Assembly: GCA_004375965.1 (NCBI GenBank)
Contig: SOIS01000073.1
Coordinates: 14,802-78,801 of the forward strand
Direction: 5' to 3'
Length of the DNA: 64,000 nt
Source: Candidatus Cloacimonadota bacterium
Lineage (GTDB): Bacteria > Hydrothermota > E44-bin80
The notes under the pieces: generated by a model
What the model saw: only the letters and a program-made list of their open reading frames with translations
What the model was told of the DNA's origin: nothing
The model's database searches: none
Translations under genes and position numbers: made by a program
Part shown: piece by piece, positions 1-64,000 of the stretch
Layout: each line of letters starts with the position of its first letter
Numbering within the stretch: position 1 is the stretch's first letter

Positions 1-95
1 CCGTTGTTTACACAGAAACGGTTACAGCCCCAAATGGAAGACAGATTACTGTAAAAAGAAAAAGGGAAGAAGGAGGAATTCCATTAAAGAAACTT

Positions 96-644
96 ATGAA
101 GATCGAAAAGGAAATTTTATTCAATGCATTGAAGTTCCCTGATATACGATGTAGAAAGGAAGAGGTTATTAAGGATGAATATGCAGCCTTTCTTAGGGTT
201 TACGACGAGCAACGAATGATACGGTTGGGAAAGATAGTAACTCCTGATGTTTCGCCGCAACTTGAAAAAAAAGAGATAAAAACAAGGTTCATCCAATCTT
301 CCCTATCCTCATATATAGATTACGAACCACTCCGACATAGATTGAAGGTAATAGGACAACGAGTCTTCCTCTACTATTTTCCCGTTACACTCATCAAGGT
401 AAAACTAAATAACCAGCTTATCTCTCTTACTGTAAACGGGCTTTCCGGTAAGGTAACTTCGAATACCCTACTGAGAAAGGAATCAGCTACAAAAAGAAAA
501 AGGATTCTATTTTTAGATACTATGGTAATCTTTCTTTCATCCCTTTTATCTGCATCTTTCATACATACTAACAGTTCCTTCCCCAAACAAATAGGAATAA
601 TCATAGCCTTCATTACCTTACTATATATCTGGTTAAAAAGATGA
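96..644 (+). CDS. hypothetical protein with C-terminal hydrophobic (probable transmembrane) segments
   Basis: 182-aa ORF. AGGAGG Shine-Dalgarno about 9 nt upstream of the ATG at 96. Hydrophobic C-terminal stretches (MVIFLSSLLSASFI, IGIIIAFITLLYIWL). Stop overlaps the next gene's start (ATGA). No family recognised. Confidence 0.4.
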   Translation: MKIEKEILFNALKFPDIRCRKEEVIKDEYAAFLRVYDEQRMIRLGKIVTPDVSPQLEKKEIKTRFIQSSLSSYIDYEPLRHRLKVIGQRVFLYYFPVTLIKVKLNNQLISLTVNGLSGKVTSNTLLRKESATKRKRILFLDTMVIFLSSLLSASFIHTNSSFPKQIGIIIAFITLLYIWLKR

Positions 645-1363
645 ATTTTTTTGACCTTCTTCCATTACAATGTTTAAGATGTGGAGCACCTATCTCATCA
701 GGTCGTTGTGATATGGTCTACTTTTGTCATAACTGTGGAGTAGGATTGGAGTTTAACGGCGATAACCTGGAGATAATTAAAACCCATTTTGCTCAGCCAC
801 TCCTAGAAAAGGAAAAGGAACCTGAACTCTTTCTACCGTTCTGGTCTTTTCACCTTGATATTTCTATTAAAGGCAAAGAGGTTTATCTCCCTTTTCTGTT
901 CCGGGCAAATTACCTCAAAACGAAGGGAAGCTTCTTTACTGATGAAACATTAATAGAAGAAATACTTAAAAAACGGAAGCAACAGGAAAAGGAAGGAGAG
1001 AAGGATTTTATTATATATGTTCCCTCTTTCCCTACAACAGGTTCATTTGCATACTCATCAAACATTGGGAACAGATTTACGGAAGCACAGCCTCACCTTT
1101 TATTCTATGAAGAAAATAAAAAGATGGAATCCTGCATCTATAATTCCTCAGATGCTCTTGCTATTGCAGAGGATGAGTATATCTCTCTCCAGTCGGCAGT
1201 AATTCCCAACTTACTTGCTCTTGACCTTTCGTTTAATCTGAAGGGTAAAAAGGTTATTGGTATTCCTTATACGAGAAAAGAGAAAGGTATTTTCTATGAC
1301 CAGATAATTGGTGAAATAATTCTTGTAAGCGCATTGAAAAAGACAGTAGGCAGTATGGAGTAA
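641..1363 (+). CDS. hypothetical protein with N-terminal Cys-rich zinc-ribbon-like motif
   Basis: 240-aa ORF. N-terminus CLRCGAPISSGRCDMVYFCHNCG has two CxxC pairs. Start overlaps the upstream stop by 4 nt (ATGA), implying translational coupling. Confidence 0.45.
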   Translation: MNFFDLLPLQCLRCGAPISSGRCDMVYFCHNCGVGLEFNGDNLEIIKTHFAQPLLEKEKEPELFLPFWSFHLDISIKGKEVYLPFLFRANYLKTKGSFFTDETLIEEILKKRKQQEKEGEKDFIIYVPSFPTTGSFAYSSNIGNRFTEAQPHLLFYEENKKMESCIYNSSDALAIAEDEYISLQSAVIPNLLALDLSFNLKGKKVIGIPYTRKEKGIFYDQIIGEIILVSALKKTVGSME

Positions 1364-1389
1364 GAAGTAGGAAGCAGAGGAATAAACAA

Positions 1390-2091
1390 ATGCCTAAACA
1401 AAAAATCTGTGCAATTATTGTAGGTGGTGGGAAAGGAAGGCGAATAGGAGGGAATACACCAAAACAATTTCTAAAAATAGATACCATTCCCATTATTATA
1501 AAGACACTTCTCCCTTTTGAGAAGTTAAAAGAGATTGATACAGTTATTCTTGTCCTTCCCAAAAAATGGAAGAAGAGGGGAGAAACTCTTCTTAGGAAGT
1601 ATCGTATTAAAAAGGTCGTAGAAATAGCAAACGCTGGGAGAACAAGACAGTCATCTGTCTATAATGGCCTTATTCCTCTCAGAAGATACAATCCTGATAT
1701 TGTTGTTATACATGATGGAGCAAGACCTTTTATAACAGAAAAATTAATAAGGGCTTCCTATGAAGGTGCAAAAAAATTTGGTGCAGTTAGCGCTGCAATC
1801 AAACTAAGTGATACAGTATTCGAGAAAAAGAAGAGAGTAAAACTTGATAGAAAGAATATCATTCGAATACAAACACCGCAAACATTTAAGTTTCCATTGA
1901 TACTGAGCGCGCATTTAAGTGCAAGAAAAAAGAAGAGGTGGGATTTTCCAGACGATTCGAGTCTCTTACTCTCTTACGGGAAAAAAACTGTTTTTATTGA
2001 AGGCGATAAAAGAAATATAAAGATTACCGATAAAGAAGATCTTCTTCTCGCTCGTGCAATAGCAAAGACTCTCAGTAGTCGCAGACTTTAG
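1390..2091 (+). CDS. ispD: 2-C-methyl-D-erythritol 4-phosphate cytidylyltransferase
   Basis: Motifs AIIVGGGKGRRIG...PKQFL, VIHDGARPF and IQTPQTF are typical of IspD. Length 233 aa. Confidence 0.85.
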   Translation: MPKQKICAIIVGGGKGRRIGGNTPKQFLKIDTIPIIIKTLLPFEKLKEIDTVILVLPKKWKKRGETLLRKYRIKKVVEIANAGRTRQSSVYNGLIPLRRYNPDIVVIHDGARPFITEKLIRASYEGAKKFGAVSAAIKLSDTVFEKKKRVKLDRKNIIRIQTPQTFKFPLILSAHLSARKKKRWDFPDDSSLLLSYGKKTVFIEGDKRNIKITDKEDLLLARAIAKTLSSRRL

Positions 2092-2112
2092 CTTAAGAAG
2101 GCTCCCAATGAC

Positions 2113-3738
2113 CTATGGAATTTCCTTTTTTTGGCATTTGATGAAAACCTCCACAAGTTCTGGAAAAAACTGTGTTGAGGAATCCTTTTTCAATCTTCTT
2201 ATTGCCTCCTTTTTCGAAAGTGCTTTTCTGTAAGGTCTGTCTGAAGTCATTGCATCATAAGCATCACCAATTGTTATTATCCTTGCAACAAGAGGAATTT
2301 TATTACCCTTAAGTCGCTCAGGATAACCATTACCATTCATCCATTCATGATGATATTTTATTCCGTCAAGGACAGTTCTTAATTGTTTTATTGGTTGCAT
2401 AATTTTTACACCACGAACAGGGTGCTCCTTTACTACCTCATACTCTTTCTTTGTAAGCTTTCCTGGCTTTAAGAGTATCTTATCTGGAATGCCTATCTTT
2501 CCAACATCGTGAAGAAGTGCAGAAAGCTCTATTCTTTGAACCTCTGCAGGAGGAAAATTTAGTTGTTTTGCAATCATAACACTGTATTCAGTAACCCGTT
2601 CAGTATGACCTCTTGTATATTTATCTTTTGCCTCAACAGTATTGACAACTGCCCTTATGGAACTTTTAAAAAGGTCAGAAAGGTCAGTATACAGCCGTGC
2701 ATTATCAATAGCTACTGCTGCCTGCTTTGCAATTGCCTCAAATAGCTTCTCGTCACGGTCATCAAAATGTTCATCACCTATCTTATTGAGTACCTCTGCA
2801 ACGCCAATCACCTTTCCTTTTATCTTAAGTGGTACAGCAAGGATTGAACGCGTTTTCCACTTTGTTTTTTTATCCACTTCCCTGAAAAATCTCTTGTCCT
2901 TAGTAACATCAGAGACATTCAATGTTTTTCCCTGTTCTGCTGTCCATCCAACTATACCTTTACCCCAAGGTACCCTTATCTCTTTTGCTTCCTCTCCTTT
3001 TTCACCGGTAGCAACAAGAAAATATAATTCATTGGTTTCTTCGTCAATTTGGAATATCGAGCTTGCCTCTGCGTGCATCACCTCTTTTAGTTTTTCCATT
3101 ATTATATGGAGCAGTTCTTTGAGGTCGAGCGTAGAACTAATTAACGTACTTGTCTCTGTCAGTATAGAAAGTTCTTCGATTCTATTATTCATCTCTGATA
3201 GGAGTTGATAATTTTCTATACTCTTTCCAAGAAATGAGGAAAAAAGAAGAGAGATATCAAGGTCATCCTGGACAAAATCCTTTCCATCCCGTTTGTTTAT
3301 CAATTCAAGAACACCGACAACATCTGTTCCTGATTTTATTGGAAGACAAAGAACATTTCTTGTCTTATATTGAATTGTTTCAGCTATTCGGCTGTCCCAC
3401 CTTTCGTCCTGTTTAGCATCGTTTGACAAAATAGGAACACCTGTTTTTGCTACCCATCCCGCAATTCCTTTTCCAAGTGGGAGTTTTAAGTCCTTCAAAA
3501 AGCCTGCTTTGGGTCCTTCAGCTACCTTGATTACTATATGATCGCCCTCGCGAAGGCGTATAGAACCTGCTTCAGTGCTTGTAATCTCAACGGCAAGATC
3601 GAGGAGTTGAGAAAGAACCTTCCTGTAATCTTCAATATTTGAGGTAACCTCTGTTACCCTTTCGAGCACTTTTAACCTCAGCCTCAGATTTTTTAACTCT
3701 GCCTCTTTCTTTATCAACTCTATATTTTTCTTATTCAT
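2113..3738 (-). CDS. GAF-GAF-HD-GYP domain protein (probable c-di-GMP phosphodiesterase)
   Basis: Two GAF-like regions precede HD...LLHDVGKIGIPDKIL and YHHEWMNGNGYPERLKG (HD-GYP signature). Confidence 0.8.
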   Translation of the reverse strand: MNKKNIELIKKEAELKNLRLRLKVLERVTEVTSNIEDYRKVLSQLLDLAVEITSTEAGSIRLREGDHIVIKVAEGPKAGFLKDLKLPLGKGIAGWVAKTGVPILSNDAKQDERWDSRIAETIQYKTRNVLCLPIKSGTDVVGVLELINKRDGKDFVQDDLDISLLFSSFLGKSIENYQLLSEMNNRIEELSILTETSTLISSTLDLKELLHIIMEKLKEVMHAEASSIFQIDEETNELYFLVATGEKGEEAKEIRVPWGKGIVGWTAEQGKTLNVSDVTKDKRFFREVDKKTKWKTRSILAVPLKIKGKVIGVAEVLNKIGDEHFDDRDEKLFEAIAKQAAVAIDNARLYTDLSDLFKSSIRAVVNTVEAKDKYTRGHTERVTEYSVMIAKQLNFPPAEVQRIELSALLHDVGKIGIPDKILLKPGKLTKKEYEVVKEHPVRGVKIMQPIKQLRTVLDGIKYHHEWMNGNGYPERLKGNKIPLVARIITIGDAYDAMTSDRPYRKALSKKEAIRRLKKDSSTQFFPELVEVFIKCQKKEIP

Positions 3739-3746
3739 CTTTTCTC

Positions 3747-4904
3747 CTATGATAACTCTTGCAGAGTATATTTTCTACTTCCAAGACTAATGCTTTCAGC
3801 ATATTCTAAACCATATTCCCAATCTATTTTAGGAAAGAGGTCTCTAAATTTGTCCTCGCCCTTCCTGAATGACTTCCTGAGTCTACTATTTTCAATTCCA
3901 ATAGAATCATTAACAAGGTCACAGCTTGCCTGATCAATTGCAACAGGATCCTTTGAGGCAAGCACACCTATATCAGGGACAATGGGCGTATCGGAACTGG
4001 GAAAACAGTCACAACTTGGTGTAATATTTATTAGAAAGTTTATGTAGAAAATCCTTTCCTTCTTTAATAGAGCTACTGCATAACAATATTCAGCTAATCT
4101 CTCCTGAAATTTCTTGAGCTCAATGTCCCATGTAATTTTTATCGCACCCTCATTACAAACTGAAATACAGGAACCACAGCCTATGCACTTCTTCTTGTCA
4201 ATAGATGCAACCTCAACAATATTGATTGCTTCAACTGGACAGTATGTCACACATACACCGCAAGAGATGCATTTTGCTTTATCTACATAAGGAACAATGG
4301 AAGAGTGCATTTTTAATTTTCCTTCTTTTGATGCGCATCCCATTGCAATATTTTTTATAGCGCCTCCGAAGGCAGAGAGCAAATGACACTTAAAATGTGC
4401 GATACTTACGATAGCATCAGAGGAGAATACAAGCTGAGCAATGCTTGCTTTTTTAATCTGTTTCTTATTGATCTCTACATTCCTCTTTTCATTACCAAGA
4501 AGACCGTCACCGATGATTATTGGGTAACCAATATTGAAACCATTTTCAAACGCAGTTTTTATATGGTCCACTGCATTTGCGCGTGCACCTCTGTAAAGTG
4601 TGGTCGTATCAAAGAGAAAAGGCTTAGCCCCCCCCTTTTCTATAAACCGTGCAATTCTTTTTATAAAAAGAGGTCGAATAAAGGTAGTATTCCCTTTCTC
4701 TCCAAAGTGAAGTTTTAATGCAACAAGATTATTTTGACCAAAGATTTCCGTTAGCCCAGCCGTATCAAGAAGTTTATCTATCTTTTCAAGAAAACCGGTA
4801 TCTTTAACCCTAAGAGAAGCAAAGAAGACCTTACTCAAATCTCTCCCTTTCGGGGTTTGATAGTTTTCACTTTTTACACGATTAGAATCTTTGGGAAGGG
4901 TCAC
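3747..4904 (-). CDS. DUF362-type protein with inserted 4Fe-4S dicluster ferredoxin domain
   Basis: CISCGVCVTYCPVEAI and CIGCGSCISVCNEGAI (2x CxxCxxCxxxCP). N-terminus VALKLHFGEKG resembles DUF362. Confidence 0.7.
   Translation of the reverse strand: MTLPKDSNRVKSENYQTPKGRDLSKVFFASLRVKDTGFLEKIDKLLDTAGLTEIFGQNNLVALKLHFGEKGNTTFIRPLFIKRIARFIEKGGAKPFLFDTTTLYRGARANAVDHIKTAFENGFNIGYPIIIGDGLLGNEKRNVEINKKQIKKASIAQLVFSSDAIVSIAHFKCHLLSAFGGAIKNIAMGCASKEGKLKMHSSIVPYVDKAKCISCGVCVTYCPVEAINIVEVASIDKKKCIGCGSCISVCNEGAIKITWDIELKKFQERLAEYCYAVALLKKERIFYINFLINITPSCDCFPSSDTPIVPDIGVLASKDPVAIDQASCDLVNDSIGIENSRLRKSFRKGEDKFRDLFPKIDWEYGLEYAESISLGSRKYTLQELS
4628..4635 (-). repeat. homopolymeric G8 (C8 on plus strand) tract inside DUF362/ferredoxin CDS
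   Basis: agCCCCCCCCtttt on the plus strand, encoding ...EKGGAKP.... Confidence 0.6.
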
Positions 4905-4907
4905 TTC

Positions 4908-5849
4908 CTAATTCTTCTCCTTTTGAAACAGTATTTCTGCTCCGTGCTCTCTCTTTTTAGAAAAAAAATTCTTCATCCTATTTCGTATACTTGATTTTTC
5001 ACGTATCACTTTTCTAACTTTTGGTATTGCTTCTTTTGCAGCTTCATAACCCTTTTCAATACAGTAATCAATTTTTCCAAAATCTGCCCAATGTACATCT
5101 TCAATATCTGGTCTAATAATTACATCCGCTTTCACGGTCTGCATTTCTAAGAGCCGTGTTACTACTATCTCATCTATACGGAGGTGAATCTCCAATCCTG
5201 TCTTTGGTTTTTTTGTTTTTTCAAGCTTCCCTCTCAAGGAGACAGCAATGACCATATCTGCATCCATTTCCTTCGCTGCATGTACAGGGACACTGCTTGT
5301 TGGTCCACCATCTACAAGAAGTAAACCATTCTCCTCTGTATAGGGAAAAAGGCCTGGAACTGCCATACTTGTCATTACTGCGTCTATAAGTGGTCCCTTT
5401 TTCTTAATAATATCAAAACCTGAAATAAGGTCGAGGGAGACTGTTGAAAAAGGAATCATGGTCTCTTCCATCATGCAATCAGGGATAATTTGATTTAAAC
5501 TCTCGGTAAGATCCTCTTCTTTTACAAGATAAGACTTAAAAAGTGCTTCTGCAAAGAGTATCTTCTCCTTTATCATACTTACTATCTGTTGTAAACGACT
5601 CTCTTCCTCTCTCTTAAAAACCGAAAGTCCAAGATTCTTGAAAGCCCTCGAGGATGTAAACTTCCTTGTCATCTCTTCAAGCCTCTCGACATTTGGCGAA
5701 GATGAGTAAATTGCTCCAATAACCGCTCCCATACTTGTTCCAGAAATGCATCCAATAGGAATATTTTCTTCTTCAAGTGCCTTCAAAACACCTATATGGG
5801 ATAGACCTTTACTTGAACCACCACCAAGTGCCAAACCTATCTTTAACAT
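4908..5849 (-). CDS. patatin-like phospholipase family protein
   Basis: GLALGGGSSKG (oxyanion/Gly-rich loop), GTSMGA (GxSxG nucleophile) and a later DGG motif. Confidence 0.8.
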   Translation of the reverse strand: MLKIGLALGGGSSKGLSHIGVLKALEEENIPIGCISGTSMGAVIGAIYSSSPNVERLEEMTRKFTSSRAFKNLGLSVFKREEESRLQQIVSMIKEKILFAEALFKSYLVKEEDLTESLNQIIPDCMMEETMIPFSTVSLDLISGFDIIKKKGPLIDAVMTSMAVPGLFPYTEENGLLLVDGGPTSSVPVHAAKEMDADMVIAVSLRGKLEKTKKPKTGLEIHLRIDEIVVTRLLEMQTVKADVIIRPDIEDVHWADFGKIDYCIEKGYEAAKEAIPKVRKVIREKSSIRNRMKNFFSKKREHGAEILFQKEKN

Positions 5850-5943
5850 CTCTTCTCCTCTAATCCTTAAATATTGACATATGGGTATTCACAGATAAAC
5901 CTGCACTCAAGCAGGGATGTGTGGTAAAACTGTGTGATATTTT

Positions 5944-6942
5944 TTACTTAAACCAACCCTCTTTTTTTAATTTATCTATACTATCAGGCTTCTTTCCTTT
6001 GGTAATCCTGTACACCTCTTTAAGTTCTTCTATTTCCTTTTTTTTGTAATTCTCAATATGTCTTGATTCCTGGGTGTAAAGAAGTTGGTTCTTTTTGTAA
6101 AAGGGTCTTTTAATTATCCCAAAGACAATATTTGCTACAAGAAAAAGTATAGCTCCGGTCCATAATAATACATTAATGATAGCCTCTATGGAAATCTTAA
6201 TAGGTTTTCTCTCTTTCCTTCTCGGTTTAGCAACTACTGCAGTTTTTTCAATAACCCCGCCTTCAAGTAAGTTATAAAGGGCATGATATGTTCGAAACCT
6301 ACCAACTCCAGAAGATGCTACAACATCCGCAACACACATCTTCCCATCTATCAATTCAAGCACTACCTTTTCCTGTTCTCCCATTTCTATCGAAAGGCGA
6401 GGTCGTTTTTTTCTCCGAAAGACAATCTTGGAATCAGGGATTGATTTCTTTATTTTTGGCCACTCATCAATCCTCCTCATTCCTTCAATAATCAAGAACT
6501 GCGGGTTTACAAGAACACTGCACTTACTCTTGGAATATAACCGTTCGCCTAACCGAAACTTATACTCTCCTTTTTTCCATGTAAAGAGTTCGTCAACGAT
6601 CTCCTGTATTTTAAACTCTATAATTTTTTCCAGATCCTCTTTTGTCAGAACATTATTTTCTACAAGTTTATCAACAACAGGGATTCCTTTCTTTTTGGAT
6701 TCTCTATCAAACTTCTTTAACTCTTCCTTGGAAATTCTTCCTATGAGAACAAGATAATCACCAATGGGTTTCAATACACCTTTTTTATTATGTGAAGCAG
6801 AAGAGATCATCCCGTTTTCGAAACCGAGTGATATAATCTCTCTCTTGAATTGAAAGACAAGAACACCAGTCTTCCCCTGGGTATTAATTAACTGAAAAAC
6901 ATCAGCTACACCAAAATCCTTTATATTTCCTTCAAATGCCAT
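5944..6942 (-). CDS. DUF4388-like domain protein with C-terminal transmembrane segment
   Basis: N-terminus GNIKDFGVADVFQLINTQGKTGVLVF plus LELIDGKMCVADVV. One hydrophobic helix (ILFLVANIVFGII). Confidence 0.5.
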   Translation of the reverse strand: MAFEGNIKDFGVADVFQLINTQGKTGVLVFQFKREIISLGFENGMISSASHNKKGVLKPIGDYLVLIGRISKEELKKFDRESKKKGIPVVDKLVENNVLTKEDLEKIIEFKIQEIVDELFTWKKGEYKFRLGERLYSKSKCSVLVNPQFLIIEGMRRIDEWPKIKKSIPDSKIVFRRKKRPRLSIEMGEQEKVVLELIDGKMCVADVVASSGVGRFRTYHALYNLLEGGVIEKTAVVAKPRRKERKPIKISIEAIINVLLWTGAILFLVANIVFGIIKRPFYKKNQLLYTQESRHIENYKKKEIEELKEVYRITKGKKPDSIDKLKKEGWFK

Positions 6943-6947
6943 ATATA

Positions 6948-9044
6948 TTACCTCTCTTCGTAATCGCTCCCAAAAAGATTGAGTAAAGAAAAGAGATACA
7001 GTAATATAATAAGGAATGAAGTAATGTATAACCCGAAGTTCATCCCTTTTGGAAAAGGAAGATAGAATGTAATTTTCGTTACTCTATTAATGAACAGCAT
7101 TGAGCATAAAATGGAGAAAATAAGAAGATAGAAAGTACCTGTCTTAATTTTCCCTATTTGAAGATGCCCAAGTCCAGGGAGGAAAAGTCCCCAGAAGATT
7201 GCAGTATAGCGTACTCTCCTTTGGGCATCCATTCTAATCTTATCCCGTAATCTTTCTTGTATATCTACAGAGTGAATAGAGCTCAGTTTTCTGTAACACC
7301 TCCAGCATATAGTTTCGTTTTGAAATATCCGTGAATTTCCTTTTGAGATGGGAGATGAACAGATTGGGCACTGGGTATTTATGCTCTTGGTAACCCGTGG
7401 GACAACAATAAAAATGAAGAAAAAACCTATAAGAAAGGATGAAAAAATTCTATAATCAAATCCGATATATTTCCATGGAAAAATGCTTTTGTCCTCCTCT
7501 AAAGAGGAAAATTCCTTCCAGAGTATTCCCTTGGGTAAAGTAAGATCAATTAGAAAACGGTTGTTTACCTCCTTTGAATTTTTTATCTGTGTAGTGATAA
7601 GATCAAAATTCAATTGTGACGATATTTTCATGTGACGAAAAGATTTATCAAATCGAAGTTTTCTGACATACGCCTGAGCAAGGTTATAATGTGGCTCTGG
7701 TGCCTTTGATTCGTGTGCCTTCGCTAACTCATAATACTTAATTGAACTGTCTATTTCTCCTTTCCAGAACAAAACATTCCCTAAGTTATTGTATGTTTGA
7801 TAAAGATTAGGTGTAATACTTATTGCCTTTCTGTAATTTTTTTCTGCCTCATCAAAGAACCCTCCTCTTTTCAACTGTAGTCCTTTCAGAAAGTATATGG
7901 AGTAATCCCTTTGGGAAATAGTCAATAGACTGTCACATTTCCTTATCCATTTCGATTCAAATCTGGATTTCTGCATACTATCCAGTATCTCAATTTTTTG
8001 AGTCGGATCCATTGCAGTAATGGCTCTGGTCTGGAAACTTCCAAAGAGTGATACGACACATAAAAGTAGAATAAATGATTGAACAACCCATCTTTCGTTC
8101 CTTTTAAGAAAAGGAATTGGAATAATCAACATAAATATAAATGTATATAAAGAAGGGATTGTCCAAATTAACGGAAGAAGCATAAAAGTAACAGATATGA
8201 AGTATCTCATAGATATAGGAAGTTTACGAGGAGTAAAGGTAATTATTTTTGAAACAGCAGAAGGAAAGTACTTTATAAAATAAGCAATAACTAAAGTAGA
8301 TAGAAAGATTGCAAGAAGTGTAAACAACAAATTATAGGAGAAAATAATAACATGTAGCCTTGTTTTAAAGTCGAGGAATATAATATGCACTAAGGATAAT
8401 AATTCATCAAAAAATTCAAATCTTCTATTCAGGAAAAGATATCGGACATAAAAATGTCGGATGCCAAGATTATAAGGATTTAATTCTTTTGAAATTCTAA
8501 CGTTTTTTTCTGTCTCAGTGTCAAAACCGCCCTGAGCAGCTTCTCTTCCTCTAACGAAGAAATATTTGCTGAGAAGAGGTAGCGATAGTGCTCCAAAATC
8601 CTTCTTTAATTCAAGAAACTTTTCTTCTTCCTTCATTTGCCATTTGAGAAGCCTTCTTTGGGAAAAGAGTTCAAGAAGTATAGTGTGTTTGGAAACGTTC
8701 TTTCCTGCCTTTTTAATTGCCATATCATAGTACTTGAATGCTTCCTCATATTTATTCTTGTATCTATAAAGCTCACCAATGCAAAAAGCCAAGAATGGAT
8801 TTTCAGGATGTCTCCGCATCTCATTCCTATATCTCCATCTTATAGAATTAAAATTTAACGAGGGAACATAACCCTTTCCGGAAAGTACTCTGTAAAATTC
8901 AGGGACAAGTCTGAATGCATACTCCTTTTCTTTATATGCAATCTCGTATTCATTCTCATATTGTGAGAATGTTCCCTGAGCAGAAATAAGAGCGGGAGAA
9001 AAAGAGATTAAGAGTAAAACATATGTTATTCCAGACCTAACCAT
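6948..9044 (-). CDS. TPR-repeat membrane protein with zinc-ribbon motif
   Basis: Multiple TPR-like repeats (e.g. YNNLGNVLFWKGEIDSSIKYYELA), several hydrophobic helices, and CPICSS...CWRCYRKL. Confidence 0.55.
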   Translation of the reverse strand: MVRSGITYVLLLISFSPALISAQGTFSQYENEYEIAYKEKEYAFRLVPEFYRVLSGKGYVPSLNFNSIRWRYRNEMRRHPENPFLAFCIGELYRYKNKYEEAFKYYDMAIKKAGKNVSKHTILLELFSQRRLLKWQMKEEEKFLELKKDFGALSLPLLSKYFFVRGREAAQGGFDTETEKNVRISKELNPYNLGIRHFYVRYLFLNRRFEFFDELLSLVHIIFLDFKTRLHVIIFSYNLLFTLLAIFLSTLVIAYFIKYFPSAVSKIITFTPRKLPISMRYFISVTFMLLPLIWTIPSLYTFIFMLIIPIPFLKRNERWVVQSFILLLCVVSLFGSFQTRAITAMDPTQKIEILDSMQKSRFESKWIRKCDSLLTISQRDYSIYFLKGLQLKRGGFFDEAEKNYRKAISITPNLYQTYNNLGNVLFWKGEIDSSIKYYELAKAHESKAPEPHYNLAQAYVRKLRFDKSFRHMKISSQLNFDLITTQIKNSKEVNNRFLIDLTLPKGILWKEFSSLEEDKSIFPWKYIGFDYRIFSSFLIGFFFIFIVVPRVTKSINTQCPICSSPISKGNSRIFQNETICWRCYRKLSSIHSVDIQERLRDKIRMDAQRRVRYTAIFWGLFLPGLGHLQIGKIKTGTFYLLIFSILCSMLFINRVTKITFYLPFPKGMNFGLYITSFLIILLYLFSLLNLFGSDYEER

Positions 9045-9122
9045 AATTGAATAATAAAACTAAATCTTTTCAATGTCAAGGAAAATTTAGATATGGATGA
9101 ACATCGTATATTCACTCTCTGA

Positions 9123-10331
9123 CTATATGGTATGTCTTCGACTAGCACCAGGTAAGAATAAGAGGGATAAAAGGATTAGAATACCAATAAAAGAGAAGAT
9201 TAAGACATTACAATTTATAAAAAGAAATGGCTTCGGAAATAGATCATAAAAAAAACCACCAGCAAGAGGACCGATCACTGTTCCTAGATTGTTAACAGTG
9301 TTAATTAAACCTATATTTTGCCCGAGACGTCTACCTCCTAATTCACTAACACCTGACCGTGAAATCGGTGTAAAAGACCGAGCACCAGTTCCGAGAATTA
9401 CAAGAAAAATAATAAGAAGAAAGGTATTATTTATAAACGGTATAATAACTGATGCAATCCCTGTTATAAATCCAACAATGAGAAGCCCTTTTACAATACC
9501 CTTCTTATCAGAGAGATAGGAGAAAAAAAGCATTGAAAAAAGGGCAGAGATGTTGATCGCCATAAGAATAAAGGCAATATTCTTTGTTGGTATAAGAAAC
9601 TGTTCATTCAGATAGAGCACAATTATTGATCGAATAAGACCTGGTATTATTCCGATGAGAAAACCGAGAATAATAACTGCAATAAAACCACTGTTTTCTT
9701 TAACCGGTACTTTCCTTTCTATTTCTCTTGTCAACACTCTTTTTGGTATCGTTTCAGTAATGAAGAACGAGATGAAAAAACCGATAAGATATATTACACC
9801 AGACAGGAGAAAGATAATCCTAAAAGCATAATTCTCATCAGCCTTAAATAAAAACATTACAAAGATAATGGTTGTACCAATCAGTGCATTTCCAATGCTC
9901 ATTCCAGCACTTCCTGAAGCAAAATAAAAGCTGAGTGCCCTTGTCTTAAATGACTTCACAGAGCTTTCAATTGTTATCACCTGAGCAATTGGCCAAATTA
10001 ATCCAGAGAAAGTCCCTTGAAAAATACTGATGAAAAGAACATCAAAGTAGTTTCTTGAAAAAAACAGAACAATGCATGAAATGATGTATGCAAAAAACCC
10101 GATAGGAAGAAATACCTTCCTCCTCTCTATCTTATCTGAAAACCTTCCACATATATATGCAGCAACTGCTCTCGCAAACATAAATCCTGATACTAAAGCA
10201 CCTACTTGAAAGCCTGTTACTCCCATCCTCCGTGTGAAAATAGGAAGAATAGGACGTATCAGGGCAATCCCCACTGCACCAGTAAAGGCGAGTGACATTA
10301 GCACGAATATATTTTTCTTAACTCTTTCCAT
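9123..10331 (-). CDS. MFS transporter
   Basis: About 12 predicted TM helices and the MFS loop motif GRFSDKIERRKV. 402 aa. Confidence 0.7.
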   Translation of the reverse strand: MERVKKNIFVLMSLAFTGAVGIALIRPILPIFTRRMGVTGFQVGALVSGFMFARAVAAYICGRFSDKIERRKVFLPIGFFAYIISCIVLFFSRNYFDVLFISIFQGTFSGLIWPIAQVITIESSVKSFKTRALSFYFASGSAGMSIGNALIGTTIIFVMFLFKADENYAFRIIFLLSGVIYLIGFFISFFITETIPKRVLTREIERKVPVKENSGFIAVIILGFLIGIIPGLIRSIIVLYLNEQFLIPTKNIAFILMAINISALFSMLFFSYLSDKKGIVKGLLIVGFITGIASVIIPFINNTFLLIIFLVILGTGARSFTPISRSGVSELGGRRLGQNIGLINTVNNLGTVIGPLAGGFFYDLFPKPFLFINCNVLIFSFIGILILLSLLFLPGASRRHTI

Positions 10332-10450
10332 ATTAAAAGTATAAAGGTTAAGGAAAAAGGTAAAAAATTGTACAAGGTTGGGTCACAGAGAAATCAGTAA
10401 ACCACTGATGGAGTTGAGTAAAAGTAAAGTGAAACATCACGAATGTCTCT

Positions 10451-11533
10451 TTACAGAATAAATGGTGCTGGTATGAAGGTTAAAATGAGGAAAATCATTG
10501 CAACTATTCCTATAATTTTGTGTTTAAGAGAAATAGGACTGATGTCATCAAGAGGTGCAGGATGTTTAACCTTTACGAACCACATTATAAGAATTGCCCA
10601 TATAAACCATCCCTGCCAGAGAAACCCAAAAATAAAGAGGGAGGAGAAGACGACCCATCCTATCCATGCCTGGTATCTTCCAATAAGTCCATACATAATA
10701 TGACCTCCATCAAGCTGACCCATTGGAAGCAAATTGAGCGCTGTAACAAAAAGACCAATCCATCCTGCAAAAGCGACAGGATGAAGTAATATATCCTTTC
10801 CAGGGGGCACATCACCAACTACAACCTTTGAGATGAGATTAAAGAGAATCGAACTCCCAAGACCAAGTCCACCCTCCTCAACCGGAATAACAGTTGATAA
10901 CTTGAGACCGATCACTACGGCAGGTATTGCAAAAATTAATCCAACAAGTGGGCCTGCAGCCCCTATTTCAAGAAGTGCTTTTTTGTTTGTTATTGGTGCC
11001 TTCACTTTTATCACTGCACCGAATGTTCCTATAAAATGAGGGAAAGGAATAAAATAGGGAAGCGTTGCATCTATACCAAGTCTTTTTGAAGCAAAATAAT
11101 GTCCCAGTTCATGTGAACCAAGTATAAGTATAATAGTAAAAGAGAAGGGAATTCCAGTATATATCTTAAGAAAAGGATTTACTCCCTTTTGTAAGGCTCC
11201 GGCGAACATTGTTGTAATAATTGTAAGAATGAAGAGTATGATATTTATTGTATAGTTTGCTTTCTCTGGTGGTTTCAACTTAGGCACAAATTGAATAAGG
11301 GTTTTTTCTTTTCTTCTTCTGAAAAGTGGCATTAGTCCGACAAAATCAGATTTCTCTTTTATTTGTTTAACTGCTTCCTTATGGGGAATAATGAAATCGC
11401 CTATAACTGTAATTCTAAACTGTTCAGACCCTACCTCGGATATTATCATTATTCCGTCGAGAATGTCCCTTATTTTTTCTTCCCTCTCACTACTTATATC
11501 ATACATTTCTTTAGTTGGTTCTGTTGGGGACAA
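10451..11533 (-). CDS. site-2 protease family (peptidase M50) membrane metalloprotease
   Basis: HELGHYFASKRLG (HExxH inside a TM helix) in a polytopic membrane protein. Confidence 0.75.
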   Translation of the reverse strand: MSPTEPTKEMYDISSEREEKIRDILDGIMIISEVGSEQFRITVIGDFIIPHKEAVKQIKEKSDFVGLMPLFRRRKEKTLIQFVPKLKPPEKANYTINIILFILTIITTMFAGALQKGVNPFLKIYTGIPFSFTIILILGSHELGHYFASKRLGIDATLPYFIPFPHFIGTFGAVIKVKAPITNKKALLEIGAAGPLVGLIFAIPAVVIGLKLSTVIPVEEGGLGLGSSILFNLISKVVVGDVPPGKDILLHPVAFAGWIGLFVTALNLLPMGQLDGGHIMYGLIGRYQAWIGWVVFSSLFIFGFLWQGWFIWAILIMWFVKVKHPAPLDDISPISLKHKIIGIVAMIFLILTFIPAPFIL

Positions 11534-11583
11534 GCTCCAACGCTACATTTTTTCCCCTGGTTTCTTCACCGTTTCTCCAATTT

Positions 11584-12684
11584 TCACATTCCCCGTTTCT
11601 CAAACTTCTTCCCTACTCCTTCGTACTCCTTTGCCGCTTCCTCCCCTCTGAGGACACGTAATGCTCCCATTGCCAGTGCCTCCATCTCATCCTCACCAGG
11701 AAGAACAATTATTTTTGCCAGAAACTCAGTCTTACTTTTGATATAATTAATCACAAATTTTGAATGTGCAATACCTCCACTGATAACAATAGCATCAATC
11801 CTTCCAGAAAGTACAACTGCCATCTGTCCAATCCATTTTGACACCTGGTATGCCATTGCTTCAAGAACGAGTTCTGATTCCTTATCGCTATTCTCAATTC
11901 CTCTCTCAATCTCCTCAACATTGTCCGTCTCGAGATGTGAAAAGAGACCTGATTTTTTAAGGAGTTTTTTCATCATCTCCTTTTCAGTATATTTACCACT
12001 GTAACAAAGTTTAACGAGACCTGTTAAAGGTACAGTCCCAGCCCGCTGTGGTGAAAAAGGTGCCTCATCATTGGCATTGGATGAATCTATCTGTCTACCT
12101 TTTCTGTGAGCACTGACAGAAATCCCGCTTCCGAGATGAACAATTATAAGGTTCACATTCTTGTAATCTTTTGTCAGCTCTCTTGCTGCCCTTCGTGCAG
12201 TTGCCTTCATATTGAGAGCATGTGAAAGACTTAACCTTGGTATTTCTTTCACACCTGAGATTCTGGCAACAGGTTCAAACTCGTCCACAGATACAGGGTC
12301 CACAAAAAAGGACGGGATCCCATGTGGTTCAGCAATGCCGTGAGCAAGAAAAACCCCAATGTTAGAGATGTGTTCTGCCTGAACTTTACCATGCTTTACA
12401 TCATTCAAAATCCTATCATTTACCCTGTATGTGCCACTTTTGAGAGGAAGAAATGGACCACCCCTTCCTACAACAGCACTCAGTGATTTAAGTGGAACAG
12501 CTTTCTTTTCAAGGAGTTTAATAATATGGGCTCTTCTATACTCATACTGGTCCAGGTGTGTTTCAAAACGACTCAACTCCTCATTGCTGTGTCTTACAGT
12601 TTCAATAAAAAGAGGAGTTTCATCCTCATATACCCCTATCTTTGTCGATGTACCACCTGGATTAATAACAAGTATTTTATACAT
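11584..12684 (-). CDS. buk: butyrate kinase (acetate/butyrate kinase family)
   Basis: MYKILVINPGGTSTKIGVYE N-terminus. Start chosen at the internal ATG (12684) preceded by an AAAGG Shine-Dalgarno, not the longer track ORF that starts at 12702. Confidence 0.8.
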   Translation of the reverse strand: MYKILVINPGGTSTKIGVYEDETPLFIETVRHSNEELSRFETHLDQYEYRRAHIIKLLEKKAVPLKSLSAVVGRGGPFLPLKSGTYRVNDRILNDVKHGKVQAEHISNIGVFLAHGIAEPHGIPSFFVDPVSVDEFEPVARISGVKEIPRLSLSHALNMKATARRAARELTKDYKNVNLIIVHLGSGISVSAHRKGRQIDSSNANDEAPFSPQRAGTVPLTGLVKLCYSGKYTEKEMMKKLLKKSGLFSHLETDNVEEIERGIENSDKESELVLEAMAYQVSKWIGQMAVVLSGRIDAIVISGGIAHSKFVINYIKSKTEFLAKIIVLPGEDEMEALAMGALRVLRGEEAAKEYEGVGKKFEKRGM

Positions 12685-12694
12685 TATTAACCTT

Positions 12695-13507
12695 TCATAC
12701 ATCCTTCTCTTTATAGGATATCTTCTCTCCTTTGTTAAACAGGGTTATACCCTCAATACCCATATTTTTAAGCAGTTTCATCGTCTCTGGTATCCTATAT
12801 CCAATGTGTTCAGGTAGATGTGCATCGGAACCAATAGTGAGATATTTACCACCAAGGTTTAAGAATCTCCTTACTATTTCCATACGGGGATATGTCTCTT
12901 TCGGTAGATGTCTGAGCCCTGATGTATTAACTTCAAGTGCTATCCTCTTCTTCTTAATCGTCTCAAGTATTTCATCAATGGGTTTCTTAAATTCTTCGTA
13001 CGAATAATCCGCAATGTACTTCAGTGCATACCTCCGTATCATCTCAAAATGTCCAAGACAATCAAAGATACCACTATTAACGAGGTCAAAGGTAACCTCA
13101 AAATAGGAGAGAAAAGCCCTTTCTCTATCTAACTGCTTGAAAAACTCTGCAGTTCCCTCATCGTGCGAAACATCAAAATTATTGACAAGATGAACAGATC
13201 CGATAATAAAGTCGTAGTCTTTATCATTGAGGAATCTCCTGATTTCATCCTCCCTCTCTTTCTGATAGGTTATCTCTACCCCCTTTTTTATCTTTAGTCT
13301 ACCGTTATATTGACTCTTCAGTTCTGATATCTTCTCTGTAATATCATCATAATTATAATATCCATAGCCGTCATCCTGAGGGTCTAAATCAAGATGTTCG
13401 GTAAAAGCGATCTCATAAAAGTCACGTTCAATTGCACGATTGCAAACCATTTCAGGTTTTAGGTGGGAATCACACGAAAATATCGTGTGTATATGGTAGT
13501 CTATCAC
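12695..13507 (-). CDS. PHP-domain phosphoesterase, histidinol-phosphatase HisJ family
   Basis: MIDYHIHTIFSCDSH...FTEHLD is a PHP motif set. Start is GTG at 13505-13507 by my reading, abutting the upstream stop. Confidence 0.75.
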   Translation of the reverse strand: MIDYHIHTIFSCDSHLKPEMVCNRAIERDFYEIAFTEHLDLDPQDDGYGYYNYDDITEKISELKSQYNGRLKIKKGVEITYQKEREDEIRRFLNDKDYDFIIGSVHLVNNFDVSHDEGTAEFFKQLDRERAFLSYFEVTFDLVNSGIFDCLGHFEMIRRYALKYIADYSYEEFKKPIDEILETIKKKRIALEVNTSGLRHLPKETYPRMEIVRRFLNLGGKYLTIGSDAHLPEHIGYRIPETMKLLKNMGIEGITLFNKGEKISYKEKDV

Positions 13508-13508
13508 A

Positions 13509-14066
13509 TCAACCTCTAAGAGAATAGCCTTTTAGACCAACAGCGGATGGACATATTATCTCTACGTGCTTGTAATGAAGTCTTCCTTTCTTAATGTATT
13601 CGGAAGCAGTTATTCGAATATGATAACCACCAAGAGTTCCAGAGATACTTCCATTAGTATTTGTATGCCATTCAACGGTTCTTTTGCTCTCATTCACAGC
13701 AAGAATTATATATACATTCCCTTCATCCATATCTGCAATATCCTCACCACTGGGATGGGAAAGTGCCCTACTATCTCCAAGCTCTGTATGGGAATGGTAG
13801 TCACCGATCACATCAACAGGTAAAAGATGAACTATTTTCTTGATCCTCGATGCCCTTCGTTCATTTGGACTAACCCAGGTTTTTGCCTTCTGCGCTGTCT
13901 GAAAAGGAATTGCGTATTCAATAATGAAGGTCTCTTCACCTTTGAGACCGAGCAGAAGACCAAGTGTTTCAAAATTATAGACCTCAATAGCTGAGAGTAC
14001 CATTGACCAGAACGCCCTCTCCTTGATAATTACATTTTTTCTTTTAGTCTCTTTTCTTTCAGACAT
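13509..14066 (-). CDS. JAMM/MPN+ (Mov34) family metalloprotease-like protein
   Basis: E..G.L.G (ETLGLLLG) followed by DYHSHTELG...SHPSGEDI (HxH...S..D). ATG at 14064-14066 overlaps the upstream HD-gene stop by 8 nt (ATGTCTGA). Confidence 0.55.
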   Translation of the reverse strand: MSERKETKRKNVIIKERAFWSMVLSAIEVYNFETLGLLLGLKGEETFIIEYAIPFQTAQKAKTWVSPNERRASRIKKIVHLLPVDVIGDYHSHTELGDSRALSHPSGEDIADMDEGNVYIILAVNESKRTVEWHTNTNGSISGTLGGYHIRITASEYIKKGRLHYKHVEIICPSAVGLKGYSLRG

Positions 14067-14595
14067 TATGCAAAGTTTTAAGGCATTCAAAATTAATGAA
14101 ATCACTGTGATGAATAATGATACTCTCTATTGTTCTTTGATAGATGTCTCCTTCCTTCGAGTGGGTATAGATTATGTGGACAATTTCAGAAGGGAGTCCA
14201 AACTCGCTTGCAAGATTCGCTCCGCTTACCGGATGCCTGAGGAGATTTCCAACTTTTGATTTTTGAAAACCTTTCCCTTTATTTTCGTACTCTAACAATT
14301 TCCCGATGTCATGGAGCAAACCACCTGAAATCAGATAATCCCGATTAATTTCTATACTCTCATAGGATGTCTGCAATGCGTCAGCAATTTTTAATGCACA
14401 ATTTGTCACTGCTCTTGTGTGCTCTACAATGTTAATCTGAGTATCGGGTATCAAAAGTGTAAAGGGAACAGCAAACAGGTCATTCTCTTTCCATCCTCCC
14501 AATTCCATTGCCCTTTTCCAGACCTTCTGGGTTTTCTCCTGTAAATCTTTTTCTTTAATATTTTCTATTTCAGGGAATATCTTTACAAATTCCAC
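14059..14595 (-). CDS. HD-domain (HDIG-like) phosphohydrolase
   Basis: HTRAV...GGLLHDIGK...HHSDF. Confidence 0.7.
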   Translation of the reverse strand: MEFVKIFPEIENIKEKDLQEKTQKVWKRAMELGGWKENDLFAVPFTLLIPDTQINIVEHTRAVTNCALKIADALQTSYESIEINRDYLISGGLLHDIGKLLEYENKGKGFQKSKVGNLLRHPVSGANLASEFGLPSEIVHIIYTHSKEGDIYQRTIESIIIHHSDFINFECLKTLHNV

Positions 14596-14898
14596 ATCTT
14601 CCTCCTTGTAATACGCACAAAAAGAGAAGCAAGGATTATTTTAATTGTATCCCCTGCTATGAAAGGAAGTACACCTATCTTAAATGCATTAAATAGTTTT
14701 TTATCCAATTCTTTTCCTTTCTATAGACTCTGCCTCAGAGGTAAAGAGTTTACAAAAATGATTAAAATTAATCCTGTTTCGTTCTGCATTGTAGTGCTGC
14801 TCTGGTGTTGCTGTTCGAAGGATTATAGTAGATTTATTTAACTTTGTTGTTGTACTTACAAGCTTAAACCGTGATAATCCGTGGCTAAATTCTTCTTC

Positions 14899-16395
14899 CT
14901 ACTTCTCCACACTTGTATCTATCTGTGCCTTCTGAAGTTTTCCAGAATAATCAAAGTAAATTGTCTTTATTTCTGTGAATATCTCATATACAGCTAATCC
15001 TCCTTCTCTATGTCCATTACCTGTATTCTTTACACCGCCAAATGGAAGATGACATTCAGCACCAATAGTGGGTCCATTTATATATGTGATACCCGCTTCT
15101 ATCTCCTCTGCTGCCTTCAACGCAAGATTCACATCTCTTGTATAGATGGAGGAAGAGAGTCCATAGTTTGTATCGTTCATTATCTTTATGGCATCATCGA
15201 ACTCACTGAATTTAATAACGGAAAGTACAGGTCCGAATATCTCTTCTTGTTCGATTCTCATCCCAGATTTCACATCAATAAAAATTGTGGGTTCATAAAA
15301 CCATCCTTTTGCACATTCTCCTTCCTCGTAAAAATTGCCACCAAGTACAAGTTTTGCTCTTTCTTCTTTCCCAATCTTGACATAGTTATGTATAACATCC
15401 CTCTGCCCACTATTTATTACTGGTCCCATCTCAACTGTCTCCTCAAGACCATTTCCTATCTTTATCTTCTTTGCTCTTTCTTTTATCATTTCTATAAATT
15501 TATCATAAATTTTTTCATTAAGAATTAACCTTGATGTTGCAGTGCATCTCTGACCTGTAGTTCCAAATGCTCCCCATAAAACACCTTCAAGCGCAAGGTC
15601 TAAATCTGCATCTTGCATAACAATCTGTGCATTCTTTCCACCAAGTTCAAGTGAAACCCTCTTTAGCATCTTCCCACTAACCTCGGCAATACGACTCCCT
15701 ACCTCCGAAGAACCGGTGAAGGAGATAACACCAATATCGGGATGTGCAAGCAGTGCTTCTCCTACCTCTCTTCCTGTTCCGTGAACAATATTTACGACAC
15801 CTTCGGGAATACCAGCTTCATTTAATATTTCAACAAGCTTTGTTGCAGTTGCAGGCGTAGCACTCGCAGGTTTAATTACAACAGAATTTCCAGAAAGGAG
15901 AGCTGGTATCACCTTCCAGCATGGGATAGCCATTGGAAAGTTCCAGGGGGTTATCAATCCCGCTACACCAATAGGTTTTCTGACTGTGTAACATATCTTA
16001 TCTGGAAGTTCAGAAGGTGTTGTTATGCCAAAAAGCCTTCTACCTTCACCAAAGGCATAATAAGCAGTATCAATCCCTTCCTGGACATCGCCCCTTGTCT
16101 CCTTGATAACCTTTCCCATTTCTCTTGTTTCAAGTTTCGCAAGTTCCTCCTTCCTCTCAACCATTATATCACCACAACGACCAAGGATTTCTCCTCTCTT
16201 GGGGACAGGAACCCTCTTCCAGGACTCAAATGCCTTCTTTGCAATATCAACTGCATTCTCAACATCCTTAGCTGTTGACTTGGGGAATATGCCAACGATC
16301 TCATCCCAATTGGCAGGGTTTCTATTCTCAAATGTTCTCTTTGATTCAGATTCAACCCATTTCCCTCCGATAAAATTTTTATAAACCTCTGTCAT
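14899..16395 (-). CDS. NAD(P)-dependent aldehyde dehydrogenase
   Basis: ELGGKNAQIV, FTGSSEVG and GQRCTATSRL (catalytic Cys). 498 aa. Confidence 0.85.
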   Translation of the reverse strand: MTEVYKNFIGGKWVESESKRTFENRNPANWDEIVGIFPKSTAKDVENAVDIAKKAFESWKRVPVPKRGEILGRCGDIMVERKEELAKLETREMGKVIKETRGDVQEGIDTAYYAFGEGRRLFGITTPSELPDKICYTVRKPIGVAGLITPWNFPMAIPCWKVIPALLSGNSVVIKPASATPATATKLVEILNEAGIPEGVVNIVHGTGREVGEALLAHPDIGVISFTGSSEVGSRIAEVSGKMLKRVSLELGGKNAQIVMQDADLDLALEGVLWGAFGTTGQRCTATSRLILNEKIYDKFIEMIKERAKKIKIGNGLEETVEMGPVINSGQRDVIHNYVKIGKEERAKLVLGGNFYEEGECAKGWFYEPTIFIDVKSGMRIEQEEIFGPVLSVIKFSEFDDAIKIMNDTNYGLSSSIYTRDVNLALKAAEEIEAGITYINGPTIGAECHLPFGGVKNTGNGHREGGLAVYEIFTEIKTIYFDYSGKLQKAQIDTSVEK

Positions 16396-16592
16396 TCGAC
16401 CTCCTTAATCCACTTAAAAATACTTACTTTTCTACCCTCAAGCCCCAATTTTTAATGACTTGAGCCAAACTGCGGTGTGAGCATAACAATAATTGTTGTC
16501 AATGTCAAGTCCTTTTTCCTAACCTTTTCTCCCCTTTTTCAATACTCACTTCATCACCACCTCCTTTAATCCTTTTATCTTTATCCTACTGC

Positions 16593-17441
16593 TCACTCCT
16601 CACTCTGTTCTCCCTCTTGCCCACTCTCCCCTTCTCCAGTGCTCCCGATGAAATCACTTCCTGCCTGTTTTCTGTCATCTATCATCCCTATTATACCGAG
16701 GTTTTCTCCCGTCTTTTCTCCCGACTTTCTATAAGAAAAGAAAAGATTATCCAATGAGCAAGAACAGATTTCTGGAACAAGGATTTTTTTAACACCACTC
16801 TCTTCCAACTGCTCCCGCACCATTTTCCACATGTCTAAATAGATGCTATTCTTTCTTTCAATGAGATATTCCCTTTTAAACCTTTTCAAAAACTCCTTAC
16901 CAACTTCATAGCAGCAAGGGCCTAAGGATGGGCCTAAGAGTGCTTCAATACTTTCTGCTTTTATATCAAATGCTTCACACATCTTATCTACTCCCTTCTT
17001 TGCAATACCCTTCTCTGCTCCCGCTCTACCAGAATGCACTATACTAATGATTTTATTAATGGGTGAATGAAAAAAAACAGCAATGCAATCTGCTGTAAAA
17101 ACACCAAGAACTATACTCTTTCTATCTGTTATCATCCCATCCCCTTTCAGTTTATCAGATGAATCGTTCACTATATTCACAATATCAGAATGTGTCTGTT
17201 TTGTGTAAACTATATTTCTCTCATCAATAGAGACTGCATTAAAAAATCGTTTTCTGTTGAATTTCACATTACTGATATCGTCCCCTCTTCCATAATGTAG
17301 ATTTAATGTATCATAAGGTGGAGAACTTACACCACCAATCCTTGTTGAATAAAAAACATTGACACCCTTCCAGCCTTCGAATGCGAGGTAGACTACACCA
17401 TTCTTCTCTTTTAATCTCCAGAACTTGAAATCCTCTTTCAT
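16593..17441 (-). CDS. yfiH: YfiH/PgeF (DUF152, laccase-domain) family protein
   Basis: YSTRIGGVS, KQTHSDIV, TADCIAV and IVHSGRAG motifs. Unusual acidic/Gly-rich C-terminal tail (GSTGEGESGQEGEQSEE). Confidence 0.75.
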   Translation of the reverse strand: MKEDFKFWRLKEKNGVVYLAFEGWKGVNVFYSTRIGGVSSPPYDTLNLHYGRGDDISNVKFNRKRFFNAVSIDERNIVYTKQTHSDIVNIVNDSSDKLKGDGMITDRKSIVLGVFTADCIAVFFHSPINKIISIVHSGRAGAEKGIAKKGVDKMCEAFDIKAESIEALLGPSLGPCCYEVGKEFLKRFKREYLIERKNSIYLDMWKMVREQLEESGVKKILVPEICSCSLDNLFFSYRKSGEKTGENLGIIGMIDDRKQAGSDFIGSTGEGESGQEGEQSEE

Positions 17442-17537
17442 TCTGGTCTATACATAGTTTGACCGATGGTCACAGATAGCAGACTGCCGCGACCGCCAGT
17501 TGCATCACCATAGCAACGATCACAACACTATAGACGA

Positions 17538-19268
17538 TTATTGCATTTGTTTATGTTTCTCTATATGCAATAGATTCAATTGAACCGTTTTCTTATTCCT
17601 GTACATATGTTCCGTAAGTTGATAATAGATAGAATAAATCTTTTTCCCAATCTCAATCTCCTTTATGGATTCGCCTCTTCCAAAACCAATCGTTTCAAAT
17701 ATAACGTTATCTTCCCTCGTCTTTATTTTTAAATGATTAGTTCCAACTATTTTTGGATAACCAACAAAATCAACATTTTCCGTCAGGAAAACAGGCTGTG
17801 GGTTTTTTATTCCAAAGGGCTCAAGTCTCTTGAGTTCAGAAAGTAATTTATTGTCGATCTCTTTAAAAGGTAGCATACAGTCGCAGTTTAACTCCGGTAT
17901 CAAATCATCTTCTTTCAACTGTTCTTTTACAACCTTATTAAATGCCTTACGGAAATCAGAAATCATATCCTTATCTATTGTGATACCAGCCGCATAACGA
18001 TGACCTCCATATCGAATCAAAAATTCTTTGCACCTGTCAAGTGCATCGAGAATGTAAAAGGGTTTAATGCTCCTTCCTGATCCTTTTCCAAATTCACCTG
18101 CTGTTGATATAAGAATGGTCGGCCTTGAATACTTATCTGCTATCTTAGATGCTGCAATTCCAACTACCCCTTCATGCCAGTCTTCCTTTGCAAGCACAAT
18201 CGCATTTATACCTTTATCATATCCTTCCCTTTCGATAATTTCAATACTCTCGTTCATCACCTTTTTATGAAGTTCCTGTCTTACCTTATTTGTTCGATCA
18301 AGAAGATTGGCATATTCCCAAGCAAGACCTCTATCCTCAGTAAGCAACAGTTCAACTGATTTAATTGCAGTATCAAGCCTTCCAATTGCATTCAACCGTG
18401 GACCAAGGATATAACCTATCTCGTAAGTACCAGCAATATTCCCCTTTTTTAGACCCGACTTCTGAATAAGTGCTAAAAGACCTATTTTATCAGTCTTATT
18501 CAGCATCTCAATCCCTTTCTTTGCAAGTATTCTATTCTCTCCAGTCAAAGGAACAATATCTGCAATAGTTCCAAGTGCAACAAGGTCCAAATCTTTAAAG
18601 ATCTCTCTTCTATCTCTTCTATTTTTAATAAAAAGTGCTTCGATAAGCTTAAAGGCAACACCTACACCAGCCAATTCCTTAAAAGGATATGTCTCCCCTT
18701 CTACTTTCGGATCAATGATCGCAAATGCACCCTTTGAATCACCCGCTGGAGTATGATGGTCAGTAACTATCACATCTATTCCCAATTTCTTTGCCAGTTG
18801 GATCTCATCTGCTGCATTTATTCCACAATCAACAGTTATAATGAGCTTGAACCCTCTTTTTTTTATACTTCTGATTCCTTCCTCTGATACTCCATAGCCT
18901 TCTCTTATTCTATGCGGAATGTAATAGTATGAATTCGCATTCAGTTCATGAAGATTTCTTACAAGGAGGGCAATAGATGAGACCCCATCTACGTCGTAAT
19001 CTCCATAAATAAGGATGGGTTCTTTCTCTTTAATTGCCCTCATGATCCTATTGGTCGCCTTATCCATATCCCTGAAAAGAAATGGGTCAAAAAGCCTATC
19101 AAAGGAAGGGGATAAGAAATTCTTGATTTCTTCAACACTTCTGTATCCCCTGTTCAGTATAATTTGAATAATGGGACGAGAAAGTGAAAGTTCATTTTGA
19201 AGTTTCACAACCTCGTCGCTACTGAATTCTTTAGGGGGGTTGCATTTTATATCCCGTTCTTTCTTCAT
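17538..19268 (-). CDS. recJ: single-stranded-DNA-specific exonuclease RecJ
   Basis: DHH motifs (YGDYDVDGVSS, ITVDCGINA, VIVTDHHTP) and DHHA1 (GGHRYAAGI). Confidence 0.85.
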   Translation of the reverse strand: MKKERDIKCNPPKEFSSDEVVKLQNELSLSRPIIQIILNRGYRSVEEIKNFLSPSFDRLFDPFLFRDMDKATNRIMRAIKEKEPILIYGDYDVDGVSSIALLVRNLHELNANSYYYIPHRIREGYGVSEEGIRSIKKRGFKLIITVDCGINAADEIQLAKKLGIDVIVTDHHTPAGDSKGAFAIIDPKVEGETYPFKELAGVGVAFKLIEALFIKNRRDRREIFKDLDLVALGTIADIVPLTGENRILAKKGIEMLNKTDKIGLLALIQKSGLKKGNIAGTYEIGYILGPRLNAIGRLDTAIKSVELLLTEDRGLAWEYANLLDRTNKVRQELHKKVMNESIEIIEREGYDKGINAIVLAKEDWHEGVVGIAASKIADKYSRPTILISTAGEFGKGSGRSIKPFYILDALDRCKEFLIRYGGHRYAAGITIDKDMISDFRKAFNKVVKEQLKEDDLIPELNCDCMLPFKEIDNKLLSELKRLEPFGIKNPQPVFLTENVDFVGYPKIVGTNHLKIKTREDNVIFETIGFGRGESIKEIEIGKKIYSIYYQLTEHMYRNKKTVQLNLLHIEKHKQMQ

Positions 19269-19357
19269 CGTTCTCTATAAGTGCACAGAATTAAAATCTG
19301 TGGTTCACCAGTTAGTTATGAAATTCTTTAACGAGTAAGTCTGTGTGATACTTTTTT

Positions 19358-20011
19358 CTATTTCTTGAGTATTTTTCTGAATTTTGAAAAAGAACGTGCA
19401 GCTTCGAATCCCGTAACATCCCTATCTCTAAAGAAGAAACCATCTTCTAATCTTAAAAATTTATTCGAAATAGCAAAGGTAATCGCTTTATATGTATAAT
19501 CGGAGAGGGGAACATCCTTCATTTCATAATGATACACCTTCTTGCTGTGAAAAAATGGTAGGGTCTTTGAAACCCTATAAAGGATAATTGCGAGTTGAAA
19601 CCTTTTTACATCATCATCCGGATAGAATTTCCCATCTGGAAAATTTCTCATCCACCCAATTTTCAGTGCATCAACAATATACGGCTCTTCATCTAACCCT
19701 ATAATGTCAAAAATTTTACCATTTTCAACAGGATACATATCCGGATTTTCTTCGAAAAAAGGTTGGAGATCATTCAAATAGTAGACCAAAAGAAAAGCTA
19801 TAACCTTTCTTTTTACCCTGTTCTGTGAAAGAATATTTATAAGATGCTCTTTTTCCCAGTCTTTTTTTAACTGGATCAGGGTTGTTGGTTTTGTCTTTCT
19901 TACTGGCACACACCCTACTGTGCAAATAAGAAAAAAAACAATTAACCCCGTTAGAGACCTCGTCAAAAAGGACAAAACATTCTTTAGAAATATCTTAATA
20001 CATCTTTTCAT
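19358..20011 (-). CDS. hypothetical lipoprotein, possible SLH-like C-terminal region
   Basis: Signal peptide plus Cys (LICTVGC). C-terminal FPDGKFYPDDDVKRFQLAIILYRV and GFFFRDRDVTGFEAARSFSKF are reminiscent of SLH repeats. Confidence 0.35.
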   Translation of the reverse strand: MKRCIKIFLKNVLSFLTRSLTGLIVFFLICTVGCVPVRKTKPTTLIQLKKDWEKEHLINILSQNRVKRKVIAFLLVYYLNDLQPFFEENPDMYPVENGKIFDIIGLDEEPYIVDALKIGWMRNFPDGKFYPDDDVKRFQLAIILYRVSKTLPFFHSKKVYHYEMKDVPLSDYTYKAITFAISNKFLRLEDGFFFRDRDVTGFEAARSFSKFRKILKK

Positions 20012-20050
20012 TGCTGCCCTGAAGGTCGACGAATTCTCTAACGGGGTTAA
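19943..20050. repeat. 15-bp perfect inverted repeat pair TTAACCCCGTTAGAG / CTCTAACGGGGTTAA with 78-nt spacer
   Basis: Arms at 19943-19957 and 20036-20050 flank the start codon and first codons of the lipoprotein gene 19358..20011. Confidence 0.65.
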
Positions 20051-20081
20051 CCTGGAAAAATAATATTTAAATCTTAAAACT

Positions 20082-21005
20082 CTAATACGTTAATGTATCC
20101 CTTATTATGTAAGAGATTGGATTTACTGGTCTATTTAGTATTCTAACCTCATAATGAAGGTGTGTCCCTGTTGCTAAACCGGTTCTTCCCATTGTTGCAA
20201 TGAGGTCACCTCTTTTCGCTTCTTGACCTTCCTTGACAAATATCCTTTGGAGATGTCCGTATTTCGTCTTGAATCCATAACCATGATCAATGGATAAATA
20301 ATTCCCGAATCCTGCCTGCCTGCCTACAAAATCAACTACTCCATCTGCAGTGGCATAAATATGCGTTCCAGGAAGACTTGCAATGTCTAAACCTGTATGG
20401 AAGTGAATAACCCTCCTTATGGGATGTCTTCGATAGCCAAAACCAGAAGAGATGTAACCACTGGTGGGCCAAATGGATGGAGTATGTCGTTTAAGGTCAA
20501 TAATAGATGTAAGCTTTCTGTAAACCTCTTCGTAGGATGTTTGCTCCAGATCAACAAGTTTTTCAGCAAAGTTTACCTCTTTTACTAAATCACTAACTAT
20601 TTTATATGAAGATTTAGAGAGTTTTCCTTTTAATGTATCAAGTGCTGATGGACCACCTATACCCATTATCCTTAATTTCCTTTCCAGAGGAGATACATCA
20701 GTTGCATATCTCAATTTGTCATTAAAAGCTGAATATAAATCTATCTTCTTTTTAAGGGATTTATTTTCTTCATCTATCATTTTAAGGGAAGCAATATAAC
20801 GTTCCTTGACTGTTACCTGATTCCTAAATTCAGAAAATAAAGAGCGTTTATTTATCCCTCTAATTGATAGTAATGAAGAGCATAAGAACAAAAAAGCAAT
20901 AAGTGAAAGCAGTACAAAGAGATAAGTGTCTTTGAAGATAAACTGATAAATACCCTTTTCTGTTATAATACTAAGTGTCCAACTGAATCTCCTCACTCTT
21001 CTCAT
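20082..21005 (-). CDS. M23 family metallopeptidase
   Basis: HTGLDIA...GTHIYATADGVV...GFGNYLSIDHGYG...THLHYEV. Confidence 0.8.
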   Translation of the reverse strand: MRRVRRFSWTLSIITEKGIYQFIFKDTYLFVLLSLIAFLFLCSSLLSIRGINKRSLFSEFRNQVTVKERYIASLKMIDEENKSLKKKIDLYSAFNDKLRYATDVSPLERKLRIMGIGGPSALDTLKGKLSKSSYKIVSDLVKEVNFAEKLVDLEQTSYEEVYRKLTSIIDLKRHTPSIWPTSGYISSGFGYRRHPIRRVIHFHTGLDIASLPGTHIYATADGVVDFVGRQAGFGNYLSIDHGYGFKTKYGHLQRIFVKEGQEAKRGDLIATMGRTGLATGTHLHYEVRILNRPVNPISYIIRDTLTY

Positions 21006-21233
21006 CTATTTACTTATAATACAAAAATTTACCTGTGTCAAGTAAAAACTTTCTGAACTACAATAATATTAAAAGTAGAATAAATCTTTAATTTTATTAA
21101 CTTAGCAAAAATTAAACAATTTTGATGAAAAAAAAATTTACAATATGTTCAAAATCCGAACACTTTTTTCTCTTTTTCCTCTCCATTTAATGGATCATTG
21201 CGAGCCCGACCTCTAAGCCAGAAATATAACATT

Positions 21234-22196
21234 TTACACCATTCTATCCGTCTTTCTTTCTCCAAAGATAAAGATAACTGCACCGGAAAGACTAACAACC
21301 ATTGTAATTCCAAGATAGATTATTGAAATAAGGATTGATTGGGACGATTTAACACTTGCAAGATTAAATAGAAATACATATAAACCCTCTCTTATTCCAA
21401 TACCGTTTATGGTTATGGGAATCATACTTGCAATATTAATCACAGGAATGAATGCAAGATAATAATAATATGGAATTTCTACTAACAGTGCCTTTCCAAT
21501 AAAAAAAGCCATTGTTATCAGAATTACCTGAAAAAGAAAGGATAAAAGAATTGTTTGAAAAACCACCAATTTTCTCTTCTTATAGTAATAGAGTGCATTA
21601 TAGAGTCTCTTTATCTTGTTCTTCAGTTTTGAAAGGATTTTTATCTTGAATAACCAATTGAATCTTTTTAACGTTTTTCTTTTCAGAAAGAAAAAGATAC
21701 CTGCTATGAATAAGATTGTAAGAAAAACTAGTCCAAGAAAGATAAAGAGAATAAAACGGTTCTTCACTATAAAAAGAGGAAGGGAGAAAATACCAAGAAG
21801 GAGTATTGAAAGAAACCCTATCATCCTTTCTGAAATAACCGAGGCAAAACATTCTGCTTTTTTCCCATAGTTATTTGATGCATAAACTCCCCTTACTATA
21901 TCAAGACCAACACCTGTTGGGAGAAAATTATTAAAGAAAAAACCGACAAGGTAATAGCTAAATGTTTTATGGAACGGTATATCTATTGAATGTGCGGAAA
22001 GAAGTATTTTCCATCTCGCTGAAATAATTGCAACGGCTAAGAGAAATAATATAATTGAGAGAACGATGAAGAGAAAATCTGTTTGTTTAAGTATTGCAAG
22101 GACTTTACTTGTATCCGCTTTGCTAAAAAGAAAGAGTAACAGCCCTATACCTACTATAAGTCTTACTACTATGAGGAGACTTCTTTTATATTTCAC
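21234..22196 (-). CDS. UPF0104 (lysylphosphatidylglycerol-synthase-like TM region / flippase-like) family membrane protein
   Basis: Polytopic membrane protein with LLFSKADTSKVLAILKQ...ISARWKILL. The track ORF (to 22277) overlaps the upstream GT4 by 92 nt. I place the start at the GTG at 22194-22196, an 11-nt overlap, with low confidence. Confidence 0.5.
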   Translation of the reverse strand: MKYKRSLLIVVRLIVGIGLLLFLFSKADTSKVLAILKQTDFLFIVLSIILFLLAVAIISARWKILLSAHSIDIPFHKTFSYYLVGFFFNNFLPTGVGLDIVRGVYASNNYGKKAECFASVISERMIGFLSILLLGIFSLPLFIVKNRFILFIFLGLVFLTILFIAGIFFFLKRKTLKRFNWLFKIKILSKLKNKIKRLYNALYYYKKRKLVVFQTILLSFLFQVILITMAFFIGKALLVEIPYYYYLAFIPVINIASMIPITINGIGIREGLYVFLFNLASVKSSQSILISIIYLGITMVVSLSGAVIFIFGERKTDRMV

Positions 22197-23319
22197 CAGA
22201 TAGTCTTTTCTCCAAGAGTTCCAGTATTCCTTTCGCAGACGTCTCCCAGTCAAAGTTTTTTGACCATTTAATTGCATTATTTTGCATATCTTGAAGGAGG
22301 TCTCGTCTTTTTAGCAATTTCTTTATTGAAGAAGTAAGTGCATTAATATCTCCGTAAGGATAGAGTAGTCCATTGAATCCGTCTTTTACCGAATCCCTCA
22401 ATCCGGGAGAATCTGCTGCCACCACAGGAATACCACATGCATTACTTTCTATAACGGTCAGCCCCCATCCTTCCTTTGATGAAGTATTCACAACGATTTC
22501 TGATCCCTGAAGTATACTTATTTTTTCATCCTCTGAAATAAATCCAGTAAAATTAATTATGCTCATAATCCTGAGGGATGCCGCGATATTTTTTAGATCT
22601 GGTAGCGCATCACCATCACCAATCATCACAACCTTCAAAAGAGGGAATTCCTTTCTTAAACGTTCGACTGCATAAAGAAGATGTTCAATACTTTTGTATC
22701 TCTTTATTCTTCCCAAAAATGTAATTTGGAATGGTGTCTTTTCCCCCTTTCCCGGTTTATATCTGCTGAGGTCTATTCCGTTGTAATGTATGAATATGTT
22801 CTCTTCAGGAATTCCCGACTTAACAAGGTCCGCTTTTGTGCTTTCTGAAACAACATCAAAAGGTATATTTCTGTAAACCAACGGGATAAGTGACTCTGTA
22901 ATATAAACATATAATGCAAATGGAAAGATGGTCTCCTTGAAGATGTCTCTTCCAAAACGATGATGAAGAATAGCAACTGTTGGAATCTTTATAAAGAGTG
23001 GGGTGAAGAAAGGAATTTTATTCAGGTCTTCAACAAGAATATCGATATGCTCTCTCTTTACAATCTCTTTTACAGCATAGGGGACAAAAAAGTTGAAGTC
23101 GTTTCTCCTCCCCTTTCGTATTATATGAATCCCGTCCAAAATTTCTTCCTTCTTAGCTCCAGAAAACCCACTAGCCAATAAGGTTACATTGTGCCCCCAA
23201 TGTGCAATCCTGTCAAAGATCTCATGAAGATGAACTTCTGCTCCACCAGCAAAAGGGTTACGTCTATCTTGCCAATTTACAATGAGAATATTCATAAGAA
23301 CAGAAAAATAAAACAGCAA
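22186..23319 (-). CDS. glycosyltransferase family 4 (GT-B fold)
   Basis: EGWGLTVIESNACGIPVVAADSPGLRDSVKDGFNGLL (EX7E-type C-terminal domain). Confidence 0.8.
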   Translation of the reverse strand: MLFYFSVLMNILIVNWQDRRNPFAGGAEVHLHEIFDRIAHWGHNVTLLASGFSGAKKEEILDGIHIIRKGRRNDFNFFVPYAVKEIVKREHIDILVEDLNKIPFFTPLFIKIPTVAILHHRFGRDIFKETIFPFALYVYITESLIPLVYRNIPFDVVSESTKADLVKSGIPEENIFIHYNGIDLSRYKPGKGEKTPFQITFLGRIKRYKSIEHLLYAVERLRKEFPLLKVVMIGDGDALPDLKNIAASLRIMSIINFTGFISEDEKISILQGSEIVVNTSSKEGWGLTVIESNACGIPVVAADSPGLRDSVKDGFNGLLYPYGDINALTSSIKKLLKRRDLLQDMQNNAIKWSKNFDWETSAKGILELLEKRLSGEI

Positions 23320-23321
23320 AA

Positions 23322-23349
23322 GTAAGGGCGTTCAATTGAACGCCCCTAC
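23322..23349. repeat. GC-rich palindromic hairpin element, copy 1 (GTAAGGGCGTTCAATTGAACGCCCCTAC)
   Basis: 28-nt palindrome (one mismatch) centred on CAATTG, between purA stop and the GT4 start. Minus-strand transcript continues UUACUUUUGCUGUUU. Confidence 0.7.
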
Positions 23350-23368
23350 TAACTCGTTTGATGGATAA

Positions 23369-24640
23369 CTACCATATTTCTTTTTTAACTATGGTCTCCT
23401 TCCTGTTAGGTCCAGTTGAAATAATAGTTATATCTACATTTAGTATATCTTCTAAACCCTTTAGATAATCAAGCGCTTCTGAGGGAAGTAACCTTGCTTT
23501 CACAATTCCCCGAATGTCCTGTTTCCAACCCTTGAATTCCTCGTAAATTGGAATTGTTTCAGAAAGCTCTTTGGTATATGCAGGAAACGATGATACCCTT
23601 TTCCCATCTTTTGTTCTGTATTCAACACACACCTTAATCTTATCAACCCCGGAAAGGCAGTCCAGCTTCGTAATTGCAATAGATGTCACTCCATTTACCA
23701 TACATGCATATTTAATACCAACCGCGTCAAACCAGCCACATCTCCTTGGTCTTCCTGTGGTTGCTCCAAACTCCTTCGCATGCTTTCTGAAACGATCCTC
23801 AAAATCCCTTTCAAATACAGTTGGGAAGGGTCCCTCTCCTATCCTCGTAGCATAAGCCTTTGCTACCCCAACTACGTCTTTAATCTTTGAGGAAGGGACA
23901 CCAGTTCCAGTGCTTATTCCTCCGATTGTTGGATTGCTTGAGGTAACATAGGGATACGTTCCAAGGTCAACATCTAAAAGTGTGCCTTGAGCACCTTCAA
24001 AGAGCACCTTTCTCTCCTTATCTATCTCACTATTTAGAAACAGAACAGTATCAATAAAGTATTCTTTCAATTTATTAACAATTGGTTGACATTCCTCCAA
24101 AATAGATTTTATGTTAAATTTTTCACGCATCCACTTCTTTGTGCTCAGATTAAACTCTATCAATGTTTTTAAGTCATCAAGATGAAGAAGATCAGCAACC
24201 CTTATTCCTGTCCTTGCATACTTATCCGTATAGGTCGGCCCTACGCCCTTAAAGGTTGTTCCTACTTTCTTAGAACCCTTAATCTCTTCTATCTTTTTAT
24301 CTTCGTATATATGAAAAGGAAATGTTATATGAGCACGATCACTAATAAAAAGTCTTCCTTGTATATCTACTCCCTCCTTTTCAAGAAGGATTATCTCTTC
24401 GTAAAGGCTTTTAAGGTTAACAACACATCCGTTACCAATTACACATATGGTTTTTTTATTAAATATCCCCGAAGGAATCAGATGAAGAGGTAGTGGTTCA
24501 CCTTTGTAATAAACTGTATGTCCTGCATTTGTTCCACCCTGGTAGCGGGCAACAATATCTGCCTTTTCACTCAGAAGGTCAACAATTTTACCCTTCCCCT
24601 CATCTCCCCATGACAATCCAATGACAGCAATAGTATTCAT
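23369..24640 (-). CDS. purA: adenylosuccinate synthetase
   Basis: VIGLSWGDEGKGKIVD, QGGTNAGHTV and GTTGRGIGP-like motifs. 423 aa. Confidence 0.9.
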   Translation of the reverse strand: MNTIAVIGLSWGDEGKGKIVDLLSEKADIVARYQGGTNAGHTVYYKGEPLPLHLIPSGIFNKKTICVIGNGCVVNLKSLYEEIILLEKEGVDIQGRLFISDRAHITFPFHIYEDKKIEEIKGSKKVGTTFKGVGPTYTDKYARTGIRVADLLHLDDLKTLIEFNLSTKKWMREKFNIKSILEECQPIVNKLKEYFIDTVLFLNSEIDKERKVLFEGAQGTLLDVDLGTYPYVTSSNPTIGGISTGTGVPSSKIKDVVGVAKAYATRIGEGPFPTVFERDFEDRFRKHAKEFGATTGRPRRCGWFDAVGIKYACMVNGVTSIAITKLDCLSGVDKIKVCVEYRTKDGKRVSSFPAYTKELSETIPIYEEFKGWKQDIRGIVKARLLPSEALDYLKGLEDILNVDITIISTGPNRKETIVKKEIW

Positions 24641-24731
24641 AAATAAAACCTCATATATGGTTTGTTTGGTTCGTTGTAACGTTTAGTTCGTTAGTAACGT
24701 TTGAAACTATAATAACGATCAAAACGATCAA

Positions 24732-25472
24732 TTAGAAACTTTCAAGATAACTGAGTTTTAAAACCCTATTAATCCCATCATCCCCTGTCCTCAGCATATT
24801 TCTTATATCAAACTCTATTGCAATATTTGGTGCAAAATATCCCTTTATACCAATATTGAGATAACCATCCTTCCTATATTCCTTAATTCCTTCGTTAAAA
24901 GCAAAATCATAATCGGCAAGGAAACTATAAACCGTTGTTATCGTCTTTTCAAACCCAAGAAAGACATTGAGGTTTTTGTTACCATCACTATGTTCGAGTG
25001 AATAATTGATGCCACCATGAATGCTTAGATTACCAATAAACTCGAAGTTTTTGCTAACAACACCATAGAAGCCTTTAGATTTTATCCTGTACCGTCCGTT
25101 AATCTGAGGTCCGTATCCCTGTGAAGAAAAACCGAGCGCAAAGGCAGGATATATAAGGGTTTCTTCTATAGCTCTGTATCTCACCTCAACCCCCGGATAC
25201 TTGTATCCTTCTATTGCACCGTATCCTACAACATGGTCACCACCGTAACTCACGCCGATAGAGAAATTATCTGTAATCCCTATATAGATTCCTGTAAGAA
25301 TCCCACCTTCAGGCTCAATTCTTACCCTTACTTCGTATTGTCCCCTGAAGTAGTTTCCACAGGTTGGGTTATCAATAAGCATAAAAATCGGATTCTCAAA
25401 AGCAGCAGAAAGATTTATTCCAATTAGTAAAAACAAAAAGAAAAAGTATGGTTTTTTCATTCCTTCCTCCAT
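24732..25472 (-). CDS. probable outer-membrane beta-barrel protein
   Basis: Signal peptide (MKKPYFFFLFLLIGINLSAAF), alternating aromatic/polar beta-strand pattern, C-terminal ...LSYLESF. Confidence 0.45.
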   Translation of the reverse strand: MEEGMKKPYFFFLFLLIGINLSAAFENPIFMLIDNPTCGNYFRGQYEVRVRIEPEGGILTGIYIGITDNFSIGVSYGGDHVVGYGAIEGYKYPGVEVRYRAIEETLIYPAFALGFSSQGYGPQINGRYRIKSKGFYGVVSKNFEFIGNLSIHGGINYSLEHSDGNKNLNVFLGFEKTITTVYSFLADYDFAFNEGIKEYRKDGYLNIGIKGYFAPNIAIEFDIRNMLRTGDDGINRVLKLSYLESF

Positions 25473-25592
25473 TCCATCACTTTTTTTTCATATCACAAAA
25501 TTCATCATATGTCAACTTTTTTATTTTTGGGCCTCTGAAAAACTACTCAGAGACCTCTTTTAATCTGTGTAATCTGAACATAAATTTGCTTG

Positions 25593-25622
25593 CCCCGTTA
25601 GACAATTTCATATCTAACGGGG
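25593..25622. repeat. hairpin CCCCGTTAG-(12 nt)-CTAACGGGG, same family as 19943/33021
   Basis: Shares the CCCCGTTAGA arm with the 19943 repeat. Intergenic, upstream of the zinc-ribbon gene 25724. Confidence 0.55.
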
Positions 25623-25723
25623 TGAATAATCATAGATTTATGATTTTTCATATATTCCCGTATTTTTTTTCTTGACTTTGTTTTATTTTTAAGTTACAAT
25701 ATTAAAAAAGAAGGGAGCATGAA

Positions 25724-26488
25724 ATGACTGTTGAGTGTCCGAAATGTAAAAAGAAATATATAGTAAATGAAGCACTCATTCCTGTTGGCGGTGCACCAGT
25801 AAGATGTCCTGACTGCTCAAATATATTTACACTATACAGAGAACCACTGGATATACATCTTGAACCTGAATTGGAGGAAACAGTATCCGCAGCAAAAGAA
25901 GAGATATCTATACAACCAGAAACTTTTACACCGCAGAAAGAAGTACCAGCTGTTGCTGAAACATCTCTTTCTGATGTCGCAGACATAGAAACAAAGATAC
26001 CACCTAAGGAAGAAAGAACGAAATTGTGGGAGAAACTGCAGGAGTCGTATACCTCTGATAAAAAACAGAAAACCGTATCTCCGACAATAGAAGAAGAACT
26101 ACCACCAACAATTGAGGAACCTTCTGTTCTACTGCAAGAAGAAAAATTTATGGAAACTCCATCTGTGGAATTAGAAGCAGAAGTGAAACCTGAGGAAATC
26201 CCATTAGTGAAGGAGGCTGAAGAGAAACCTCTCACAGAAAAGGAAAAAATAGAAAAAGAGGCAAAAAGACTTGCACGTTCTCTTGTTAAGGATATACTGC
26301 TTTACCATAGTGATAAGGTTGAAATAGGTTTAAAACAGGGGAATCTTGCTCACCTAATCGGAAATGAGATAAGAAAATCATGGAGATTTTATAAAGACAA
26401 TTTTCCCCTCGAGAAAACAGGTAATGTAAATTATTTTAAGAATGCTCTAAATGAAATAATTGGTAAAGGGAAACAAATTTTCAAATAA
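25724..26488 (+). CDS. zinc-ribbon (MJ0042-like) protein with acidic Glu/Pro-rich linker
   Basis: ECPKCKKKY...RCPDCSNIF then a long E/P/K-rich low-complexity region. C-terminal segment is conserved-looking. Confidence 0.5.
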   Translation: MTVECPKCKKKYIVNEALIPVGGAPVRCPDCSNIFTLYREPLDIHLEPELEETVSAAKEEISIQPETFTPQKEVPAVAETSLSDVADIETKIPPKEERTKLWEKLQESYTSDKKQKTVSPTIEEELPPTIEEPSVLLQEEKFMETPSVELEAEVKPEEIPLVKEAEEKPLTEKEKIEKEAKRLARSLVKDILLYHSDKVEIGLKQGNLAHLIGNEIRKSWRFYKDNFPLEKTGNVNYFKNALNEIIGKGKQIFK

Positions 26489-26682
26489 ATTTAGCCACTA
26501 ATTAAAACGAATTGAGTATAACCAAAATATAGATATAGGATTGAAAAAAAGAGACAGAAATTGAGAAATTGGGAAACCAAGAAACCTGAAATTGTAAAGT
26601 TAAGAATTTGGAAATTCCAATACACCCTTTTGATTTTCGTAATTTCCATTTTCCTAATTTCGTACTTTCCTAATTTTGAATG

Positions 26683-26688
26683 GAGGAC
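26683..26688 (+). promoter_or_regulatory. Shine-Dalgarno (GGAGGA) for secD
   Basis: 6 nt upstream of the ATG at 26695. Confidence 0.5.
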
Positions 26689-26694
26689 TGGTTA

Positions 26695-28248
26695 ATGAAA
26701 AAAACCCTTAGATGGAAATTCATCTTTTTCTTAATCGTATTCCTTGCTGCTCTATGGCAATTATCATACACCTTTAGATATTCGAGGATGACGAAAGAAG
26801 AACTCGCCAATCTTGAACCACAACAGAGAAAATCCCTTGAAGACAAAACCATTCATCTTGGTCTCGACCTCAAGGGAGGAATGCATCTTATTCTTGAAGT
26901 AGATAAAACAAAACTTACAGATGAGGAAAAGAAAGGTGCAACAGATAGGGCACTTGAAATAATTAGAAACAGGATTGATCAGTTTGGTGTTTCAGAACCT
27001 ACAATAGAGAAACAAGGAACGGATAGGATTTTGATTCAACTGCCTGGTGTGGTTGACAGGAAGAGAGCTAAGGAACTTATCGGAAAAACCGCTCTTCTTG
27101 AGTTCAGACTTGTTGAAGATGCAGAGGCGGAACAGAACCTTCTTACTAAAATAGACGAATATTTAGGTAAAACTGAATATGGTGATTCATCAATCTTAGA
27201 ATCAAATCCATTACTTTCGAATATTGAGTTTATACGAGGGGATTTTCTTGTTCTTTCTGAATTCAAGAAAACGGTTGACGACTACTTAAAAAGAGACGAT
27301 GTAAAGAAGATGATACCAAGGGACAGAACATTTCTCTGGGAAAAGGCAAAAGAGATAGAGGGTAGAAAGATGTTCCCTCTTTTTCTTATCCATTCTGAAC
27401 CTGTTCTTACAGGGGCGGCAATACTCACAGCCGACGCAGGAATAGGTACACCAAACAATCCAATGGGTGTGAAGGTTGATTTAACAATGACAAGAAAGGC
27501 AAGAGCAAAATGGTCAGCAATCACAGGTGCAAATGTGGGAAAGAGGATTGCAATTGTACTTGATGAAATTATCCAATCCGCACCTGTTGTTAGAGAACGA
27601 ATCCCAAGCGGGCGCTCTGAGATTACCCTCGGTGATGCTAGTATGGATGAAGCAAAGGACCTGTCTGTTGTTCTTAAGGCTGGCGCTCTACCAGCACCTG
27701 TAAGAGTTATAGAGGAACGTTCGGTTGGACCATCCCTTGGAACCGATTCAATAAGAAAAGGAGTCAGATCTATCCTCCTGGGAGGAGCGATTATTATAAT
27801 CTTTATGCTTATCTATTATGGGCTATCTGGATTTGTAGCAAACTTTGCGCTTTGCCTTAACCTTCTCTTTATCCTCGCTGTACTTTCGGCATTCAGATTT
27901 ACACTTACCCTCCCGGGACTCGCTGGTATAGTGCTTACGATTGGTGCTGCAATAGATGCAAATGTCCTTATATTTGAAAGAATTAGAGAGGAATTACGGA
28001 CCGGGAAAACTGTCGGGTCTGCTATTGATACAGGCTACAAGAAGGCGTTTGTTACCATTCTCGATGCAAACCTTACAACCTTCATTACTGCTGCTATTCT
28101 ATATTTCTTTGGCACTGGCCCGATAAAGGGTTTTGCAGTAACATTGGGTATAGGTATCCTTGCAAACTTCTTTACTGCAATTTTTGTAACAAGAATGATA
28201 TTTGATTTTGCTGTTACTTTCTTAAGGATAAAAAGGATTTCTATATAG
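26695..28248 (+). CDS. secD: protein translocase subunit SecD
   Basis: SecD periplasmic domain and C-terminal six-TM RND-like region (GLAGIVLTIGAAIDANVLIFERIREE). Start at the ATG at 26695, which is preceded by GGAGGA. Confidence 0.85.
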   Translation: MKKTLRWKFIFFLIVFLAALWQLSYTFRYSRMTKEELANLEPQQRKSLEDKTIHLGLDLKGGMHLILEVDKTKLTDEEKKGATDRALEIIRNRIDQFGVSEPTIEKQGTDRILIQLPGVVDRKRAKELIGKTALLEFRLVEDAEAEQNLLTKIDEYLGKTEYGDSSILESNPLLSNIEFIRGDFLVLSEFKKTVDDYLKRDDVKKMIPRDRTFLWEKAKEIEGRKMFPLFLIHSEPVLTGAAILTADAGIGTPNNPMGVKVDLTMTRKARAKWSAITGANVGKRIAIVLDEIIQSAPVVRERIPSGRSEITLGDASMDEAKDLSVVLKAGALPAPVRVIEERSVGPSLGTDSIRKGVRSILLGGAIIIIFMLIYYGLSGFVANFALCLNLLFILAVLSAFRFTLTLPGLAGIVLTIGAAIDANVLIFERIREELRTGKTVGSAIDTGYKKAFVTILDANLTTFITAAILYFFGTGPIKGFAVTLGIGILANFFTAIFVTRMIFDFAVTFLRIKRISI

Positions 28249-28257
28249 GAGAGATAT

Positions 28258-29571
28258 ATGTTACAAATACTTAAGGGAACACATTTCAATTTCATAAAGG
28301 CAAGAAAAAAAGCTTTTATTCTATCACTTATTCTTATAGGTATTGGAATAGTATCTTTAATCATACGGGGCGGATTGAACTATGGTATAGATTTTACAGG
28401 TGGCACACTGATTCAGTTACATTTTGATAAGCCCATCTCAACGGAAAAGATAAGGAACGCACTGAGTGAAATAGGTTATACAAAGGCACAGATTCAGAAG
28501 TTTGGAACTGCAAATGATTTCCTTATAAAGACCATTGCACTTGAGAGCTTTATAACTGATACAGCTGGGCCCTATATCATTAAAGCACATATTGAGATTG
28601 AAGGAGGAGCAACAAAAAGTATCATCATAAAAGCAACTGCTTCAGACAGAACGAGAGGGAATGGAGTAATTGGTGCTGTAGAGTTCTTTGTGGATTCTCT
28701 TGGAGAAAAAGGAAAGGGTATCGAGATGAGCAGTGTCGATATCTTTGATTCCCCAGAGGAAGAGGTTGTTGCAACCATTCCTTTACCTGACTGGGAATCT
28801 AATACAACGCATATAATCTATATAAGAGCAATGGATACGAATGGGAACTGGGGAGAAGAGAAAAAAATCGTGCTACAGATTTCTCGTGATGCCTTAATAA
28901 TGCCAGAAGAAACATCCTCAGAAGAAGATATAAAAGCGGTTTCGGAAAAGCCAAAACTCGAAACCACGGGTTTTATGATAAAATCTAAATTAGAAGAGTT
29001 CTTTCCTGATAATCCTATACGAGTTGATAGAGAAGAGATGGTTGGACCTGCGGTCTCGAGAAACCTTCAATGGAAAGCACTTTGGGTTGTCCTTATTGGA
29101 ATGGTTGCAATTCTTATATATGTGAGTTTCAGGTTTACATTCAGGTTTGGAGTTGGAGCAGTGATTGCACTCTTTCACGATATCTTTATAACAATCGGTA
29201 TACTGTCCATAATGGGAAAAGAATTCACCATTCCGATAGTTGCCGCCATTCTCACAATTGTAGGTTACTCAATTAATGATACTATTGTAATATCGGATAG
29301 AATAAGGGAAAATCTCAAACTATTAAGAAAAGAAGATTTTGGAGAATTAATCAACATAAGTATAAATCAAACACTCTCAAGGACTATCATCACATCCCTT
29401 ACAACATTTATTGCTCTGTTTGTACTTTTTCTTTTTGGTGGTAAGGTAATCCATGATTTTTCCTTTGCTCTTCTTGTTGGAATAGTTATCGGTACCTATT
29501 CTTCTGTATTTGTTGTTGCACCGATTGTATATCAGTGGGAATTAAAAAGTCCGACTAGAAAAAGAAAATAA
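28258..29571 (+). CDS. secF: protein translocase subunit SecF (with about 130-aa periplasmic insertion)
   Basis: GIDFTGGTLIQL, then VGPAVSRNL...HDIFITIGILS...YSINDTIVISDRIRE (SecF). Separated from secD by 9 nt, with an AGGAGA Shine-Dalgarno. Confidence 0.8.
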   Translation: MLQILKGTHFNFIKARKKAFILSLILIGIGIVSLIIRGGLNYGIDFTGGTLIQLHFDKPISTEKIRNALSEIGYTKAQIQKFGTANDFLIKTIALESFITDTAGPYIIKAHIEIEGGATKSIIIKATASDRTRGNGVIGAVEFFVDSLGEKGKGIEMSSVDIFDSPEEEVVATIPLPDWESNTTHIIYIRAMDTNGNWGEEKKIVLQISRDALIMPEETSSEEDIKAVSEKPKLETTGFMIKSKLEEFFPDNPIRVDREEMVGPAVSRNLQWKALWVVLIGMVAILIYVSFRFTFRFGVGAVIALFHDIFITIGILSIMGKEFTIPIVAAILTIVGYSINDTIVISDRIRENLKLLRKEDFGELINISINQTLSRTIITSLTTFIALFVLFLFGGKVIHDFSFALLVGIVIGTYSSVFVVAPIVYQWELKSPTRKRK

Positions 29572-29661
29572 AATGAGTAGAATTGAAAAAATACTTGCAC
29601 CCGGTTAAGAAAGTTGCGCAATACAGACCAGAAACTCGCAGAATTCGAATAAATTTACTAC

Positions 29662-31329
29662 CTATTGAAGCTTTGCGATAACCCTTTTTATAATCCTTTT
29701 GGCTTTACTTTTGACCCTTTTTAATAAACCATCAACTTCAGCCTTTATCGATTTTTTGAACTCCTCATCCTTTATATTACCAAGGTTTATAATCACATTT
29801 AAATAACCACCTTCACATGCTGCATCTGCCATAATCGCTGCAACTCCAGCATCACTCACCGAGTTCTGATTTCCTTTTTTTTCTGCTACAGCAGCAAGAT
29901 CCAGTATTCTTTCTGACTTCTTCATTATCTCAAGAGGAACAAGTGTTGCTTTTTTTGTGGCTTCCTCAATTGCTTCATCCCTCTTTTTCTTTTCCTCTTC
30001 CGTCTTCTTCTTTAGTCGCATTGCGCTCATCACATTATTGAATGCTTCTGCATCCTTTTCAATCAGATCGATAAACTCGTCTTTCAAAACCTGCGCCTGC
30101 AGCGCCAGATTCTTCATTCTTCTGTTGGCTTTCCTGTATTCCTTTTTCCCATATGTAAGGTTAGCTACCATTGACGATAAGGCTGAACCGAGTGCTCCTG
30201 AGAGTGCCGCTACACTTCCTCCGCCTGGAGTAGGTGAATCAGTTGACAATTCATTTGAAAATTCACGAAGATTCATGCTCAAGAGTTCTTGCTTCTCAGC
30301 TATTGCATACTCGATAATCTTCTCTTCTGGCTTAAATGGATAGAGCTGGTCCATTCCTAACGAAATAACTGCTGTTCTTATCAGTTCCTCATCTGGCACA
30401 CCTGGACATTTTCTCTGTTTCTCCAGGTAATATCTCCCTGTCTGCAGCATTGCCTCTTTTGGTATTAAGCCAACAAGCTCGCTGCCTGTTACCCTTAAAC
30501 CAAGTTTTCTTGCCTCTTTTCTGCATTCCTCAAATAATTTATACAATGGAGTAATTTTATAATTCGTAAGGTTCACAGATACCTGGGCAATCCCGTACTC
30601 GTCAATATACCACCCAACACCCTTAACTTCCTTTAGTTTTCCAGGTATCTTTACTGTTTTACCATTTTCATCCCTTATTATCTTTCCTTTCTCATCCCGT
30701 TTTACCCGACCCTGCTCACGTATATTCAGAGCAATTTCATGTGCCAGCTTTCTTTCTCTTGTATTAAGATTTATATTGTATGCAATAAGAAATTCACGAG
30801 CACCAATAATCGTTGCACCCAATTTTTTATTAAAAACCGGTTCTCCATAATCAGGTTTCCACTCAGGATCTTTGAGTTTCTCAGGAAGACCCTCATACTC
30901 TCCCTCCCTGACTACTGCAAGGTTCCTTCTCTCCGGTTTTGTTGCCGCCTCTTCATATAAATAGACAGGAATTGAAAGTTCCCGTGCTACCCTGTCCCCA
31001 ACCTCATTGGCAATCTTCACACAATCCTCCATGGTAACGCCTGCAACAGGAACGAATGGGCATACATCCGTGGCTCCCATCCTTGAGTGCGCACCTTTAT
31101 GCTTACTCATATCCAGGACTTCCGACGCCTTTTTGATCGCTCTGAAGGCTGCTTCCTTGACACCTTCAGGTGTTCCAACAAAGGTAACGACCGTCCTGTT
31201 GGTTGCTTCACCAGGGTCAACATCAAGGAGTGTTACTCCTTTTGTTTTTGCTATCTCATCTGTTATTGTCTTAATCTTTTCCTTGTCCCTTCCTTCACTG
31301 AAATTTGGAACACATTCGACTATCTTCAT
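29662..31329 (-). CDS. ftcD: bifunctional glutamate formimidoyltransferase / formimidoyl-THF cyclodeaminase
   Basis: N-terminus KIVECVPNFSEGRD (formiminotransferase). C-terminus TPGGGSVAALSGALGSALSSMVANLT (cyclodeaminase domain). Confidence 0.8.
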   Translation of the reverse strand: MKIVECVPNFSEGRDKEKIKTITDEIAKTKGVTLLDVDPGEATNRTVVTFVGTPEGVKEAAFRAIKKASEVLDMSKHKGAHSRMGATDVCPFVPVAGVTMEDCVKIANEVGDRVARELSIPVYLYEEAATKPERRNLAVVREGEYEGLPEKLKDPEWKPDYGEPVFNKKLGATIIGAREFLIAYNINLNTRERKLAHEIALNIREQGRVKRDEKGKIIRDENGKTVKIPGKLKEVKGVGWYIDEYGIAQVSVNLTNYKITPLYKLFEECRKEARKLGLRVTGSELVGLIPKEAMLQTGRYYLEKQRKCPGVPDEELIRTAVISLGMDQLYPFKPEEKIIEYAIAEKQELLSMNLREFSNELSTDSPTPGGGSVAALSGALGSALSSMVANLTYGKKEYRKANRRMKNLALQAQVLKDEFIDLIEKDAEAFNNVMSAMRLKKKTEEEKKKRDEAIEEATKKATLVPLEIMKKSERILDLAAVAEKKGNQNSVSDAGVAAIMADAACEGGYLNVIINLGNIKDEEFKKSIKAEVDGLLKRVKSKAKRIIKRVIAKLQ

Positions 31330-31451
31330 CCAGCTAACCTCCTTCTATATTTGTATCCAAATCTATATCTTTTCTTAATTAAACCATTTTCATTACATTG
31401 TCAAGGGAAAATCGTTGAAACAACATTGTAGGGGCAAAGGTTGCCCCTACA

Positions 31452-32471
31452 TTATTTTTTGCTCCTACGCAACTTTGCTATTGCCTTGTAGTGTTCCTTT
31501 GCAGTCCTTGAAAATATGTGTGAGCCATCTCCCTTCGCAACATAATAAAGAAAATCTGTATCTGCTGGATAGAGTGCTGCAATAATTGCTGATTTACCTG
31601 GACTGGCTATTGGTCCTGGAGGTAGACCTTTATGAATATATGTATTATAAGGTGATTTTACTTTCAGATCCTTGTAAAGAAGTCTCGATTTATGTTTCGG
31701 AAGTGCAAACTGAACTGTAGCATCACATTCAAGTGCCCTATCCAGTTTAAGTCTTTTATGATAGACCTGTGAAACAATAGGGTTCTCCTTTTCTATCATT
31801 GTCTCCTCTTCTATCATTGATGCAAGTGTAACAACTTCATAAACTGTAAAACCTATTTCTTCGGCCCGTTTCTTTAAGGAATCGTTAAAAACCTTCCAGA
31901 ACTCTCTGACGAATCTTTCAATCACTTCTTTCTCAGTAACTCCATAGTTAAATTCATAGGTATTCGGGTAAAGGAATCCCTCAAAGTTCTTCCCAGTGAT
32001 ACCCATTCTCGCTGCATATTTTTTGTCGTTTGCAAGTTTAAGGAATTTTTTCCTATCAATCTTGAGTTTACTCTCTAAGATTTCTGCAACCTCTTTTAGT
32101 CTTAATCCTTCAGGAATAGCTGCTGACAATGCAATTGTTTCTCCCTTTACCAATGTTTTCAAAACCTGACGTACACTCATTCCTTTATGAAATAGATATC
32201 TTCCCGCCTTTATATTTTTCTCTTCGCCAGTTATCTTTGTATGAAAAACAAACCGTTTTGCAGATGTAATAACTTCTTCTTCTTCCAGCATCTTTCCAAT
32301 CTTCTGCGCAGATGCTCCATCAGGAATTTCGACTATTACCTCTTCTTTAGGGGGCTTCTTTTTAGAACCCAAAAAAACAACGATATTATAACAAATCCCT
32401 GCAATGGATACAGCAATTAAGAAAATTATGAATACTTTAGGTATCCTTTTTATTCTTATTCTCATTCTCAA
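31452..32471 (-). CDS. mltG: endolytic murein transglycosylase MltG (YceG family)
   Basis: N-terminal TM, then GRYLF..GMS....L and LASMIEEET motifs of YceG. Confidence 0.8.
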   Translation of the reverse strand: MRMRIRIKRIPKVFIIFLIAVSIAGICYNIVVFLGSKKKPPKEEVIVEIPDGASAQKIGKMLEEEEVITSAKRFVFHTKITGEEKNIKAGRYLFHKGMSVRQVLKTLVKGETIALSAAIPEGLRLKEVAEILESKLKIDRKKFLKLANDKKYAARMGITGKNFEGFLYPNTYEFNYGVTEKEVIERFVREFWKVFNDSLKKRAEEIGFTVYEVVTLASMIEEETMIEKENPIVSQVYHKRLKLDRALECDATVQFALPKHKSRLLYKDLKVKSPYNTYIHKGLPPGPIASPGKSAIIAALYPADTDFLYYVAKGDGSHIFSRTAKEHYKAIAKLRRSKK

Positions 32472-32499
32472 CTACTTTCCACTTTAAGGTAAAGAAGTG

Positions 32500-32922
32500 T
32501 CATTCTTTCTCTCCTAAACTATCAAGGTAGGATTGTAAAATCAAAGATGCAGCAATTCTGTCAACCCTTTCTTTTTCCCTACTTGGTTTCCTATTCATAT
32601 CCTTCATAATTCGCTCTGCCTCCACGGTTGAATATCTCTCATCCCATAGTGTTATCTCAATATTAAATTTTCCCTTAATTTTTTTTGCAAATTTTTCTAC
32701 CTGCTCTGCCCTTTTCCCCTTTTTCCCGTTTGTTCTTAACGGATAACCGATGACAATATGCTTTAGTGGAAACCGTTCCAAAATTTTGTTAATACCTTCC
32801 TCTATTTTCTTCCTCTCAATGGTTTCAAGTGGCATAGCAATCATGCATAACGGATCGCTGATTGCTATGCCAACTCGTTTCTCTCCAAAATCAATTCCAA
32901 GAATTCGTTCTTCTTCTTTCAT
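32500..32922 (-). CDS. ruvX: Holliday junction resolvase-like protein RuvX/YqgF
   Basis: ILGIDFGEKRVGIAISDP N-terminus. 140 aa. Confidence 0.85.
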   Translation of the reverse strand: MKEEERILGIDFGEKRVGIAISDPLCMIAMPLETIERKKIEEGINKILERFPLKHIVIGYPLRTNGKKGKRAEQVEKFAKKIKGKFNIEITLWDERYSTVEAERIMKDMNRKPSREKERVDRIAASLILQSYLDSLGEKE

Positions 32923-32982
32923 ACTTCTTTATCTTTTCAAATGTCTTGTAGTCGCATGCTTCAGTCCGTATGTTTTTTTAAT

Positions 32983-33066
32983 GGTAGCCGCAGGCTTTTG
33001 CCTGCGTATTTTTACACACCTTAACCCCGTAAATGGCATTTTACGGGGTTAAAAGGTGCGGCTACC
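32983..33066 (-). other. structured intergenic element (nested hairpins, three-way-junction-like) between cdd and ruvX
   Basis: Outer stem GGTAGCCGC/GCGGCTACC encloses hairpin AGGC-TTTT-GCCT (extendable to CGCAGGC/GCCTGCG) and hairpin TTAACCCCGTAAA-tggcat-TTTACGGGGTTAA. It overlaps the cdd stop codon. Confidence 0.5.
33021..33052. repeat. hairpin TTAACCCCGTAAA-tggcat-TTTACGGGGTTAA, same family
   Basis: Shares the TTAACCCCGT arm with the 19943 repeat. Part of the cdd-ruvX structured element. Confidence 0.55.
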
Positions 33067-33475
33067 TTATCCTTTTATCCTTTTTCCTTTTTCCTTGAAG
33101 CTCGAATCCCTCGGGCAATAACTCCTTCAAGGAATAACTCTTTATTCTATTGTTTTGAAGCGTAATGATGGTAATATCGGGAGCAAACTCAAACAGCACC
33201 TGTCTGCAAGCACCGCATGGAAGGACTGAGGTGTTTTCCTGACCAACAACTGCAAGTTTCAAAAAGTCCCTTTCCCCTTCTGAAACCGCCTTGAAAAGAG
33301 CCACCCTCTCGGCACAGCAGGTTAACCCAAAAGAACTGTTTTCTACATTACACCCTGTGTAAACTGCTCCACTCTTTGTAAGTATTGCAGCACCTACTGA
33401 AAATTTTGAATAAGGAGTATATGCATACTTCCATGCTTCTTTTGCCTTATCTAATAATTCTCTATCTGTCATCAT
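33062..33475 (-). CDS. cdd: cytidine deaminase
   Basis: CAERVALFKAV...PCGACRQVLFEF zinc-binding motifs. 137 aa. Confidence 0.85.
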   Translation of the reverse strand: MMTDRELLDKAKEAWKYAYTPYSKFSVGAAILTKSGAVYTGCNVENSSFGLTCCAERVALFKAVSEGERDFLKLAVVGQENTSVLPCGACRQVLFEFAPDITIITLQNNRIKSYSLKELLPEGFELQGKRKKDKRIR

Positions 33476-33724
33476 TTTATAATCTCAATCTTAAATCCAC
33501 ATAGGATAAACACCTCGTAATTGTGTGGAGAAGGGCGTCATTGCGAGTTCTCCTTCTTACTTGACCCATGCAAAGCAATCTCATATTCTCAGTCATTATC
33601 TTTTTAGTCTTTCCTTTATCCTGTCCATAGCTCATCGAAGGACTTTTTTTATTGTTTTTTTGTCTTCTCCTTACTGCATACTCCTTACTCACAACTATCC
33701 TTATCCTGTCAACTGAAAGAGAAG

Positions 33725-33746
33725 GGGGGCAGATTTCCCTGCCCCC
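33725..33746 (-). terminator. rho-independent terminator downstream of lipoprotein gene
   Basis: On the minus strand: GGGGGCAG-GGAAAU-CUGCCCCC followed by CUUCUCUUUC. Confidence 0.5.
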
Positions 33747-33780
33747 ATCTCTTTATTTCGCACCATCTTCTTGGTTCCAA

Positions 33781-35025
33781 TTACGGCATCAGGAACTCTT
33801 TTTCATAATCATCATTCCATTCGCCTCCGACACCATTTGGGTTTGGCGGTATATTGCCATCAAGGTACCAGCTACCGGGTGCTGCCTCTTTCACATCCTT
33901 GCTGACCCACAGCTTATACCAAGTTCCACTTACTGCATTCTCTAAAGTATAACGGAACCCTTTTCCATCATATTCATTAATTATGGAACCAACAAGGTTC
34001 TGTTTGGTTGCGTTATTAAAAACCTTAATGTTTGTTGTTGTGAATGTGGATGTATCCATATCATCATCAAATCTAACAACAAGTTCCTCTCCAGAAACAT
34101 AGGCAACGGATACCTGCGGAGGTTCACCATCGAGCAATGTATCTATTGCTTCAGTGATAAAATCCCAGGTATAATCAGGGATATTTGCTACCCAACCATC
34201 GTTTTCACCTACAAATCCAAGAAGAACATTTCCACATGTATCGAAAACACTTGCACATTCAACTGTAACGGTATACTGTGTTGCCTCGTCAAGCTTACTC
34301 CTTGGTTGGAAACTGACGTGATTCAAAGCTGCAGTAAGAAGGGTACAGGAGACAGATACCTGACTGGATGTCTTCATCAACGTGAAGTTGGTCAATGTCA
34401 GCGTAGTTGTATCAATATCACTATCCGTGAATAAAACAGCAATGGTCGGTAATGTATCAACACCATTCGTTGTGCCGGGGGTTACCCAATCTATCTCGGG
34501 ATGGACAAAATCAACGTCTCCAACATTCCCGGTCCCTGTATAGAGTCTATATCTGTAATCATCGTAAGGCGAGCCGTCAATTAATCCATTATCATTACCA
34601 TCCAGTTGAATACCTGCATTATTCTTTAGATCGCTTTTAAGTGTGACAACAAATACTGCATCATCACTGAATGTACCTCTGAAAACTGCCTTTTTTATCT
34701 CTGGATAGTATGTTAATGTTGCACCGGTTATTGAGGTACCATTTGTTGTATCCCTGACAATAATATTGGATGTATTAACTGTACTTGCATCCATAAAATC
34801 CAAAAAATAGATGATAATCTCGCCTGTTGAAGGGTCAACATCCACTATTTCCCCATCGATACCTGGATCTAAAGTAGTTGTATCGATAAAGGAAAGATTT
34901 TCCTGCGGCGTATCGTTGTATCCTCCTCTATTAGGATCGAAAGGATTATCCTCTTTACCACAACCAAAGATAAGCATAAGAGCAATAGCAATTATTACAA
35001 TAATCATCATTGTTTTCTTAAACAT
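33781..35025 (-). CDS. hypothetical lipoprotein (Thr/Asp-rich, Ig-like beta-rich)
   Basis: Signal peptide with lipobox-like IFGCG. Composition rich in T/D/G/V, typical of surface beta-sandwich domains. Confidence 0.5.
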   Translation of the reverse strand: MFKKTMMIIVIIAIALMLIFGCGKEDNPFDPNRGGYNDTPQENLSFIDTTTLDPGIDGEIVDVDPSTGEIIIYFLDFMDASTVNTSNIIVRDTTNGTSITGATLTYYPEIKKAVFRGTFSDDAVFVVTLKSDLKNNAGIQLDGNDNGLIDGSPYDDYRYRLYTGTGNVGDVDFVHPEIDWVTPGTTNGVDTLPTIAVLFTDSDIDTTTLTLTNFTLMKTSSQVSVSCTLLTAALNHVSFQPRSKLDEATQYTVTVECASVFDTCGNVLLGFVGENDGWVANIPDYTWDFITEAIDTLLDGEPPQVSVAYVSGEELVVRFDDDMDTSTFTTTNIKVFNNATKQNLVGSIINEYDGKGFRYTLENAVSGTWYKLWVSKDVKEAAPGSWYLDGNIPPNPNGVGGEWNDDYEKEFLMP

Positions 35026-35054
35026 CTTTTCACCTCCTTATAATCTTTTTATTA

Positions 35055-36770
35055 TTAAAACTTCAGCGTTGCGGATACCCTCCAGTTGGAGAGATCTGTT
35101 AGGTCTGAAAATCCCATCAAATCAATCTGAAGATTTTCACTAACTGTATACCCCAATCCGTACGTATAGGTAGTGTTACTGGAAGAAACGGTAATATCCT
35201 CAGATGAACCAATATCTTCAAGGTTTGGATTATCAATGAAAACATCAGTTACCGTTCCATCTCCACGTTCTGTATGTACAAGCCCAGGAGATGCATCAAT
35301 AAGATCCATATTCGTAGTCGTCTCGGTAAGGTTGATGGAATGTATTGCGCCAAGTCTGAAAACAAGGGGGTTTTTCACATTGAATTCCACACAGACAGGA
35401 AAACTGATACTATTCATTCCCTCTGTGGTCTTTGTCTGAACAGTACTGGAATATGTAGTAGTTTGCGTATAGTCATCGTTATCATTCGGTTCATTATCAC
35501 CATCATCGTATGCAAAGACAAACCTTGCATTCTCTGATTCAACCCTTGTAGAATCCATTCTACTTGAAAGCAAGCCTAATCCAAATGCAAATTTAACCTT
35601 TTCTGTAAGGTCATAGATAACCTTTCCCCTTACACTCACTGTCTGAGAGGAACCATCACCAGTTATCTCTATTGTTTCTGAACCGTTGGTTGCTTCTGTA
35701 TGGTTATCTGCTGCTATCCTACTTCCAATAATACTGTAGTAACCCCTTGCATCGTTCTCTATCTCAAAAGAACTTCTATTGTAAGAGGCGTCAAATCTCA
35801 GATGAGTTATTTCATTCCAGTCATGGATGTACGAGAGCCATCCGGTCATAGAATTTCCTTTATACGGTATATTATCTTCATATTCCTCTGTCATTGTATA
35901 CGTATCGGTGATGCTCGGATCGTCTGGACTACCGTTCCAGTTATCTGTTTTGTCCCTAACATCTTTGGAAGTACCTGAAAACATACCGTATCCAAAGTGC
36001 AGACCGAACGCCCTTGTTTCATTGAGATATTTCCAGAAGGATAGACCAAAGAGGTGTTCAATCATATCGTTGGTTGCTGAACCTGTCCCAACACGGCTCT
36101 CTGTGAATGTTCTATTACCAGATTCAAGATTGAAATCAGTAAAGTCAAACGTAAAGTTAACAGGCATACCCACAATATCGTAGCCATATTCTTCAGTATT
36201 GGTCGTATTTAACCTGTAGAAAAGACCCAGGAGTTTTCCATCTAAATCCTTGCCAAAGCCTAAAATAAAATCCTTGGTGCCCTCATCAGTCCAGGCCTCC
36301 CTTGTCTCCTCCACATCAGTCCTTCTATCGTATGTTCCGTTAGTGTCATCATCAAAAAATTCGGAATAGACAACATGACCGTAACCGTCTATGGGAAAAC
36401 CATCCATATCATCTAATCCTGTGTACAAGGCTTCTTTTTCATTGTATCTATCAATGACAATACCAAAGTGTCCCAAGTTGAAAAGCGGTGTTGTTGATCC
36501 ACCAATGAGGAAGTAGTTATTGGTGTAGTTGGAAAATGGTTCTTCGCCTTTATCCACAAGATTACTCAAGTTTGTATAAAGCCTTGACCCTTCAATCAGT
36601 GGTAAACGTGCAGGATCAGGGAGTGGGTAGGGACCAAGCCATAAATCATAATCATCTTCAAGAAGATAAGCAGTCGATGCATTTCTAAAGGATGTATTTG
36701 TGAATGCACCAAGCGAAATAACGGAAATAACTGTAAATAATAGGATTGTTGAAATAATCCTTCTTAACAT
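35055..36770 (-). CDS. probable outer-membrane beta-barrel protein
   Basis: Signal peptide, amphipathic beta pattern, C-terminal ...VSATLKF. Immediately upstream of the lipoprotein gene. Confidence 0.5.
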   Translation of the reverse strand: MLRRIISTILLFTVISVISLGAFTNTSFRNASTAYLLEDDYDLWLGPYPLPDPARLPLIEGSRLYTNLSNLVDKGEEPFSNYTNNYFLIGGSTTPLFNLGHFGIVIDRYNEKEALYTGLDDMDGFPIDGYGHVVYSEFFDDDTNGTYDRRTDVEETREAWTDEGTKDFILGFGKDLDGKLLGLFYRLNTTNTEEYGYDIVGMPVNFTFDFTDFNLESGNRTFTESRVGTGSATNDMIEHLFGLSFWKYLNETRAFGLHFGYGMFSGTSKDVRDKTDNWNGSPDDPSITDTYTMTEEYEDNIPYKGNSMTGWLSYIHDWNEITHLRFDASYNRSSFEIENDARGYYSIIGSRIAADNHTEATNGSETIEITGDGSSQTVSVRGKVIYDLTEKVKFAFGLGLLSSRMDSTRVESENARFVFAYDDGDNEPNDNDDYTQTTTYSSTVQTKTTEGMNSISFPVCVEFNVKNPLVFRLGAIHSINLTETTTNMDLIDASPGLVHTERGDGTVTDVFIDNPNLEDIGSSEDITVSSSNTTYTYGLGYTVSENLQIDLMGFSDLTDLSNWRVSATLKF

Positions 36771-36969
36771 GTAATCCTCCTTTCGTTATTCATCAAATCT
36801 TTATAAGTATAAATGTTATAAAAAACTATGATTACTCATCACCTCCTTTCTAATTAAAATATTCAAAATTACATTATTGATAGGGCAATATAAGGTATAA
36901 TATCTGTTTTGTCAAGTATTTTTTGGAGATTTTTAAAAAAACTACAAATCTGTGTAATTGTACGTCTCT

Positions 36970-37755
36970 TTAATAAAGATCTTTTCTTCTGTCCTTAAAG
37001 ATATTGTTCAGAGGATTTAAAAATTTATTCAACGCAGCGACCGTATTGATAGTTACAACGGAGACGATTTCATTATCTTCTCCTGCTCTCAAAAGAATTC
37101 TCCCTTCAGGTGAAATAATCTGGCTCATCCCAGTAAACCTATTTTCAAACCTTCCTCTCTTCTCTGTTCCCGTCCTGTTAGCAGTAATAATAAAAACTCT
37201 GTTCTCTAAAGCCCTTGTAATCATAGCATCCTGACAGTAGGACATAACAAGATTTGCTGGATGGCATATAATCTGTGCGCCCAAAAGTGCTAACCGCCTT
37301 ATAGCCTCAGGGAAAAGCCAGTCGAAACAGATTATGAGTCCGACCTTTACACCATTTTTCAATAAGAAAACCCTGTAAGGTTCGTATGCAGTATCAAAAA
37401 GCCTCTTTTCATAGCGATATAGATGTTTCTTTCTGTAGACATAATGTCGTCCATTCTCAAGGAAGAGAAAAGAGGAATTATAGACCTTTTTACCATCCCG
37501 TTCCACAAAACCACCAACTATAGACATCTTTTTCTCAGTGGAAATTCGCTTAAGAAATTTCGCTGTTTTACCATTGGGAACCGACTCACCAAATTTTGTT
37601 ACCTCTGTTTTTGTCTTGAATGTATATCCTGTAGTGAATAGTTCCGGAAGGACAAGGAGGTCGCAGGTAGAAGCATTGATAAGAGCTTTTACTTTTTTAA
37701 GGTTCTCATCAACCTTACCAAATGCTGGATTAAACTGGAGAAATCCTACCTTCAT
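36970..37755 (-). CDS. carbon-nitrogen hydrolase (nitrilase superfamily)
   Basis: Catalytic E-K-C context: LVLPELF, YRKKHL, GLIICFDWLFPE. Start taken at MKVGFLQF. The track ORF begins at a TTG inside the upstream palindrome. Confidence 0.75.
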   Translation of the reverse strand: MKVGFLQFNPAFGKVDENLKKVKALINASTCDLLVLPELFTTGYTFKTKTEVTKFGESVPNGKTAKFLKRISTEKKMSIVGGFVERDGKKVYNSSFLFLENGRHYVYRKKHLYRYEKRLFDTAYEPYRVFLLKNGVKVGLIICFDWLFPEAIRRLALLGAQIICHPANLVMSYCQDAMITRALENRVFIITANRTGTEKRGRFENRFTGMSQIISPEGRILLRAGEDNEIVSVVTINTVAALNKFLNPLNNIFKDRRKDLY

Positions 37756-37786
37756 ATTTCTACAGTATTTCATTCGCTTTAAGTAT

Positions 37787-37814
37787 GTAGGGGCGTTCAA
37801 TTGAACGCCCCTAC
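37787..37814. repeat. GC-rich palindromic hairpin element, copy 2 (GTAGGGGCGTTCAATTGAACGCCCCTAC)
   Basis: Perfect 28-nt palindrome, near-identical to copy 1, between the small secreted protein gene and the CN-hydrolase gene. Confidence 0.7.
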
Positions 37815-37851
37815 TATTTTCTTAAGCTTTCTACCTTATGCTATTTACTCT

Positions 37852-38232
37852 CTACTGCTTACTCCCTGATGTCTTCTTAATCGGTGTTACTCCCTCATAA
37901 TGAAAATGGAAAAGAAGATTTGAATTTGGCTTATATTCGAACCCAAACCCATGAAGCATACTCCCAAAACTACTCATTCTTAATCCTTTATTATAATAAC
38001 CAACAGTTCCAATCAGTGTTAGTTGGGGAGAAACCCTATATGTAAAATAGTTATTGTAAAGTGACCTCAATGAACCATCATATGAACTATATGAAAAACC
38101 GATAGAGTGATCCATTGAAAATCTTTTATTGTCAAAGAGCCAGGGAGGAAGAGACTTTTTTACTTGATTCTGTGAGAAAATCAAGCTCGAAAAAGAAAGG
38201 ACTAAAACCATTATTAGTACTATTTTTCTCAT
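37852..38232 (-). CDS. small secreted hypothetical protein
   Basis: Signal peptide MRKIVLIMVLVLSFSSLIFSQ. Beta-rich, aromatic-rich. Confidence 0.4.
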   Translation of the reverse strand: MRKIVLIMVLVLSFSSLIFSQNQVKKSLPPWLFDNKRFSMDHSIGFSYSSYDGSLRSLYNNYFTYRVSPQLTLIGTVGYYNKGLRMSSFGSMLHGFGFEYKPNSNLLFHFHYEGVTPIKKTSGSKQ

Positions 38233-38440
38233 TGTTTACTCCTTCTTTATTTTATTATATAATATATCAACAATTATCAAATGTCAATAAAAATATTTCA
38301 ATAAATTAACGCTTCAAATGCTCAAACGTTCCAAGTTATTTAAGCCGATTACTTACAGCCACACCGACATCAACATATAACCAGCTTCCATTCCTTTCAT
38401 TTCTCTACTCTTCACTCTTCACTCTATTTCCTGTCTTCAG

Positions 38441-39295
38441 TCATCTGACTTCTGTCCCTATTCTACCTGTTTTAATAAGTTTCTCCTTTGCAAGTTGAGA
38501 CCATCTATTATGAGGATTTTCTTTCACCATCTCTTTCCATATTCTCTTTGCCTTCACCTCATTACCTTTCCCATAAAATGATAGTGCTAAATAATGTTTT
38601 GCCTCAAAAAGATTTGGTCCTATCTCTAATGCCCTCTCAAAGAAATGGATTGCATCATTATACATATTCCTTTCAAAATATATCAATCCAAGATAATAGT
38701 TTGCGTAGAGTGAAGCACTCGCATCCTTACCTGTTTTTATTACCTTTGAAAGGTGTTCTATCGCCTCTCCAAAAATCTTTTTCTTGTAGCAAATATATCC
38801 AAGATTATTTCTTGCCATCTCATCAGTTGGATGTATATTCAGAACTTTCTGGTAGAGAAGTAATGCATTATCAAATTTTTCTGTGTACATATATGCCCAC
38901 CCAAGGAGTTTCAAGACCTTCACATTGTTTGGAGCTTTCTTCAGAGCAGGCTCAAGAACCTTCTCTGCCTCAGCATAATCACCGGAGGCAATGAAATTCC
39001 ACCCTTTATCAATCAATGTTAAAATATCTGTTTTTGATATGCTCATTGATTGTACAAAACCTTTGAGTATCTCTTCTTTTTTTTGTTCTACTACTTTTTC
39101 CTTCTCATTAAGATATTCTTCCATTTTTTTCTCTATACGTTTGAGTCTCTCCCTGTAACTTTTTACAATATTATAAACATATTCGACCTTCTCAGCATAG
39201 AGTGAAGGTTTGTCACCAGATTTTGCTTCTTTAAGTTTTTCTTTGAGTTCGAGTATCAGTTTCTCAAAATTATCCATATTTTTTTCTTCCATCAT
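38441..39295 (-). CDS. TPR-repeat protein
   Basis: Coiled-coil N-terminus then multiple TPR repeats. Start overlaps cheB stop by 4 nt. Confidence 0.6.
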   Translation of the reverse strand: MMEEKNMDNFEKLILELKEKLKEAKSGDKPSLYAEKVEYVYNIVKSYRERLKRIEKKMEEYLNEKEKVVEQKKEEILKGFVQSMSISKTDILTLIDKGWNFIASGDYAEAEKVLEPALKKAPNNVKVLKLLGWAYMYTEKFDNALLLYQKVLNIHPTDEMARNNLGYICYKKKIFGEAIEHLSKVIKTGKDASASLYANYYLGLIYFERNMYNDAIHFFERALEIGPNLFEAKHYLALSFYGKGNEVKAKRIWKEMVKENPHNRWSQLAKEKLIKTGRIGTEVR

Positions 39296-40320
39296 CTTGT
39301 GAAATCTATTATCTCTTTTGCAATTTCACAAAGTGGAACAACTTTATCTACATAACCCGTCTTAATCGCTGCCTTGGGCATACCGAAAATTACAGATGTT
39401 GATGCATCTTCAACAATAACCTTACCTTTTGATTTTTTTACTTCGAATAAACCATCAGAGCCATCCTTGCCCATACCTGTAAGAACAACTGCAAGAACCC
39501 TATCGCCAAAACTTGCAAGAGACTTCAAGGTTATATCACAGGACGGTCTAACACCATGTTTTTTTGGTTTATTTGTTAAGAGAATCTTCCCATTCTGAGT
39601 AACTTCCATATGTTTATCGCCTGGTGCAACGTAAACCTTGCCCTCCTTTAACAACTCACCACCATTTGCTTCTTTAACATCGAGAGGTGAAATTTTATTA
39701 AGTCTTTCAGCAAGTAAAGGTGTAAATTGCTCTGGCATATGTTGAATAATAAGGATACAAGCATTCAGATTCTTAGGTAAGACTGAGAGGACAACACTGA
39801 GTGCTCGTGGTCCTCCTGTTGAAGTACATATTATGATAATCCTTCTATTAGAGCGAGATGGAGTATACTCAAAAGTACAAGCCTCATATTGCGGAAGACA
39901 TGTTAACTTCTCCCTTCTTATTGCTGAGGCACGAATAATCTTCTCAATAAGTTCTTTTCTAACTTCTCTCATATTAACCGAGATACTACCAGAAGGTTTT
40001 GAAACAAAATCAACAGCGCCAAGATTAAGTGCCTCAATGGTTTCTCTTGCACCGTCTTTTGTGTAAGCACTGAGCATCACAACAGGAACGGGGTGGACCC
40101 TCATGATGTTTTTTAAGAAATCAATTCCATTCATCACAGGCATTTCCATATCAAGAGTAACCACATCAGGATTTAGCGAAATAATTTTTTCTATACCCTC
40201 TTTGCCATCTCTTGCAGAGCCGATAACCTGTAACCTTGGGTCACTGTTAAGCATATCAGTTATGACATTTATCATTAGTATTGAATCCTCTATGATAATG
40301 ACGCGGATTTGTTTAGTCAA
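39292..40320 (-). CDS. cheB: chemotaxis response regulator protein-glutamate methylesterase
   Basis: REC domain (IIIEDS...DVVTLDMEMPVMNG) plus methylesterase domain (TSTGGPRAL, HMPEQFT). Confidence 0.85.
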   Translation of the reverse strand: MTKQIRVIIIEDSILMINVITDMLNSDPRLQVIGSARDGKEGIEKIISLNPDVVTLDMEMPVMNGIDFLKNIMRVHPVPVVMLSAYTKDGARETIEALNLGAVDFVSKPSGSISVNMREVRKELIEKIIRASAIRREKLTCLPQYEACTFEYTPSRSNRRIIIICTSTGGPRALSVVLSVLPKNLNACILIIQHMPEQFTPLLAERLNKISPLDVKEANGGELLKEGKVYVAPGDKHMEVTQNGKILLTNKPKKHGVRPSCDITLKSLASFGDRVLAVVLTGMGKDGSDGLFEVKKSKGKVIVEDASTSVIFGMPKAAIKTGYVDKVVPLCEIAKEIIDFTR

Positions 40321-40799
40321 ATCTCTTTGATCCCTTTCTTATATGACTTGACAACGACCTTACCGTTGGACAGATGGAAATCAACCGACCTACCCCAGCT
40401 TCCACCTGTATCCTTTGATAGCACACTTATTGAATGCTTTTTAAGAACCTCTATAGCAGCATTGACATTCTTCTGTCCGATTGAATTCTTAGTAAGCGTT
40501 GGGAACATGTTTGCACCGCCAACAAGTTTTGCAATGAGTCTTTCCTTCTTTGCACCCAAATCTTTAATCCTTTTGATAAGAATCTCAATCCCCGTGTCAG
40601 AAAATTTTGCAAGGTTTTCGTCACTTTTAGCAATTGACCTTGTGGGTAGAAGGAAATGATTCATTCCACCAATCTTCGTAAGAGGGTCATATAACATCAC
40701 AGCCACACATGAGCCTAATCCGTATGTACTTAGAATATAAGGACTTGAGCCTACTGCAATATCAGCTATCCTAACCTTTATTGTTTGAGTATTTAACAC
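40317..40799 (-). CDS. cheD: chemoreceptor glutamine deamidase CheD
   Basis: YGLGSCVAVMLYD...GGMNHFLLP. Confidence 0.8.
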   Translation of the reverse strand: MLNTQTIKVRIADIAVGSSPYILSTYGLGSCVAVMLYDPLTKIGGMNHFLLPTRSIAKSDENLAKFSDTGIEILIKRIKDLGAKKERLIAKLVGGANMFPTLTKNSIGQKNVNAAIEVLKKHSISVLSKDTGGSWGRSVDFHLSNGKVVVKSYKKGIKEI

Positions 40800-41596
40800 T
40801 TTCTATAAATCCTTTCCCGTGAATCAACTGTATTGAACAGTGATTTCGCTTCACCAACAAGGTATTCCACCTTTCCAAGAACTAAGAATGCTTTTTCGTT
40901 TAATCTATTGTAAATCATTGATAGGATTTTCTCCTGAAAAGTCTTCTCCATATAAATAAGTACATTTCTGAAAAGGACAAGGTCCAGCTCTTTTAATTCT
41001 ATATTTTCTTCTTCAATATCAAACCTTACAAATCTTACCTTCTCTTTTATCTTATCCAAAACACAAATCTTCTCATCTTTCTTAAAATACATATTAAGAA
41101 AATATTCTGGTGTTTCGTCAAAGACCTCATTTCTATAGCATCCAATTCGAGCAGTATTCAAGCTATCATTATCTATATCTGTTCCTATTACAGAAAATTG
41201 TGCAGATGATTGCCTTTCACTTAAAAACTTATCCAGAAGCATTGCAATAGTATAGCTTTCTTGTCCCGTAGCACATCCCGCACACCATACCTTAATTAAT
41301 CCACCTTTCCTTTCATTTTCTCTTAATATCTGAGGTAGAACAACCTCTTCAATTTTTCCAAAAGTTTCATAATTTCTAAAGAATTTTGAAACATTAATGG
41401 TAAGGGTTTTATGTAATAAACGTTGTTCTTTTGTATCCCGTTCAAGTAGTTTTGCATATTCAAGATATGAGTTTATTCTATTATATCTCATTCTAACCGC
41501 AATTCTTCTTTTTAGTGGTCTCTTTTTATATCTTTCCGGAAAGAAACCAAGTTTTTCAATCATCATCCTTTTTAATACCTCAAACTCTTCGTTCAT
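40793..41596 (-). CDS. cheR: chemotaxis protein methyltransferase CheR
   Basis: VWCAGCATGQESYTIAMLL (SAM-binding) and C-terminal VLFRNVLIY. Confidence 0.85.
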   Translation of the reverse strand: MNEEFEVLKRMMIEKLGFFPERYKKRPLKRRIAVRMRYNRINSYLEYAKLLERDTKEQRLLHKTLTINVSKFFRNYETFGKIEEVVLPQILRENERKGGLIKVWCAGCATGQESYTIAMLLDKFLSERQSSAQFSVIGTDIDNDSLNTARIGCYRNEVFDETPEYFLNMYFKKDEKICVLDKIKEKVRFVRFDIEEENIELKELDLVLFRNVLIYMEKTFQEKILSMIYNRLNEKAFLVLGKVEYLVGEAKSLFNTVDSRERIYRKC

Positions 41597-41708
41597 TGAA
41601 CTAAAACATTCTTAAATTAACAAAACTGAGAGGTTAGACGCACTCACTTCAAGCACAAAGCATTAAATTCCAGAGAGGTTGTCCATCATCACTCTTCTTT
41701 CAACCCTA

Positions 41709-43283
41709 TCACTCACCTACCATCTCTATGTTCCTCTTTGCAATTTCATTCTGAGGATCGATTTCTAATGTTTTCTTCCATTGTTCAAGTGCCCTCACCT
41801 TCTGCCCCATCTTATAATAGATGTTTCCCATTTTAAGAAATATCTCCGCATTGCCGAGACCAGCATCTGTAATCATCTTAAAGGATTTCTGTGCTGAAGT
41901 GTATACTCCTTTTCTGTAATATAATTCACCGAGTCTTATTCGTGGTTCTATGTAATTGGGTGCCAAGTCAAGGGCTTTCTTATAATTTTCTTCTGCCTCC
42001 TCAAAATTTCCCACATTCTCTGTTATAACGCCCAGATTATAATAAAGTACTGGTATATCTGGTTCTTTTTTCATGATATACTTAATCTCACTGATTGCAT
42101 TTTTAAGATTCCCTGAAAGTACATTAATTAGTGCAAGAAAGAAATGGGGTAAAATCAGCTTATCATCTATCTTGAGTGCTTTTTCAAGATAATCCTTTGA
42201 GGCATTAAGGTCACCTTTCTTGAAAAGAATAATAGCCATATTTAATATAGGAATTCCTGATGACTTCATTTTCGATGCTTGCTTAAAAAACTCAAGTGCC
42301 TCATCTGTCCGATCCTTAACGCTGAGTATGTATCCAAGATTATTCATATACATTGGAACATCGGGGTTTTCTTTAATAAGTTTACGAAGCAGTTCTTCTG
42401 CTTCCTTATAATTCTTTGTCTTAATAAGAGTGACGGAGAGATAAAATCTTGCTTCATTATCTTTAGGATTTAACTTAATAATATGTTTGAATTCCCGCTC
42501 TGCCTCATCATAGAGTTGGGTTTTTAAGAATGCTATACCGAGATTTAGATGCTCTGTTATCTTTTCATCAATCCCAAGAGCAGCGATTCTTTCTATAATA
42601 GAACAGAATCCTCTCTGTACAAACGATGATACAATCTCTTTTGTTTCAAATGTATCAAAAGGAGAGAATTCAATAATAACCTCGAGTGTCTTCTCTCCGT
42701 CAATCAAAGAATAAACCTTTCTATCCTTCTCATTAAGACTTAAAATGTCATCATGGGACGCAGTTGGTTTTAGAATAGATGATTCCCTAAGAATATCAAG
42801 AGAAAATACTAAAAGTTCATCTACGTGTCTCGCACTCTCTAAGAGAAGACTCGCTGGATTAACTGCAACAATCTCATCATCAACATCTGCAAACCGTGGT
42901 TCAAAATTAAAGTAACCGTTTTCCCAGGTCATCATTGTAATAATTGTCTCCTTTATCTGGCGCCTTAAGTACTTAATAAGAGAATCTTCTCTAACAAATT
43001 TTTCTTTTAATAAGATTTTTCCTATCTTTTCACCAGTTCTCTTCTGCATCTCAAGTGCCCCGGAAAGCTGTTCTTCGGTCATCTCACCGGAAGCAACCAG
43101 AAGTTCGCCTATTCTGTTCTTTCTATTTATTAAATAACTATCAACGATGTTACCCTTAAAAAATGTAATAGAACCAAAATGTTCCTTTTCTGTTACTGTT
43201 AAAATACCTGTTTTAAGACCCATAGAAAGAAGTTGTATTACATCCGGAAGGCTTGCCTCTTTGAATGATCCTTTTATCGCCAT
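41709..43283 (-). CDS. DUF4388-like domain plus TPR-repeat protein
   Basis: N-terminus GSFKEASLPDVIQLLSMGLKTGILTV and SLIDGEKTLEVII. C-terminal half has about 7 TPR repeats. Confidence 0.6.
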   Translation of the reverse strand: MAIKGSFKEASLPDVIQLLSMGLKTGILTVTEKEHFGSITFFKGNIVDSYLINRKNRIGELLVASGEMTEEQLSGALEMQKRTGEKIGKILLKEKFVREDSLIKYLRRQIKETIITMMTWENGYFNFEPRFADVDDEIVAVNPASLLLESARHVDELLVFSLDILRESSILKPTASHDDILSLNEKDRKVYSLIDGEKTLEVIIEFSPFDTFETKEIVSSFVQRGFCSIIERIAALGIDEKITEHLNLGIAFLKTQLYDEAEREFKHIIKLNPKDNEARFYLSVTLIKTKNYKEAEELLRKLIKENPDVPMYMNNLGYILSVKDRTDEALEFFKQASKMKSSGIPILNMAIILFKKGDLNASKDYLEKALKIDDKLILPHFFLALINVLSGNLKNAISEIKYIMKKEPDIPVLYYNLGVITENVGNFEEAEENYKKALDLAPNYIEPRIRLGELYYRKGVYTSAQKSFKMITDAGLGNAEIFLKMGNIYYKMGQKVRALEQWKKTLEIDPQNEIAKRNIEMVGE

Positions 43284-43322
43284 TATATCATCTCAGTTTT
43301 AATCTTATTTATCCTCAGATAT

Positions 43323-45251
43323 TCACTCAAGATTATGGTCTTCAAAAATTCTTTCATTCAGGTATGGCCATCTTTGGTCAAGTTCAGAAAGTAATGTCTT
43401 CTCTTCCGTAGTTGATGGAACCTTTGGCTTTTCTTTTTTTCTCAGTTTCTTTTGCTTCTCAAGTACAAGTTTTTCAATACCAATACAAGCTGAAATGTTT
43501 TCCATTGTGAGTTCAAGATTCTCATCTATAACTTTCTTAATGATATTTGCCACACTTCTTTTTATATCTATGAACTTTCCAAAAAGATTTTTGCTAAGGA
43601 ATTCCTTTATTTCATCCGGTAAAGAAATCCGTTTACAAGTAAAAAGGCTAGTGATTATTACCCTCTTATCTTCTTCATCGAGTTGTTTAATTGGAACTAC
43701 AGTTCCTGATAATAAGAGCTCTTTATAATTATCTTCCAAATCTAACTCTTCTGGTGGTAACTTGGACGACACAACTAAGAGTTTTTTCTCCTCCTTAAAA
43801 TTGTCCAGAACAACAACAAAAAGTGATTTAGACTCCCCATCATTTACTACATTCTCAATATCATCTAAGAGGATGGTATCAATCCCCTTTAGTTTTTCAA
43901 TATACATATTTCTGGCATCTTCATCAAAAAGGTTTTTTATCTCAATTGTTAAAAAATTTGATGGAATATAGGTAATTATTTTCTCTGGATATAATGATTG
44001 CATCTTTTTAGTAAAAGCTATTAAAAGGTGTGTTTTCCCACATCCATCGTCTCCATAAATATAAATAGGGGAATTTACATCTTGTTTCTTTGATAGTCCC
44101 TTTTTCAAAACCTCATATACTTCTCTATTAGAATGTAAGATAACAAAGTTTTCAGTGGTTGACCTTGCACTAAGGAATTTATTATATTCTTCCTTTAATT
44201 TCCTTCTTTCCTCTACTTTTTTGAGTGTCCTTTCTATGTCAAAAATAGCATCCGGGTCAAAAAGATTCTTTTCTAAATATTCCCTTTCTTCCAGAGTAGT
44301 TGTCTTCTCCAACTCACCAAATATTTTCTGTAGTTCAATGAGTCTTTGAATACCCGATGTAAATGAGACAAACGCTTGTATTATACCATCTATGGGTCCA
44401 TCCATAGCTTCTTCTAATCTTCTTACATTAAACCCTTTCATTTTCCAGATATAAAGTTTTAACATGTATTCATTTTTTATTGCCATCGTGTCCTTTTGCT
44501 CAGTTGCGCCTTTATCAAAATCTTCTTTTAAATCCTTGACAAAATCAAAAAATTCCTTATCCTCCCCGGGAAATGGGGCTAACCTCCTGTCGGGTGGGAC
44601 TATCTCCTCCAGAGCAATATTATCCTTCACATTCTCAACTGTGATTTCCTTTGTAACATCTTTAAGAAGGTCAATCTTTTTAAGGACAGTCTCTATCTCC
44701 CTGATATCATAAAAAGGTAAACCAGAAAGGAAATGTATTACATCATCCTTCAACTCCATTCCAAAATCACTACTTATCATTTTGAATATCCTGGAAACAA
44801 GTTCTGGGTCAGGTTTAAATATCGGAACTGTAAGTCCTTTCTTAATAAGAGAAACAAGCTGTTCAGATATGCCGAGTTCTTCCGGTGGGAGCAGAGATGT
44901 TATATAAACCTGTTTTTTTGCTGTAATAAAAGAATTAATGAAAGTATATAAATCCATACCCTTCTTTACCTCATCAGGCAAAAGATGGAGGTTTTCAAGG
45001 ATAAAGACAGAACCAACAGTCTTTGGAATGGATTTAAGTTCAGTACAATCTAAACAGAGAACATCCTCATCTTTAAGAATCTCTTTTACCGAACTTACAA
45101 GATGAGTTTTTCCAAGTCCTTTCTTTGAATAAATAAATAGTGGGTTTATATCGACCCCACGATTTTTTAGTGTTCTTTTCACAGAAAGGTATGCAAGTTG
45201 ATTTGCTCTACCAATTGCAAAATTGTTAAAAGTGTATTTTCTGGCTATCAT
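43323..45251 (-). CDS. tandem DnaA-type AAA+ ATPase protein (two DnaA domain-III-like modules, no DnaA domain IV)
   Basis: Module 1: YTFNNFAIGRANQLAY...NPLFIYSKKGLGKTHL...KQVYITS...GLTVPIFKPDPE. Module 2: SPIYIYGDDGCGKTHLL...ILLDDIENV...KKLLVVSSKLPPEEL...GTVVPIKQLDEE...ISLPDEIKEFLS. Confidence 0.6.
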   Translation of the reverse strand: MIARKYTFNNFAIGRANQLAYLSVKRTLKNRGVDINPLFIYSKKGLGKTHLVSSVKEILKDEDVLCLDCTELKSIPKTVGSVFILENLHLLPDEVKKGMDLYTFINSFITAKKQVYITSLLPPEELGISEQLVSLIKKGLTVPIFKPDPELVSRIFKMISSDFGMELKDDVIHFLSGLPFYDIREIETVLKKIDLLKDVTKEITVENVKDNIALEEIVPPDRRLAPFPGEDKEFFDFVKDLKEDFDKGATEQKDTMAIKNEYMLKLYIWKMKGFNVRRLEEAMDGPIDGIIQAFVSFTSGIQRLIELQKIFGELEKTTTLEEREYLEKNLFDPDAIFDIERTLKKVEERRKLKEEYNKFLSARSTTENFVILHSNREVYEVLKKGLSKKQDVNSPIYIYGDDGCGKTHLLIAFTKKMQSLYPEKIITYIPSNFLTIEIKNLFDEDARNMYIEKLKGIDTILLDDIENVVNDGESKSLFVVVLDNFKEEKKLLVVSSKLPPEELDLEDNYKELLLSGTVVPIKQLDEEDKRVIITSLFTCKRISLPDEIKEFLSKNLFGKFIDIKRSVANIIKKVIDENLELTMENISACIGIEKLVLEKQKKLRKKEKPKVPSTTEEKTLLSELDQRWPYLNERIFEDHNLE

Positions 45252-45438
45252 TTGGTAAATTTCTTTCTCAGATTTGAAAGGACTAAACTTACCATCATTT
45301 CGGAGGCATCTATTAAACCCTCACTTTGTGTGTGTAGAAGGAAGTATTAGGTTTGTTGTTTCCCAAAACTAACCGGTACGTAGTAAACTATTTTACAGAT
45401 TATTTTCCTTGTTGCATACTTTGTTAAAGCCATCTTGG

Positions 45439-46776
45439 TTACAGCATTTCATCTACGAGACCTGTATGGATGTTTCCTTTAATAAAATCTTTGTTTTCGA
45501 GTAACTTCAGGTGGAAAGGTATCGTTGTTTTAATTCCTTCAATTACAAATTCTTTTAATGCTCTGCGTAGGCGAGTAATAGCCTCCTCTCTGTTATTTCC
45601 ATAGGATATCAATTTTGCAATAAGCGAGTCATAATACCTTGGGATAGAATAACCAGAGTAAAGATGTGTATCAACCCTTACGCCTGGGCCACCAGGTATA
45701 TGAAACCCATCAATCCTTCCTAAAGATGGTAAGAAATTTTTTTGAGGATCCTCTGAGTTTATTCTTGCCTCTATAGCACATCCTCTCAATTTAATATCCT
45801 TTTGCGAAAAGGGTAGTTTTTCGCCCGACGCAATCTTTATCTGTTCCTTAACCAGATCTATACCTGTGACAAACTCTGTAACTGGATGCTCAACCTGTAT
45901 CCTTGTGTTCATTTCCATGAAGTAGAAATTCCCTTTTTGATCCATTATGAACTCGACGGTCCCAGCATTTTTATATCCTATCTTCTCCATTCCTTTAACA
46001 GCATATGCCCCTAACTTTTTCCTCTTCTTCTCACCAACAGCTGTTGATGGACTCTCTTCAAGTAACTTCTGATGCCTTCTCTGTACCGAACATTCTCTTT
46101 CTCCGAGATGAACTGTATTTCCATAATTATCTGCTAAGATCTGAAACTCAATGTGTCTTGGATTTTTAATGAACTTTTCTATGTAAAGACTCCCATTACC
46201 GAAAGCTGCTTCTGCTTCAGTACGTGCTATCTTAAAAAAATTTTTGAATTCAGATTCAGCGTTAACAATTCTCATGCCCTTACCACCACCACCAAAAGCA
46301 GCTTTTATTATAACAGGGAAACCAATATCTTTAGAAATCTTCAGTCCTTCACTTATCTGTGAAACGGACTTCTTGCTTCCTGGGATGACAGGAATACCAG
46401 CATCTTCCATTTCCTTTTTGGCACAAACCTTATCACCCATTTTTCTAATAATTTCGAAAGGAGGACCTATAAATTCTATGCCATTTGATTCACACATTTC
46501 AGCGAATTGGGGATTTTCAGCAAGGAACCCATACCCAGGATGGATTGCCTCACAGTTTGTAACAAGACAGGCACTAATTATCTCTTTTGCACTGAGATAA
46601 CTATCTTGGCTTTGAGGTGGTCCAATACAGACAGATTGGTCTGAGAAACGTACATGAAGCGAATCTTCGTCTGCCTCTGAATGAACAGAAACAGTCTCTA
46701 TACCAAGTTCCTGACAGGCTCTTATTATCCTTAGAGCAATCTCTCCTCTGTTTGCAATAAGAACCCTTTTGAACAT
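45439..46776 (-). CDS. accC: acetyl-CoA carboxylase biotin carboxylase subunit
   Basis: [22 protein letters not shown]-grasp motifs, [14 protein letters not shown]. Confidence 0.9.
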
Positions 46777-46781
46777 TCAAA

Positions 46782-47888
46782 CTATCCTCTACCTTCAAAA
46801 TCTGTCCAACCTGCTTCTGAAGTACCTTTTATTCCTCGTAATTTGAGGTTAAATTCATCAGGATTAGTAACATTTGCCATTGCATCTTCATAGCTAATTA
46901 CACCTTCGCTGTATAATTTCATTATTGACTGGTCAAAACTTTGCATATGATACTGTGAGCCTTCCTCAATCGCAGTAGGAATCAGTAGTGTTTTAACTGG
47001 ATCAAGGATATACTCCTTTATGGTCGGTGTTACAATCATTATTTCAACAGCAGGTACTCTGCCTTTCTCATCTGCTCTTGCAAGGAGTCTTAAGGAGATA
47101 ACCCCAATCATTGTTGCGGAGAGAAGAACCCTTATATGCTGCTGTTGATGTGGTGGATAAAAGGAAATAATTCTATTTATTGTCTCGCTTGCATTCAATG
47201 TATGAAGTGTACTTAAAACCAGGTGCCCTGTATCTGCTGCTTTCAATGCAACATCCATAGTATCCTTATCCCTGATCTCACCAATAAGAATCACATCAGG
47301 ATCCTGACGCATAACATGTTTTAGCGCATTTGCAAAACTATGAGTATCCATCCCAAGTTCTCTCTGGCTGATAACGCTCTTTTTATCCCTGAACAGAAAT
47401 TCAATGGGGTCTTCAATGGTAATGACATTTTTACTTATATTCTCATTGATATGTTCAATCATTGCAGCAAGGGTTGTTGACTTTCCACTTCCTGTGGTTC
47501 CTGTACAGAGGATCAATCCTCTGTGCTTCAGCGCAATATCTTTGAGAACCTGGGGAACATTAAGTTCATCTATTCTTTTTATAGAAGGTGGAATCGTTCT
47601 CATAGCAATGGCAACACTTCCCCTCTGCATATAGACATTTACCCTGAAACGGGCAAGCCCTGAAACACCAATAGCAAAGTCAAGCTCCTTCGTTCGTATA
47701 AATTCCTCCTGCTGGTCTTTCGTCATAATCTGTTGTGCTGTTTTTCTTAATTCTTCAGGGCTTAAAGGCTCTTCTTTGATAACCCTCAACTTTCCATCAA
47801 TTCTCAGAACAGGAGGAGAACCAGCCTTCAGATGAAGATCGCTTGATTCCTCTTTAACCATCCTTTCTAAAAGATTTTTTAGATTCAT
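46782..47888 (-). CDS. pilT: type IV pilus retraction (twitching motility) ATPase PilT
   Basis: GLILCTGTTGSGKSTTLAAMIEHIN (Walker A), FRVNVYMQRGSVAIAMRTIP. Confidence 0.85.
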   Translation of the reverse strand: MNLKNLLERMVKEESSDLHLKAGSPPVLRIDGKLRVIKEEPLSPEELRKTAQQIMTKDQQEEFIRTKELDFAIGVSGLARFRVNVYMQRGSVAIAMRTIPPSIKRIDELNVPQVLKDIALKHRGLILCTGTTGSGKSTTLAAMIEHINENISKNVITIEDPIEFLFRDKKSVISQRELGMDTHSFANALKHVMRQDPDVILIGEIRDKDTMDVALKAADTGHLVLSTLHTLNASETINRIISFYPPHQQQHIRVLLSATMIGVISLRLLARADEKGRVPAVEIMIVTPTIKEYILDPVKTLLIPTAIEEGSQYHMQSFDQSIMKLYSEGVISYEDAMANVTNPDEFNLKLRGIKGTSEAGWTDFEGRG

Positions 47889-47898
47889 AATATATTCT

Positions 47899-48339
47899 TT
47901 ATTCTGGTTTAACTAATAAAAGCTTCTGATTAAATTCTACAGGGTCATCATTCTTTGCAAGAATATCCACAATAGTCCCCCTCACGTCAGATTCTATCTC
48001 ATTCATTATCTTCATTGCTTCAACTATACATACAATCTGACCTGGAACAATACGGTCTCCAATCTCTACATACGGAGGAGCATCAGGCGCTGGTGCTTTA
48101 TAAAAAGTCCCTACCATCGGAGCCTGAATTGCGACAACCCCTGTCATCTCGCTTTTTTCCTCAATCTTCGTTTCTTCTGCTAAATCCTGAACTGGGTTTT
48201 TTGTCGCCCTGGGTACTTCCTTTATCTTTTTTGATTCCTTTCTGATTCGTATGGATGTTCCTAATCTCCTTATTTCAATCTCTTCGACATCCATCTCTTC
48301 AATAAGTTCAATAAGCTTTTTAATGAATGAGATTTTCAT
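47899..48339 (-). CDS. accB: biotin carboxyl carrier protein
   Basis: C-terminal biotinyl domain with EAMKIMNEIESD. Confidence 0.8.
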   Translation of the reverse strand: MKISFIKKLIELIEEMDVEEIEIRRLGTSIRIRKESKKIKEVPRATKNPVQDLAEETKIEEKSEMTGVVAIQAPMVGTFYKAPAPDAPPYVEIGDRIVPGQIVCIVEAMKIMNEIESDVRGTIVDILAKNDDPVEFNQKLLLVKPE

Positions 48340-48623
48340 AAAAGACCTTCTTTAAAAATGTGCTTTGTTAATCTCATAATTTCCATCCTGTTCAAACCTG
48401 GACACAGGATATTTTACTTTTAAATATACTACTATAATACATAATAAAAGTCAAGAGAAAACTGCGTAGAAAAGTATTTGCTTCACCACAAAAACTTTGA
48501 CCATCCTTTTCTAATATGTTTCTGAGCATATGACGATCAGAAAGTGTATCTAATATGATTAAAATCCTTATTTATCATTTTTTGATACTTTTGCAATGTT
48601 TAAAAGAATATGATGTTCTGCTT

Positions 48624-50858
48624 TCAAATCAATTCAAACTCAAACCCTCTCTCCTTGAAGATTATTAAGCAAGCATCTACCACCTCAGGAGCATAAAGTA
48701 TACCCCGATTCTCTGAGATTTCTTCCAATGCGGTATTTATGCTGTAAGCCGGGCGGTATGGGCGGTGTGAAGACATTGCTTCAACAACATCTGCCACTGC
48801 CAGGATTTTTGCTTCCACAAGAATTTCATCTCCACTTAGACCCTGAGGATACCCAGACCCATCCAACCTTTCATGATGTTGTAACACGGTTTGAGCGACT
48901 GGCGAAGAAAATTCTACTGTTTTCAAAATGTCATACCCAACCTGAGCGTGAGTCTTGACTAATACCATTTCTATTTCGCTCAGTTTAATAGGTTTGTTGA
49001 GAATCTCGGCTGCAATATGTACCTTGCCAATATCGTGCAGTATACCCGCTACACGAATCCCCTCAATTTTCTCCTCAGAAAGCCCCATCTCTTTTGCTAT
49101 AGCACAGGCAAGCTGGGTCACACGCCGTTGATGACCTGCTGTATAAAGATCCCTCTTTTCGACAGTCGATGCCAGGGCATTAACCGTTCCCTCAAGGGTT
49201 CTTTGTAATTTCCAAAAACTTCGTTTCAGTTCTTCCTCCGCCCGCTTGCGCTCAGTGATATCCTTCATCGTTCCCATACTTGCTATCTTACCTCTATAAT
49301 TGATAACTCCGACATTCATATTGACTATGACTCTGGTTACCCTATCCTTGTGTAACATGCAGAATTCGTATTCACGTGGGATATCTTCCCCTGCCTGCCT
49401 TCGATGGTAGCGATCTGCAACCATCTCTGAATCCTCTGGTGCAATGAGTTCTCGAAAGTCCATCCCAATAATCTCCTCCACCGTGTAGCCAACCATTCTT
49501 GCAAATGCCTCATTGGCAAATTTCATTTCAGCATCCTGGATAATAAAGACACCGTCCTGAATATTGTCAATTAATGTTCGATATTTTTCTTCAGAGAGTC
49601 GCAGCGCTTCCGCTGCCCTTTTCTGCTCAGTTATGTCCATTACCATCCCGATGGTTCCCTGGAACTCCTTTTTATCATTTATCCAAGGAGTAGCGGAAAC
49701 CCTTATGTTTCTTAGTTCACCGTCTTTTCGCCTCATTACTGTTTCATATTGACTGGAAACTCTGTTTTTCCTTTTAGCAGATCCCTGTAATATTTTTTGG
49801 AGTTCTTCTTCCGAAGAGATCAATTCCCGCAGATTCATACCAATAATTTCTTCTTGGGAATAGCCAAGAATATTAGAAAACCAGGGATTGGCAAAAATAA
49901 TATTCTCATTGGTGTCCACAATACACATACCTTCCTGAATAGTTTCCACCAAAGAGCGGTATCGTCTTTCGCTTTCCCGCAAAGCCTCCTTCGCTTGCTT
50001 CCTCTCTGTAATATCTCCCAAAACACCATCAAAGTATAGTATTTCTCCCTTCTCGTCGGCAATAGCCCGAGCGTTTAGGGAGCCCCAGAAAACCGTCCCG
50101 TCCTTTCTCTTCAACTGAACCTCATAATTGGAGATCTCGCCAGACGAACTTAACGTTTTAATGAACCTCTTACGGTCATCCGGGTTGAGATAGAGATCGC
50201 CGACATGAACTTTGGACATCGCCTCTGGTTTCTTATATCCGAACATCTTAGCCAGGGCTGGATTCGCCGAAAGGATACGTCCACCAGGGTTTGCTGAAGT
50301 ACGGAACACCCCGACTGGAATGTTGGACTGTAGTGTCCGATATTGCTTTTCCGACTCACGTAGCGCCTTCTCCGCCTTTTCTCGCTCGCTGATGTCCCTG
50401 CAAATAACCCGCAACTCTTTCGGTTCACCATCTTCATCAAAAATCAGTTGGGTTCTTCCCTGTACCCAGATAGTTGAACCATCTTTCCGTACCTTGTGAA
50501 ATTCCAATGCACTTTTCTTTAGTTTTTTACTAAAGATTTCGGAAATCTGCTTTTTAACCCTTTTTAAATTATCATTATGTACAATTTTCCACACAGGTTC
50601 ACCGATTAATTCCTCTTTGCTGTATCCCAGATATTCTGCACCGTACTGATTGACAGATGTCATCGTTCCATCTGGTTTGATGGAGAAATACATATCTGGA
50701 GCATGATCGTATAAATCTTGATATTGTTCCTCTCTCTTCTTTAGTGCTTTCTCAGCCCGCTTGCGATCGGTTTCTAATTTTTCAAATTCAGCAACTCTTC
50801 GGCGCGCTTCTACCAATTCATTTATGAGTTGCTCTTTTGTTTTGTTTTTGTCTTTCAT
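48624..50858 (-). CDS. multi-PAS HD-GYP domain protein (probable c-di-GMP phosphodiesterase)
   Basis: N-terminal coiled coil, about four PAS repeats, then HQRRVT...ILHDIGK...HHERLDGSGYP. Confidence 0.8.
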   Translation of the reverse strand: MKDKNKTKEQLINELVEARRRVAEFEKLETDRKRAEKALKKREEQYQDLYDHAPDMYFSIKPDGTMTSVNQYGAEYLGYSKEELIGEPVWKIVHNDNLKRVKKQISEIFSKKLKKSALEFHKVRKDGSTIWVQGRTQLIFDEDGEPKELRVICRDISEREKAEKALRESEKQYRTLQSNIPVGVFRTSANPGGRILSANPALAKMFGYKKPEAMSKVHVGDLYLNPDDRKRFIKTLSSSGEISNYEVQLKRKDGTVFWGSLNARAIADEKGEILYFDGVLGDITERKQAKEALRESERRYRSLVETIQEGMCIVDTNENIIFANPWFSNILGYSQEEIIGMNLRELISSEEELQKILQGSAKRKNRVSSQYETVMRRKDGELRNIRVSATPWINDKKEFQGTIGMVMDITEQKRAAEALRLSEEKYRTLIDNIQDGVFIIQDAEMKFANEAFARMVGYTVEEIIGMDFRELIAPEDSEMVADRYHRRQAGEDIPREYEFCMLHKDRVTRVIVNMNVGVINYRGKIASMGTMKDITERKRAEEELKRSFWKLQRTLEGTVNALASTVEKRDLYTAGHQRRVTQLACAIAKEMGLSEEKIEGIRVAGILHDIGKVHIAAEILNKPIKLSEIEMVLVKTHAQVGYDILKTVEFSSPVAQTVLQHHERLDGSGYPQGLSGDEILVEAKILAVADVVEAMSSHRPYRPAYSINTALEEISENRGILYAPEVVDACLIIFKERGFEFELI

Positions 50859-51111
50859 CTCATTACTTCTTAAAATGGTATAAATATTACCTTTCTACAA
50901 GCTGTATATAAATTAAATATATTTTTCTCACTTATTTTTCTTATGTTATCATAAATAAAAAAAAACGAAATGTCAAGGAATAATTGAGGACAATGCTGGA
51001 AAAGTTTAACACATAGTGGTTAATCTATTCCCAAGATTTTCCCTTGACAATTATTCATTTATCACGTATAAAAATAGTATATGTTGAATTTTATCAATGT
51101 AAGTAATTAAA

Positions 51112-54100
51112 ATGGAAAGAAAGATAAACGAAACGGGTCTTTTTGAAGGAAAAATAAAAACCATCCTCGGATTATTGAAACAACATAACGATACTATATT
51201 GAGAAATAATACTGAACTCGTCTCACTGTTAAAGAGGAGAGAAACCGCTCTTCGTAACCTGACAGAGGGTGAATATTCAATATCAGAAAATCTTGATAGT
51301 ATGAGAAAGGAGACCCATAATCTGTTTGCATCTACCCAGATAATCTCTGAAGCAACAGAAGTTGCCCTATCTGCACTTGAAGAACAAAAAAAGACCTGGG
51401 AAACAAAGTACTCCAATCTCGATAACGCTACAACAGGTTTCAGTAGAATAATTGGAACAATCTCAGAATCAATCTACAGCCTGAGAGAACTTGGTGAAAG
51501 AATAAGAAAGATAGAAATTGCTATGGATAAAATACATAATATTTCACATCTAACCCGCGGTGTTTCAAGGAATGCAGGGATTAAAGCATATCATGCTGGA
51601 GAAAAGGGCAAGGGTTTCGAAGTAATAGCAAGGGAGCTATCACAGTTAACCAAAGAATCACAAAGAATTACTGTTACGGTGCCAGAAGCGATAAAAAGAT
51701 TTCAAACCCAAACAAAGGAAGCAGTGAATTTTATAACACAACTAACACACAATATTGAACTGGTAAAGAAAAATACAGAAGATATGAAACTGAAACTTAA
51801 ATCAAGCGAACAGTTCTTAAGCGAGTTTATGGAGGTCTCCAACATAATCCATAACTCTGTTGATAAGCAGGTAGGAGTAGAAGAGGAATTAGGAAGGGAA
51901 GAAGAAACTATTTCAAAATTCTCTACGCAGTTGTTGATTGAAACAGGAAGTATCACAGCTCTTGAGCAGAGCCAGAGTTCCCTTTCACTTATTATTAATA
52001 AATTTGTAGAAAACTCTTCTCAAATCATATCTTCCCTTGAGCAAAAGGGGGATGAGTCCTTCGATGTCAATATAAGAAAATCTTCAATAAATAATGATAA
52101 ACTAAAAGAATATATGCTCAGAGTATCTTCATTGACATCCCAGATAAAAGAGATCTCACTTGAGGCAAAGAGGCACTTTGAATCACAGAAGGAGACGGTA
52201 TCACAGTTTCTTACCATAATAAATGAAAACAAGATGGTTAAGCAAGAAATCAGCAAGAAAACCAACTCATTAATGGAAATATTAAAAGAGGTCACGAAAC
52301 TCTTTTTAGAAACAAATGATCTGTCAGAGAAAATAATTTCAATCATAAATGAAATGATACATCTTGTTGAAAGGACAGACAGTTATTTTTCTTCCCTTGA
52401 AAAAGAGATAGAGTGGGTAGTTGAAATAGTCAGGAAACTCAAGAAATTCTCTAAAAGAAGTAATCTTCTTTCCCTCTATGCATCAATAGAGACGGCAAGA
52501 TCCTTTGAATTTAAGAAAGAACTCGATGTGATTGTAAATCAGATAAAAGAATTATCAAAACAGTCATCCAGTTTATTGAGAACAATAGAGGAATCCGTTA
52601 ATAAGGCAAAATCTTCACTTAAAAATGTTCATAAGATTATGCTCGAGACCTCTGAAAAACTTGAAAATACCAAAGATGAATTCAAACCTATGCTTAAAGA
52701 GTTTCATAATCTTATTGAGTCAACTGAGAAACTGAATGAAATAGTTAATGAGATGCTGAATGCCCTTGAGAAACAAAAAGGTCTTGAACAAAATCTTATC
52801 TCTCTCGAGGAAACACTCTCCTCAAAGATAGACGAAAATATACTCATGAACAGAGAACTGGGGAAGGTAACGGAGAAAACAAGCTCAGTTGTATCAGAAC
52901 TATTAAATGAACTCGGGGAATTTGAGAAGGATTTAACTCCTTTTTTACCTTCTATTCAGAAATTGCCAAAAACAGTCTTAAGGCTGAGATTATCTGGAGA
53001 CATTATTGATATTGACCCATCCAAAACAACTGATGCAACATCCAACAGAGTCAGCACAACTATCTTTAAGGGTCTTGTTGAACAGGGCATTGATGCAAAT
53101 GTTATTCCCTCAATTGCAAGAAGGTGGAAACTCTCTGAGGATGGGCTTGTATGGAAATTTACATTACGAGACGACGTACGGTTTCATAATGGAGAAGCAC
53201 TCAATGCGAGCGATGTGAAGTTTACAATTGAACATCTTCTTTCAGGCCCACACAGTTATATGTTTGATATGATAAAAGGAGCAAAGGATTTCATAAGAAA
53301 TAAGAACAAGGATATAGAAGGAATAAAGATTACTGGTAATTACAACATTGAACTAAAACTAAACCATCCCTATATTCCATTTCTGAGAAATCTTGGGGTT
53401 ACCTGTGGAGGTATTGCAAAGGAGACAAAAAATGGACTTATCGGTGCCGGCCCATTTAGGTTAAAGAAATGGGAAAAAGGAAATAGAATTATTCTTGAAG
53501 CATTTGATGATTACTTTGGTAAAAAACCGTACTGTGATGAGATACATTTCATTATCTGTCATGATGAGAAAGAGACGTTTAAAAGATTTTCAGAAGGAGA
53601 ATTTGACATAATAGATATTCCCAGTTCAATCGAAAAAGGAGAATTGCTACAGAAAAAAGAAGTAAATGAAATCAACATAGATTCTTTATTTATCTATGAT
53701 ATTTATTATGTTGGTATTAATGTAAAACTACAAACCCCTTTCAAAGAAAATATGGTCAGACAAGCATTGAACTATGCTGTTGACAGAAATGAGTATATTG
53801 AAAAAATTGCACAGGATAGAGGCATACCTGCAAAGGGCATCTTTCCCCCAAATTTTTCTACATATAATAAGGCACTTACTGGATACGAGTATAACCCTGA
53901 GAGAGCAAAAACATTATTAAAAAATGCTGGTTTCCCCAATGGTTTACCAGAGGAATACCAATTTGACATCAGGGATTCAAAGACTGCAGTCATGGGTGCA
54001 GAAATCTTAAAAAAATATCTCTCAGAAATTGGCATACATTTGAAACTCAATCTACTCCCCTGGAAAGAATTACTCAGAAATGTTCATAGCGGTAAATCCT

Positions 54101-54429
54101 TGCTTTTTGCACTTGGCTGGGCAAATGATAACGGAGACCCTGATAGTTTCCTATACCCACTCTTTCATTCAAAGAATTGGGGCGAACCAGGAAATACCAC
54201 ATTTTATAAAAATAAAACTGTGGACAGACTGCTTGACAAAGCGGCAGCATTAACAGACCATTATAAAAGGCAGATGCTATATCAACAGGTAGAACAGATT
54301 CTCGTTGATGATGCACCCTGGATCTTCTTATATCACTCAAAACATACCTTCGCATGCCAACCCTATATAAGAGGATACTCAAAAAGTCCACTCGCTTCGG
54401 AAAGGCTTGAGGATGTCTGGTTCTACTAG
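51112..54429 (+). CDS. fusion protein: duplicated MCP-like signalling region plus C-terminal solute-binding protein family 5 domain (no signal peptide or TM)
   Basis: AYHAGEKGKGFEVIARELSQLTKES (matches MCP [25 protein letters not shown]) and degenerate second copy SNLLSLYASIETARS. C-terminal SBP_bac_5-like VWKFTLRDDVRFHNGEALNASDVKFTIE and GAGPFRLKKWEKGNRIILEAFDDYFGKKPY. Confidence 0.6.
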   Translation: MERKINETGLFEGKIKTILGLLKQHNDTILRNNTELVSLLKRRETALRNLTEGEYSISENLDSMRKETHNLFASTQIISEATEVALSALEEQKKTWETKYSNLDNATTGFSRIIGTISESIYSLRELGERIRKIEIAMDKIHNISHLTRGVSRNAGIKAYHAGEKGKGFEVIARELSQLTKESQRITVTVPEAIKRFQTQTKEAVNFITQLTHNIELVKKNTEDMKLKLKSSEQFLSEFMEVSNIIHNSVDKQVGVEEELGREEETISKFSTQLLIETGSITALEQSQSSLSLIINKFVENSSQIISSLEQKGDESFDVNIRKSSINNDKLKEYMLRVSSLTSQIKEISLEAKRHFESQKETVSQFLTIINENKMVKQEISKKTNSLMEILKEVTKLFLETNDLSEKIISIINEMIHLVERTDSYFSSLEKEIEWVVEIVRKLKKFSKRSNLLSLYASIETARSFEFKKELDVIVNQIKELSKQSSSLLRTIEESVNKAKSSLKNVHKIMLETSEKLENTKDEFKPMLKEFHNLIESTEKLNEIVNEMLNALEKQKGLEQNLISLEETLSSKIDENILMNRELGKVTEKTSSVVSELLNELGEFEKDLTPFLPSIQKLPKTVLRLRLSGDIIDIDPSKTTDATSNRVSTTIFKGLVEQGIDANVIPSIARRWKLSEDGLVWKFTLRDDVRFHNGEALNASDVKFTIEHLLSGPHSYMFDMIKGAKDFIRNKNKDIEGIKITGNYNIELKLNHPYIPFLRNLGVTCGGIAKETKNGLIGAGPFRLKKWEKGNRIILEAFDDYFGKKPYCDEIHFIICHDEKETFKRFSEGEFDIIDIPSSIEKGELLQKKEVNEINIDSLFIYDIYYVGINVKLQTPFKENMVRQALNYAVDRNEYIEKIAQDRGIPAKGIFPPNFSTYNKALTGYEYNPERAKTLLKNAGFPNGLPEEYQFDIRDSKTAVMGAEILKKYLSEIGIHLKLNLLPWKELLRNVHSGKSLLFALGWANDNGDPDSFLYPLFHSKNWGEPGNTTFYKNKTVDRLLDKAAALTDHYKRQMLYQQVEQILVDDAPWIFLYHSKHTFACQPYIRGYSKSPLASERLEDVWFY

Positions 54430-54528
54430 CCACTGCAGTTATGAGGTAGGAGGTGAAAGAATTAACAATTCAAAATCCGTAAACTAAATTAGCAGAATGC
54501 GAGTATATTAATTTTTTAAGGGGGTTTA

Positions 54529-55185
54529 ATGAAAGCATTATTAACTGGTGGAATATTTTCCTGGATAGTTATACTGTGGAGTATAATATCCATTATATTT
54601 ATCATCATTATGTATAAACGTTCCCCAAAACATATCCTGATAATCCTGGGAACATTTCTTGGAAGTATAATATTTTCACTTGGAGTAACTGGTCTATTTG
54701 CAGGCTTAAGCAGGACCCTCAGATTATCGGCAAGTATAGCATATCCGGAAATTGAAAATTTGGTAATTGAAGGAAACAGAATGGCAAGAATACCATTTTC
54801 TATTGGAACAGTTGTAATCATTATATACTTTGTGATCCTCTCTATAATCGCAACAATAAAAAAGGGGATTCTAAAAAAATGGTCACTGTGGATTGGATGG
54901 TTAATCTTTCTCTTTTTTACCTTTGTCCTCTCCTGGCTTAGACATTCACTCAATGTTAACCTTATAAAGGGCTTTGGGAAAATTACTACTTTAAGTGACA
55001 CAATTCCTGAAACAATCTATCCTTTTATAAGGACAGGAAGATTGGCAGTCTTCACCTCTCTATTACTCTCCCTTATCTATCTCCTTGTTGCAATCCTCAT
55101 TACAATCCGAAAAGGTAAGAATAAAAAGATTCAAACAGCCGAGGCTACAGTTAACACAGATGACAAACCAGAAACTATAGACTAA
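54529..55185 (+). CDS. hypothetical polytopic membrane protein
   Basis: 218 aa with about 6 hydrophobic helices. No family recognised. Confidence 0.4.
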   Translation: MKALLTGGIFSWIVILWSIISIIFIIIMYKRSPKHILIILGTFLGSIIFSLGVTGLFAGLSRTLRLSASIAYPEIENLVIEGNRMARIPFSIGTVVIIIYFVILSIIATIKKGILKKWSLWIGWLIFLFFTFVLSWLRHSLNVNLIKGFGKITTLSDTIPETIYPFIRTGRLAVFTSLLLSLIYLLVAILITIRKGKNKKIQTAEATVNTDDKPETID

Positions 55186-55201
55186 AAGATGAAAAAAGAA
55201 A

Positions 55202-55221
55202 GGGCTTAATAAGCTAAGCCC
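55202..55221 (-). terminator. rho-independent terminator (bidirectional position between convergent genes)
   Basis: GGGCUUAGCUUAUUAAGCCC followed on the minus strand by UUUCUUUUUUC. Confidence 0.55.
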
Positions 55222-55268
55222 ATAAAAATTGTCATCTATTAATCAGTTCTCATTTCGCTTTAATGGGG

Positions 55269-56327
55269 TTATTCCGTAAGTACAAATCTAACAGGAAAAT
55301 AATACCAGACTGCAACCGGTTTACCATCTCTTTTTGCAGGAGAAAAAACAGAATGCTTAACTGCCTCAATCGCCACACTATCAAACAGAGGAGAAAGATG
55401 GTTTTCAACTTTCACCTCTTGTACCATACCGTCTCTTCCAATTAACAGTCGTAATGAAACAACTCCTTCAATACCTTTCTCCCTTTCACTTTCAGGATAA
55501 GCAGGTATTACTGTCGTAATTGTTATGGGTGGAACATCAAAGAATTCTAAAATCTCAGCTCTCTCGACCCCTCGAGAATGGGAAACAATAAAATAATCCA
55601 ACTGTTCTCCCATGGCATCATAACCCTTTATGTCAACCTCGTCACGTTCACTGTCATAATAAAAACTAATAACACCGGGTTTAACCTGTTCAGGGACAAC
55701 AAAAACCTCTTTATCTCCTGTTACAGGATTTATAATGCTATCCAGATTTTCTGACCAGATCATACTCAAACTTCCAGGAAGGAAACCCTGCGAATCCCTG
55801 TATTGAATCACCTTTTCAGCTAATTTTATTACGTTTAACCTTGCTTTTCTCGAAATATCTTGCCAGCGATGGGTTTCCCAGAATTCATCACACTCCAATC
55901 TCCATTCATGCTTTTTATTTCCGAGAGTTACCTTTCTTAATTTCATTACCCCTGGGACAAGGTCGCCTTCTTTCGTCCTCCTGTAATATGCAAGCTGTTT
56001 ACCATCCTTTAGAACAAGAAAAACATAAAAGGTAGCTCTATCTCTACTCATCTCTTGCTCTTTGACTATGACCTTACCAATGAACCTGAGTGTAACGACG
56101 TTTGTAAAATCAAGAAGGTAGGGGTCTACATCGTCCAGGCACAAAGATGCTGCTTTCTTATATGAACCTTCATTGATCAAGTTAAAAAATTTAGTCAGTG
56201 TGTAAGCAGGATCCTCCCCAGTCTTATTACAGTTAAAAAAGAGTATTAAAAAAATAAGTAACGTTTGGAATAACCTGAGATGATAAGAGAAAATGCTAAA
56301 TCTTTTTGTTCTTTGTAATCTCTTCAA
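55269..56327 (-). CDS. TonB C-terminal domain-containing protein
   Basis: C-terminus PAYPESEREKGIEGVVSLRLLIGRDGMVQEVKV...FDSVAIEAVKHSVFSPAKRDGKPVAVW is a TonB_C fold. N-terminal signal/anchor. Confidence 0.6.
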   Translation of the reverse strand: MKRLQRTKRFSIFSYHLRLFQTLLIFLILFFNCNKTGEDPAYTLTKFFNLINEGSYKKAASLCLDDVDPYLLDFTNVVTLRFIGKVIVKEQEMSRDRATFYVFLVLKDGKQLAYYRRTKEGDLVPGVMKLRKVTLGNKKHEWRLECDEFWETHRWQDISRKARLNVIKLAEKVIQYRDSQGFLPGSLSMIWSENLDSIINPVTGDKEVFVVPEQVKPGVISFYYDSERDEVDIKGYDAMGEQLDYFIVSHSRGVERAEILEFFDVPPITITTVIPAYPESEREKGIEGVVSLRLLIGRDGMVQEVKVENHLSPLFDSVAIEAVKHSVFSPAKRDGKPVAVWYYFPVRFVLTE

Positions 56328-57393
56328 TTACCCTTCTAAAATTTTCAATAAATTGTTTTTTACTGAACTTTAATGATACTTCTCTCACATTTTGAATATT
56401 AAAATCTTCCGAGTTAAAATTGAGAACAGTATCCATCAATGCTTCAGGGGTTTGAGGGTAAAAGAAGAGTCCATTTGTGCCTTCTTCTACTGTCTCTGAA
56501 GCACCCCCTCCATTAAATGCAATAACAGGTGTCCCACATGCACTCGCTTCAAGTGGAACAATGCCAAAATCTTCAAACGTTGGGAAAATAAGAGCCTTTG
56601 CCCTCCTATAAAAACTCCTTACCTCTTCGTCTGACCTTTTTCCAAGAAACTGTATATTGCGGTTGGCGGTCCTCCCAAGCCTTCCTTTCATTGAACCTTC
56701 CCCAATAATAAGGAGTGGTATTTTCATTTCATTGAATGCATTAATTGCTATATCTATTCTTTTATAAGGACGTAGCCTCGAAACAATAAGAAAGAAGTCT
56801 TCTTTCTTGATTCGCTCATCGGGTGTAAAAAAATTGGTATCTACTGGTGGATAAATTATCATTGGTTTAATTCCATAAAATTTTTCTATTCTCTTTCCTA
56901 CTGTTTTAGATATAGCAATAATTATGTCAGGTCTTCTACTTGTGTTTTCATCCCATAATCTAATAAAATGAAGTCCGAGGGCAAGTAATATTTTGGTTAA
57001 ACCCTTTCTCGCTTTTACTAACGAGTGGTATGAGTCCCAGGCAAATCGCATCGTATTCAACATATAGTTAATATGGATAGTTGAGGGAAGTGTAATTACA
57101 CCTTTTGACCACGCACTTGAAATGGAGATAACCAGGTCAAAATTATTCAAGTCAAAACCTTCGATTGCAAGCGGCATAAGAAAAAAATATTTTTCATAGT
57201 GTTTTCTCACAAATGGAAGTTTTTTTAAAAAGCTCTCCTTTATGTTCCATTCTTTGAAATGGTCAGGGATATGGGCGCGATCATAGATAAGTGTATAAAC
57301 AGGTGCCTCTGGGAAGAGTTTATGAAAAATCTCAAGGACTCTTTCTGCTACTCCATATTGATTAAGATAATCATGAACAAGTGCTACCTTCAT
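56296..57393 (-). CDS. glycosyltransferase family 4
   Basis: MKVALVHDYL...GVAERV N-terminus. C-terminal GT-B domain with PLEASACGTPVIAFNGGGASETV. Confidence 0.75.
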   Translation of the reverse strand: MKVALVHDYLNQYGVAERVLEIFHKLFPEAPVYTLIYDRAHIPDHFKEWNIKESFLKKLPFVRKHYEKYFFLMPLAIEGFDLNNFDLVISISSAWSKGVITLPSTIHINYMLNTMRFAWDSYHSLVKARKGLTKILLALGLHFIRLWDENTSRRPDIIIAISKTVGKRIEKFYGIKPMIIYPPVDTNFFTPDERIKKEDFFLIVSRLRPYKRIDIAINAFNEMKIPLLIIGEGSMKGRLGRTANRNIQFLGKRSDEEVRSFYRRAKALIFPTFEDFGIVPLEASACGTPVIAFNGGGASETVEEGTNGLFFYPQTPEALMDTVLNFNSEDFNIQNVREVSLKFSKKQFIENFRRVIEEITKNKKI

Positions 57394-57561
57394 AAAAACT
57401 CTCCATCATCCATTTTCTTATTCATCTTATAGCAAACAAAAAAATTATAGTCAAGTGAAAAAGACCTCTATGCTATACCCTCGTTTCGACACTGATACGA
57501 TACGTCAAATAGAACCTCATCTCCCATCACAAAGCAATGGTCGTAGTGGTAAGTATGTTTT

Positions 57562-58272
57562 TTATACCTTTTCATAACCCCACTTCTTCTCTATCATATT
57601 TCGTGCTTCACCACCACAGTTAAAAAGAAGATCAAGGATTGAAAGATTTGGAATGAATTTTCCCCAGAGCTGAGGATAAATAAATGAGCCGTACTGATAA
57701 TAAAGAATCTCAATTTTCTCTTTTTTGAATACACTCTCATCAAGGTAATTCCTTGCACCTGCACCTGAAAGATACACATTTCCATCAAGCTCTTTTACTA
57801 TCGAAACAAGCAGTTCTGTCTTCCCTCCTTTAACATTCAGTTGCGAAGCACTGTATATCTCCCTATTTATTTTAAGCTTCTTCATTACAAACTCGAGAAG
57901 AACGACATTAAAATCTACCAGCCGTTCCCATTCGTTTGAGTATATTTGCTTTAGCTCTTTTCTGTAATAATGGAAGAATGGAGCATTTGCATAATTCATG
58001 AGTAGTGTTCCAAAATGTTTTTTTTGCCATCTAACTGTTTTATTAATAATCACCTCATTAATCTCTTGATAAAACCTTCCCTTTTTATAAACAGGGACGG
58101 TAAGCCATATAGTGTTTCCCTGGGAACCTTTTATCCTGTTTCTATGAGTGAACGACCTTCTTGAAAATTGTACATTATCAAGAAGAACAAAAACATCTGA
58201 CCTGATTACCTTATAAAAAAACCCCGGCCAGGGGATATAGTTAGGCTGATGAGCAGCGATAACTTTACGCAT
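57562..58272 (-). CDS. WbqC-like family protein
   Basis: VIAAHQPNYIPWPGFFYKVIRSDVFVLLDNVQFSRR matches the WbqC-like family seen in O-antigen/glycan clusters. Confidence 0.7.
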   Translation of the reverse strand: MRKVIAAHQPNYIPWPGFFYKVIRSDVFVLLDNVQFSRRSFTHRNRIKGSQGNTIWLTVPVYKKGRFYQEINEVIINKTVRWQKKHFGTLLMNYANAPFFHYYRKELKQIYSNEWERLVDFNVVLLEFVMKKLKINREIYSASQLNVKGGKTELLVSIVKELDGNVYLSGAGARNYLDESVFKKEKIEILYYQYGSFIYPQLWGKFIPNLSILDLLFNCGGEARNMIEKKWGYEKV

Positions 58273-58301
58273 AACAAGTTATGAGGAAAGTTTAAAATTT
58301 C

Positions 58302-58670
58302 TTAGAGACTTTTTGCAAGGAAGACCACGCCTGCAGCAATTAAAATAATACCAAACATTCTATATAGACTGATGGCTTCGCCAAAGAATTTCCAGGAAAT
58401 AAGGAGTATAAGAACATAACTAACACTTAGCATAGGATAGGCAAAACTCAGCTCTATCCTTGATAGAGCTCCTATCCAGAAAAATGCTCCAATGCCATAG
58501 AGAATGAATCCAAGAAGAATAAATGGCTGCTTGAAAACCGCAACGAAGAATGGTCCAAGTTGATTAAAATCCAAACTAAGTTTTCCTGCAGCACTTGTTC
58601 CATACTTAATAGAGCTCTGACCAGCTACATTAATAAGGATACAAATGATAATATATATGATTCCCTTCAT
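58302..58670 (-). CDS. small EamA/SMR-like 4-TM membrane protein (ArnE/ArnF-like)
   Basis: 122 aa with four hydrophobic helices. GGAGG Shine-Dalgarno 5 nt upstream. Confidence 0.5.
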   Translation of the reverse strand: MKGIIYIIICILINVAGQSSIKYGTSAAGKLSLDFNQLGPFFVAVFKQPFILLGFILYGIGAFFWIGALSRIELSFAYPMLSVSYVLILLISWKFFGEAISLYRMFGIILIAAGVVFLAKSL

Positions 58671-58903
58671 TGTACCTCCATATTTAGTAATTAAGTAAAT
58701 GAGTAACTAAGTAATTTAATAATTTATTCAATGTTAAACACTTCCTTGTCTTTTTGACGTTTATTAGAAGCTACGTAAGCGTTCAAGACCTTTATCAATA
58801 GATATGCAAATAATTTCCCTACCATTATGGGTTCCAAGGAAACATCTTCAGCATCCTTATAGTATAGTGATAGCATAGTGTTTCGTGATCCGTCATGATA
58901 ATT

Positions 58904-60064
58904 TTATCTCCTGTATAATGCAATGATTTCACGGACAGTATTGATAACGTCCTGAACATCATTATCTGTTAACTTCGCTGATAACGGAATGGAAACCGTT
59001 CTATCGGATATCCAGTCCGCATTGGGAAAATCACCCTGCTTATAACCATACTTCTGCTGATAATAAGGCTGAAGATGTAAAGCAATATAATGAACTCCTA
59101 CACCAATGTTTCTCTTCGCCATCTCATAAAGGAATTCATCACGAGTGATATTCAGTTTGTCAATATCTAAAAGAAGAGTATAAAGATGATAAGAATGTTT
59201 TACCCCATTCGGAATTGGTGCTGGAATAAAAACTGGTAAATCCTTGAAGGCTTCATTATATCTTTCCCATATCTCCTTTCTCCTTTCCCAGTATTTTTCC
59301 ACCCTTGGAAGTTGATGAATTCCGATTGCTGCCTGGATATCCATCATTGTAAGTTTAAATCCTCTGTCGATAACCTGGTAGTGTTTATATTTTTTATCGA
59401 AGGAACTATGCAACTTATCCTTACGTATTCCATGGAAACTTAATCTCTTAATCTTATTGGCATACTCCTCAACATTCGTGATCGCCATCCCTCCTTCACC
59501 CGTAATGATGTTCTTTGTAACATAGAAACTGAAACATCCTATGTCTCCAAACGTGCCAGTCTTCTTGCCATTATACTCAGCTTCGATAGCATGAGCAGCA
59601 TCCTCAACTATTTTTAAGTTATGTTTGTTTGCTATGTCCACAATCCTATCCATATTACAGGGACGACCTGCAAAATAAACTGGGATAATTGCTTTTGTCT
59701 TAGGTGTAATTTGCCTTTCAATATCCTCCGGGTCCATATTCATTGTATCTTTCTCACAATCCACAAGAATAGGCTTTCCACCTGCGTGAATTACAGCATT
59801 GGCAGTAGAAGCAAATGTCATTGATGGCAATATTACTTCATTCCCGGGCTTTATACCTATGGCAAGCATTGAAAGATGCAGAGCGGCAGTGCAGGAGTTT
59901 AATGCCATTGCGTATTTTACACCTTTATACTCCTTAAACATCTCTTCAAATTTGTGCACCTTGGGTCCTGTCCCAAGCCATCCCGATTTCAACGAGGTAA
60001 CAACCTCGTCAATCTCTGCCTGCTCTATCAAAGGCGCCCCGAAGGGGAGAAAGGTTTCTCTCAT
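58904..60064 (-). CDS. DegT/DnrJ/EryC1/StrS family sugar aminotransferase
   Basis: FLPFGAP...EIDEV...SGWLGTGPKV N-terminus. PLP-lysine region FSFYVTKNI. Confidence 0.85.
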   Translation of the reverse strand: MRETFLPFGAPLIEQAEIDEVVTSLKSGWLGTGPKVHKFEEMFKEYKGVKYAMALNSCTAALHLSMLAIGIKPGNEVILPSMTFASTANAVIHAGGKPILVDCEKDTMNMDPEDIERQITPKTKAIIPVYFAGRPCNMDRIVDIANKHNLKIVEDAAHAIEAEYNGKKTGTFGDIGCFSFYVTKNIITGEGGMAITNVEEYANKIKRLSFHGIRKDKLHSSFDKKYKHYQVIDRGFKLTMMDIQAAIGIHQLPRVEKYWERRKEIWERYNEAFKDLPVFIPAPIPNGVKHSYHLYTLLLDIDKLNITRDEFLYEMAKRNIGVGVHYIALHLQPYYQQKYGYKQGDFPNADWISDRTVSIPLSAKLTDNDVQDVINTVREIIALYRR

Positions 60065-60386
60065 GAGAAAATGAGTTTATAAAGTTATTTAGTTATTGTG
60101 TTATTAAGTAAACAAATTATTTTTAAATCAATGCCTTGCTGAGTAAATATGTCATTTCTTTATTTTGTCTTTTCGATGTTTAAGTGATAAGATATAACCA
60201 TTTAATACTTTAATTAAAGTATACGCATCACCCTTTATTTCATCTCGTACTCTTCGTCGATATATCCTTCATCAAAGCATTCATTGAAATCATCGATCAG
60301 CTCACAAATCGAACCCCTGGAATGCCTGCAAAATTGAATGTTTTCCTGGTAATGGTACCTACCATATCCCTCAGCAATATTAGCAC

Positions 60387-61679
60387 CTACTCCATTAATC
60401 TCAAAATTATGTCTTTTAGCTGTGAGATGTGGGGTTTTTGTTCAACCTTCACTTCATCAGGGAGAATAACAAAGGCGTCATCCTGTGTATGCATACCAGT
60501 AAGAAATGAGTTTCCAAAGACTTCTTTTGCTTTAAAACTTCCTTTAAGGTCAAAACCATAATTGGATAAAGCAACAAGATCCGGTCCACTTTTTGTATAG
60601 GGACCGGAATAAATCTCCTCTCTTTTGAATATCCTTTTAATTATCTTCTTACCATTGCACTCAATTGATTGAAGTCTTTCTATTAATTCATCAATGAGTT
60701 CGTTATATTCACCGCCTGGAGAGACTACACCAAAAGGGTATTTTCCTTTTAGATTTATATAGATTCTACCCGGATCCATTACAAAAGCCCTGCTCCCCTT
60801 TTCTATATCTTCAACTGATTCAGGTTTATCATTTTTAAATCGTATATAACCCTCTTCCAATAGCCATCTATTAAGATATACCTCTTTTTCAATTTTTGTA
60901 AAACCGTGGTCGGAAAGAATAATAAGTTTCATCGAATTATCAATTTTTACTTTGATTTCCTTTATTATCTCATTGTCTATATGATTGTAGTAATCAAGAA
61001 ACGACTGATGTAACTTATGAGATGAATCAAAAAATGCATCAATAAGAAAATGTTGTATTCTATCCGTTCCTGTTATTACTCCAATAAAGAGGTCCCATTG
61101 CTCCTTATCCCAGAAATGTGCTATTGCCTTTTTTCTTATTTGCAGGATATCAAAAAGGTCTTTTATAAGGAAATCCTTATCTTCTCTTCCTTTAAGCGTA
61201 TCTACATCTATTCTGTAACCAATCGATTTAAGAAAGGGAATTATTCTTTCAGGATAACTCGCTTTTTCAATATGAAGAGCTACAAACCCTGCAATCAAAA
61301 TACCACATATAGGTTTTGCTGGATAAGTGCTTGGTAGATTTATAACAACCGTCCTTTTCCCTGTTTTTTCAAGTTCACTCCAGACAGGGGGATATTTCAA
61401 ATCAGAAGAATTAGGGAAACGAAGTTTGTATGAGAAAGGCGTAAGGTCTGTAAATCCAAATATACCGTGCTCTCCAGAATTTTTACCTGTCATGAAAGTA
61501 CTCCAGGCAACAGATGAAATTTCAGGGATAGTTGTGTCCATTTGATAAAAATTACCATCTTTGATTAAAGTATTGAGATTGGGCATTACATTCTCTTCTG
61601 CAAGTTTTTTTATAAGTGTATATGGAGAACCATCAAGCCCTATTACAACAATCCTCTTTCTTTTACCCAACCTAAACAT
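60387..61679 (-). CDS. alkaline-phosphatase-superfamily enzyme (type I phosphodiesterase/nucleotide pyrophosphatase-like)
   Basis: IVVIGLDGSPYTLI...MPNLNTL...TIPEISSVAWSTFMTGKNSGEHGIFGF. Confidence 0.7.
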   Translation of the reverse strand: MFRLGKRKRIVVIGLDGSPYTLIKKLAEENVMPNLNTLIKDGNFYQMDTTIPEISSVAWSTFMTGKNSGEHGIFGFTDLTPFSYKLRFPNSSDLKYPPVWSELEKTGKRTVVINLPSTYPAKPICGILIAGFVALHIEKASYPERIIPFLKSIGYRIDVDTLKGREDKDFLIKDLFDILQIRKKAIAHFWDKEQWDLFIGVITGTDRIQHFLIDAFFDSSHKLHQSFLDYYNHIDNEIIKEIKVKIDNSMKLIILSDHGFTKIEKEVYLNRWLLEEGYIRFKNDKPESVEDIEKGSRAFVMDPGRIYINLKGKYPFGVVSPGGEYNELIDELIERLQSIECNGKKIIKRIFKREEIYSGPYTKSGPDLVALSNYGFDLKGSFKAKEVFGNSFLTGMHTQDDAFVILPDEVKVEQKPHISQLKDIILRLME

Positions 61680-61973
61680 CTAATCTTCTCCTGTGGATAG
61701 TTCAAAAATTACAGTTCCTCCACCTGTGTATTCGCAGGGATCAAGGCATTGAAGATATGCTTTATTTCCTGTCTTTGCAAGCCCTAACGTTTTTGGGTCA
61801 ACTCCTTTTGAAAGAGATATATAGTAAGGCATAAAAGAAGCGAATGAATGTAGACACAATGCATCCGTTTCTTTGAGGTTAAGTCTGTACCCTTCCTCTA
61901 TCACTATTCTATCTCCCTCTTTATATACTGGACATTTGCCTTTTATTTTTATTACTTTAATGATGAGCCTCAT
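61680..61973 (-). CDS. TIGR04076-like small Cys-containing protein
   Basis: KGKCPVYKEGDRIV...ALCLHSFASFMPYY...LQCLDPCEYTGGGTVIFEL. The track ORF begins at a TTG (62048); I take the internal ATG at 61973. Stop abuts the AlkP start. Confidence 0.55.
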   Translation of the reverse strand: MRLIIKVIKIKGKCPVYKEGDRIVIEEGYRLNLKETDALCLHSFASFMPYYISLSKGVDPKTLGLAKTGNKAYLQCLDPCEYTGGGTVIFELSTGED

Positions 61974-62051
61974 TGAATTTGTTTTGTTTCTTTCCTTATG
62001 CTCCTGTACCTCGCGGTCTTGTATCATTTTTTCTTTATCTTTATCCAAGTA

Positions 62052-62663
62052 TTAGAGATAGCCGAGCATTTCAAGCCTTTTTTTGATCTCTTTCTCTTCC
62101 TTTTCAGTAACAAGTTCCTTTTCTTCATAAGCAGGAGGAATATACCCATTTGTTTCAAGCCACGTGAGCACTTTAGCTACGGATTCTTCAACCGACTCTT
62201 TATCCGTCTCAACCATAATTTCTGGATGCTCTGGCTCTTCGTAAGGGTCTGAAACCCCTGTGAAATTCTCAATCTCTCCATTTAAAGCCTTTTTGTACAA
62301 CCCTTTAATATCTCTTTCAATAAGAACCTCAAGTGGGCACTTTACATAAACCTCTATAAAATTATCGATTACCTTCCTTGCCTCACCCCGCCTTTCCCTG
62401 TAAGGCGAAATAAAGGAGACAAGAGTTACAACACCATTTCTTGAAAGAAGTTTTGCTACAAAAGTAACCCTTTCTATGTTCTTATCCCTGTCTTCTTTTG
62501 AAAACCCAAGATCCTTCGTGAGACTTTTCCTCACTATATCTCCGTCGAGTCGCTCGACATTCATGTTTCTATGAAGAAGAATCTTTGCTACTTCCTCCGC
62601 AATTGCGGATTTCCCTGAACCGGAAAGCCCTGTAAACCATAATGTAAAACCTTTATGTTCCAT
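62052..62663 (-). CDS. cysC: adenylylsulfate (APS) kinase
   Basis: FTLWFTGLSGSGKSAIA (P-loop), LDGDIVRKSL, GFSKEDRDKNIERV. Confidence 0.85.
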   Translation of the reverse strand: MEHKGFTLWFTGLSGSGKSAIAEEVAKILLHRNMNVERLDGDIVRKSLTKDLGFSKEDRDKNIERVTFVAKLLSRNGVVTLVSFISPYRERRGEARKVIDNFIEVYVKCPLEVLIERDIKGLYKKALNGEIENFTGVSDPYEEPEHPEIMVETDKESVEESVAKVLTWLETNGYIPPAYEEKELVTEKEEKEIKKRLEMLGYL

Positions 62664-62671
62664 AAATACTC

Positions 62672-63823
62672 CTATTCTACAAATGGATTATCAAACGACG
62701 TTAGTATTTCTGCGATTTCCTCCCTCATTATTTCACCAGGAGGACACTCTTTCTTTGAAATCATCTCTCGGATAACTGTCCCACTCGGCTTGACTCTGTC
62801 GGAGTCCGAATGTCCACAGGTTTTTACTGTGGCAATTGAAGCACATTTCTTACAGTAAAAAGAATGTTCAAATTTTAAAGGTTCAATCCCGAGGTCGGGG
62901 AATCTATCAAACATTCTCTGGGCATCAAATGTGCCATAGAATTTACCTACACCTGCATGATCTCTTCCAACAACAAAATGGGTACAACCAAAATTCTTCC
63001 TCATAATAGCATGATGTATTGCTTCTCTTGGTCCTGCATAGTGCATCCTTGTAGGAAGGATACTCATAACCACTCTATCCTTTGGATAAAAATCATTCAT
63101 CATCTTTTTATAAGTCTCAAGAATAACTTCATCCTTGAAATCGCCACTCTTCTTTCTACCCATTAGGGGATTTATAAAGAGTCCATCCACCACTTCAAGT
63201 GCGCATCTCTGGATGTATTCGTGAGCCCTATGTATAGGATTTCTTGTTTGAAATGCCACGACTGTATTCCACCCCTTCTCACGAAATAGTACCCTTGTTT
63301 CTCTCGTGTCAAGGTTAAATTCTGGAAAAGGTTCCCTTGAATCATCAATAAGGTCAATCTTTCCTCCAATGAAATAATCCTTTTTATTAAGCATCTCATA
63401 AACACCAGGATGACTTTTGTCCACTGTGCCAAAGACATTCTTTGAAATTTTTTCTTTATCAAACGAAAACTTATCCTCAACAAAAAGAAGAGCACTATAG
63501 TTACCCATCTCATCTACCAATAGAACATGTTCGCCGATTTCAATGGTATCTGCTTTCTCTTTTTCAACATCCAGAATAATTGGAATTGTCCAGACCGCCC
63601 CTGAAGGAAGATGCATTTCGTCTACTACTGTCTCCAGTTCAAGTTTACTCATAAACCCTTCAAGCGGACTGAATATACCCCTCGCTATATTCCTTACATC
63701 TTTTAATATCTCGTTATCCACTGAAATTTTACTATATTCACTTGCCTTCTCTGTTACCTCCCTTCTCTTTTCTCCAAGAAGTATCCTTTTTACAAGTTTA
63801 TTTCCGTGTGGTCTCGAAAGCAT
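62672..63823 (-). CDS. sat: sulfate adenylyltransferase (ATP sulfurylase)
   Basis: VVAFQTRNPIHRAHE, GPREAIHHAIMRKNFGCTHFVVGRDHAGVG. Confidence 0.85.
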   Translation of the reverse strand: MLSRPHGNKLVKRILLGEKRREVTEKASEYSKISVDNEILKDVRNIARGIFSPLEGFMSKLELETVVDEMHLPSGAVWTIPIILDVEKEKADTIEIGEHVLLVDEMGNYSALLFVEDKFSFDKEKISKNVFGTVDKSHPGVYEMLNKKDYFIGGKIDLIDDSREPFPEFNLDTRETRVLFREKGWNTVVAFQTRNPIHRAHEYIQRCALEVVDGLFINPLMGRKKSGDFKDEVILETYKKMMNDFYPKDRVVMSILPTRMHYAGPREAIHHAIMRKNFGCTHFVVGRDHAGVGKFYGTFDAQRMFDRFPDLGIEPLKFEHSFYCKKCASIATVKTCGHSDSDRVKPSGTVIREMISKKECPPGEIMREEIAEILTSFDNPFVE

Positions 63824-64000
63824 AGTAATTCCCTCCTCCCTTAATATAACTCCAAAGTAAAAAGTTAAAAGTAAAATTTAACAGATAATTGTGTAAATCG
63901 TACATCCATAGTTCAATTCTCTGTAAATTTAAATAGCCCTCGGCATCTTCAGACCGCTCCAGATTAGCTATCCTACCATTAAATAGATATTTATGTCCAC

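Follow-up and report, generated by a model that had tools for sequence, protein, structure and literature searches.

Four closely packed open reading frames on the minus strand occupy positions 11584-14595 of the window, the whole 64,000-nucleotide stretch of DNA that was analyzed. In the direction of transcription they encode an HD phosphohydrolase, a JAMM metalloprotease, a PHP phosphatase and a butyrate kinase. The same four genes (178, 185, 270 and 366 aa) were called by independent gene callers on identical metagenome contigs. MAGs of the clade that carries them are labeled variously as WOR-3 or Cloacimonadota in the source records. The genes and their context are as follows.

14899..16395, minus strand: aldehyde dehydrogenase (ALDH), context gene upstream of the string (PF00171, 594.8 bits)
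14592..14708, minus strand: remnant of a bioY biotin-transporter gene, last ~39 codons (tblastn with the BioY of locus L001)
14059..14595, minus strand: HD/HDIG metal-dependent phosphohydrolase, 178 aa, first gene of the string (PF01966 and TIGR00277)
13509..14066, minus strand: JAMM/MPN+ zinc metalloprotease, 185 aa (PF14464, catalytic motif, model fold)
12695..13507, minus strand: PHP-superfamily phosphatase, HisJ (histidinol-phosphatase) family, 270 aa (PF02811 and TIGR01856)
11584..12684, minus strand: butyrate kinase (buk), 366 aa (TIGR02707 equivalog, match to 1saz)
10451..11533, minus strand: M50-family membrane metalloprotease, context gene downstream of buk (PF02163, 68.1 bits)

Geometry of the gene string

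The 8-nt overlap, 1-nt gap and 10-nt gap that the earlier note had described between these genes were borne out by the ORF coordinates. The overlap at the HD/JAMM junction reads ATGTCTGA, with the JAMM ATG at 14066 and the HD stop codon at 14061-14059. The GTG start of the PHP gene lies 1 nt past the TGA of the JAMM gene, and 10 nt separate the PHP stop codon from the buk ATG; a second in-frame buk ATG at 12702 received no support from the N-termini of homologues. The HD gene itself starts with GTG and has an AGGAGG ribosome-binding site 5' of this start. The four genes are probably co-transcribed, and their translation would be coupled as well.

Scans of the region from 10300 to 16700 were uninformative on operon boundaries, with promoter-like sites rarer than in shuffled sequences (11 versus 17.1) and terminator-like sites at chance level. 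Searches of the whole window with Rfam at the gathering threshold and with ARAGORN found no riboswitch, leader or tRNA. The GC content of the four-gene region is host-like.

Tight junctions are common in this DNA. A distance of 10 nt or less was found at 18 of the 48 same-strand junctions in the window, which also contains at least two further runs of three tight junctions. Unrelated genes are joined in the same way: a PilT-like T2SSE ATPase gene (46782-47888) is inserted between accB and accC with gaps of 10 and 5 nt. The tight spacing of the four-gene string thus does not exceed the chance expectation for this genome.

Identities of the encoded proteins

The domain identities proposed earlier held for all four proteins, each of which scored above curated profile cut-offs. 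The HD protein matched PF01966 with 57.3 bits (cut-off 22) and TIGR00277 (HDIG) with 52.9 bits (cut-off 27.6), and the residues of the H...HD...H...H...D motif are present in the segments EHTRAV, LLHDIGK, RHP, THS and HHSD. Proteins of this family, about 178 aa long, are widespread, with 50-60% identity in Aminicenantes, Zixibacteria, KSB1 and others, and a sequence search for a solved relative returned none. An aconitase gene was located directly downstream of HD homologues in 3 of 5 sampled loci, the remaining 2 having other contexts. The predicted role of the protein is that of a small HDIG phosphohydrolase.

The PHP protein scored 100.2 bits with PF02811 (cut-off 26.4) and 167.8 bits with TIGR01856, the hisJ_fam model (cut-off 90.2). 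Its motifs DYHIH, FTEH, SVH, LGH and SDAH have aligned counterparts in the Lactococcus lactis histidinol-phosphate phosphatase 4gc3; we take these motifs (HxH, E/H, H, H and DxH) to be the ligands of a trinuclear metal site. Both 4gc3 (3.7e-31) and the Thermus thermophilus protein 2yxo (1.2e-27) were matched over the full length. In these respects the protein resembles the HisJ/HisK histidinol-phosphate phosphatases (HolPases) of the PHP type. It differs from them in falling below every equivalog cut-off (NF005996 HisJ, 100.5 versus 133; NF004086, 159 versus 321), and in that its close orthologues (60-73% identity) are found in its own clade alone, the next homologue having 42% identity and an unrelated genomic context. 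Its location outside a his operon is typical for genes of PHP-type HolPases (PMC9798254). The protein would be a HisJ-family phosphomonoesterase with a trinuclear metal site, and histidinol-phosphate phosphatase is its most likely predicted activity.

The kinase clearly qualifies as a butyrate kinase at the equivalog level, with 471.6 bits for TIGR02707 (cut-off 289.1), 489.9 for NF002834 (cut-off 222) and a full-length match to Thermotoga maritima Buk2 (1saz, 2.5e-104). The earlier statement that butyrate kinase normally partners phosphotransbutyrylase agrees with what is seen in other organisms: among the 79 nearest metagenomic buk loci, 68 have PTA_PTB as the gene immediately 5' of buk. The absence of ptb from the window, also claimed earlier, was confirmed by profiles, with no PTA_PTB match among the ~62 window proteins scanned, and by tblastn with a verified Ptb, which found none in the 64 kb. 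There was also no PTA_PTB gene within 10 kb in any locus of the clade. The string thus differs from the ptb-buk operon of fermentative bacteria, and the exact slot upstream of buk that ptb usually holds is filled by the PHP gene. The kinase would act as a short- or branched-chain acyl-phosphate/ADP phosphotransferase with fermentative ATP gain, and its phosphotransacylase would have to be encoded elsewhere or be non-orthologous.

A JAMM protein with an intact motif and no carrier gene nearby

The JAMM protein scored 30.4 bits (E 3.7e-7) with the Prok-JAB profile PF14464, whose cut-off is 25, and precomputed PF14464 matches were present on 63 of 63 JAMM homologues. In an alignment of 25 sequences (45-80% identity), the residues of the E...HSH...S..D motif (E33, H91-S-H93, S106 and D109) were invariant, as was a C-terminal C172-P-x-A-x-G. 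By motif, the protein is a catalytically intact MPN+ protein and not a degenerate MPN, the outcome that would have overturned the original call. The AlphaFold model (pLDDT 80.6, pTM 0.79) was compared with the PDB by Foldseek. The best matches were BRCC36, Rpn11, CSN5 and PfJAMM1 (E ~1e-9 to 1e-7, probability 1.00), and every one of the top matches is an MPN+ enzyme.

With the Pyrococcus furiosus JAMM1 desampylase, Rpn11, CSN5 and BRCC36, the protein has in common the MPN fold (Foldseek E 2e-9 to 4e-7, TM ~0.55-0.64) and the full E...HxH...S..D zinc site, but sequence similarity to these archaeal and eukaryotic isopeptidases is marginal (profile E ~1e-3). In the query, HxH and S-x-x-D are separated by 12 residues, a longer spacer than that of PfJAMM1 in the alignment. 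The query also differs in having a conserved beta-rich C-terminal extension, which ends in the invariant C-P-x-A-x-G, and in the absence of a ubiquitin-like, SAMP-like or E1 gene nearby.

The last difference bears on the possibility that the protein is part of a sulfur-carrier system of the ThiS/MoaD/CysO type or of a ubiquitin-like conjugation system, whose carrier and E1 genes would then lie in another part of the genome, the adjoining genes being irrelevant. The invariant catalytic residues and the desampylase/deubiquitinase-type character of the nearest solved relatives, by sequence as well as by fold, speak for such a role. In known bacterial examples, Mec+/CysO-CysM of Mycobacterium tuberculosis and QbsD/PdtH with their ThiS-like carriers, the JAMM protein is likewise a small stand-alone Prok-JAB protein with an intact active site. 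These systems differ from the query in their genomic company. Among the ~62 window proteins, there was no match to the ThiF, ThiS or MoaD Pfam profiles, and the window contains no ORF of 40-140 aa with GG in its last six residues, in agreement with the absence of a carrier gene reported earlier. Across ~80 loci of the JAMM family, 13 of 3516 small ORFs ended in GG, none of them recurrent or plausibly beta-grasp. An E1-like (ThiF/MoeB) adenylyltransferase or a cysteine synthase was absent both from the window proteins and from the recurrent neighbor clusters of the family loci, and clustering of neighbors revealed no recurrent small partner gene. The premise that a ubiquitin-like partner is to be expected near a bacterial JAMM gene does not apply to this family, and we regard membership in a carrier system as unlikely.

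Members of the family occur in WOR-3, Stahlbacteria, TA06, Acidobacteriota and Nitrospirota, with at least 238 species-level genomes represented in total. No neighbor is universal; DprA, GltX, USP/CoaX/GalT and FabD are among those found elsewhere. The gene order in sister lineages is ALDH-JAMM-Beta_elim_lyase, with ALDH directly upstream of JAMM in L011 (4-nt overlap) and L028, and ALDH is the sole neighbor of the query gene that is also found there. The JAMM protein is predicted to be an active Zn-dependent (iso)peptidase; its family is widespread, uncharacterized and housekeeping-like, and has no fixed genomic partner.

Distribution of the gene order

The HD, PHP and buk sequences of the window were used as tblastn queries against 85 JAMM-centered loci. 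The three genes adjoin JAMM only where its identity to the query is 74% or higher (L001, L002 and L006-L010), and additionally in L174, where it is 69%. None of the more than 70 loci with a JAMM identity of 55% or less (from WOR-3, Stahlbacteria, TA06, Acidobacteriota, Nitrospirota and others) has HD, PHP or buk adjacent to JAMM, and the sole exception within 10 kb was an HD homologue located 8.8 kb away in L021. Conservation of the gene order, which had been suggested as a check, was thus confirmed for close relatives but not for distant members of the JAMM family, whose neighbors are unrelated.

In the clade, a region of ~12 kb is wholly collinear (RecJ-PgeF-ALDH-...-M50-MFS-TPR), and the four genes are thus conserved to no higher degree than the background synteny. 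The M50 gene downstream of buk is conserved in L001, L006-L010, L091, L092 and L174. In all 9 loci examined from the clade, HD-JAMM-PHP-buk-M50 forms an uninterrupted core. The genes of this core remain closely joined in L001, in L174 and in the window, where they overlap by 8 or 14 nt or are separated by 1-10 nt. Indels involving bioY, Wzy_C and MFS were found just outside. An uninterrupted and tight core despite flanking indels weakly suggests selection on co-expression.

The composition of the string is fluid at its 5' end. L001 and L006-L010 have a full-length bioY gene (190 aa) between ALDH and HD, whereas bioY is absent in L174, where the distance from ALDH to HD is 15 nt. In the window a remnant is left, matching residues 150-188 of the L001 BioY with 49% identity (tblastn, E 1.4e-6). 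We also considered bioY as part of a biotin-linked function and rejected this idea on account of its presence, absence or decay among clade members.

Discussion

The four genes form a real and probably co-transcribed string that is limited to one uncultured WOR-3-type clade. We consider this string likely to be a mosaic of genes with independent functions and not a dedicated pathway. They are neighbors only in this one narrow clade, and therefore the arrangement is best read as ordinary gene packing. Local rearrangement in a compact genome would have brought them together. We infer both the substrates of the individual enzymes and the absence of functional coupling between them.

The earlier note had treated the combination as a possible undescribed pathway, and this claim was not supported: the order occurs only in close relatives in which the whole neighborhood is collinear, and more distant members of the JAMM family have unrelated neighbors, which largely corresponds to the outcome that the note had named as refuting it. 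In one version of such a proposal, the string would be a functional module unique to the clade: a Buk without ptb might make or consume an acyl phosphate (butyryl or branched-chain), whose level the PHP and HD proteins might control, and the JAMM protein might remove acyl or peptide modifications from lysines of target proteins. If this were true, the string could control acyl-phosphate-driven protein acylation. The proposal draws on the persistence of the uninterrupted, tightly coupled core among clade members that have diverged to ~60-70% protein identity, on the PHP gene in the place of ptb, and on a JAMM protein with an intact catalytic motif yet no ubiquitin-like partner. It conflicts with the lack of recurrence outside one collinear clade, with the different partners that every component has elsewhere, and with the routine packing of unrelated genes just as tightly in this genome. 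Moreover, we know of no chemistry that links a JAMM isopeptidase with acyl-phosphate metabolism. We give this module only a slim chance.

An anti-phage or mobile-element system, for example one with a Cap3-like JAB protein as in CBASS or a ubiquitin-like defense of Bil type, and with the HD and PHP proteins as nuclease-like effectors, was rejected as having a negligible probability. The PADLOC matches that prompt it are weak, superfamily-level and indicative of generic domain similarity only (JAB models at most 19.2 bits, E 1.7e-4; Cas3-HD 28.4 bits). CD-NTase, E1/E2, SAVED and Cas genes are missing from the window, as is any CBASS Cap3 or Bil partner family. Buk is a metabolic kinase, the PHP protein matches the HisJ-family phosphatases over its full length, and host-like GC content goes together with stable chromosomal synteny with housekeeping genes.

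The preferred reading, a mosaic of independent genes, carries a negative message of some general use: in a compact genome, neither tight packing nor translational coupling of genes is evidence of a shared pathway, and on the comparative data the arrangement is probably a clade-specific accident of synteny. The JAMM family is of modest interest in its own right, being well conserved, catalytically intact by motif and devoid of ubiquitin-like or E1 neighbors. It could represent a widespread bacterial family of MPN+ proteases that works without any ubiquitin-like partner.

We found no paper linking WOR-3 with butyrate kinase. The first WOR-3 isolate has been described as a respiring thermophile, and that description is silent on the four-gene cluster. 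The clade analyzed here has a bona fide buk gene that lacks the usual adjacent phosphotransbutyrylase gene. This matters for the metabolic reconstruction of WOR-3 fermenters, in which the presence of buk by itself should not be taken as a sign of butyrate production.

Gene identities and junctions

The four minus-strand ORFs reported at 11584-14595 in the earlier note, with an 8-nt overlap, a 1-nt gap and a 10-nt gap between them, were borne out by their coordinates:

14059-14595 (-), HD phosphohydrolase (HD), AGGAGG site ahead of its GTG start, 178 aa
13509-14066 (-), JAMM metalloprotease, ATG start overlapping the HD stop, 185 aa
12695-13507 (-), HisJ-type PHP phosphatase, GTG start 1 base past the JAMM TGA, 270 aa
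11584-12684 (-), butyrate kinase (buk), ATG 10 nt past the PHP stop, 366 aa

The 8-nt overlap between the HD stop and the JAMM ATG lies within ATGTCTGA. All four starts are backed by homologue N-termini, and independent gene calls on identical contigs gave the same products (178, 185, 270 and 366 aa).

The proposed gene identities also held, every protein scoring above the curated profile thresholds against which assignments were judged. HD matched PF01966 (57.3 bits) and, again above threshold, HDIG TIGR00277; no solved relative of it was found by sequence. PHP matched PF02811 (100.2 bits) and TIGR01856 hisJ_fam (167.8 versus 90.2), with metal-ligand motifs aligned and HisJ membership at the family rather than the equivalog level. 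Buk matched the butyrate kinase model TIGR02707 (471.6 versus 289.1). Source records name identical or homologous proteins as butyrate-kinase-family, "histidinol-phosphatase HisJ family", "Mov34/MPN/PAD-1 family" and "HDIG domain-containing". All four components are members of known families.

The JAMM protein is not a degenerate MPN domain. It exceeded the Prok-JAB cut-off (PF14464, 30.4 bits versus 25), and in an alignment of 25 homologues (45-80% identity) the catalytic residues E33, H91-S-H93, S106 and D109 were invariant, as was a C-terminal C-P-x-A-x-G motif. The PDB matches of its AlphaFold model (pLDDT 80.6) were exclusively MPN+ enzymes (BRCC36, Rpn11, CSN5, a Caldiarchaeum Rpn11 homologue and PfJAMM1); the same families came up, with marginal E-values, when the PDB was searched by sequence profile.

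Tight packing in the window

The packing of the four genes is not special within the window, because 18 of 48 same-strand junctions are 10 nt or shorter, two further runs of three tight junctions occur, and accB and accC are separated by the gene of a PilT-like type II/IV secretion ATPase (T2SSE), the gaps on its two sides being 10 and 5 nt:

38441-41596, TPR-CheB-CheD-CheR, tight-junction run
60387-63823, phosphodiesterase-unknown-APS kinase-ATP sulfurylase, tight-junction run
47899-48339 (-), accB, biotin carboxyl carrier
46782-47888 (-), T2SSE
45439-46776 (-), accC, biotin carboxylase

The accB-T2SSE-accC string (45439-48339) is an in-window case of an apparently unrelated gene within a tight string.

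Several other features of the window were recorded. The chemotaxis run adjoins one of two DUF4388 (PatA_N-type receiver-like) proteins, at 41709-43283 (-) and fused to a long TPR array; the other lies at 5944-6942 (-). At 51112-54429 (+), a 1105-aa protein carries an MCP signalling domain near its N-terminus (117-257) and a C-terminal SBP_bac_5 family-5 solute-binding domain (664-1024), an unusual order for a chemoreceptor. In the 642-aa protein at 43323-45251 (-), a long N-terminal region with weak AAA_16 similarity precedes a DnaA-type ATPase domain (PF00308, 361-511); the DnaA C-terminal DNA-binding domain is not among its listed matches, and it is not a canonical DnaA. Within 21234-23319 (-), a GT4 glycosyltransferase ORF (22186-23319) and an LPG_synthase_TM ORF (21234-22277) overlap by 92 nt; the latter probably starts later than its first in-frame ATG. 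Neither tRNA genes nor Rfam families at the gathering threshold were found in the 64-kb window. Nearly all genes lie on the minus strand and GC skew is negative throughout 1-64000, which fits a single replichore arm.

Gene order across relatives

The host is an uncultured WOR-3-type bacterium, whose relatives are labelled WOR-3 or Cloacimonadota in source records. A scan of species-representative genomes gave 238 JAMM relatives, and 80 loci were retrieved. By tblastn with the window proteins, HD, PHP and buk adjoin JAMM only where JAMM is at least 74% identical (clade loci L001, L002 and L006-L010); they also do so in L174 (69%) and in the buk-centred L090-L092. These loci are collinear throughout, with RecJ, PgeF and ALDH (aldehyde dehydrogenase) followed, beyond the four genes, by M50, MFS and a TPR protein, and the four genes are conserved no more than this background synteny. 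At JAMM identities of 55% or less (more than 70 loci from other WOR-3 lineages, Stahlbacteria, TA06, Hydrothermota, Acidobacteriota, Nitrospirota and Deltaproteobacteria), none of the three was adjacent; the sole match within 10 kb was an HD homologue 8.8 kb away (L021).

De novo clustering of neighbours found no universal JAMM partner. Recurrent neighbours were lineage-specific housekeeping genes (DprA, glutamyl-tRNA synthetase, universal stress protein, pantothenate kinase, GalT-like, FabD, geranylgeranyl-reductase-like), named from representative sequences, DprA with additional backing from precomputed Pfam hits. Gene order is kept in close relatives only, and the idea that the combination forms an undescribed pathway was not supported.

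The clade itself shows some fluidity. L001 and L006-L010 carry a full-length bioY (biotin transporter, 190 aa) between ALDH and HD, and L174 lacks the gene; in the window only the last ~39 codons of bioY remain (14592-14708 (-), 49% identical to residues 150-188 of L001 BioY), in the 303-nt ALDH-HD spacer (14596-14898).

Usual company of each gene

Among the nearest metagenomic buk loci (80 sampled), a ~300-aa gene lies directly upstream in 68 of 79; its representatives are PTA_PTB (197-215 bits), confirming that butyrate kinase normally stands beside phosphotransbutyrylase. PHP occupies this slot in the clade. Its orthologues at 60-73% identity are confined to the clade, the next best (42%, Edwardsbacteria) lying beside a ThiD-like kinase. 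PHP-type histidinol phosphatases are typically located outside his operons (PMC9798254). The window also encodes a full-length fused formiminotransferase-cyclodeaminase (29662-31329 (-), 555 aa; FTCD_N, FTCD, FTCD_C), which suggests histidine or formiminoglutamate catabolism in a host also carrying a HisJ-family phosphatase.

HD homologues from other phyla (53-60% identity) have an aconitase-family gene (large subunit) directly downstream in three of five sampled loci, two of these within a citryl-CoA synthetase/citryl-CoA lyase-aconitase-isocitrate dehydrogenase cluster; the other two of the five have unrelated contexts. These three loci hint at a role of the HD family tied to the (reverse) TCA cycle or aconitase-type enzymes:

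L170, 716-8531
L173, 736-8534
L172, 4001-5786

The most recurrent local JAMM context was JAMM followed by a beta-eliminating lyase (~450 aa, tryptophanase/tyrosine phenol-lyase family), in sister WOR-3/TA06 lineages:

L011, 8472-11849, orthologous ALDH upstream, its stop overlapping the JAMM start by 4 nt
L028, 981-4727, orthologous ALDH upstream
L175, 4253-6967, JAMM with a radical-SAM gene on one side and the lyase on the other
L018, 1701-3704, lyase just downstream of JAMM

JAMM identity in these lineages is 51-54%. A likely history begins with an ancestral ALDH-JAMM pair; HD, in some cases together with bioY, would have been inserted upstream, and PHP-buk added downstream.

Interpretation

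We are fairly confident that the four genes are functionally independent and form a string, probably polycistronic, that is specific to this lineage. Buk would convert acyl phosphate and ADP into acid and ATP, and back, with short- or branched-chain acyl groups as putative substrates; no phosphotransacylase partner was found locally. Judging from its sequence, PHP belongs to the HisJ family of phosphomonoesterases and most probably acts on histidinol phosphate. JAMM is a predicted active Zn (iso)peptidase, HD a predicted metal-dependent phosphohydrolase.

The noted absence of ptb and of a ThiS/MoaD-type carrier was upheld within the window. Pfam scans of its ~62 proteins gave no PTA_PTB, ThiS, MoaD or ThiF, tblastn with a Pfam-verified Ptb matched neither the window nor any JAMM locus, and no 40-140-aa ORF in the window has GG within its last six residues. 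The arrangement thus lacks the defining features of both a ptb-buk operon and JAMM-carrier systems. That JAMM acts with a ubiquitin-like or sulfur-carrier system encoded far away is an outside chance. Still less probable is a clade-specific functional module, for example in acyl-phosphate or protein-acylation control. In its favour, the HD-JAMM-PHP-buk-M50 core is uninterrupted throughout the clade and its junctions remain tight, which fits co-transcription; this unbroken core is the only point favouring functional coupling. A defence system is most improbable, PADLOC matches being generic only.

The gene order is new but unremarkable. The points worth keeping are a conserved, partner-less JAMM family and a ptb-less buk in a WOR-3 clade.

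Follow-up and report, generated by a model that had tools for sequence, protein, structure and literature searches.

In the 64-kb stretch of DNA that was analysed (the window), the 5′ end of a gene for a lipoprotein-like protein carries an imperfect palindrome, locus 1, which is very likely a copy of a very small mobile element that sits in frame and supplies the start codon of the gene; the family to which it belongs occurs in many uncultured phyla. A miniature transposable element was among the candidate explanations in an earlier note on this DNA, and this reading is supported by conserved terminal inverted repeats, 4-bp direct repeats, presence/absence at orthologous sites and the occurrence of the same ends at at least 120 loci in other genomes. 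The features concerned are listed by position in the window.

19358–20011, minus strand: lipoprotein-like gene, 217 aa, flanked by an M23 peptidase gene and recJ.
19931–19938, minus strand: U8 run on the mRNA, 7 nt past the last G of the hairpin core, coding for Val-Phe-Phe in the hydrophobic core.
19942–19945, no strand assigned: TTAA target-site duplication, mRNA-downstream copy, coding for Leu and the first base of Ile in the signal peptide.
19946–20046, minus strand: element proper, a 101-bp imperfect palindrome from CCCC to GGGG, defined by coordinates, length and family consensus.
19946–19957, minus strand: downstream terminal inverted repeat, read on the mRNA as TCTCTAACGGGG and coding for Ser-Leu-Thr-Gly (codons 19–22).
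20009–20011, minus strand: ATG start codon of the lipoprotein gene, within the element, recognised by the N-terminal extension conserved in homologs.
20017–20020, minus strand: AGGG, candidate Shine-Dalgarno sequence 5 nt before the ATG, within the element and paired in the predicted hairpin.
20035–20046, minus strand: upstream terminal inverted repeat, part of the 5′ untranslated region, read on the mRNA as CCCCGTTAGAGA and matching the family consensus at 12/12 positions.
20047–20050, no strand assigned: TTAA target-site duplication, mRNA-upstream copy, one of the repeats flanking the element.
25593–25622, no strand assigned: locus 2 mini copy, 30 bp, CCCCGTTAGA-caatttcata-TCTAACGGGG (10-nt loop).
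33021–33052, no strand assigned: locus 3 divergent mini copy, TTAA + CCCCGTAAAtggcatTTTACGGGG + TTAA, probable member.

Among inverted repeats within 150 nt, none in the whole window is longer than locus 1. Its arm TTAACCCCGTTAGAG lies at 19942–19956, not at 19943–19957 as the earlier note had it, and the exact reverse complement is found where it was placed, at 20036–20050. The perfect arms measure 16 nt (19942–19957 and 20035–20050, with 77 nt between them) and reach 23 nt at 91% of identity (19942–19964 and 20028–20050). One arm is indeed upstream of the ATG and the other within codons, at a distance of 24 nt (not 25) and in codons 19–24 (not 19–23), respectively. The TTAA direct repeats, the in-frame donation of a start codon and the spread over many phyla had escaped the earlier note. 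Both arms of the element agree with the family consensus throughout (12/12); small (101 bp), without an internal transposase gene and flanked by a target-site duplication (TTAA/TTAA), the copy has the anatomy by which prokaryotic MITEs are recognised.

The element and one TTAA together comprise 105 bp (35 codons), and hence the reading frame of the lipoprotein gene is kept. The insertion point is in the signal peptide, MKRCIKIFLKNVLSFLTRSLTG-LIVFFLICTVG|C, at the junction of its charged and hydrophobic parts. No in-frame start codon exists upstream of the element, the long N-terminus is common to the lipoprotein homologs, and the candidate ribosome-binding site, the ATG and the first 22 codons of the gene all come from the element. 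Judged by its sequence, the AGGG at 20017–20020 would act as the Shine-Dalgarno sequence. The 217-aa product gave a faint S-layer-homology match, and an exact-protein look-up showed that it is not on record.

We propose that the element landed at this charged/hydrophobic boundary; its interior now serves as ribosome-binding site, start codon (ATG, 20011) and source of the first 22 residues, and its downstream repeat encodes Ser-Leu-Thr-Gly. Lipoprotein signal peptidase would cut at the lipobox Cys and the element-coded residues would be discarded together with the signal peptide; the mature lipoprotein should be unchanged as a consequence, which would account for the insertion being tolerated and fixed. 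The two element ends would pair on the mRNA, and the resulting long hairpin, a by-product of the palindrome, would bury the ribosome-binding site and the ATG; in this model it probably lowers or conditions translation, e.g., via needed melting or RNase III cleavage.

Relatives (L-numbered) were found via the neighbouring M23 peptidase, and the synteny of the lipoprotein locus (M23 peptidase gene, recJ) was examined in them. When the element and one TTAA are removed from locus 1, what remains (...FSR-LIVFFLICTVGC) is colinear with the element-free ortholog L015 (MKQNTK-FIIVFLICIAGC). The comparison of orthologous loci, suggested in the earlier note, did reveal presence/absence: L003 has the element and L015 does not, while their flanks are ~97% identical. 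The junction between the two is not a clean empty site, with 12 nt missing and clustered substitutions alongside. Presence/absence at orthologous sites, another hallmark of prokaryotic MITEs, is also seen at locus 2 when the window is compared with L003 and L006. A simple insertion absent from all orthologs was considered for locus 1 and rejected: a homologous N-terminal extension persists in most of them, which implies that the insertion is old, and a decayed insertion is common to orthologs at 58–66% of protein identity. The upstream terminal inverted repeat is kept in L003, L005 and L008. Despite the age of the insertion, both ends at locus 1 still agree perfectly with the consensus (12/12), which is not accounted for by neutral decay and hints that the hairpin or the ends are under selection in the lineage of the window.

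The two other loci are found exactly where the earlier note had described them. Locus 2 (CCCCGTTAGA-10 nt-TCTAACGGGG, 25593–25622) lies between the promoters from which a 246-aa gene and a zinc-ribbon gene diverge and shares the consensus end CCCCGTTAGA with locus 1, and it has no target-site duplication (flanks CTTG/TGAA). In L003 and L006, the orthologous intergenic regions keep the promoter hexamers and have no such palindrome. Locus 3 (TTAACCCCGTAAA-6 nt-TTTACGGGGTTAA, 33021–33052) lies 9 nt past the stop codon of a cytidine deaminase gene (33062–33475, minus strand), ahead of ruvX. Its end, CCCCGTAAA, is a rare variant that deviates at positions where 98–99% of the family copies agree, and by its sequence it is a probable, divergent member of the 12-bp-end family. 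The grouping of the three loci in one family thus holds for loci 1 and 2, which carry the consensus end, and probably for locus 3. Loci 2 and 3 would both be intergenic mini copies of ~30 bp, from the family of locus 1 or one closely related to it. The 8–9-mer counts in the 64-kb window are mildly unusual (AACCCCGT: 4 matches vs. 0.76 expected), and CCCCGTTAG with at most one mismatch shows no enrichment there.

The ends of locus 1 recur far beyond the window. We scanned one genome per GTDB species with the pattern ACCCCGTTAGAG-N60-90-TAACGGGGT and found at least 120 loci where ~8 would be expected (analytic estimate for a 21-nt pattern, 31 spacings and 596 Gb). They are held by at least 106 assemblies, including two single-cell genomes among the matches listed; hosts among the matches listed belong to the candidate phyla radiation, Omnitrophota, Planctomycetota, Deltaproteobacteria, Elusimicrobia, Nitrospirota and others, and the identical 12-bp end occurs in at least eight phyla. 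Across 161 copies (322 arms), the family end is a 12-bp terminal inverted repeat, CCCCGTTAGA(G/A)(A/G), of which positions 1–10 are 95–100% conserved and past which (beyond position 12) conservation stops; such conservation of terminal inverted repeats among copies is likewise typical of prokaryotic MITEs. Identical 4-mers flank 106 of the 161 copies (shuffled controls: mean 18.8, maximum 36), while reverse-complementary flanks occur in only six (19.8 expected). The target-site duplication of 4 bp is usually TNNA, and TTAA at locus 1; copies unconstrained by the search pattern also have direct repeats (CTAA, TGAG, TCAG, CGAG, CTTG, TATG).

Family copies range in size from 28 to 152 bp, and minimal copies of 26–30 bp occur. 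Their interiors are unrelated and differ from genome to genome; the locus 1 loop found no match by blastn against all the loci of the genome scan. The window holds three loci; elsewhere, up to four contigs per assembly carry copies among the matches listed, some 8-kb stretches contain several copies and on some contigs they are 0.6–3 kb apart. A scan of viral contigs with the element ends returned zero matches, and a description of the 12-bp-end family was not found in the literature by sequence string, peptide string or topic.

Copies elsewhere are located at gene boundaries, namely at stop codons, ATGAA starts and prepilin cleavage sites. ATGAA starts hit by the element are remade as GTG. 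In 19 copies, an ORF of at least 90 aa opens at a GTG or ATG made of the last base of the element and the duplication, and 15 of these retain the original ATG or GTG at the left junction. Pfam domains begin at residue 4–5 of the rebuilt ORFs (GAPDH, LepA-like GTPase, response regulator, NAD synthase), and one rebuilt-start ORF matches a TsaD (tRNA threonylcarbamoyltransferase) domain. In 22 copies, the end of the upstream ORF falls precisely within the left duplication, and in 19 copies this ORF is closed by the TAG of the left repeat, with zero copies at neighbouring offsets. Insertions in type IV prepilin genes are at the Gly|Phe-Thr cleavage site, remade as SLTG|FT, by which the Ser-Leu-Thr-Gly reading frame of the downstream repeat at locus 1 is also used in prepilin leaders. 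Downstream of 13 copies comes LTG|F-x-x-x-E with a hydrophobic helix, and 10 of these copies are in frame with the original leader upstream (e.g., MGNRKRG|FTPLE). The displaced starts and the stop-codon positions serve as internal “empty-site” proofs of insertion. Translational coupling, with a leader frame from the displaced ATG ending at the right-repeat TAA or a GTGA overlap, is not supported, as only 8 of the 19 copies end there or fuse in frame. The gene-boundary pattern could be due to the survival of harmless insertions in compact genomes and not to target choice.

Neither an autonomous element nor a transposase with the same ends was found in 830 kb of flanking DNA around 120 of the loci, and the cognate autonomous insertion sequence that goes with prokaryotic MITEs is thus missing from the DNA searched. 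Repeat pairs 160–6000 bp apart with matching duplications, candidate full-length elements, all turned out to be separate small copies with common 4-mers. Clustering of 866 neighbouring ORFs yielded type IV pilus proteins and housekeeping genes as the recurrent families, and no transposase. We infer that the element is mobilised in trans by a DDE-type transposase. The DDE groups IS1380/piggyBac type, IS5 and IS701 make 4-bp duplications, often TTAA-like, and have ends beginning with CCC; the likeness of the element, its 4-bp duplication and its CCC ends, is a lead only, and as compared to IS1380/piggyBac, the target of the 12-bp-end family is TNNA, not strictly TTAA.

The minus-strand RNA of locus 1 folds at −48.2 kcal/mol (z = −5.5), and none of 200 shuffles is as stable, which answers the folding-energy check of the 5′ untranslated region proposed in the earlier note. 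The predicted hairpin covers the ribosome-binding site and the ATG, and the sequestration of both that the note had envisaged stands as a folding prediction, with no covariation to go with it and with the hairpin decayed in L004 and L009. That the structure was selected as a cis-regulatory RNA, the 5′ untranslated region pairing with codons 19–24 to form a thermosensor, a repressor stem or an RNase III site, strikes us as rather unlikely. The strong and unusual fold agrees with it, and so do the stem retained in L003 (65% of protein identity; −33.9 kcal/mol, z = −3.3), two changes in L008 (on the mRNA strand, one C-to-U that retains a G-U pair and one U-to-C that makes a G-U into a G-C), an upstream arm and leader far more conserved between the window and L003 than nearby non-coding DNA, and the perfect ends despite the age of the insertion. 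However, the covariation score across relatives is 0.178 vs. 0.177 in shuffles (paired cells 82.9% vs. 81.2%), and double changes occur at 4 pairs vs. 2.4 expected, a value reached in 103 of 500 shuffles: the compensatory changes that mark a structured cis-regulatory RNA are not seen in excess. L005 has an uncompensated A-C mismatch, L004 retains a decayed hairpin (z = −1.5), and L006 and L009 have none. With covariation lacking and the hairpin decayed in L004 and L009, where the gene is kept, the cis-regulatory RNA put forward in the earlier note is unsupported as an evolved regulator. Moreover, no Rfam family reached its gathering score in the whole window, only sub-threshold generic hairpins appeared at 19900–20100 at E up to 10, and a tRNA scan found nothing. 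Identical ends in at least 120 loci of unrelated context also speak against it: the sequence is explained by the element, not by the lipoprotein gene.

Other readings fare worse. An intrinsic terminator or attenuator of the upstream M23 peptidase gene, in which the long hairpin and the U8 run would block read-through into the lipoprotein gene, is improbable. After the hairpin, the minus strand reads UUAAUUG-UUUUUUUU; the M23 gene stops 31 nt upstream, with no other terminator in the gap between the two genes. A terminator role of the U8 run at 19931–19938 is no more than a possibility. The stem-loop of ~110 nt is much above canonical size and was not called by the consensus scan, and the U run begins after 7 AU-rich nucleotides past the GC core and is interrupted in L003; moreover, the Val-Phe-Phe-Leu-Ile codons of the signal peptide account for this run. 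An inverton, in which the segment with the ribosome-binding site and the ATG flips to switch the surface protein on and off, would suit inverted repeats around the translation start of a surface lipoprotein, and a like arrangement is seen at pilin gene starts elsewhere, pilins being typical phase-variable targets. It is very improbable nonetheless: all seven sequences compared (the window, L001, L002, L007, L008, L005, L003) have one orientation, flanking direct repeats are a signature of transposition and not of inversion, the copies of 26–30 bp have nothing to invert and no recurrent recombinase gene is nearby. We give even less credence to an operator palindrome for a transcription factor common to the three loci, as offered in the earlier note, despite the position of locus 2 between two divergent promoters and the identical half-site at loci 1 and 2. 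The half-sites are spaced 77, 10 and 6 nt apart at loci 1, 2 and 3, incompatible with one dimeric regulator; the orthologous promoter regions at locus 2 keep their hexamers and have no palindrome. These two results largely refute the operator; furthermore, locus 3 comes after a stop codon, and family copies have target-site duplications.

Several known repeat classes were set against the transposable element at locus 1. Integron attC sites resemble it in being imperfect palindromes of 60–140 nt with conserved ends, variable interiors and cross-phylum spread, and were rejected: the core order is reversed (GTTAGAG...CTCTAAC on both strands vs. RYYYAAC...GTTRRRY), flanking direct repeats are present, copies sit on housekeeping start and stop codons and no integrase is nearby. 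The neighbours of family copies are housekeeping and pilus genes. REP/REPIN (RAYT) sequences were dismissed since the element ends start with CCCC and not GTAG, a duplication is present and there is no recurrent neighbouring transposase. Tn3-type ends read GGGG outward and were rejected on anatomy, the element reading CCCC outward.

Bacterial MITEs such as the Neisseria Correia element, pneumococcal RUP and cyanobacterial Nezha (reviews: PMC10969869, PMC3184786) share with the element a size of roughly 30–150 bp, the lack of a coded transposase, terminal inverted repeats, short direct repeats, stable RNA hairpins, a location in or beside genes and presence/absence between relatives. Known MITE families, however, are confined to a genus or family, whereas the 12-bp end occurs in at least eight phyla; the element also differs in interiors unrelated between genomes, in minimal copies of only 26–30 bp and in having no known parent insertion sequence. 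Completely differing interiors are unusual for a MITE family from one parent. Neisseria REP2 and the Borrelia upstream inverted-repeat sequences (PMC3184786) are among the closest known systems; REP2 does not have the terminal-repeat and duplication anatomy of the element, and rebuilding of starts or stops from its own end bases is not reported for it.

The Rickettsia palindromic elements, as cited in PMC10969869, are ~150 bp long, limited to Rickettsia and inserted in the body of proteins. They resemble the element as in-frame palindromes translated without destroying the host protein, and differ from it in that the element is found at gene boundaries or in cleavable N-terminal leaders, the mature protein being expected unchanged. 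No sequence relation between the two was seen. The Chunjie MITE of Geobacter uraniireducens, as summarised in PMC3184786 (Chen et al. 2008), measures 178–235 bp, with 21-bp repeats and 9-bp direct repeats. It is described there as lying within an operon without disturbing it and as forming a very stable RNA hairpin, both as in the element; by these measures, the 12-bp repeats and 4-bp direct repeats of the element make it a different family.

A broader reading, to which we would give somewhat less than even chances, is that these are undescribed pan-phylum “self-healing” elements, whose ends are shaped for silent insertion at gene boundaries, whose hairpin in the lineage of the window is a translational brake and whose mobilising enzyme has been transferred between phyla. 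The left end would give or keep a stop codon (the TAA or TGA of the duplication, or its own TAG), and the last G of the element with the duplicated TG would remake a start codon. In one frame, the right end would code for Ser-Leu-Thr-Gly, and insertion at the Gly|Phe-Thr site of a prepilin would recreate the peptidase site, the element peptide being lost with the leader. The copy in the window would be the lipoprotein version, domesticated as a translation start, with its hairpin retained in this lineage as a translational brake. Recent transfer of the enzyme between phyla would be marked by the ends that the candidate phyla radiation and Omnitrophota have in common with their likely hosts or neighbours. 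Identical ends in distant phyla point to a common mobilising enzyme and recent gene flow between phyla.

If as widespread as the scan suggests, the family is a frequent and apparently undescribed element of uncultured bacteria, especially of the small-genome candidate phyla radiation and Omnitrophota. Within it, there are clear natural cases in which a transposable element has donated a start codon, and in which an insertion is tolerated as cleavage of the signal peptide or prepilin leader should remove the insert. A functional end pair of 26 bp would be attractive for genetic tools, once the enzyme is found. As copies lie on start and stop codons and on leader peptides, gene callers will misplace starts or add spurious N-terminal extensions; the lipoprotein gene of the window, called at 183 aa vs. 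217 aa, is an example.

Locus 1 is an old, fixed, in-frame insertion of a very small palindromic mobile element that now provides the translation start of a lipoprotein gene, and the family behind it is a more interesting result than the window copy itself. The gene order around it is conserved in all relatives compared:

20082-21005, minus strand, M23 peptidase gene
19358-20011, minus strand, lipoprotein-like gene (217 aa)
17538-19268, minus strand, recJ

All three inverted-repeat loci of the earlier note are present as described, save that the first arm was placed one base off: TTAACCCCGTTAGAG occupies 19942-19956, and its exact reverse complement 20036-20050. The locus-1 repeat is also longer than stated (16 nt perfect, spacer of 77 nt); its arms extend to 23 nt at 91%, and no local inverted repeat in the whole window is longer. 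Loci 2 and 3 (25593-25622 and 33021-33052, respectively) are short hairpins, both perfect.

The core of locus 1 (CCCC...GGGG, 19946-20046, 101 bp) is flanked on each side by TTAA; element and one TTAA make 105 bp, or 35 codons. Their removal in silico yields ...FKYYFSR-LIVFFLICTVGC-VPVRK, colinear with L015, DNA of a relative in which the lipoprotein has a short classical signal peptide starting at an upstream ATG (MKQNTKFIIVFLICIAGC). L003, from another relative and about 97% identical to L015 in the flanks, carries the repeat element with its own ATG (MKRFMKILPKNVSSFITGSITG-FLICIAGC); at the L003 junction, 12 nt are missing and substitutions are clustered alongside, so that this is not a clean empty site. 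Homology spans the entire element in an alignment of seven relatives, and the insertion is, on these comparisons, old. Of the three candidates previously offered for locus 1, a cis-regulatory RNA, a miniature transposable element and an operator, the second is borne out by the TTAA flanks, the presence or absence in L003 and L015 and the family of ends.

A long N-terminus ahead of the lipobox Cys is common to most lipoprotein homologs, which makes the ATG at 20011 credible as the start; no start codon was found when the frame was read back from this ATG to a stop. The homologs form 15 protein clusters only; public records assign close ones to Candidatus Cloacimonadota and to candidate division WOR-3. 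Public calls of the start conflict: three records (P0003, P0006, P0007) give 183 aa from MPVRK, past the lipobox Cys, and others give 213-222 aa; a 5′ end derived from the element is probably what misleads gene callers. In L014 (8930-9000), from a WOR-3 relative, the signal-peptide frame before the lipobox (KILKSKAYFSKFAVILFLCITGC) is devoid of ATG, GTG and TTG, reflecting either a rare start codon or an assembly error. The right end of locus 1 is read as Ser-Leu-Thr-Gly, followed by the hydrophobic core and the lipobox of the lipoprotein (LIVFFLICTVG|C). Signal peptidase II cuts before the lipobox Cys, and the element-encoded residues should therefore be missing from the mature lipoprotein.

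Scanning public genomes (one per GTDB species) for the element ends, ACCCCGTTAGAG-N60-90-TAACGGGGT, we obtained at least 120 loci, against an estimated chance expectation of about 8 (596 Gb × 2 strands × 31 spacings / 4^21). The matches listed come from 106 assemblies, two of them single-cell genomes, and from many independent studies, so that an assembly artefact is an unlikely source. The matches listed include no isolate genome, and none of 2.9 million viral contigs matched the ends.

Table. Loci among the matches listed, by taxon.
Candidate phyla radiation, 61
Omnitrophota, 16
Planctomycetota, 9
Deltaproteobacteria-type, 9
Elusimicrobia, 5
Nitrospirota, 3
Bdellovibrionales, 2
Actinomycetota, 1
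Gammaproteobacteria, 1
Stahlbacteria, 1
Unclassified, 12

Within the matches listed, 161 copies could be delimited by the core alone. Their end consensus is CCCCGTTAGA(G/A)(A/G), with positions 1-10 conserved at 95-100% and no conservation past position 12; the perfect stem is usually 13 bp. Lengths group at about 29, about 80 and 100-107 bp, and it is the search pattern that fixes the upper range. Identical 4-mers flank 106 of the 161 copies, as against a mean of 18.8 and a maximum of 36 in shuffled controls, and reverse-complementary 4-mers only six (19.8 expected). The most frequent duplications are TAAA/TTTA, TGAA/TTCA and TCAA/TTGA; copies free of the pattern constraint have CTAA, TGAG, TCAG, CGAG, CTTG and TATG. 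The copies are built like a MITE, with ends of 12 bp and a target-site duplication of 4 bp that is usually TNNA. Interiors are the same within one genome (matches L020, L026, L051) and unrelated across genomes, and that of the window copy matched none among the matches listed. These unrelated interiors are a puzzling feature of the family, as are, at locus 1, the still perfect ends of so old an insertion. Neither a transposase nor a full-length element with the same ends was found in the neighbourhoods of the listed loci; in its ends and duplication the family resembles DDE families with a 4-bp duplication and CCC ends.

Tandem copies share one 4-bp duplication (L020 2942-3105, L031 7-223, L039 529-746; junctions ...GGGG-CTCA-CCCC... 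and ...GGGG-TTTA-CCCC...), as expected if the junction left by one insertion forms a favourable target again for another. Variants with outermost T...A, not C...G, occur at L044 6076-6205, L102 5107-5223, L126 6297-6375 and L095 5305-5411. A 26-bp perfect palindrome, CCCCGTTAGAAAT|ATTTCTAACGGGG, is common to unrelated genomes (L041, L044, L059, e.g., 1513-1538, L078, L108); it consists of two ends with no interior, in several cases with its own 4-bp direct repeats.

Locus 1 fits this family exactly: both arms match the consensus at 12/12, and the element lies in frame between TTAA duplications. Locus 2, between two divergent promoters, follows the consensus end up to position 10 and has no duplication; the orthologous regions of the relatives L003 and L006 keep the promoter hexamers, the hairpin being missing. 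Locus 3 has TTAA on both flanks and an end, CCCCGTAAA, deviating at positions conserved in 98-99% of copies among the listed matches; it is a probable divergent family member. An outer 10-nt inverted repeat, GGTAGCCGCA...TGCGGCTACC (32983-33066), surrounds the locus-3 hairpin and overlaps both the cytidine deaminase stop codon and a terminator-like hairpin (32989-33006; CGCAGGCttttGCCTGCG and a T run); in part these three stems exclude one another, as in an attenuator.

Many copies among the matches listed sit at gene boundaries. Upstream ORFs of at least 90 codons stop exactly in the left duplication in 22 copies (TAA-A, TGA-A, TAG-A) and at a TAG within the left repeat in 19, with none ending at neighbouring offsets. 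At the right junction, a GTG made of the element's last base and the leading TG of the duplication (TGAA or TGGA) starts an ORF of at least 90 codons in 19 copies, 15 of which still have the original ATG or GTG at the left junction; the start is ATG in T...A-ended variants (L044, L102 and L126, L095 excepted). Pfam domains begin at residue 4-5 of such ORFs (GAPDH, LepA-type GTPase, response regulator, NAD synthase), and TsaD (tRNA threonylcarbamoyltransferase) also matches one. Several copies in ATGA stop/start overlaps keep both genes (e.g., L110, L034, L103, L126). Prepilin leaders, LTG|F-x-x-x-E with a hydrophobic helix, follow 13 copies in frame, 10 of them also sharing the frame of what appears to be the original leader upstream (MKQKIQKTNG|FTPLE..., MGNRKRG|FTPLE..., MKYQHKNKG|FTPLE...). 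The insertion point is GG-TTT-A^C, and right end plus duplication read TCT CTA ACG GGG TTT ACN (S-L-T-G|F-T); the right end of locus 1 shares the Ser-Leu-Thr-Gly. One pilin-like ORF reaches the Pfam threshold for the N-terminal methylation motif, and the neighbours that recur most are genes for the type IV pilus ATPase (PilB) and the platform protein (PilC). Length plus four is divisible by three in 76 of the 161 copies (about 54 expected at one third), a count inflated by within-genome duplicates. The boundary pattern may reflect either target choice or the survival of harmless insertions in compact genomes.

The minus-strand RNA of 19925-20075 is predicted to form a single long hairpin (-48.2 kcal/mol, z = -5.5; none of 200 shuffles as stable) containing AGGG (20017-20020) and the ATG (20009-20011). 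A stem of -48 kcal/mol over ribosome-binding site and start codon should affect translation of the lipoprotein gene, and very probably does. That it evolved as a regulator is unproven: the strong predicted fold, its retention in L003, two single-base changes in L008 that preserve pairing on the mRNA strand, the conservation of upstream arm and leader between window and L003, and arms still perfect despite the old insertion speak for such a role, but covariation does not exceed shuffled controls, L005 has one uncompensated mismatch, and L004 and L009 keep the gene though the hairpin has decayed. The hairpin is intact throughout the window clade, and undetectable in L006. We read it as a by-product of the element's palindromic nature. 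The U8 run at 19931-19938 could have a terminator role, though support for this is weak. The proposed operator is ruled out by the differing arm spacing and by orthologs without the palindrome. An invertible switch is unsupported, since the orientation is the same in every strain compared, the element has flanking direct repeats, and copies of 26 bp contain no segment that could flip.

Bacterial MITEs as a kind are well known (PMC10969869, PMC3184786), as are in-frame palindromic insertions, the Rickettsia RPEs (PMC10969869), and repeats carrying a ribosome-binding site and ATG, Neisseria REP2 (PMC3184786). Operon-neutral insertion is known for Chunjie (PMC3184786), which is a different family because it has 21-bp repeats and 9-bp direct repeats, as against 12-bp ends and a 4-bp duplication here. 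No description of the element family was found by sequence, peptide or topic in literature incompletely covered, so that "undescribed" is provisional. Apparently new are one 12-bp end across many phyla, interiors unrelated between genomes, minimal copies of 26-30 bp, and end bases that with the duplication remake stop codons, start codons and prepilin cleavage sites.

Between the M23 peptidase and lipoprotein genes, L003 (9841-9945) and L015 (1222-1325) have about 105 bp that are missing in the window. A separate hairpin (CTGCGATtatataaagatATCGCAAG) lies in this extra DNA, as does the ATG from which the L015 gene starts, and the stretch may be a further small insertion at this intergenic position. 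More distant relatives (L006 9740-9790, L010 90-140) carry another GC-rich palindrome (ATTGCGAGCCTGCCTCTGGCAGGCGTGGCAAT) in this spacer, which seems to accumulate small palindromes. A second hairpin family in the window, with a GTAG head, is intergenic in all cases (23321-23350, 37787-37814, 31427-31451; (A)GTAGGGGCGTTCAATTGAACGCCCCTAC twice, TGTAGGGGCAAaggTTGCCCCTACA once) and terminator-like by scan; these hairpins could be REP-like elements or just preferred terminators of the source genome.

Follow-up and report, generated by a model that had tools for sequence, protein, structure and literature searches.

The DNA between cdd and ruvX in the window, the whole 64-kb stretch analyzed here, contains an elaborate nested-hairpin structure. 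The two genes, cdd (33062-33475) and ruvX (32500-32922), are encoded on the minus strand, as is a YceG/MltG-like gene (31452-32471). By the ORF coordinates the spacer is 139 nt long; the initial annotation had correctly placed the structure in this spacer while giving its length as 140 nt. It had offered three readings: an RNA processing or stability element, a small structured ncRNA, or a composite of two dispersed repeat elements. Our results bear out the last of these, the outer stem and the GC-rich hairpin forming a REP dimer and the AT-rich hairpin being a mini-palindrome inserted into it. Very probably the cdd-ruvX element consists of two layers of selfish repeat DNA, as opposed to a dedicated regulatory RNA.

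The composite spans 32983-33066 and is made of two inverted REP units, with their GTAG heads on the outside, and a nested insertion. All three helices in the original description are present in the sequence. The closing stem, in which GGTAGCCGC (32983-32991) pairs with GCGGCTACC (33058-33066), overlaps the cdd stop codon. The GC-rich hairpin, CGCAGGC-TTTT-GCCTGCG, lies at 32989-33006. Its first three bases also belong to the 9-bp stem, which leaves a closing stem of 6-7 bp in the predicted fold. The AT-rich hairpin has perfect 13-bp arms, TTAACCCCGTAAA (33021-33033) and TTTACGGGGTTAA (33040-33052), and a loop of 6 nt. A 131-nt segment folds at -50.1 kcal/mol on the minus strand (z -6.3) and at -50.3 kcal/mol on the plus strand (z -7.5), and none of 200 shuffled sequences folded as well. 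Both strands fold as a closing stem around two hairpins.

In loci L003-L005 the string GGTAGCCGCAGGCTTTAGCCTGCG is found upstream of cdd as well, in the opposite orientation relative to the gene, and this second occurrence made it a candidate dispersed repeat. We scanned metagenomes with the pattern GGTAGCCGCAGGC-N(3-8)-GCCTGCG. The unit is present as an exact match on at least 120 contigs, with at least 132 matches in all. Among the matches listed, contigs with the GGTAGCCGCAGGC-N4-GCCTGCG form span 30-74% GC, and 62-66 of 130 units have an inverted partner across a linker of 5-54 nt. The consensus of the partner is CGCA-NN-C, TAAA, G-NN-TGCG, GCTAC(C), and its stem positions 5 and 6 co-vary (AU/CG/GC). 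Identical dimers with the same spacer are found on different contigs (L075, L086, L092, L141, L163, and L173). Some metagenome contigs hold three to six REP units, and L003-L005 have one further unit upstream of cdd. A literature search on GGTAGCCGCAGGC-TTTA-GCCTGCG returned one unrelated DNAzyme paper.

A covariance model was built from 14 of the dimers, all from unrelated metagenome contigs. In their alignment 96.8% of the cells are paired, compensatory changes are seen at two positions, and the GTAG head is invariant. The sole match of the model in the 64-kb window is the element itself, full length over 32983-33066 (54.8 bits, E 3e-13), with a 29-nt insertion within the loop of the second hairpin. 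The model also matches the orthologous spacer in L184, L185, L002, L193, L191, and L192. Matches are weaker in L001, where the contig end cuts the element, and in L003-L005, and the model finds no match in L058-L061, L187, or L188. L184 comes from the MAG GCA_023129615.1 and L185 from a 112-kb ENA scaffold. One dimer is thus present in the 64 kb of this genome that the window covers; the unit A pattern is likewise found once in the window, and a strict search of the window for GTAG-stem palindromes found nothing further.

REP unit A (32983-33006, plus strand) consists of a GGTAGC head, the 7-bp stem strand CGCAGGC, the loop TTTT, and the stem strand GCCTGCG. Its head is the ruvX-proximal end, so the unit reads antisense to the mRNA. 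The linker TATTTTTA (33007-33014) separates it from REP unit B (33015-33066, minus strand), which runs from a GGTAGC head (33066-33061) through the stem strand CGCACCT (33060-33054) to the stem strand AGGTGTG (33021-33015). Read on the minus strand, the loop TTTA of unit B is split by the insertion. In its uninterrupted form the unit fits the family partner consensus, CGCA-NN-C TAAA G-NN-TGCG GCTAC. Both units start with GGTAGC and have a 7-bp stem and a 4-nt loop, and each is thus a short stem-loop palindrome. The GTAG head of unit B also supplies the cdd stop codon, TAG (33062-33064, minus strand), which sits within the GGTAGC of the closing stem. In relatives a 1-nt change in an A run moves the cdd stop to an upstream TAA.

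This anatomy accounts for the shape of the fold. With the insert removed in silico, the window element takes the same fold as two unrelated heterodimers, L180 and L085, a closing stem and two hairpins, while the homodimer L114 folds as one long hairpin. Because the stems of the two units differ, each unit folds on itself and the complementary heads pair, which gives the look of a three-way junction. The appearance is the generic geometry of a REP heterodimer.

ORF clustering on the REP-bearing contigs yielded, among the matches listed, a family of 158-171-aa proteins. In all five contigs that carry it, the ORF has inverted units with outward heads on both sides; in L100 and L128 it lies between two REP units, and in L134, L158, and L165 the flanks are REP units or dimers. 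All five ORFs match Pfam Y1_Tnp and NCBIfam NF047646, the REP-associated tyrosine transposase. Three exceed the curated cut-off of 80 for NF047646 (95.1, 87.6, and 87.2) and two score below it (73.9 and 64.9). The five proteins carry an HUH-like DHxH motif, and homologues named RayT or REP-associated tyrosine transposase by their sources come from Desulfobaccales, Nitrospirota, WOR-3, and other MAGs. The unit family has in common with GTAG-type REPs a GTAG head, a stem-loop, and RAYT flanking. A tblastn search with the five RAYTs gave no significant match in the 64-kb window or the related fetched loci, so the RAYT association is one of the family at large, as seen on the five contigs.

Known GTAG REPs and their dimers (the BIMEs of E. 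coli, the SMAGs of Stenotrophomonas, and the REPINs of Pseudomonas, with RAYT/TnpA-REP) are alike in having a GTAG end on a GC-rich palindrome of ~24 nt. They are also alike in forming inverted dimers with the GTAG ends outside, spacers of tens of bases, and different stems that fold separately, and in having units that flank a single small Y1/HUH transposase gene in inverted orientation. In the commonest GTAG REP dimer the GTAG termini are outside, and the partners may fold either separately or as one long hairpin (PMC3733652). Dimer spacers are mostly 20-100 bp with some down to 1-5 bp (Di Nocera et al., PMC3733652), and recombinant E. coli RAYT cleaves single-stranded REP DNA at the GTAG motif (PMC3733652). 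Definitions of REP and RAYT are also given in PMC2817692 and PMC3116915. Described REP families are mostly genus- or species-specific, whereas the GGTAGCCGCAGGC unit appears near-identical across contigs of 30-74% GC and is accompanied by RAYTs from several phyla. Classical REP-rich genomes are also far denser in REPs than the window with its one dimer per 64 kb.

We compared the cdd-ruvX junction among relatives. Relatives keep the gene order Big_5 protein - cdd - ruvX - yceG. The nearest relatives by Cdd are MAGs labelled Candidatus Cloacimonadota or candidate division WOR-3; an exact look-up of the Cdd protein of the window found no database record, and a tRNA and tmRNA scan of the window found none. 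Alignable spacer sequence is found in close relatives only. In L061 (Cdd 70% identical) the spacer is 0 nt and cdd abuts ruvX, in L058 (76%) it is 49 nt and the element is absent, and in L060 (67%) it is 350 nt of unrelated sequence. The spacer therefore differs among orthologues despite the kept gene order, and the element is not a conserved operon feature. Conservation in orthologous spacers had been proposed as a check on the structure, and the structure is absent from these deeper orthologues.

Close relatives differ as well. The 135-aa Cdd is identical in L185 and L187-L190. The element is complete in L185; L187-L190, which derive from four separate sequencing runs, retain only GGTAGCCGC and are without the next 118 nt (window 32940-33057). 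Disabling substitutions are found in the head in L185 and in the second unit in L191 and L192, and L003 has mutated heads or stems. Together, the deletion at an identical Cdd and the disabling substitutions indicate that the element is under no visible constraint. The REP dimer copy in the window may be a decaying relic. Both layers, the REP dimer and the inner insert, are polymorphic among close relatives.

The inner layer is a 24-bp palindrome, CCCCGTAAATGGCATTTTACGGGG (33025-33048), of the form CCCCGT...ACGGGG. It consists of terminal inverted repeats with nothing between them, as a miniature MITE might, and is flanked by a duplicated TTAA (33021-33024 and 33049-33052). The ends CCCCGTAAA and TTTACGGGG are perfect over 9 nt, or over 13 nt with TTAA. 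Empty sites with a single TTAA are found in L002, L191, L192, and L193, where the REP unit is intact and reads GTAGC-CGCACCT-TTTA-AGGTGCG on the mRNA strand. The site is filled, with two TTAA copies, in the window, L001, L184, and L185, where the mRNA strand reads CGCACCTTTTAA[CCCCGTAAAATGCCATTTACGGGGTTAA]GGTG(T/C)G. The allele difference is all-or-none, 28 nt made up of the 24-bp palindrome and the second TTAA, and falls at the loop and closing pair of the REP hairpin. As TTAA is itself palindromic, a duplication can be separated from an extended inverted repeat at this site only through the empty alleles; the exact 4-bp flanking duplications of a related family, described below, also bear on the assignment.

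Two other elements of this kind lie in the window. One, at 19942-20050, has the same outer ends (TTAA-CCCCGTTAGAG...CTCTAACGGGG-TTAA) around a 101-bp core. The other, at 25593-25622, is a 30-bp palindrome (CCCCGTTAGACA...ATCTAACGGGG) with no flanking duplication, CTTG being on one side and TGAA on the other. We scanned genomes for TTAACCCCGTWA-N(2-32)-TWACGGGGTTAA with TTAA imposed. The pattern is found at 52 loci in many phyla, against a rough chance expectation, assuming uniform base composition, of fewer than one match. The hosts include Patescibacteria, Omnitrophota, Planctomycetota, Nitrospirota, Bacteroidota, and Proteobacteria, with 11 copies in one Wildermuthbacteria MAG (Patescibacteria). 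The family consensus across the 52 loci is CCCCGTTAGA.... The inner palindrome of the window has only TTAACCCCGT in common with this main family, and 16 nt, TTAACCCCGTAAAATG, in common with a 45-nt Bacteroidota subfamily. Because the ends of the window copy are CCCCGTAAA and not CCCCGTTAGA, what places it in the larger family is the TTAA together with the first ten bases.

Since TTAA was built into the genome scan, other copies in the fetched loci were checked for flanking duplications. Among end pairs without TTAA flanks, 14 of 36 candidates have identical flanking 4-mers, with ~0.14 expected, and identical flanking 5-mers are found in none of 47 end pairs. Non-palindromic 4-bp direct duplications are among them (TGAG, TTTA, TAAA, TGAA, TCAA, TTCA, CAAG, and CGGG). 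Such a pattern, in which flanking 4-mers match and the fifth base does not, is characteristic of insertion that duplicates a 4-bp target, whether by cut-and-paste or by copy-and-paste. Some copies with CCCCGT... ends are nested within others. The elements of the proposed family range from 24 to ~270 bp, with ends of the form CCCCGT(TAGA/AAA)..., an exact 4-bp target duplication, and TTAA as a frequent target.

Several searches were made for a larger relative. Paired CCCCGT... ends 300-4000 bp apart in ~1.1 Mb of fetched loci were only combinations of separate small copies, and in the same loci no paired ends at an IS-like distance had a matching duplication. When the ORFs near the 52 genome copies were clustered all against all, no recurrent transposase emerged; the only neighbour to recur, an AAA_14+DUF4143 ATPase, was in Bacteroidota. 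A BLAST search of the consensus end against plasmids gave chance matches only, and a scan of viral contigs for the CCCCGT... ends gave nothing. Literature hits to CCCCGTTAGA were primers or synthetic oligonucleotides only. A paper on a 77-bp inverted repeat of Porphyromonas gingivalis was set aside, as it matched CCCCGTTAGA only via an engineered bulge oligonucleotide.

Judged as a MITE, the inner palindrome has terminal inverted repeats, a target duplication, and an empty site in relatives, and no autonomous partner was found for it in the ~1.1 Mb of fetched loci. The CCCCGT... elements are like MITEs in their terminal inverted repeats, exact short (4-bp) target duplication, and lack of coding capacity. 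They are also alike in having many copies per genome in some hosts, in nesting, and in presence or absence between close strains. MITEs are typically ~100-400 bp, whereas members of this group are as short as 24-30 bp. They also differ from MITEs in having the same 10-nt ends across very distant phyla, with no autonomous parent found. piggyBac elements have a TTAA target and CCC... termini, and the bacterial IS1380 family has ends beginning CC and 4-5-bp duplications. We take CCCCGTTAGAAAG to resemble the piggyBac end CCCTAGAAAG, the TTAA preference and CCCC starts being common to both. The transposase of the tiny elements may be of the IS1380/piggyBac type. No transposase was found here, and many CCCCGT... 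copies sit at 4-mers other than the TTAA that piggyBac targets.

Insertion of one mobile element into another of the REP type has precedents. IS1397 and ISKpn1 of enterobacteria target REP hairpins. In Pseudomonas putida, copies of ISPpu9 are inserted into REP sequences (PMC8450116). The cdd-ruvX element is similar in holding a second mobile element inside a REP, here at the loop and closing pair of unit B, and differs in that the inserted element is non-coding and only 24 bp plus the duplicated TTAA. We propose tentatively, as a possibility somewhat short of probable, that the inner palindrome belongs to an undescribed cross-phylum family of tiny inverted-repeat elements and that the REP family has spread horizontally as a REP/RAYT pair.

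Could the structure instead be a cis-acting RNA element of the cdd-ruvX operon under selection, serving as a processing site, as a stabilizer of the cdd mRNA 3' end, or as an attenuator that uncouples cdd from ruvX? Lying inside the operon it would be transcribed, and its fold is very stable. The structure also begins at the cdd stop codon and so may interfere with termination of cdd translation. Newbury et al. in 1987 reportedly found that E. coli REPs stabilise upstream mRNA, and REPs at most ~15 nt from a stop codon are said to lower expression through ribosome stalling and trans-translation (the work of Liang, Rudd and Deutscher in 2015). mRNAs with REPs are broken down jointly by RNase R and PNPase and are known as substrates of or barriers to these enzymes (PMC12320835). 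However, the same sequence is present in more than 100 unrelated contexts and flanks transposase genes. It is missing from orthologous spacers outside a narrow clade, one orthologue having no spacer at all, four strains, assembled independently and with the same Cdd, have lost it, and its units decay by point mutation in relatives. Nor does it belong to an Rfam family. The Rfam scan suggested by the initial annotation, run permissively with Rfam 15 over 32400-33600, left the element unmatched at E up to 10, and the nearest overlap was a chance-level IMES-5 (17.4 bits against a gathering score of 96.1). With no Rfam match, absence from deeper orthologues, and deletion in strains, neither a dedicated processing or stability element nor a small structured ncRNA is supported as the reason for the structure, and an RNA element maintained by selection is quite unlikely. 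An intrinsic transcription terminator, possibly bidirectional, separating cdd and ruvX is more improbable still. A plus-strand scan flags CGCAGGCTTTTGCCTGCG followed by TATTTTTACA as terminator-like, but that T run is the dimer linker, lies antisense to cdd and ruvX, and is entered by no plus-strand gene. On the mRNA strand the hairpins are followed by the A-rich tract AUUAAAAAAAC. The structure is succeeded there by ATTAAAAAAAC, which has no U tract, and both earlier remarks, that this tract is A-rich rather than U-rich and that the element is not a simple terminator, agree with the sequence. By inspection, an attC site of an integron was also rejected, as the sequence does not fit the R''/R' core sites and its surroundings are not those of an integron.

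The inner AT-rich palindrome might also be other than mobile DNA: a site for protein binding or cruciform formation, or the result of the REP loop having expanded locally as a palindrome. Several genomes have copies that stay palindromic past TTAA (for example ATCC-TTAA...TTAA-GGAT in a Wildermuthbacteria MAG), some copies are at conserved positions beside the same gene in related Bacteroidota, and no transposase was found. We consider this reading unlikely, as the alleles differ in all-or-none fashion by 28 nt bounded by TTAA and the inserted sequence is without a local source. Moreover, elements with the same ends have non-palindromic 4-bp direct duplications, and some of these are nested.

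For the two-layer repeat that we favor, the following history may be proposed. The first layer is a dimer of inverted REP units with heads outward, an HH heterodimer in the terms of Di Nocera and comparable to a REPIN or BIME. By analogy with known systems, REP units would be recognized by a RAYT, the REP-associated tyrosine (HUH/Y1) transposase encoded elsewhere in the genome, which would cut and move them as single-stranded hairpins. A RAYT acting on single-stranded DNA probably mobilised the window copy in this way. The dimer would have entered the cdd-ruvX junction in the common ancestor of a narrow group, a Cloacimonadota-like clade. One sub-lineage would later have gained a 24-bp palindrome made of inverted ends only (CCCCGTAAA...), inserted at TTAA in the REP loop, which duplicated the TTAA and lengthened the hairpin to 13 bp or more. 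We infer that a DDE-type transposase moved this palindrome in trans. Transcribed within the cdd-ruvX-mltG operon, the structure would be at most a barrier to 3'-exonucleases or a brake on translation termination, and any effect on the mRNA would be a by-product and not the purpose of the element.

REP/RAYT systems, REP dimers, and MITEs are already well known. New here are a REP unit absent from the searchable literature, and a 24-bp mini-element nested in a REP loop. Judging from the scans, the near-identity of this unit across very different genomes and a candidate CCCCGT... family with 4-bp duplications and no known parent would also be new. For annotation, the locus illustrates how nested selfish repeats can, by their geometry and nothing else, give an operon spacer an elaborate three-way-junction fold, which guards against calling a riboregulator.

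The REP/RAYT family is documented here in uncultured lineages, the MAGs labelled Cloacimonadota or WOR-3, with related RAYTs from Desulfobaccales and Nitrospirota MAGs, groups in which REPs have hardly been described so far. If the REP family is truly near-identical across very different genomes, this would point to horizontal spread of REP and RAYT together, as opposed to the mostly vertical picture in Pseudomonas. The CCCCGT... elements with their 4-bp duplications offer a lead to a transposon family that has possibly gone unrecognised, and should copies of 24-30 bp still be mobile, an end sequence of ~10-12 bp would suffice for transposition. At the locus itself, the REP head that serves as the cdd stop codon shows on a small scale how repeats can reshape protein C-termini. 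The close relatives provide a natural allele series at one locus, with an intact REP dimer, a dimer with the mini-insertion, and a 118-nt deletion, and comparing these alleles could measure the effect of the repeat on expression of the operon.

Two further inverted-repeat elements of the CCCCGT family lie in the window. The longer, of 101 bp, occupies window 19942-20050 between ORFs 19358-20011(-) and 20082-21005(-), has the ends CCCCGTTAGAG...CTCTAACGGGG and is flanked on both sides by a duplicated TTAA. The ATG listed for the downstream member of this pair falls within the element, and therefore that start is probably wrong. The second is a 30-bp palindrome, CCCCGTTAGACAATTTCATATCTAACGGGG, at window 25593-25622. 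Its flanking 4-mers differ (CTTG vs TGAA), so a target duplication was either never made here or has since decayed.

Palindromes with CCCCGT-type ends were also found in other genomes. In the Wildermuthbacteria MAG JACQMR01 a 38-nt palindrome, TTAACCCCGTTAAG-loop-CTTAACGGGGTTAA, occurs 11 times (loci L008, L014, L018, L021, L022, L024, L037, L040, L051, and L052), and most copies are flanked by ATCC...GGAT. In most of them the loop is GTTATCCACACC, in either orientation, and includes TTATCCACA, the DnaA-box consensus. At four Bacteroidota loci (L038, L044, L046, and L049), 45-nt palindromes starting TTAACCCCGTAAAATG/AAATTT directly adjoin genes for ATPases with AAA_14 and DUF4143 domains; L046 has one on each side of the ATPase gene, at 6655-6699 and 7904-7948. 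Three of these loci are orthologous to one another, which leaves only about two independent cases.

Directly past gene ends in the window are three palindromes of the form GTAGGGGC...GCCCCTAC, flagged as terminator-like (23321-23350, 31427-31451, and 37787-37814), two of which are identical (GTAGGGGCGTTCAATTGAACGCCCCTAC). GTAGGGGC is found five times where 0.47 occurrences are expected. The three palindromes may act as bidirectional terminators, or they may form a second family of GTAG-headed repeats.

At the 3′ end of cdd, the region coding for the Cdd C-terminal tail (window 33067-33100) consists of purine-rich short repeats (AAGGAAAAAGGAAAAAGGATAAAAGGATAAGG), and one-base length changes in the A runs decide whether the reading frame stops at a TAA further upstream or at the TAG of the REP unit. 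Through these shifts Cdd tails differ among close relatives, with proteins of 128-137 aa. Upstream of cdd, at about 33500-33690, the window has ~170 nt, including ATGAGATTGCTT...ACTCGCAATGAC, that are extra relative to the related loci L003 and L004. L003-L005 carry a REP unit at this site, and the cdd-ruvX spacer of L058 is a stretch related to the insertion. A 71-aa ORF spanning the insertion, 33477-33692(-), is called in relatives as a 73-aa gene with no Pfam hits and is probably spurious.

Of the loci compared at cdd-ruvX, L001 ends within the REP unit. L186, an ENA scaffold from the same sample as L002, runs from the deletion allele through a run of N into a second copy of the ruvX start, and looks like an assembly collision, within one sample, between alleles that carry the element and alleles that lack it.

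REP dimers of this family on metagenome contigs (L075, L086, L092, L141, L163, and L173; L064, L129, L137, L138, L162, and L164) show two patterns of extended repetition. Some recur with the same spacer and long conserved flanks, such as GAGACTGTGTCGTAATCCCATTTTGAT upstream, and others lie between the arms of a longer inverted repeat (ATACCGAGTTGCAATCAAAAAG...TTGACTGCGAAGTGGTAT). These arrangements suggest that the REP dimer is the core of larger composite repeats.

Follow-up and report, generated by a model that had tools for sequence, protein, structure and literature searches.

A cheR-cheD-cheB locus without linked kinase genes as the probable receptor-tuning and output half of a larger chemosensory and cell-polarity cluster

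FrzCD is a cytoplasmic receptor. In the Frz system of Myxococcus xanthus, a Che pathway acts on a polarity module of MglA and MglB (PMC3441718, PMC4316618), and a neighbourhood of MglA/MglB and PATAN genes has been reported before (PMC4316618). The receptor is also cytoplasmic in the F9 class, with DosM and cluster I of Vibrio cholerae, where each chain carries two MCP hairpins and the cluster includes CheR and CheB genes; partial F9 sets, which hold a receptor and cheBR without cheA and cheY, have been proposed to borrow the kinase of another system (PMC7534058, PMC9321776). PATAN domains, for their part, bind PilB1 and PilC in Synechocystis (bioRxiv 10.1101/2021.06.11.447907).

The locus studied here lies in a 64-kb stretch of DNA, hereafter the window. 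Six intact open reading frames on the minus strand code for a tandem DnaA-like AAA+ protein (43323-45251, 642 aa, two Bac_DnaA AAA+ stretches), a PATAN-TPR protein (41709-43283, 524 aa, DUF4388/PatA_N domain PF14332 and TPRs), the methyltransferase CheR (40793-41596, CheR_N and CheR, E = 1.8e-45), the deamidase CheD (40317-40799, PF03975), the methylesterase CheB with a phosphorylatable receiver (39292-40320, Response_reg and CheB_methylest) and a further TPR protein (38441-39295, TPR families), all assigned with Pfam. Reading frames and domains agree with the chained arrangement given in the preliminary description: cheR overlaps cheD by 7 nt, and cheD/cheB and cheB/TPR overlap by 4 nt each, the latter overlap coupling the TPR gene translationally to cheB, while gaps of 39 nt and 112 nt separate the ATPase from the PATAN gene and the PATAN gene from cheR. 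That description had overlooked three closely spaced genes on the same strand, accB (47899-48339), pilT (46782-47888) and accC (45439-46776). They share the strand of the six genes, are spaced by 10 and 5 nt, and are probably part of the same transcription unit.

The same six genes, in the same order and with one-to-one orthology, form the core of a cluster of about 20 genes present in most of 78 Gemmatimonadota loci (70+ genomes), where it is contiguous and runs CheW-CheY-CheA-CheC-TPR-PATAN-Roadblock/MglB-MglA-AAA+-PATAN-TPR-CheR-CheD-CheB-CheW-CheW-TPR. Matches between the window and Gemmatimonadota proteins have E-values of 1e-81 for PATAN-TPR, 1e-68 for CheB, 1e-46 for CheR (with the CheR of locus L006, its ortholog), 1e-35 for the ATPase and 1e-27 for CheD; the match of the small TPR protein to TPR287 of L006 (1e-54) identifies it as the ortholog of the TPR protein encoded at the end of that cluster. 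Synteny of the six genes is identical in 8 window-type loci, in which ATPase identity falls to 44-66%. DUF4388 accompanies cheBRD both in these loci and in most of the Gemmatimonadota ones. The suggestion of a self-contained modification system acting on a non-canonical substrate was not supported by the comparison: the six genes have their orthologs at the centre of a complete Che system, so that, in evolutionary terms, the locus is a split of a fuller one, the situation that the preliminary description had itself set against its reading. The locus probably corresponds to the half of a larger chemosensory and cell-polarity cluster that tunes the receptor and delivers the output, in this lineage parted from its kinase genes and partly eroded.

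A Pfam scan of every window ORF of at least 100 aa detected no CheA (Hpt/H-kinase_dim/HATPase_c+CheW), no CheW, no single-domain CheY and neither a second nor a membrane MCP in the 64 kb. Searches of the window with CheW, CheY, CheA and CheC queries from related systems (phmmer, tblastn) matched only the CheB receiver and a weak, REC-like stretch of 26 aa at 48473-48550. Matches to the CheA family are apparently absent from the longest window-type contigs as well (387, 239, 80, 73 and 71 kb), judged by the longest contigs of the match clusters, and a kinase in this genome can thus only be inferred. In other WOR-3 bacteria the kinase half (CheW-CheY-CheA-CheC with TPR and Roadblock genes) directly follows the receptor gene; it is not at this locus. 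The preliminary description had seen here a Che-like, non-flagellar type of pathway, at a locus that lacks kinase, coupling protein, CheY and a canonical transmembrane MCP, and on both counts it was right.

The sole MCP of the window, encoded on the plus strand at 51112-54429, combines two MCPsignal stretches with an SBP_bac_5 domain (Pfam) of the DppA/OppA/NikA type, and no transmembrane segment or signal peptide was found in it. Its AF2 model consists of helices 7-161, 163-286, 291-463 and 465-611 followed by the SBP fold. The protein is cytoplasmic, with two signalling hairpins as in DosM. Neither tip motif varies across 16 aligned sequences, one of which is the CheA-linked P0139. In other WOR-3 (L089, L093 and the complete genome L092), orthologs that are 28-30% identical across ~1000 aa (E = 1e-119 to 1e-131) are encoded by the first gene of CheW-CheY-CheA-CheC-TPR-Roadblock operons, which identifies the fusion, on orthology, as the cognate receptor of the Che system. 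Proteins of these operons are orthologous to the left arm of the Gemmatimonadota cluster (E-values: CheA 4e-89, CheC 1e-58, CheY 5e-49, TPR794 8e-73). Six window-type loci extend far enough upstream to show the receptor gene (L001, L002, L003, L008, L087, L088), and in all of them it keeps its place, divergent from the accB-to-TPR string. The fusion, already put forward as a candidate substrate, holds its ground as such and is likely to be modified by CheR, CheD and CheB; the methylation sites sought in it did not materialise as a conserved strict consensus, the sole conserved half-site being SALEEQ at 87-92.

The modification enzymes retain full sets of catalytic residues. CheD, aligned to 2f9z (E = 9e-32), keeps the Cys of GLGSCVAV and the His of NHFLLP. 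CheB was aligned to 6ymz and 1a2o; all 9/9 of its window-type orthologs have an unchanged receiver quintet, phospho-acceptor site included, and an unchanged Ser-His-Asp triad. Together with the conserved receptor tips, these features make it likely, though unproven, that a CheA unlinked to the locus is still present in the genome.

The 187-nt "gap" on the 5' side of the ATPase gene, passed over in the preliminary description, holds the relic of an mglA small GTPase gene (45257-45433, minus strand, ~180 nt). By tblastn, 45433-45359 is 68% identical to residues 7-31 of the L003 GTPase (E = 1e-5), while 45328-45257 weakly resembles its residues 178-201 (37% over 24 aa, E = 0.64) and matches the L088 GTPase with E = 4e-6 in a search confined to the 206-nt gap. 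The P-loop GPGRSGK has become VPVSFGK, a stop lies 4 codons past the aligned stretch, and about 145 codons are gone. L002, L003, L004, L008 and L088 carry at this position an intact GTPase gene, whose product matches 6h17 (E = 2e-71, at the 62% identity level) and is a true MglA. The tandem AAA+ protein, built of a DnaA-domain-III-like module, a helical linker, an Hda-like module and a disordered, conserved C-terminal tail, has its arginine fingers, sensor-II arginines and module-1 Walker B all replaced in the window's clade, where it is catalytically degenerate.

Residues 57-109 of the PATAN-TPR protein match the c-di-GMP_motif model NF053729 (55.5 bits, curated cut-off 38). This MshEN-like motif is tandem and located in the helical insert of the PATAN domain; among orthologs, at least a single copy occurs in 81/81 and the tandem in 68/81. 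The protein is likely to be an output or adaptor protein. The neighbouring pilT, nested between accB and accC, encodes a PilT/PilU-family retraction ATPase of type IVa pili (TIGR01420, 469 bits, cut-off 319) that is 89-95% identical within the clade, above accC, and keeps its position in all window-type loci. This adjacency and the analogy with PATAN regulators point to control of type IV pili as the probable output. A gene for a PAS x4 - HD-GYP protein of the c-di-GMP phosphodiesterase type (48624-50858, minus strand, Pfam) separates the receptor gene from accB as a lineage-specific insertion: the two are 2772 nt apart in the window vs 190-221 nt in L002, L003, L087 and L088. The c-di-GMP motif of PATAN-TPR may tie the inserted gene to the module. 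Further away, a second PATAN gene (5944-6942, minus strand, 332 aa) and a 698-aa TPR gene just 5' of it (6948-9044, minus strand), both assigned with Pfam, have the order and strand of U895-PATAN384. By phmmer, PATAN332 matches PATAN384 of L006 (7e-25) and TPR698 a U895-like protein of L005 (1e-16), and the two genes might, tentatively, correspond to TPR895-PATAN384 of the full cluster, dispersed here.

We propose, with somewhat more confidence than doubt, that this locus represents the adaptation and output half of a chemosensory and polarity supermodule conserved in FCB-group bacteria. The full form, contiguous in Gemmatimonadota, comprises a Che pathway (CheW, CheY, CheA, CheC, CheR, CheD, CheB and extra CheWs), the MglA GTPase together with Roadblock/MglB-like proteins, a number of TPR and PATAN proteins and the DnaA/Hda-derived tandem AAA+ protein, the WOR-3 receptor of the system being the cytoplasmic MCP with two signalling domains joined to a solute-binding domain. 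A small cytoplasmic ligand would bind the SBP domain; family, orthology and synteny suggest that the receptor coiled coil is deamidated by CheD, methylated by CheR and demethylated by CheB. The receptor complex would be read or organised by PATAN-TPR, the small TPR protein and a non-hydrolysing AAA+ scaffold, also integrating c-di-GMP, and the type IV pilus motor would be acted on, by analogy with PilB/PilC-binding PATAN regulators; a PilT gene is part of the string. Because the CheB phospho-acceptor site and both receptor tips are invariant, a phosphodonor should still be encoded, most probably a CheA, with CheW, away from this locus. Alternatively, the clade might truly have lost CheA, CheW and CheY, with no phosphorelay to a CheY. 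The scaffold and c-di-GMP would then read the receptor modification state directly, and CheB would either work at a basal rate or receive its phosphoryl group from acetyl phosphate or from a non-Che kinase. The missing CheW-to-Roadblock genes, which have left no relics in the window, the apparent lack of a family-type CheA on contigs of up to 387 kb, the dropping of mglA beside six intact and constrained genes, and the partial F9 sets without cheA and cheY known in other bacteria (PMC9321776) all fit such a scheme. It remains unlikely in our view, as it leaves unexplained the invariant receiver quintet and the tips, which correspond to the CheA/CheW-binding region of canonical MCPs and are unchanged even relative to the CheA-linked homolog; moreover, the contigs inspected cover no more than part of any one genome in the clade.

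The mglA pseudogene and the lost AAA+ catalytic residues could signal that function is being lost, these being early stages in the decay of a module left non-functional after parting from its kinase arm. The mglA pseudogenes of the window and L087 bear different lesions, and no gene of the string evolves faster than that of the ATPase. However, all six ORFs are intact in 8/8 loci despite ~50% ATPase divergence, CheB and CheD keep their catalytic residues, and the two mglA-less lineages share identities of 70-78%, no lower than those of mglA-bearing pairs after scaling to accC, so that constraint is not relaxed in them. The degenerate Walker B residues are themselves conserved in the clade (E 18/19, N 17/19), indicating a stable new state rather than drift, and decay is highly improbable. 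It is just as hard to believe that the enzymes act on, for example, the adjoining TPR, PATAN or AAA+ proteins, with the MCP/SBP fusion merely a neighbour. The fusion does lack the canonical methylation consensus, the TPR gene is coupled to cheB, and no MCP gene lies within 10 kb of the Gemmatimonadota clusters, which have CheR, CheD and CheB. Yet methylation-site motifs are loose outside enterics, the three enzymes are ordinary family members closest to those of complete Che systems, and the receptor gene is syntenic with the module in every window-type locus extending far enough upstream and, elsewhere in WOR-3, with the kinase arm.

The proposed adaptation-and-output half can be set against known systems part by part. 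Module 1 of the AAA+ protein resembles DnaA domain III very closely (profile match to 8bv3, E = 4e-85; AF2 model with pLDDT 82 matched to 8bv3 by Foldseek, TMt 0.89, rmsd 2.3) and module 2 resembles Hda (E = 1e-17 to Hda structures); the Gemmatimonadota protein retains Walker A/B, sensor I, box VII arginines and sensor II in both modules, several of which are replaced in the window's clade. The tandem protein differs from DnaA and Hda in joining both modules in one chain via a helical domain of ~100 residues and in ending in the disordered W..R.(I/F)E tail, and from DnaA in lacking domain I and the DNA-binding domain IV and in being encoded in a signalling cluster, not at the origin. PATAN-TPR shares with known PATAN regulators the N-terminal PATAN/DUF4388 domain, a gene set among chemosensory genes and a helical insert that has its relatives at the N-terminus of PilB/GspE-type ATPases. 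In contrast to theirs, its insert matches an MshEN-type c-di-GMP motif and its partner domain is a TPR and not a receiver, so that control by phosphorylation of the same chain is not possible. As in F9 systems, the receptor has two hairpins per chain, CheR and CheB genes are present and the window's relatives have several CheWs; these are separate, single-domain proteins and not a concatenated triple CheW (CheW3). Unlike 98% of DosM homologs, which have no sensor domain, the receptor is fused to a large one, SBP_bac_5, and MglA/MglB-type, PATAN, TPR and DnaA-like AAA+ genes are foreign to F9. Unlike Frz, the system includes CheD and CheC and has no FrzZ- or RomR-type regulator; in Gemmatimonadota the Che, Mgl, PATAN and AAA+ genes are physically clustered, whereas mglBA and frz are unlinked in Myxococcus, and the window itself keeps mglA only as a pseudogene and has neither kinase nor MglB genes. 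The cluster shares with the Frz/Mgl system a cytoplasmic receptor, a functional tie of the Che pathway to a true MglA ortholog and to Roadblock/MglB-like proteins, large TPR proteins that recall the MglA effector SgmX, and type IV pili as the likely target.

All six minus-strand genes of the preliminary description are present in the window, as seen in the ORF table and in a Pfam scan of every ORF of at least 100 aa. They encode a protein with two Bac_DnaA AAA+ stretches (43323-45251), a DUF4388/PatA_N protein with TPRs (PATAN-TPR, 41709-43283), CheR (40793-41596), CheD (40317-40799), CheB with a receiver and a methylesterase domain (39292-40320) and a TPR protein (38441-39295). Their chaining was borne out, with overlaps of 7, 4 and 4 nt and gaps of 39 and 112 nt. 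The genes accB, for a PilT-family ATPase and accC lie on the same strand with gaps of 10 and 5 nt, so the gene string is probably longer than six genes. Promoter and terminator sites were no commoner than in shuffled sequence, which leaves the operon boundaries undefined. CheR, CheD and CheB each score above the Pfam cut-off and MCPsignal is found in the protein encoded at 51112-54429 (plus strand); the window thus carries an MCP together with adaptation enzymes whose catalytic residues are present. The missing parts of the pathway, already remarked upon from the sequence alone, are missing throughout the 64 kb: neither Pfam scans nor searches with CheW, CheY, CheA and CheC sequences revealed a kinase, a coupling protein, a stand-alone CheY or a membrane MCP. 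No CheA domain (Hpt, dimerisation, HATPase_c or CheW-like) was detected by Pfam in any ORF of at least 100 aa, and the CheA proteins of a complete WOR-3 genome (L092) and of a Gemmatimonadota locus (L006) gave zero tblastn or phmmer matches within the window. CheW and CheY are absent from its ORFs, the sole receiver domain being that of CheB.

The Gemmatimonadota abound in distant homologs of the tandem ATPase (21-25% identity). Species-representative genomes supplied 80 loci; 78 belong to the Gemmatimonadota type, most of them labelled Gemmatimonadota or a lower taxon and a few coming from unnamed bins. Mapping by phmmer revealed a near-invariant order, which starts with CheW-CheY-CheA-CheC-TPR(~895 aa)-PATAN-TPR/Roadblock-Roadblock-Roadblock-GTPase, and continues with tandem ATPase-PATAN-TPR-CheR-CheD-CheB-CheW-CheW-TPR-peptidase-TPR. 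Each of the six module genes has its one-to-one ortholog in the central block of this cluster (E values of 1e-81 for PATAN-TPR, 1e-68 for CheB, 1e-54 for TPR, 1e-46 for CheR, 1e-35 for the ATPase and 1e-27 for CheD). The GTPase is a true MglA, matching Myxococcus MglA (6h17) over its full length with an E value of 2e-71, and one Roadblock protein weakly matches MglB. A few Gemmatimonadota loci have a GTPase-ATPase-PATAN core without any che genes. Six loci (L018, L023, L034, L050, L022 and L061) show TPR-PATAN-Roadblock-MglA-tandem ATPase-PATAN-TPR without CheR, CheD and CheB, and the longer ones also miss the kinase genes. This core of GTPase, AAA+ and PATAN proteins can therefore occur apart from a Che pathway.

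The exact ATPase was found only in one public run assembly, and the homologs that are 50-65% identical to it belong to uncultivated bacteria carrying the label WOR-3 or Cloacimonadota. Eight loci of the window type share the order receptor gene (divergent), accB, pilT, accC, a ~200-aa GTPase gene, ATPase, PATAN-TPR, cheR, cheD, cheB and TPR, followed by a nitrilase-type gene, an outer-membrane beta-barrel and a Big_5 lipoprotein. DUF4388 and cheBRD occur together in these eight loci and in the Gemmatimonadota cluster. In the window, the region downstream of the module (33781-36770) encodes a protein of 571 aa that has a signal peptide and ends in Phe, of the outer-membrane beta-barrel type, beside the Big_5 lipoprotein; this pair likewise comes after the tandem ATPase in L005 (15200-18710), a 'Gemmatimonadetes' MAG locus without che genes. 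Farther along, 29662-31329 encodes a 555-aa bifunctional formiminotransferase-cyclodeaminase (FTCD_N, FTCD, FTCD_C), a fused architecture that is better known from animals.

Relatives carry an intact MglA with the TVPGQ switch II motif (E 2e-71 to 6h17). The window has no intact P-loop GTPase with this motif, and MglA survives there only as a relic: the 187-nt spacer 5' of the ATPase gene encodes MALTKYATRKIICKIVYYVPVSFGK, which is 68% identical to the MglA N-terminus, has a ruined P-loop and, shortly beyond the aligned part, a stop codon. Behind it lies a stretch that matches the MglA C-terminus less well, and about 145 codons between the two are missing. In the relative L087, whose ATPase is 65% identical, a larger mglA pseudogene (6818-7135) shows two in-frame stops, a frameshift and a deletion of 21 codons, and L088 (63% ATPase identity) has retained the gene. 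Since the lesions of L087 are unlike those of the window, MglA loss was recent or repeated in this sub-lineage.

The protein encoded at 51112-54429, initially put forward as one candidate substrate, has 1105 residues, and neither it nor its homologs have a transmembrane segment or a signal peptide. Pfam detects two MCPsignal stretches, whose conserved tip motifs, around residues 152-179 and 452-485, are both invariant in 16 sequences, including a distant homolog of 30% identity. The AlphaFold (AF2) model (pLDDT 76) shows four helices of about 125-175 residues with turns at 162 and 464, and then a solute-binding fold. Judged by this model, the receptor is of the double-signalling-domain type, DosM-like but with a sensor domain. 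For the methylation sites envisaged in this protein at the outset, the consensus [ASTG][ASTG]xx[EQ][EQ]xx[ASTG][ASTG] has no conserved match. EQSQSS (285-290), one of two conserved half-sites, was set aside because in the AF2 model it links one hairpin to the other.

The receptor family is narrow. In L089, L092 and L093, which carry distant homologs, CheW-CheY-CheA-CheC-TPR(~794 aa)-TPR/Roadblock-Roadblock genes lie directly 3' of the receptor gene, and their products are orthologs of the left arm of the Gemmatimonadota cluster. As receptor orthologs head such operons, we take the proposed candidate to be the receptor of the system. The CheA-family clusters P0139, P0242, P0214 and P0208 were all placed in this receptor-linked kinase arm, in WOR-3 lineages other than that of the window, and none could be assigned to the window clade. 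L092 is a complete 2.85-Mb WOR-3 genome (CP070664.1), from which no close homolog of the tandem ATPase was found among the best 120 matches. Its accC ortholog (17177-18613) is split into ORFs of 88 and 318 aa, by a frameshift or as a pseudogene; it is convergent to the receptor-kinase operon and adjoins a PAS gene, a faint echo of the window order. The neighbourhood of the protein cluster P0028, examined for the right arm in WOR-3 lineages with a receptor-kinase operon, proved to be another Gemmatimonadota-type cluster.

Module 1 of the tandem AAA+ protein corresponds to DnaA domain III: its family profile matches 8bv3 with an E value of 4e-85, the Foldseek TMt is 0.89 and Pfam assigns Bac_DnaA. 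Module 2 is Hda-like, and a well-predicted helical domain (residues 251-357, AF2) joins the two. The protein shares domain III with the DnaA initiator but has neither its DNA-binding domain IV nor its domain I, with no Bac_DnaA_C or DnaA_N match in Pfam, and for TIGR00362 (DnaA) it stays at 208 bits, below the cut-off of 344. A Foldseek likeness to p97-type double AAA+ proteins was discarded, since having two AAA+ modules is all that the proteins share (rmsd above 20 Å). In the Gemmatimonadota sequences all catalytic motifs are canonical in both modules. In the window clade both modules keep Walker A. Module 1 has E-N as its Walker B, and K/Q and L in place of its box VII arginines; module 2 has D/K and I/L at its box VII arginine positions, and T, I or S instead of the sensor II Arg. 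The window protein thus lacks the full set of an active AAA+ protein (Walker A, Walker B acidic pair, arginine finger and sensor II Arg), and the substituted residues are themselves conserved in the clade. From these substitutions we infer that an ATP-driven switch may have become a nucleotide-binding scaffold. The C-terminus (599-642) is disordered in the AF2 model and contains the motif W..R.(I/F)E, conserved in both phyla (W628, R634 and E637), here as DxRWPxLxERIFED (43323-43450, residues ~600-642). This tail may serve one of the TPR proteins as a docking peptide.

In the PATAN-TPR protein, PF14332 matches residues 4-156 (E 1.4e-28) on a model of 122 positions, which implies a helical insert in the PATAN domain. 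Within this insert, the MshE-related c-di-GMP motif NF053729 reaches 55.5 bits (cut-off 38). The MshEN motif sought was a tandem 24-residue RLGxx(L/V/I)(L/V/I)xxG..L...L..Q, and the predicted motif sequence is RIGELLVASGEMTEEQLSGALEMQ-KRTGE-KIGKILLKEKFVREDSLIKYLRRQ, whose second copy has K for R and misses the central G. The tandem motif, a putative c-di-GMP-binding one, is kept in WOR-3-type and Gemmatimonadota orthologs. Cyanobacterial regulators bind PilB1 and PilC through their PATAN domains, which by themselves can switch pilus polarity (bioRxiv 10.1101/2021.06.11.447907). The PilT-family ATPase (TIGR01420, 469 bits against a cut-off of 319) is encoded between accB and accC (45439-48339) in all window-type loci, and pilT is more conserved than any other gene of the string (89-95%, against 76-88% for accC). 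The window has two HD-GYP genes. One, encoding four PAS domains and HD-GYP (48624-50858), is an insertion beside the receptor gene in this lineage only: the receptor-accB spacer measures 2772 nt, versus about 200 nt in five relatives. Just downstream of it, 48473-48550 encodes 26 aa resembling a receiver N-terminus (54% to L092 CheY, E 1e-4), a match too short to be trusted as a relic. The other, a GAF-HD-GYP gene (2113-3738), lies 2 kb from a second PATAN (DUF4388) protein (5944-6942), which comes after a 698-aa TPR protein (6948-9044) in the order of the Gemmatimonadota TPR-PATAN pair. They may belong, now scattered, to the same network.

We consider it probable that the module is the adaptation and output half of a supermodule. 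CheR, CheD and CheB would tune the cytoplasmic double-hairpin receptor; the PATAN-TPR and TPR proteins and the AAA+ scaffold would couple this receptor, with c-di-GMP, to the type IV pilus; and the kinase half would be unlinked and probably present in the genome. The finding is then less exotic than the stand-alone modification system of the preliminary description, and points instead to a larger undescribed system. A system outright devoid of kinase is rather unlikely. Partial che sets without cheA have been documented (PMC9321776), and in the window clade the genes that trail the receptor elsewhere are gone from that position. On the other side, the receiver quintet and the Ser-His-Asp triad of CheB are invariant in 9/9 orthologs, and a CheB that can be phosphorylated speaks for a phosphodonor encoded in this genome.

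The ruined mglA and the substituted AAA+ motifs might suggest a decaying remnant. CheD retains its catalytic Cys and His, and gene identities in the mglA-less pair (66-78%) are, relative to accC, no lower than in mglA-bearing pairs, accC being a clade marker to be used with care as the L090 copy may be a paralog. The intact CheB and CheD residues and these undiminished identities argue for a module under selection, and decay appears very unlikely. That the enzymes act on a non-MCP substrate, to which the missing methylation consensus could point, is most improbable given the place of receptor orthologs at the head of kinase-arm operons. We still favour the adaptation and output half of a supermodule. 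A bolder proposal, which we regard as unlikely, is that the DnaA/Hda tandem AAA+ protein and a c-di-GMP-binding PATAN-TPR form the core of an undescribed chemosensory-polarity class wiring Che to MglA/MglB, the window half working alone without CheA, CheY, MglA or ATP hydrolysis and reading methylation state and c-di-GMP directly to steer type IV pili.

To our knowledge, how chemosensory pathways are linked mechanistically with the MglA polarity switch and with the pilus motor has been worked out only in Myxococcus, and there in part. The physical linkage of Che, MglA/MglB, PATAN, TPR and DnaA-like AAA+ genes, conserved across two phyla, nominates concrete new players: a DnaA-domain-III/Hda fusion, in which a replication-initiator module is re-used for signalling, a PATAN-TPR adaptor with a c-di-GMP motif and a sensor-bearing DosM-like receptor. 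The reduction series, from the full cluster through loss of the kinase-arm linkage and of MglA to loss of the ATPase catalytic residues, reveals the parts that selection keeps together. Among the 78 loci, one with the full-form cluster (L076) comes from a MAG labelled Gemmatimonas aurantiaca. This species has a cultured type strain, and if that strain also has the cluster, the system would be open to experiment.

Literature searches on the cluster, on a DnaA-like protein with MglA and on WOR-3 chemotaxis returned nothing specific, and no account was found of the combined cluster, a DnaA-III/Hda fusion in signalling, a sensor-bearing double-hairpin receptor or the reduction series. MglA/MglB genes near PATAN genes have been seen before (PMC4316618). 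Each element is of a known kind: Che adaptation enzymes, DosM-like receptor, MglA, PATAN, MshEN motif and DnaA/Hda fold. A close comparison is with the F9 class and DosM (PMC7534058, PMC9321776). The concatenated triple-CheW (CheW3) of the F9 class is absent from the window, and the CheWs of its relatives are single-domain proteins of 138-161 aa; the tandem signalling domains are present in the window receptor.
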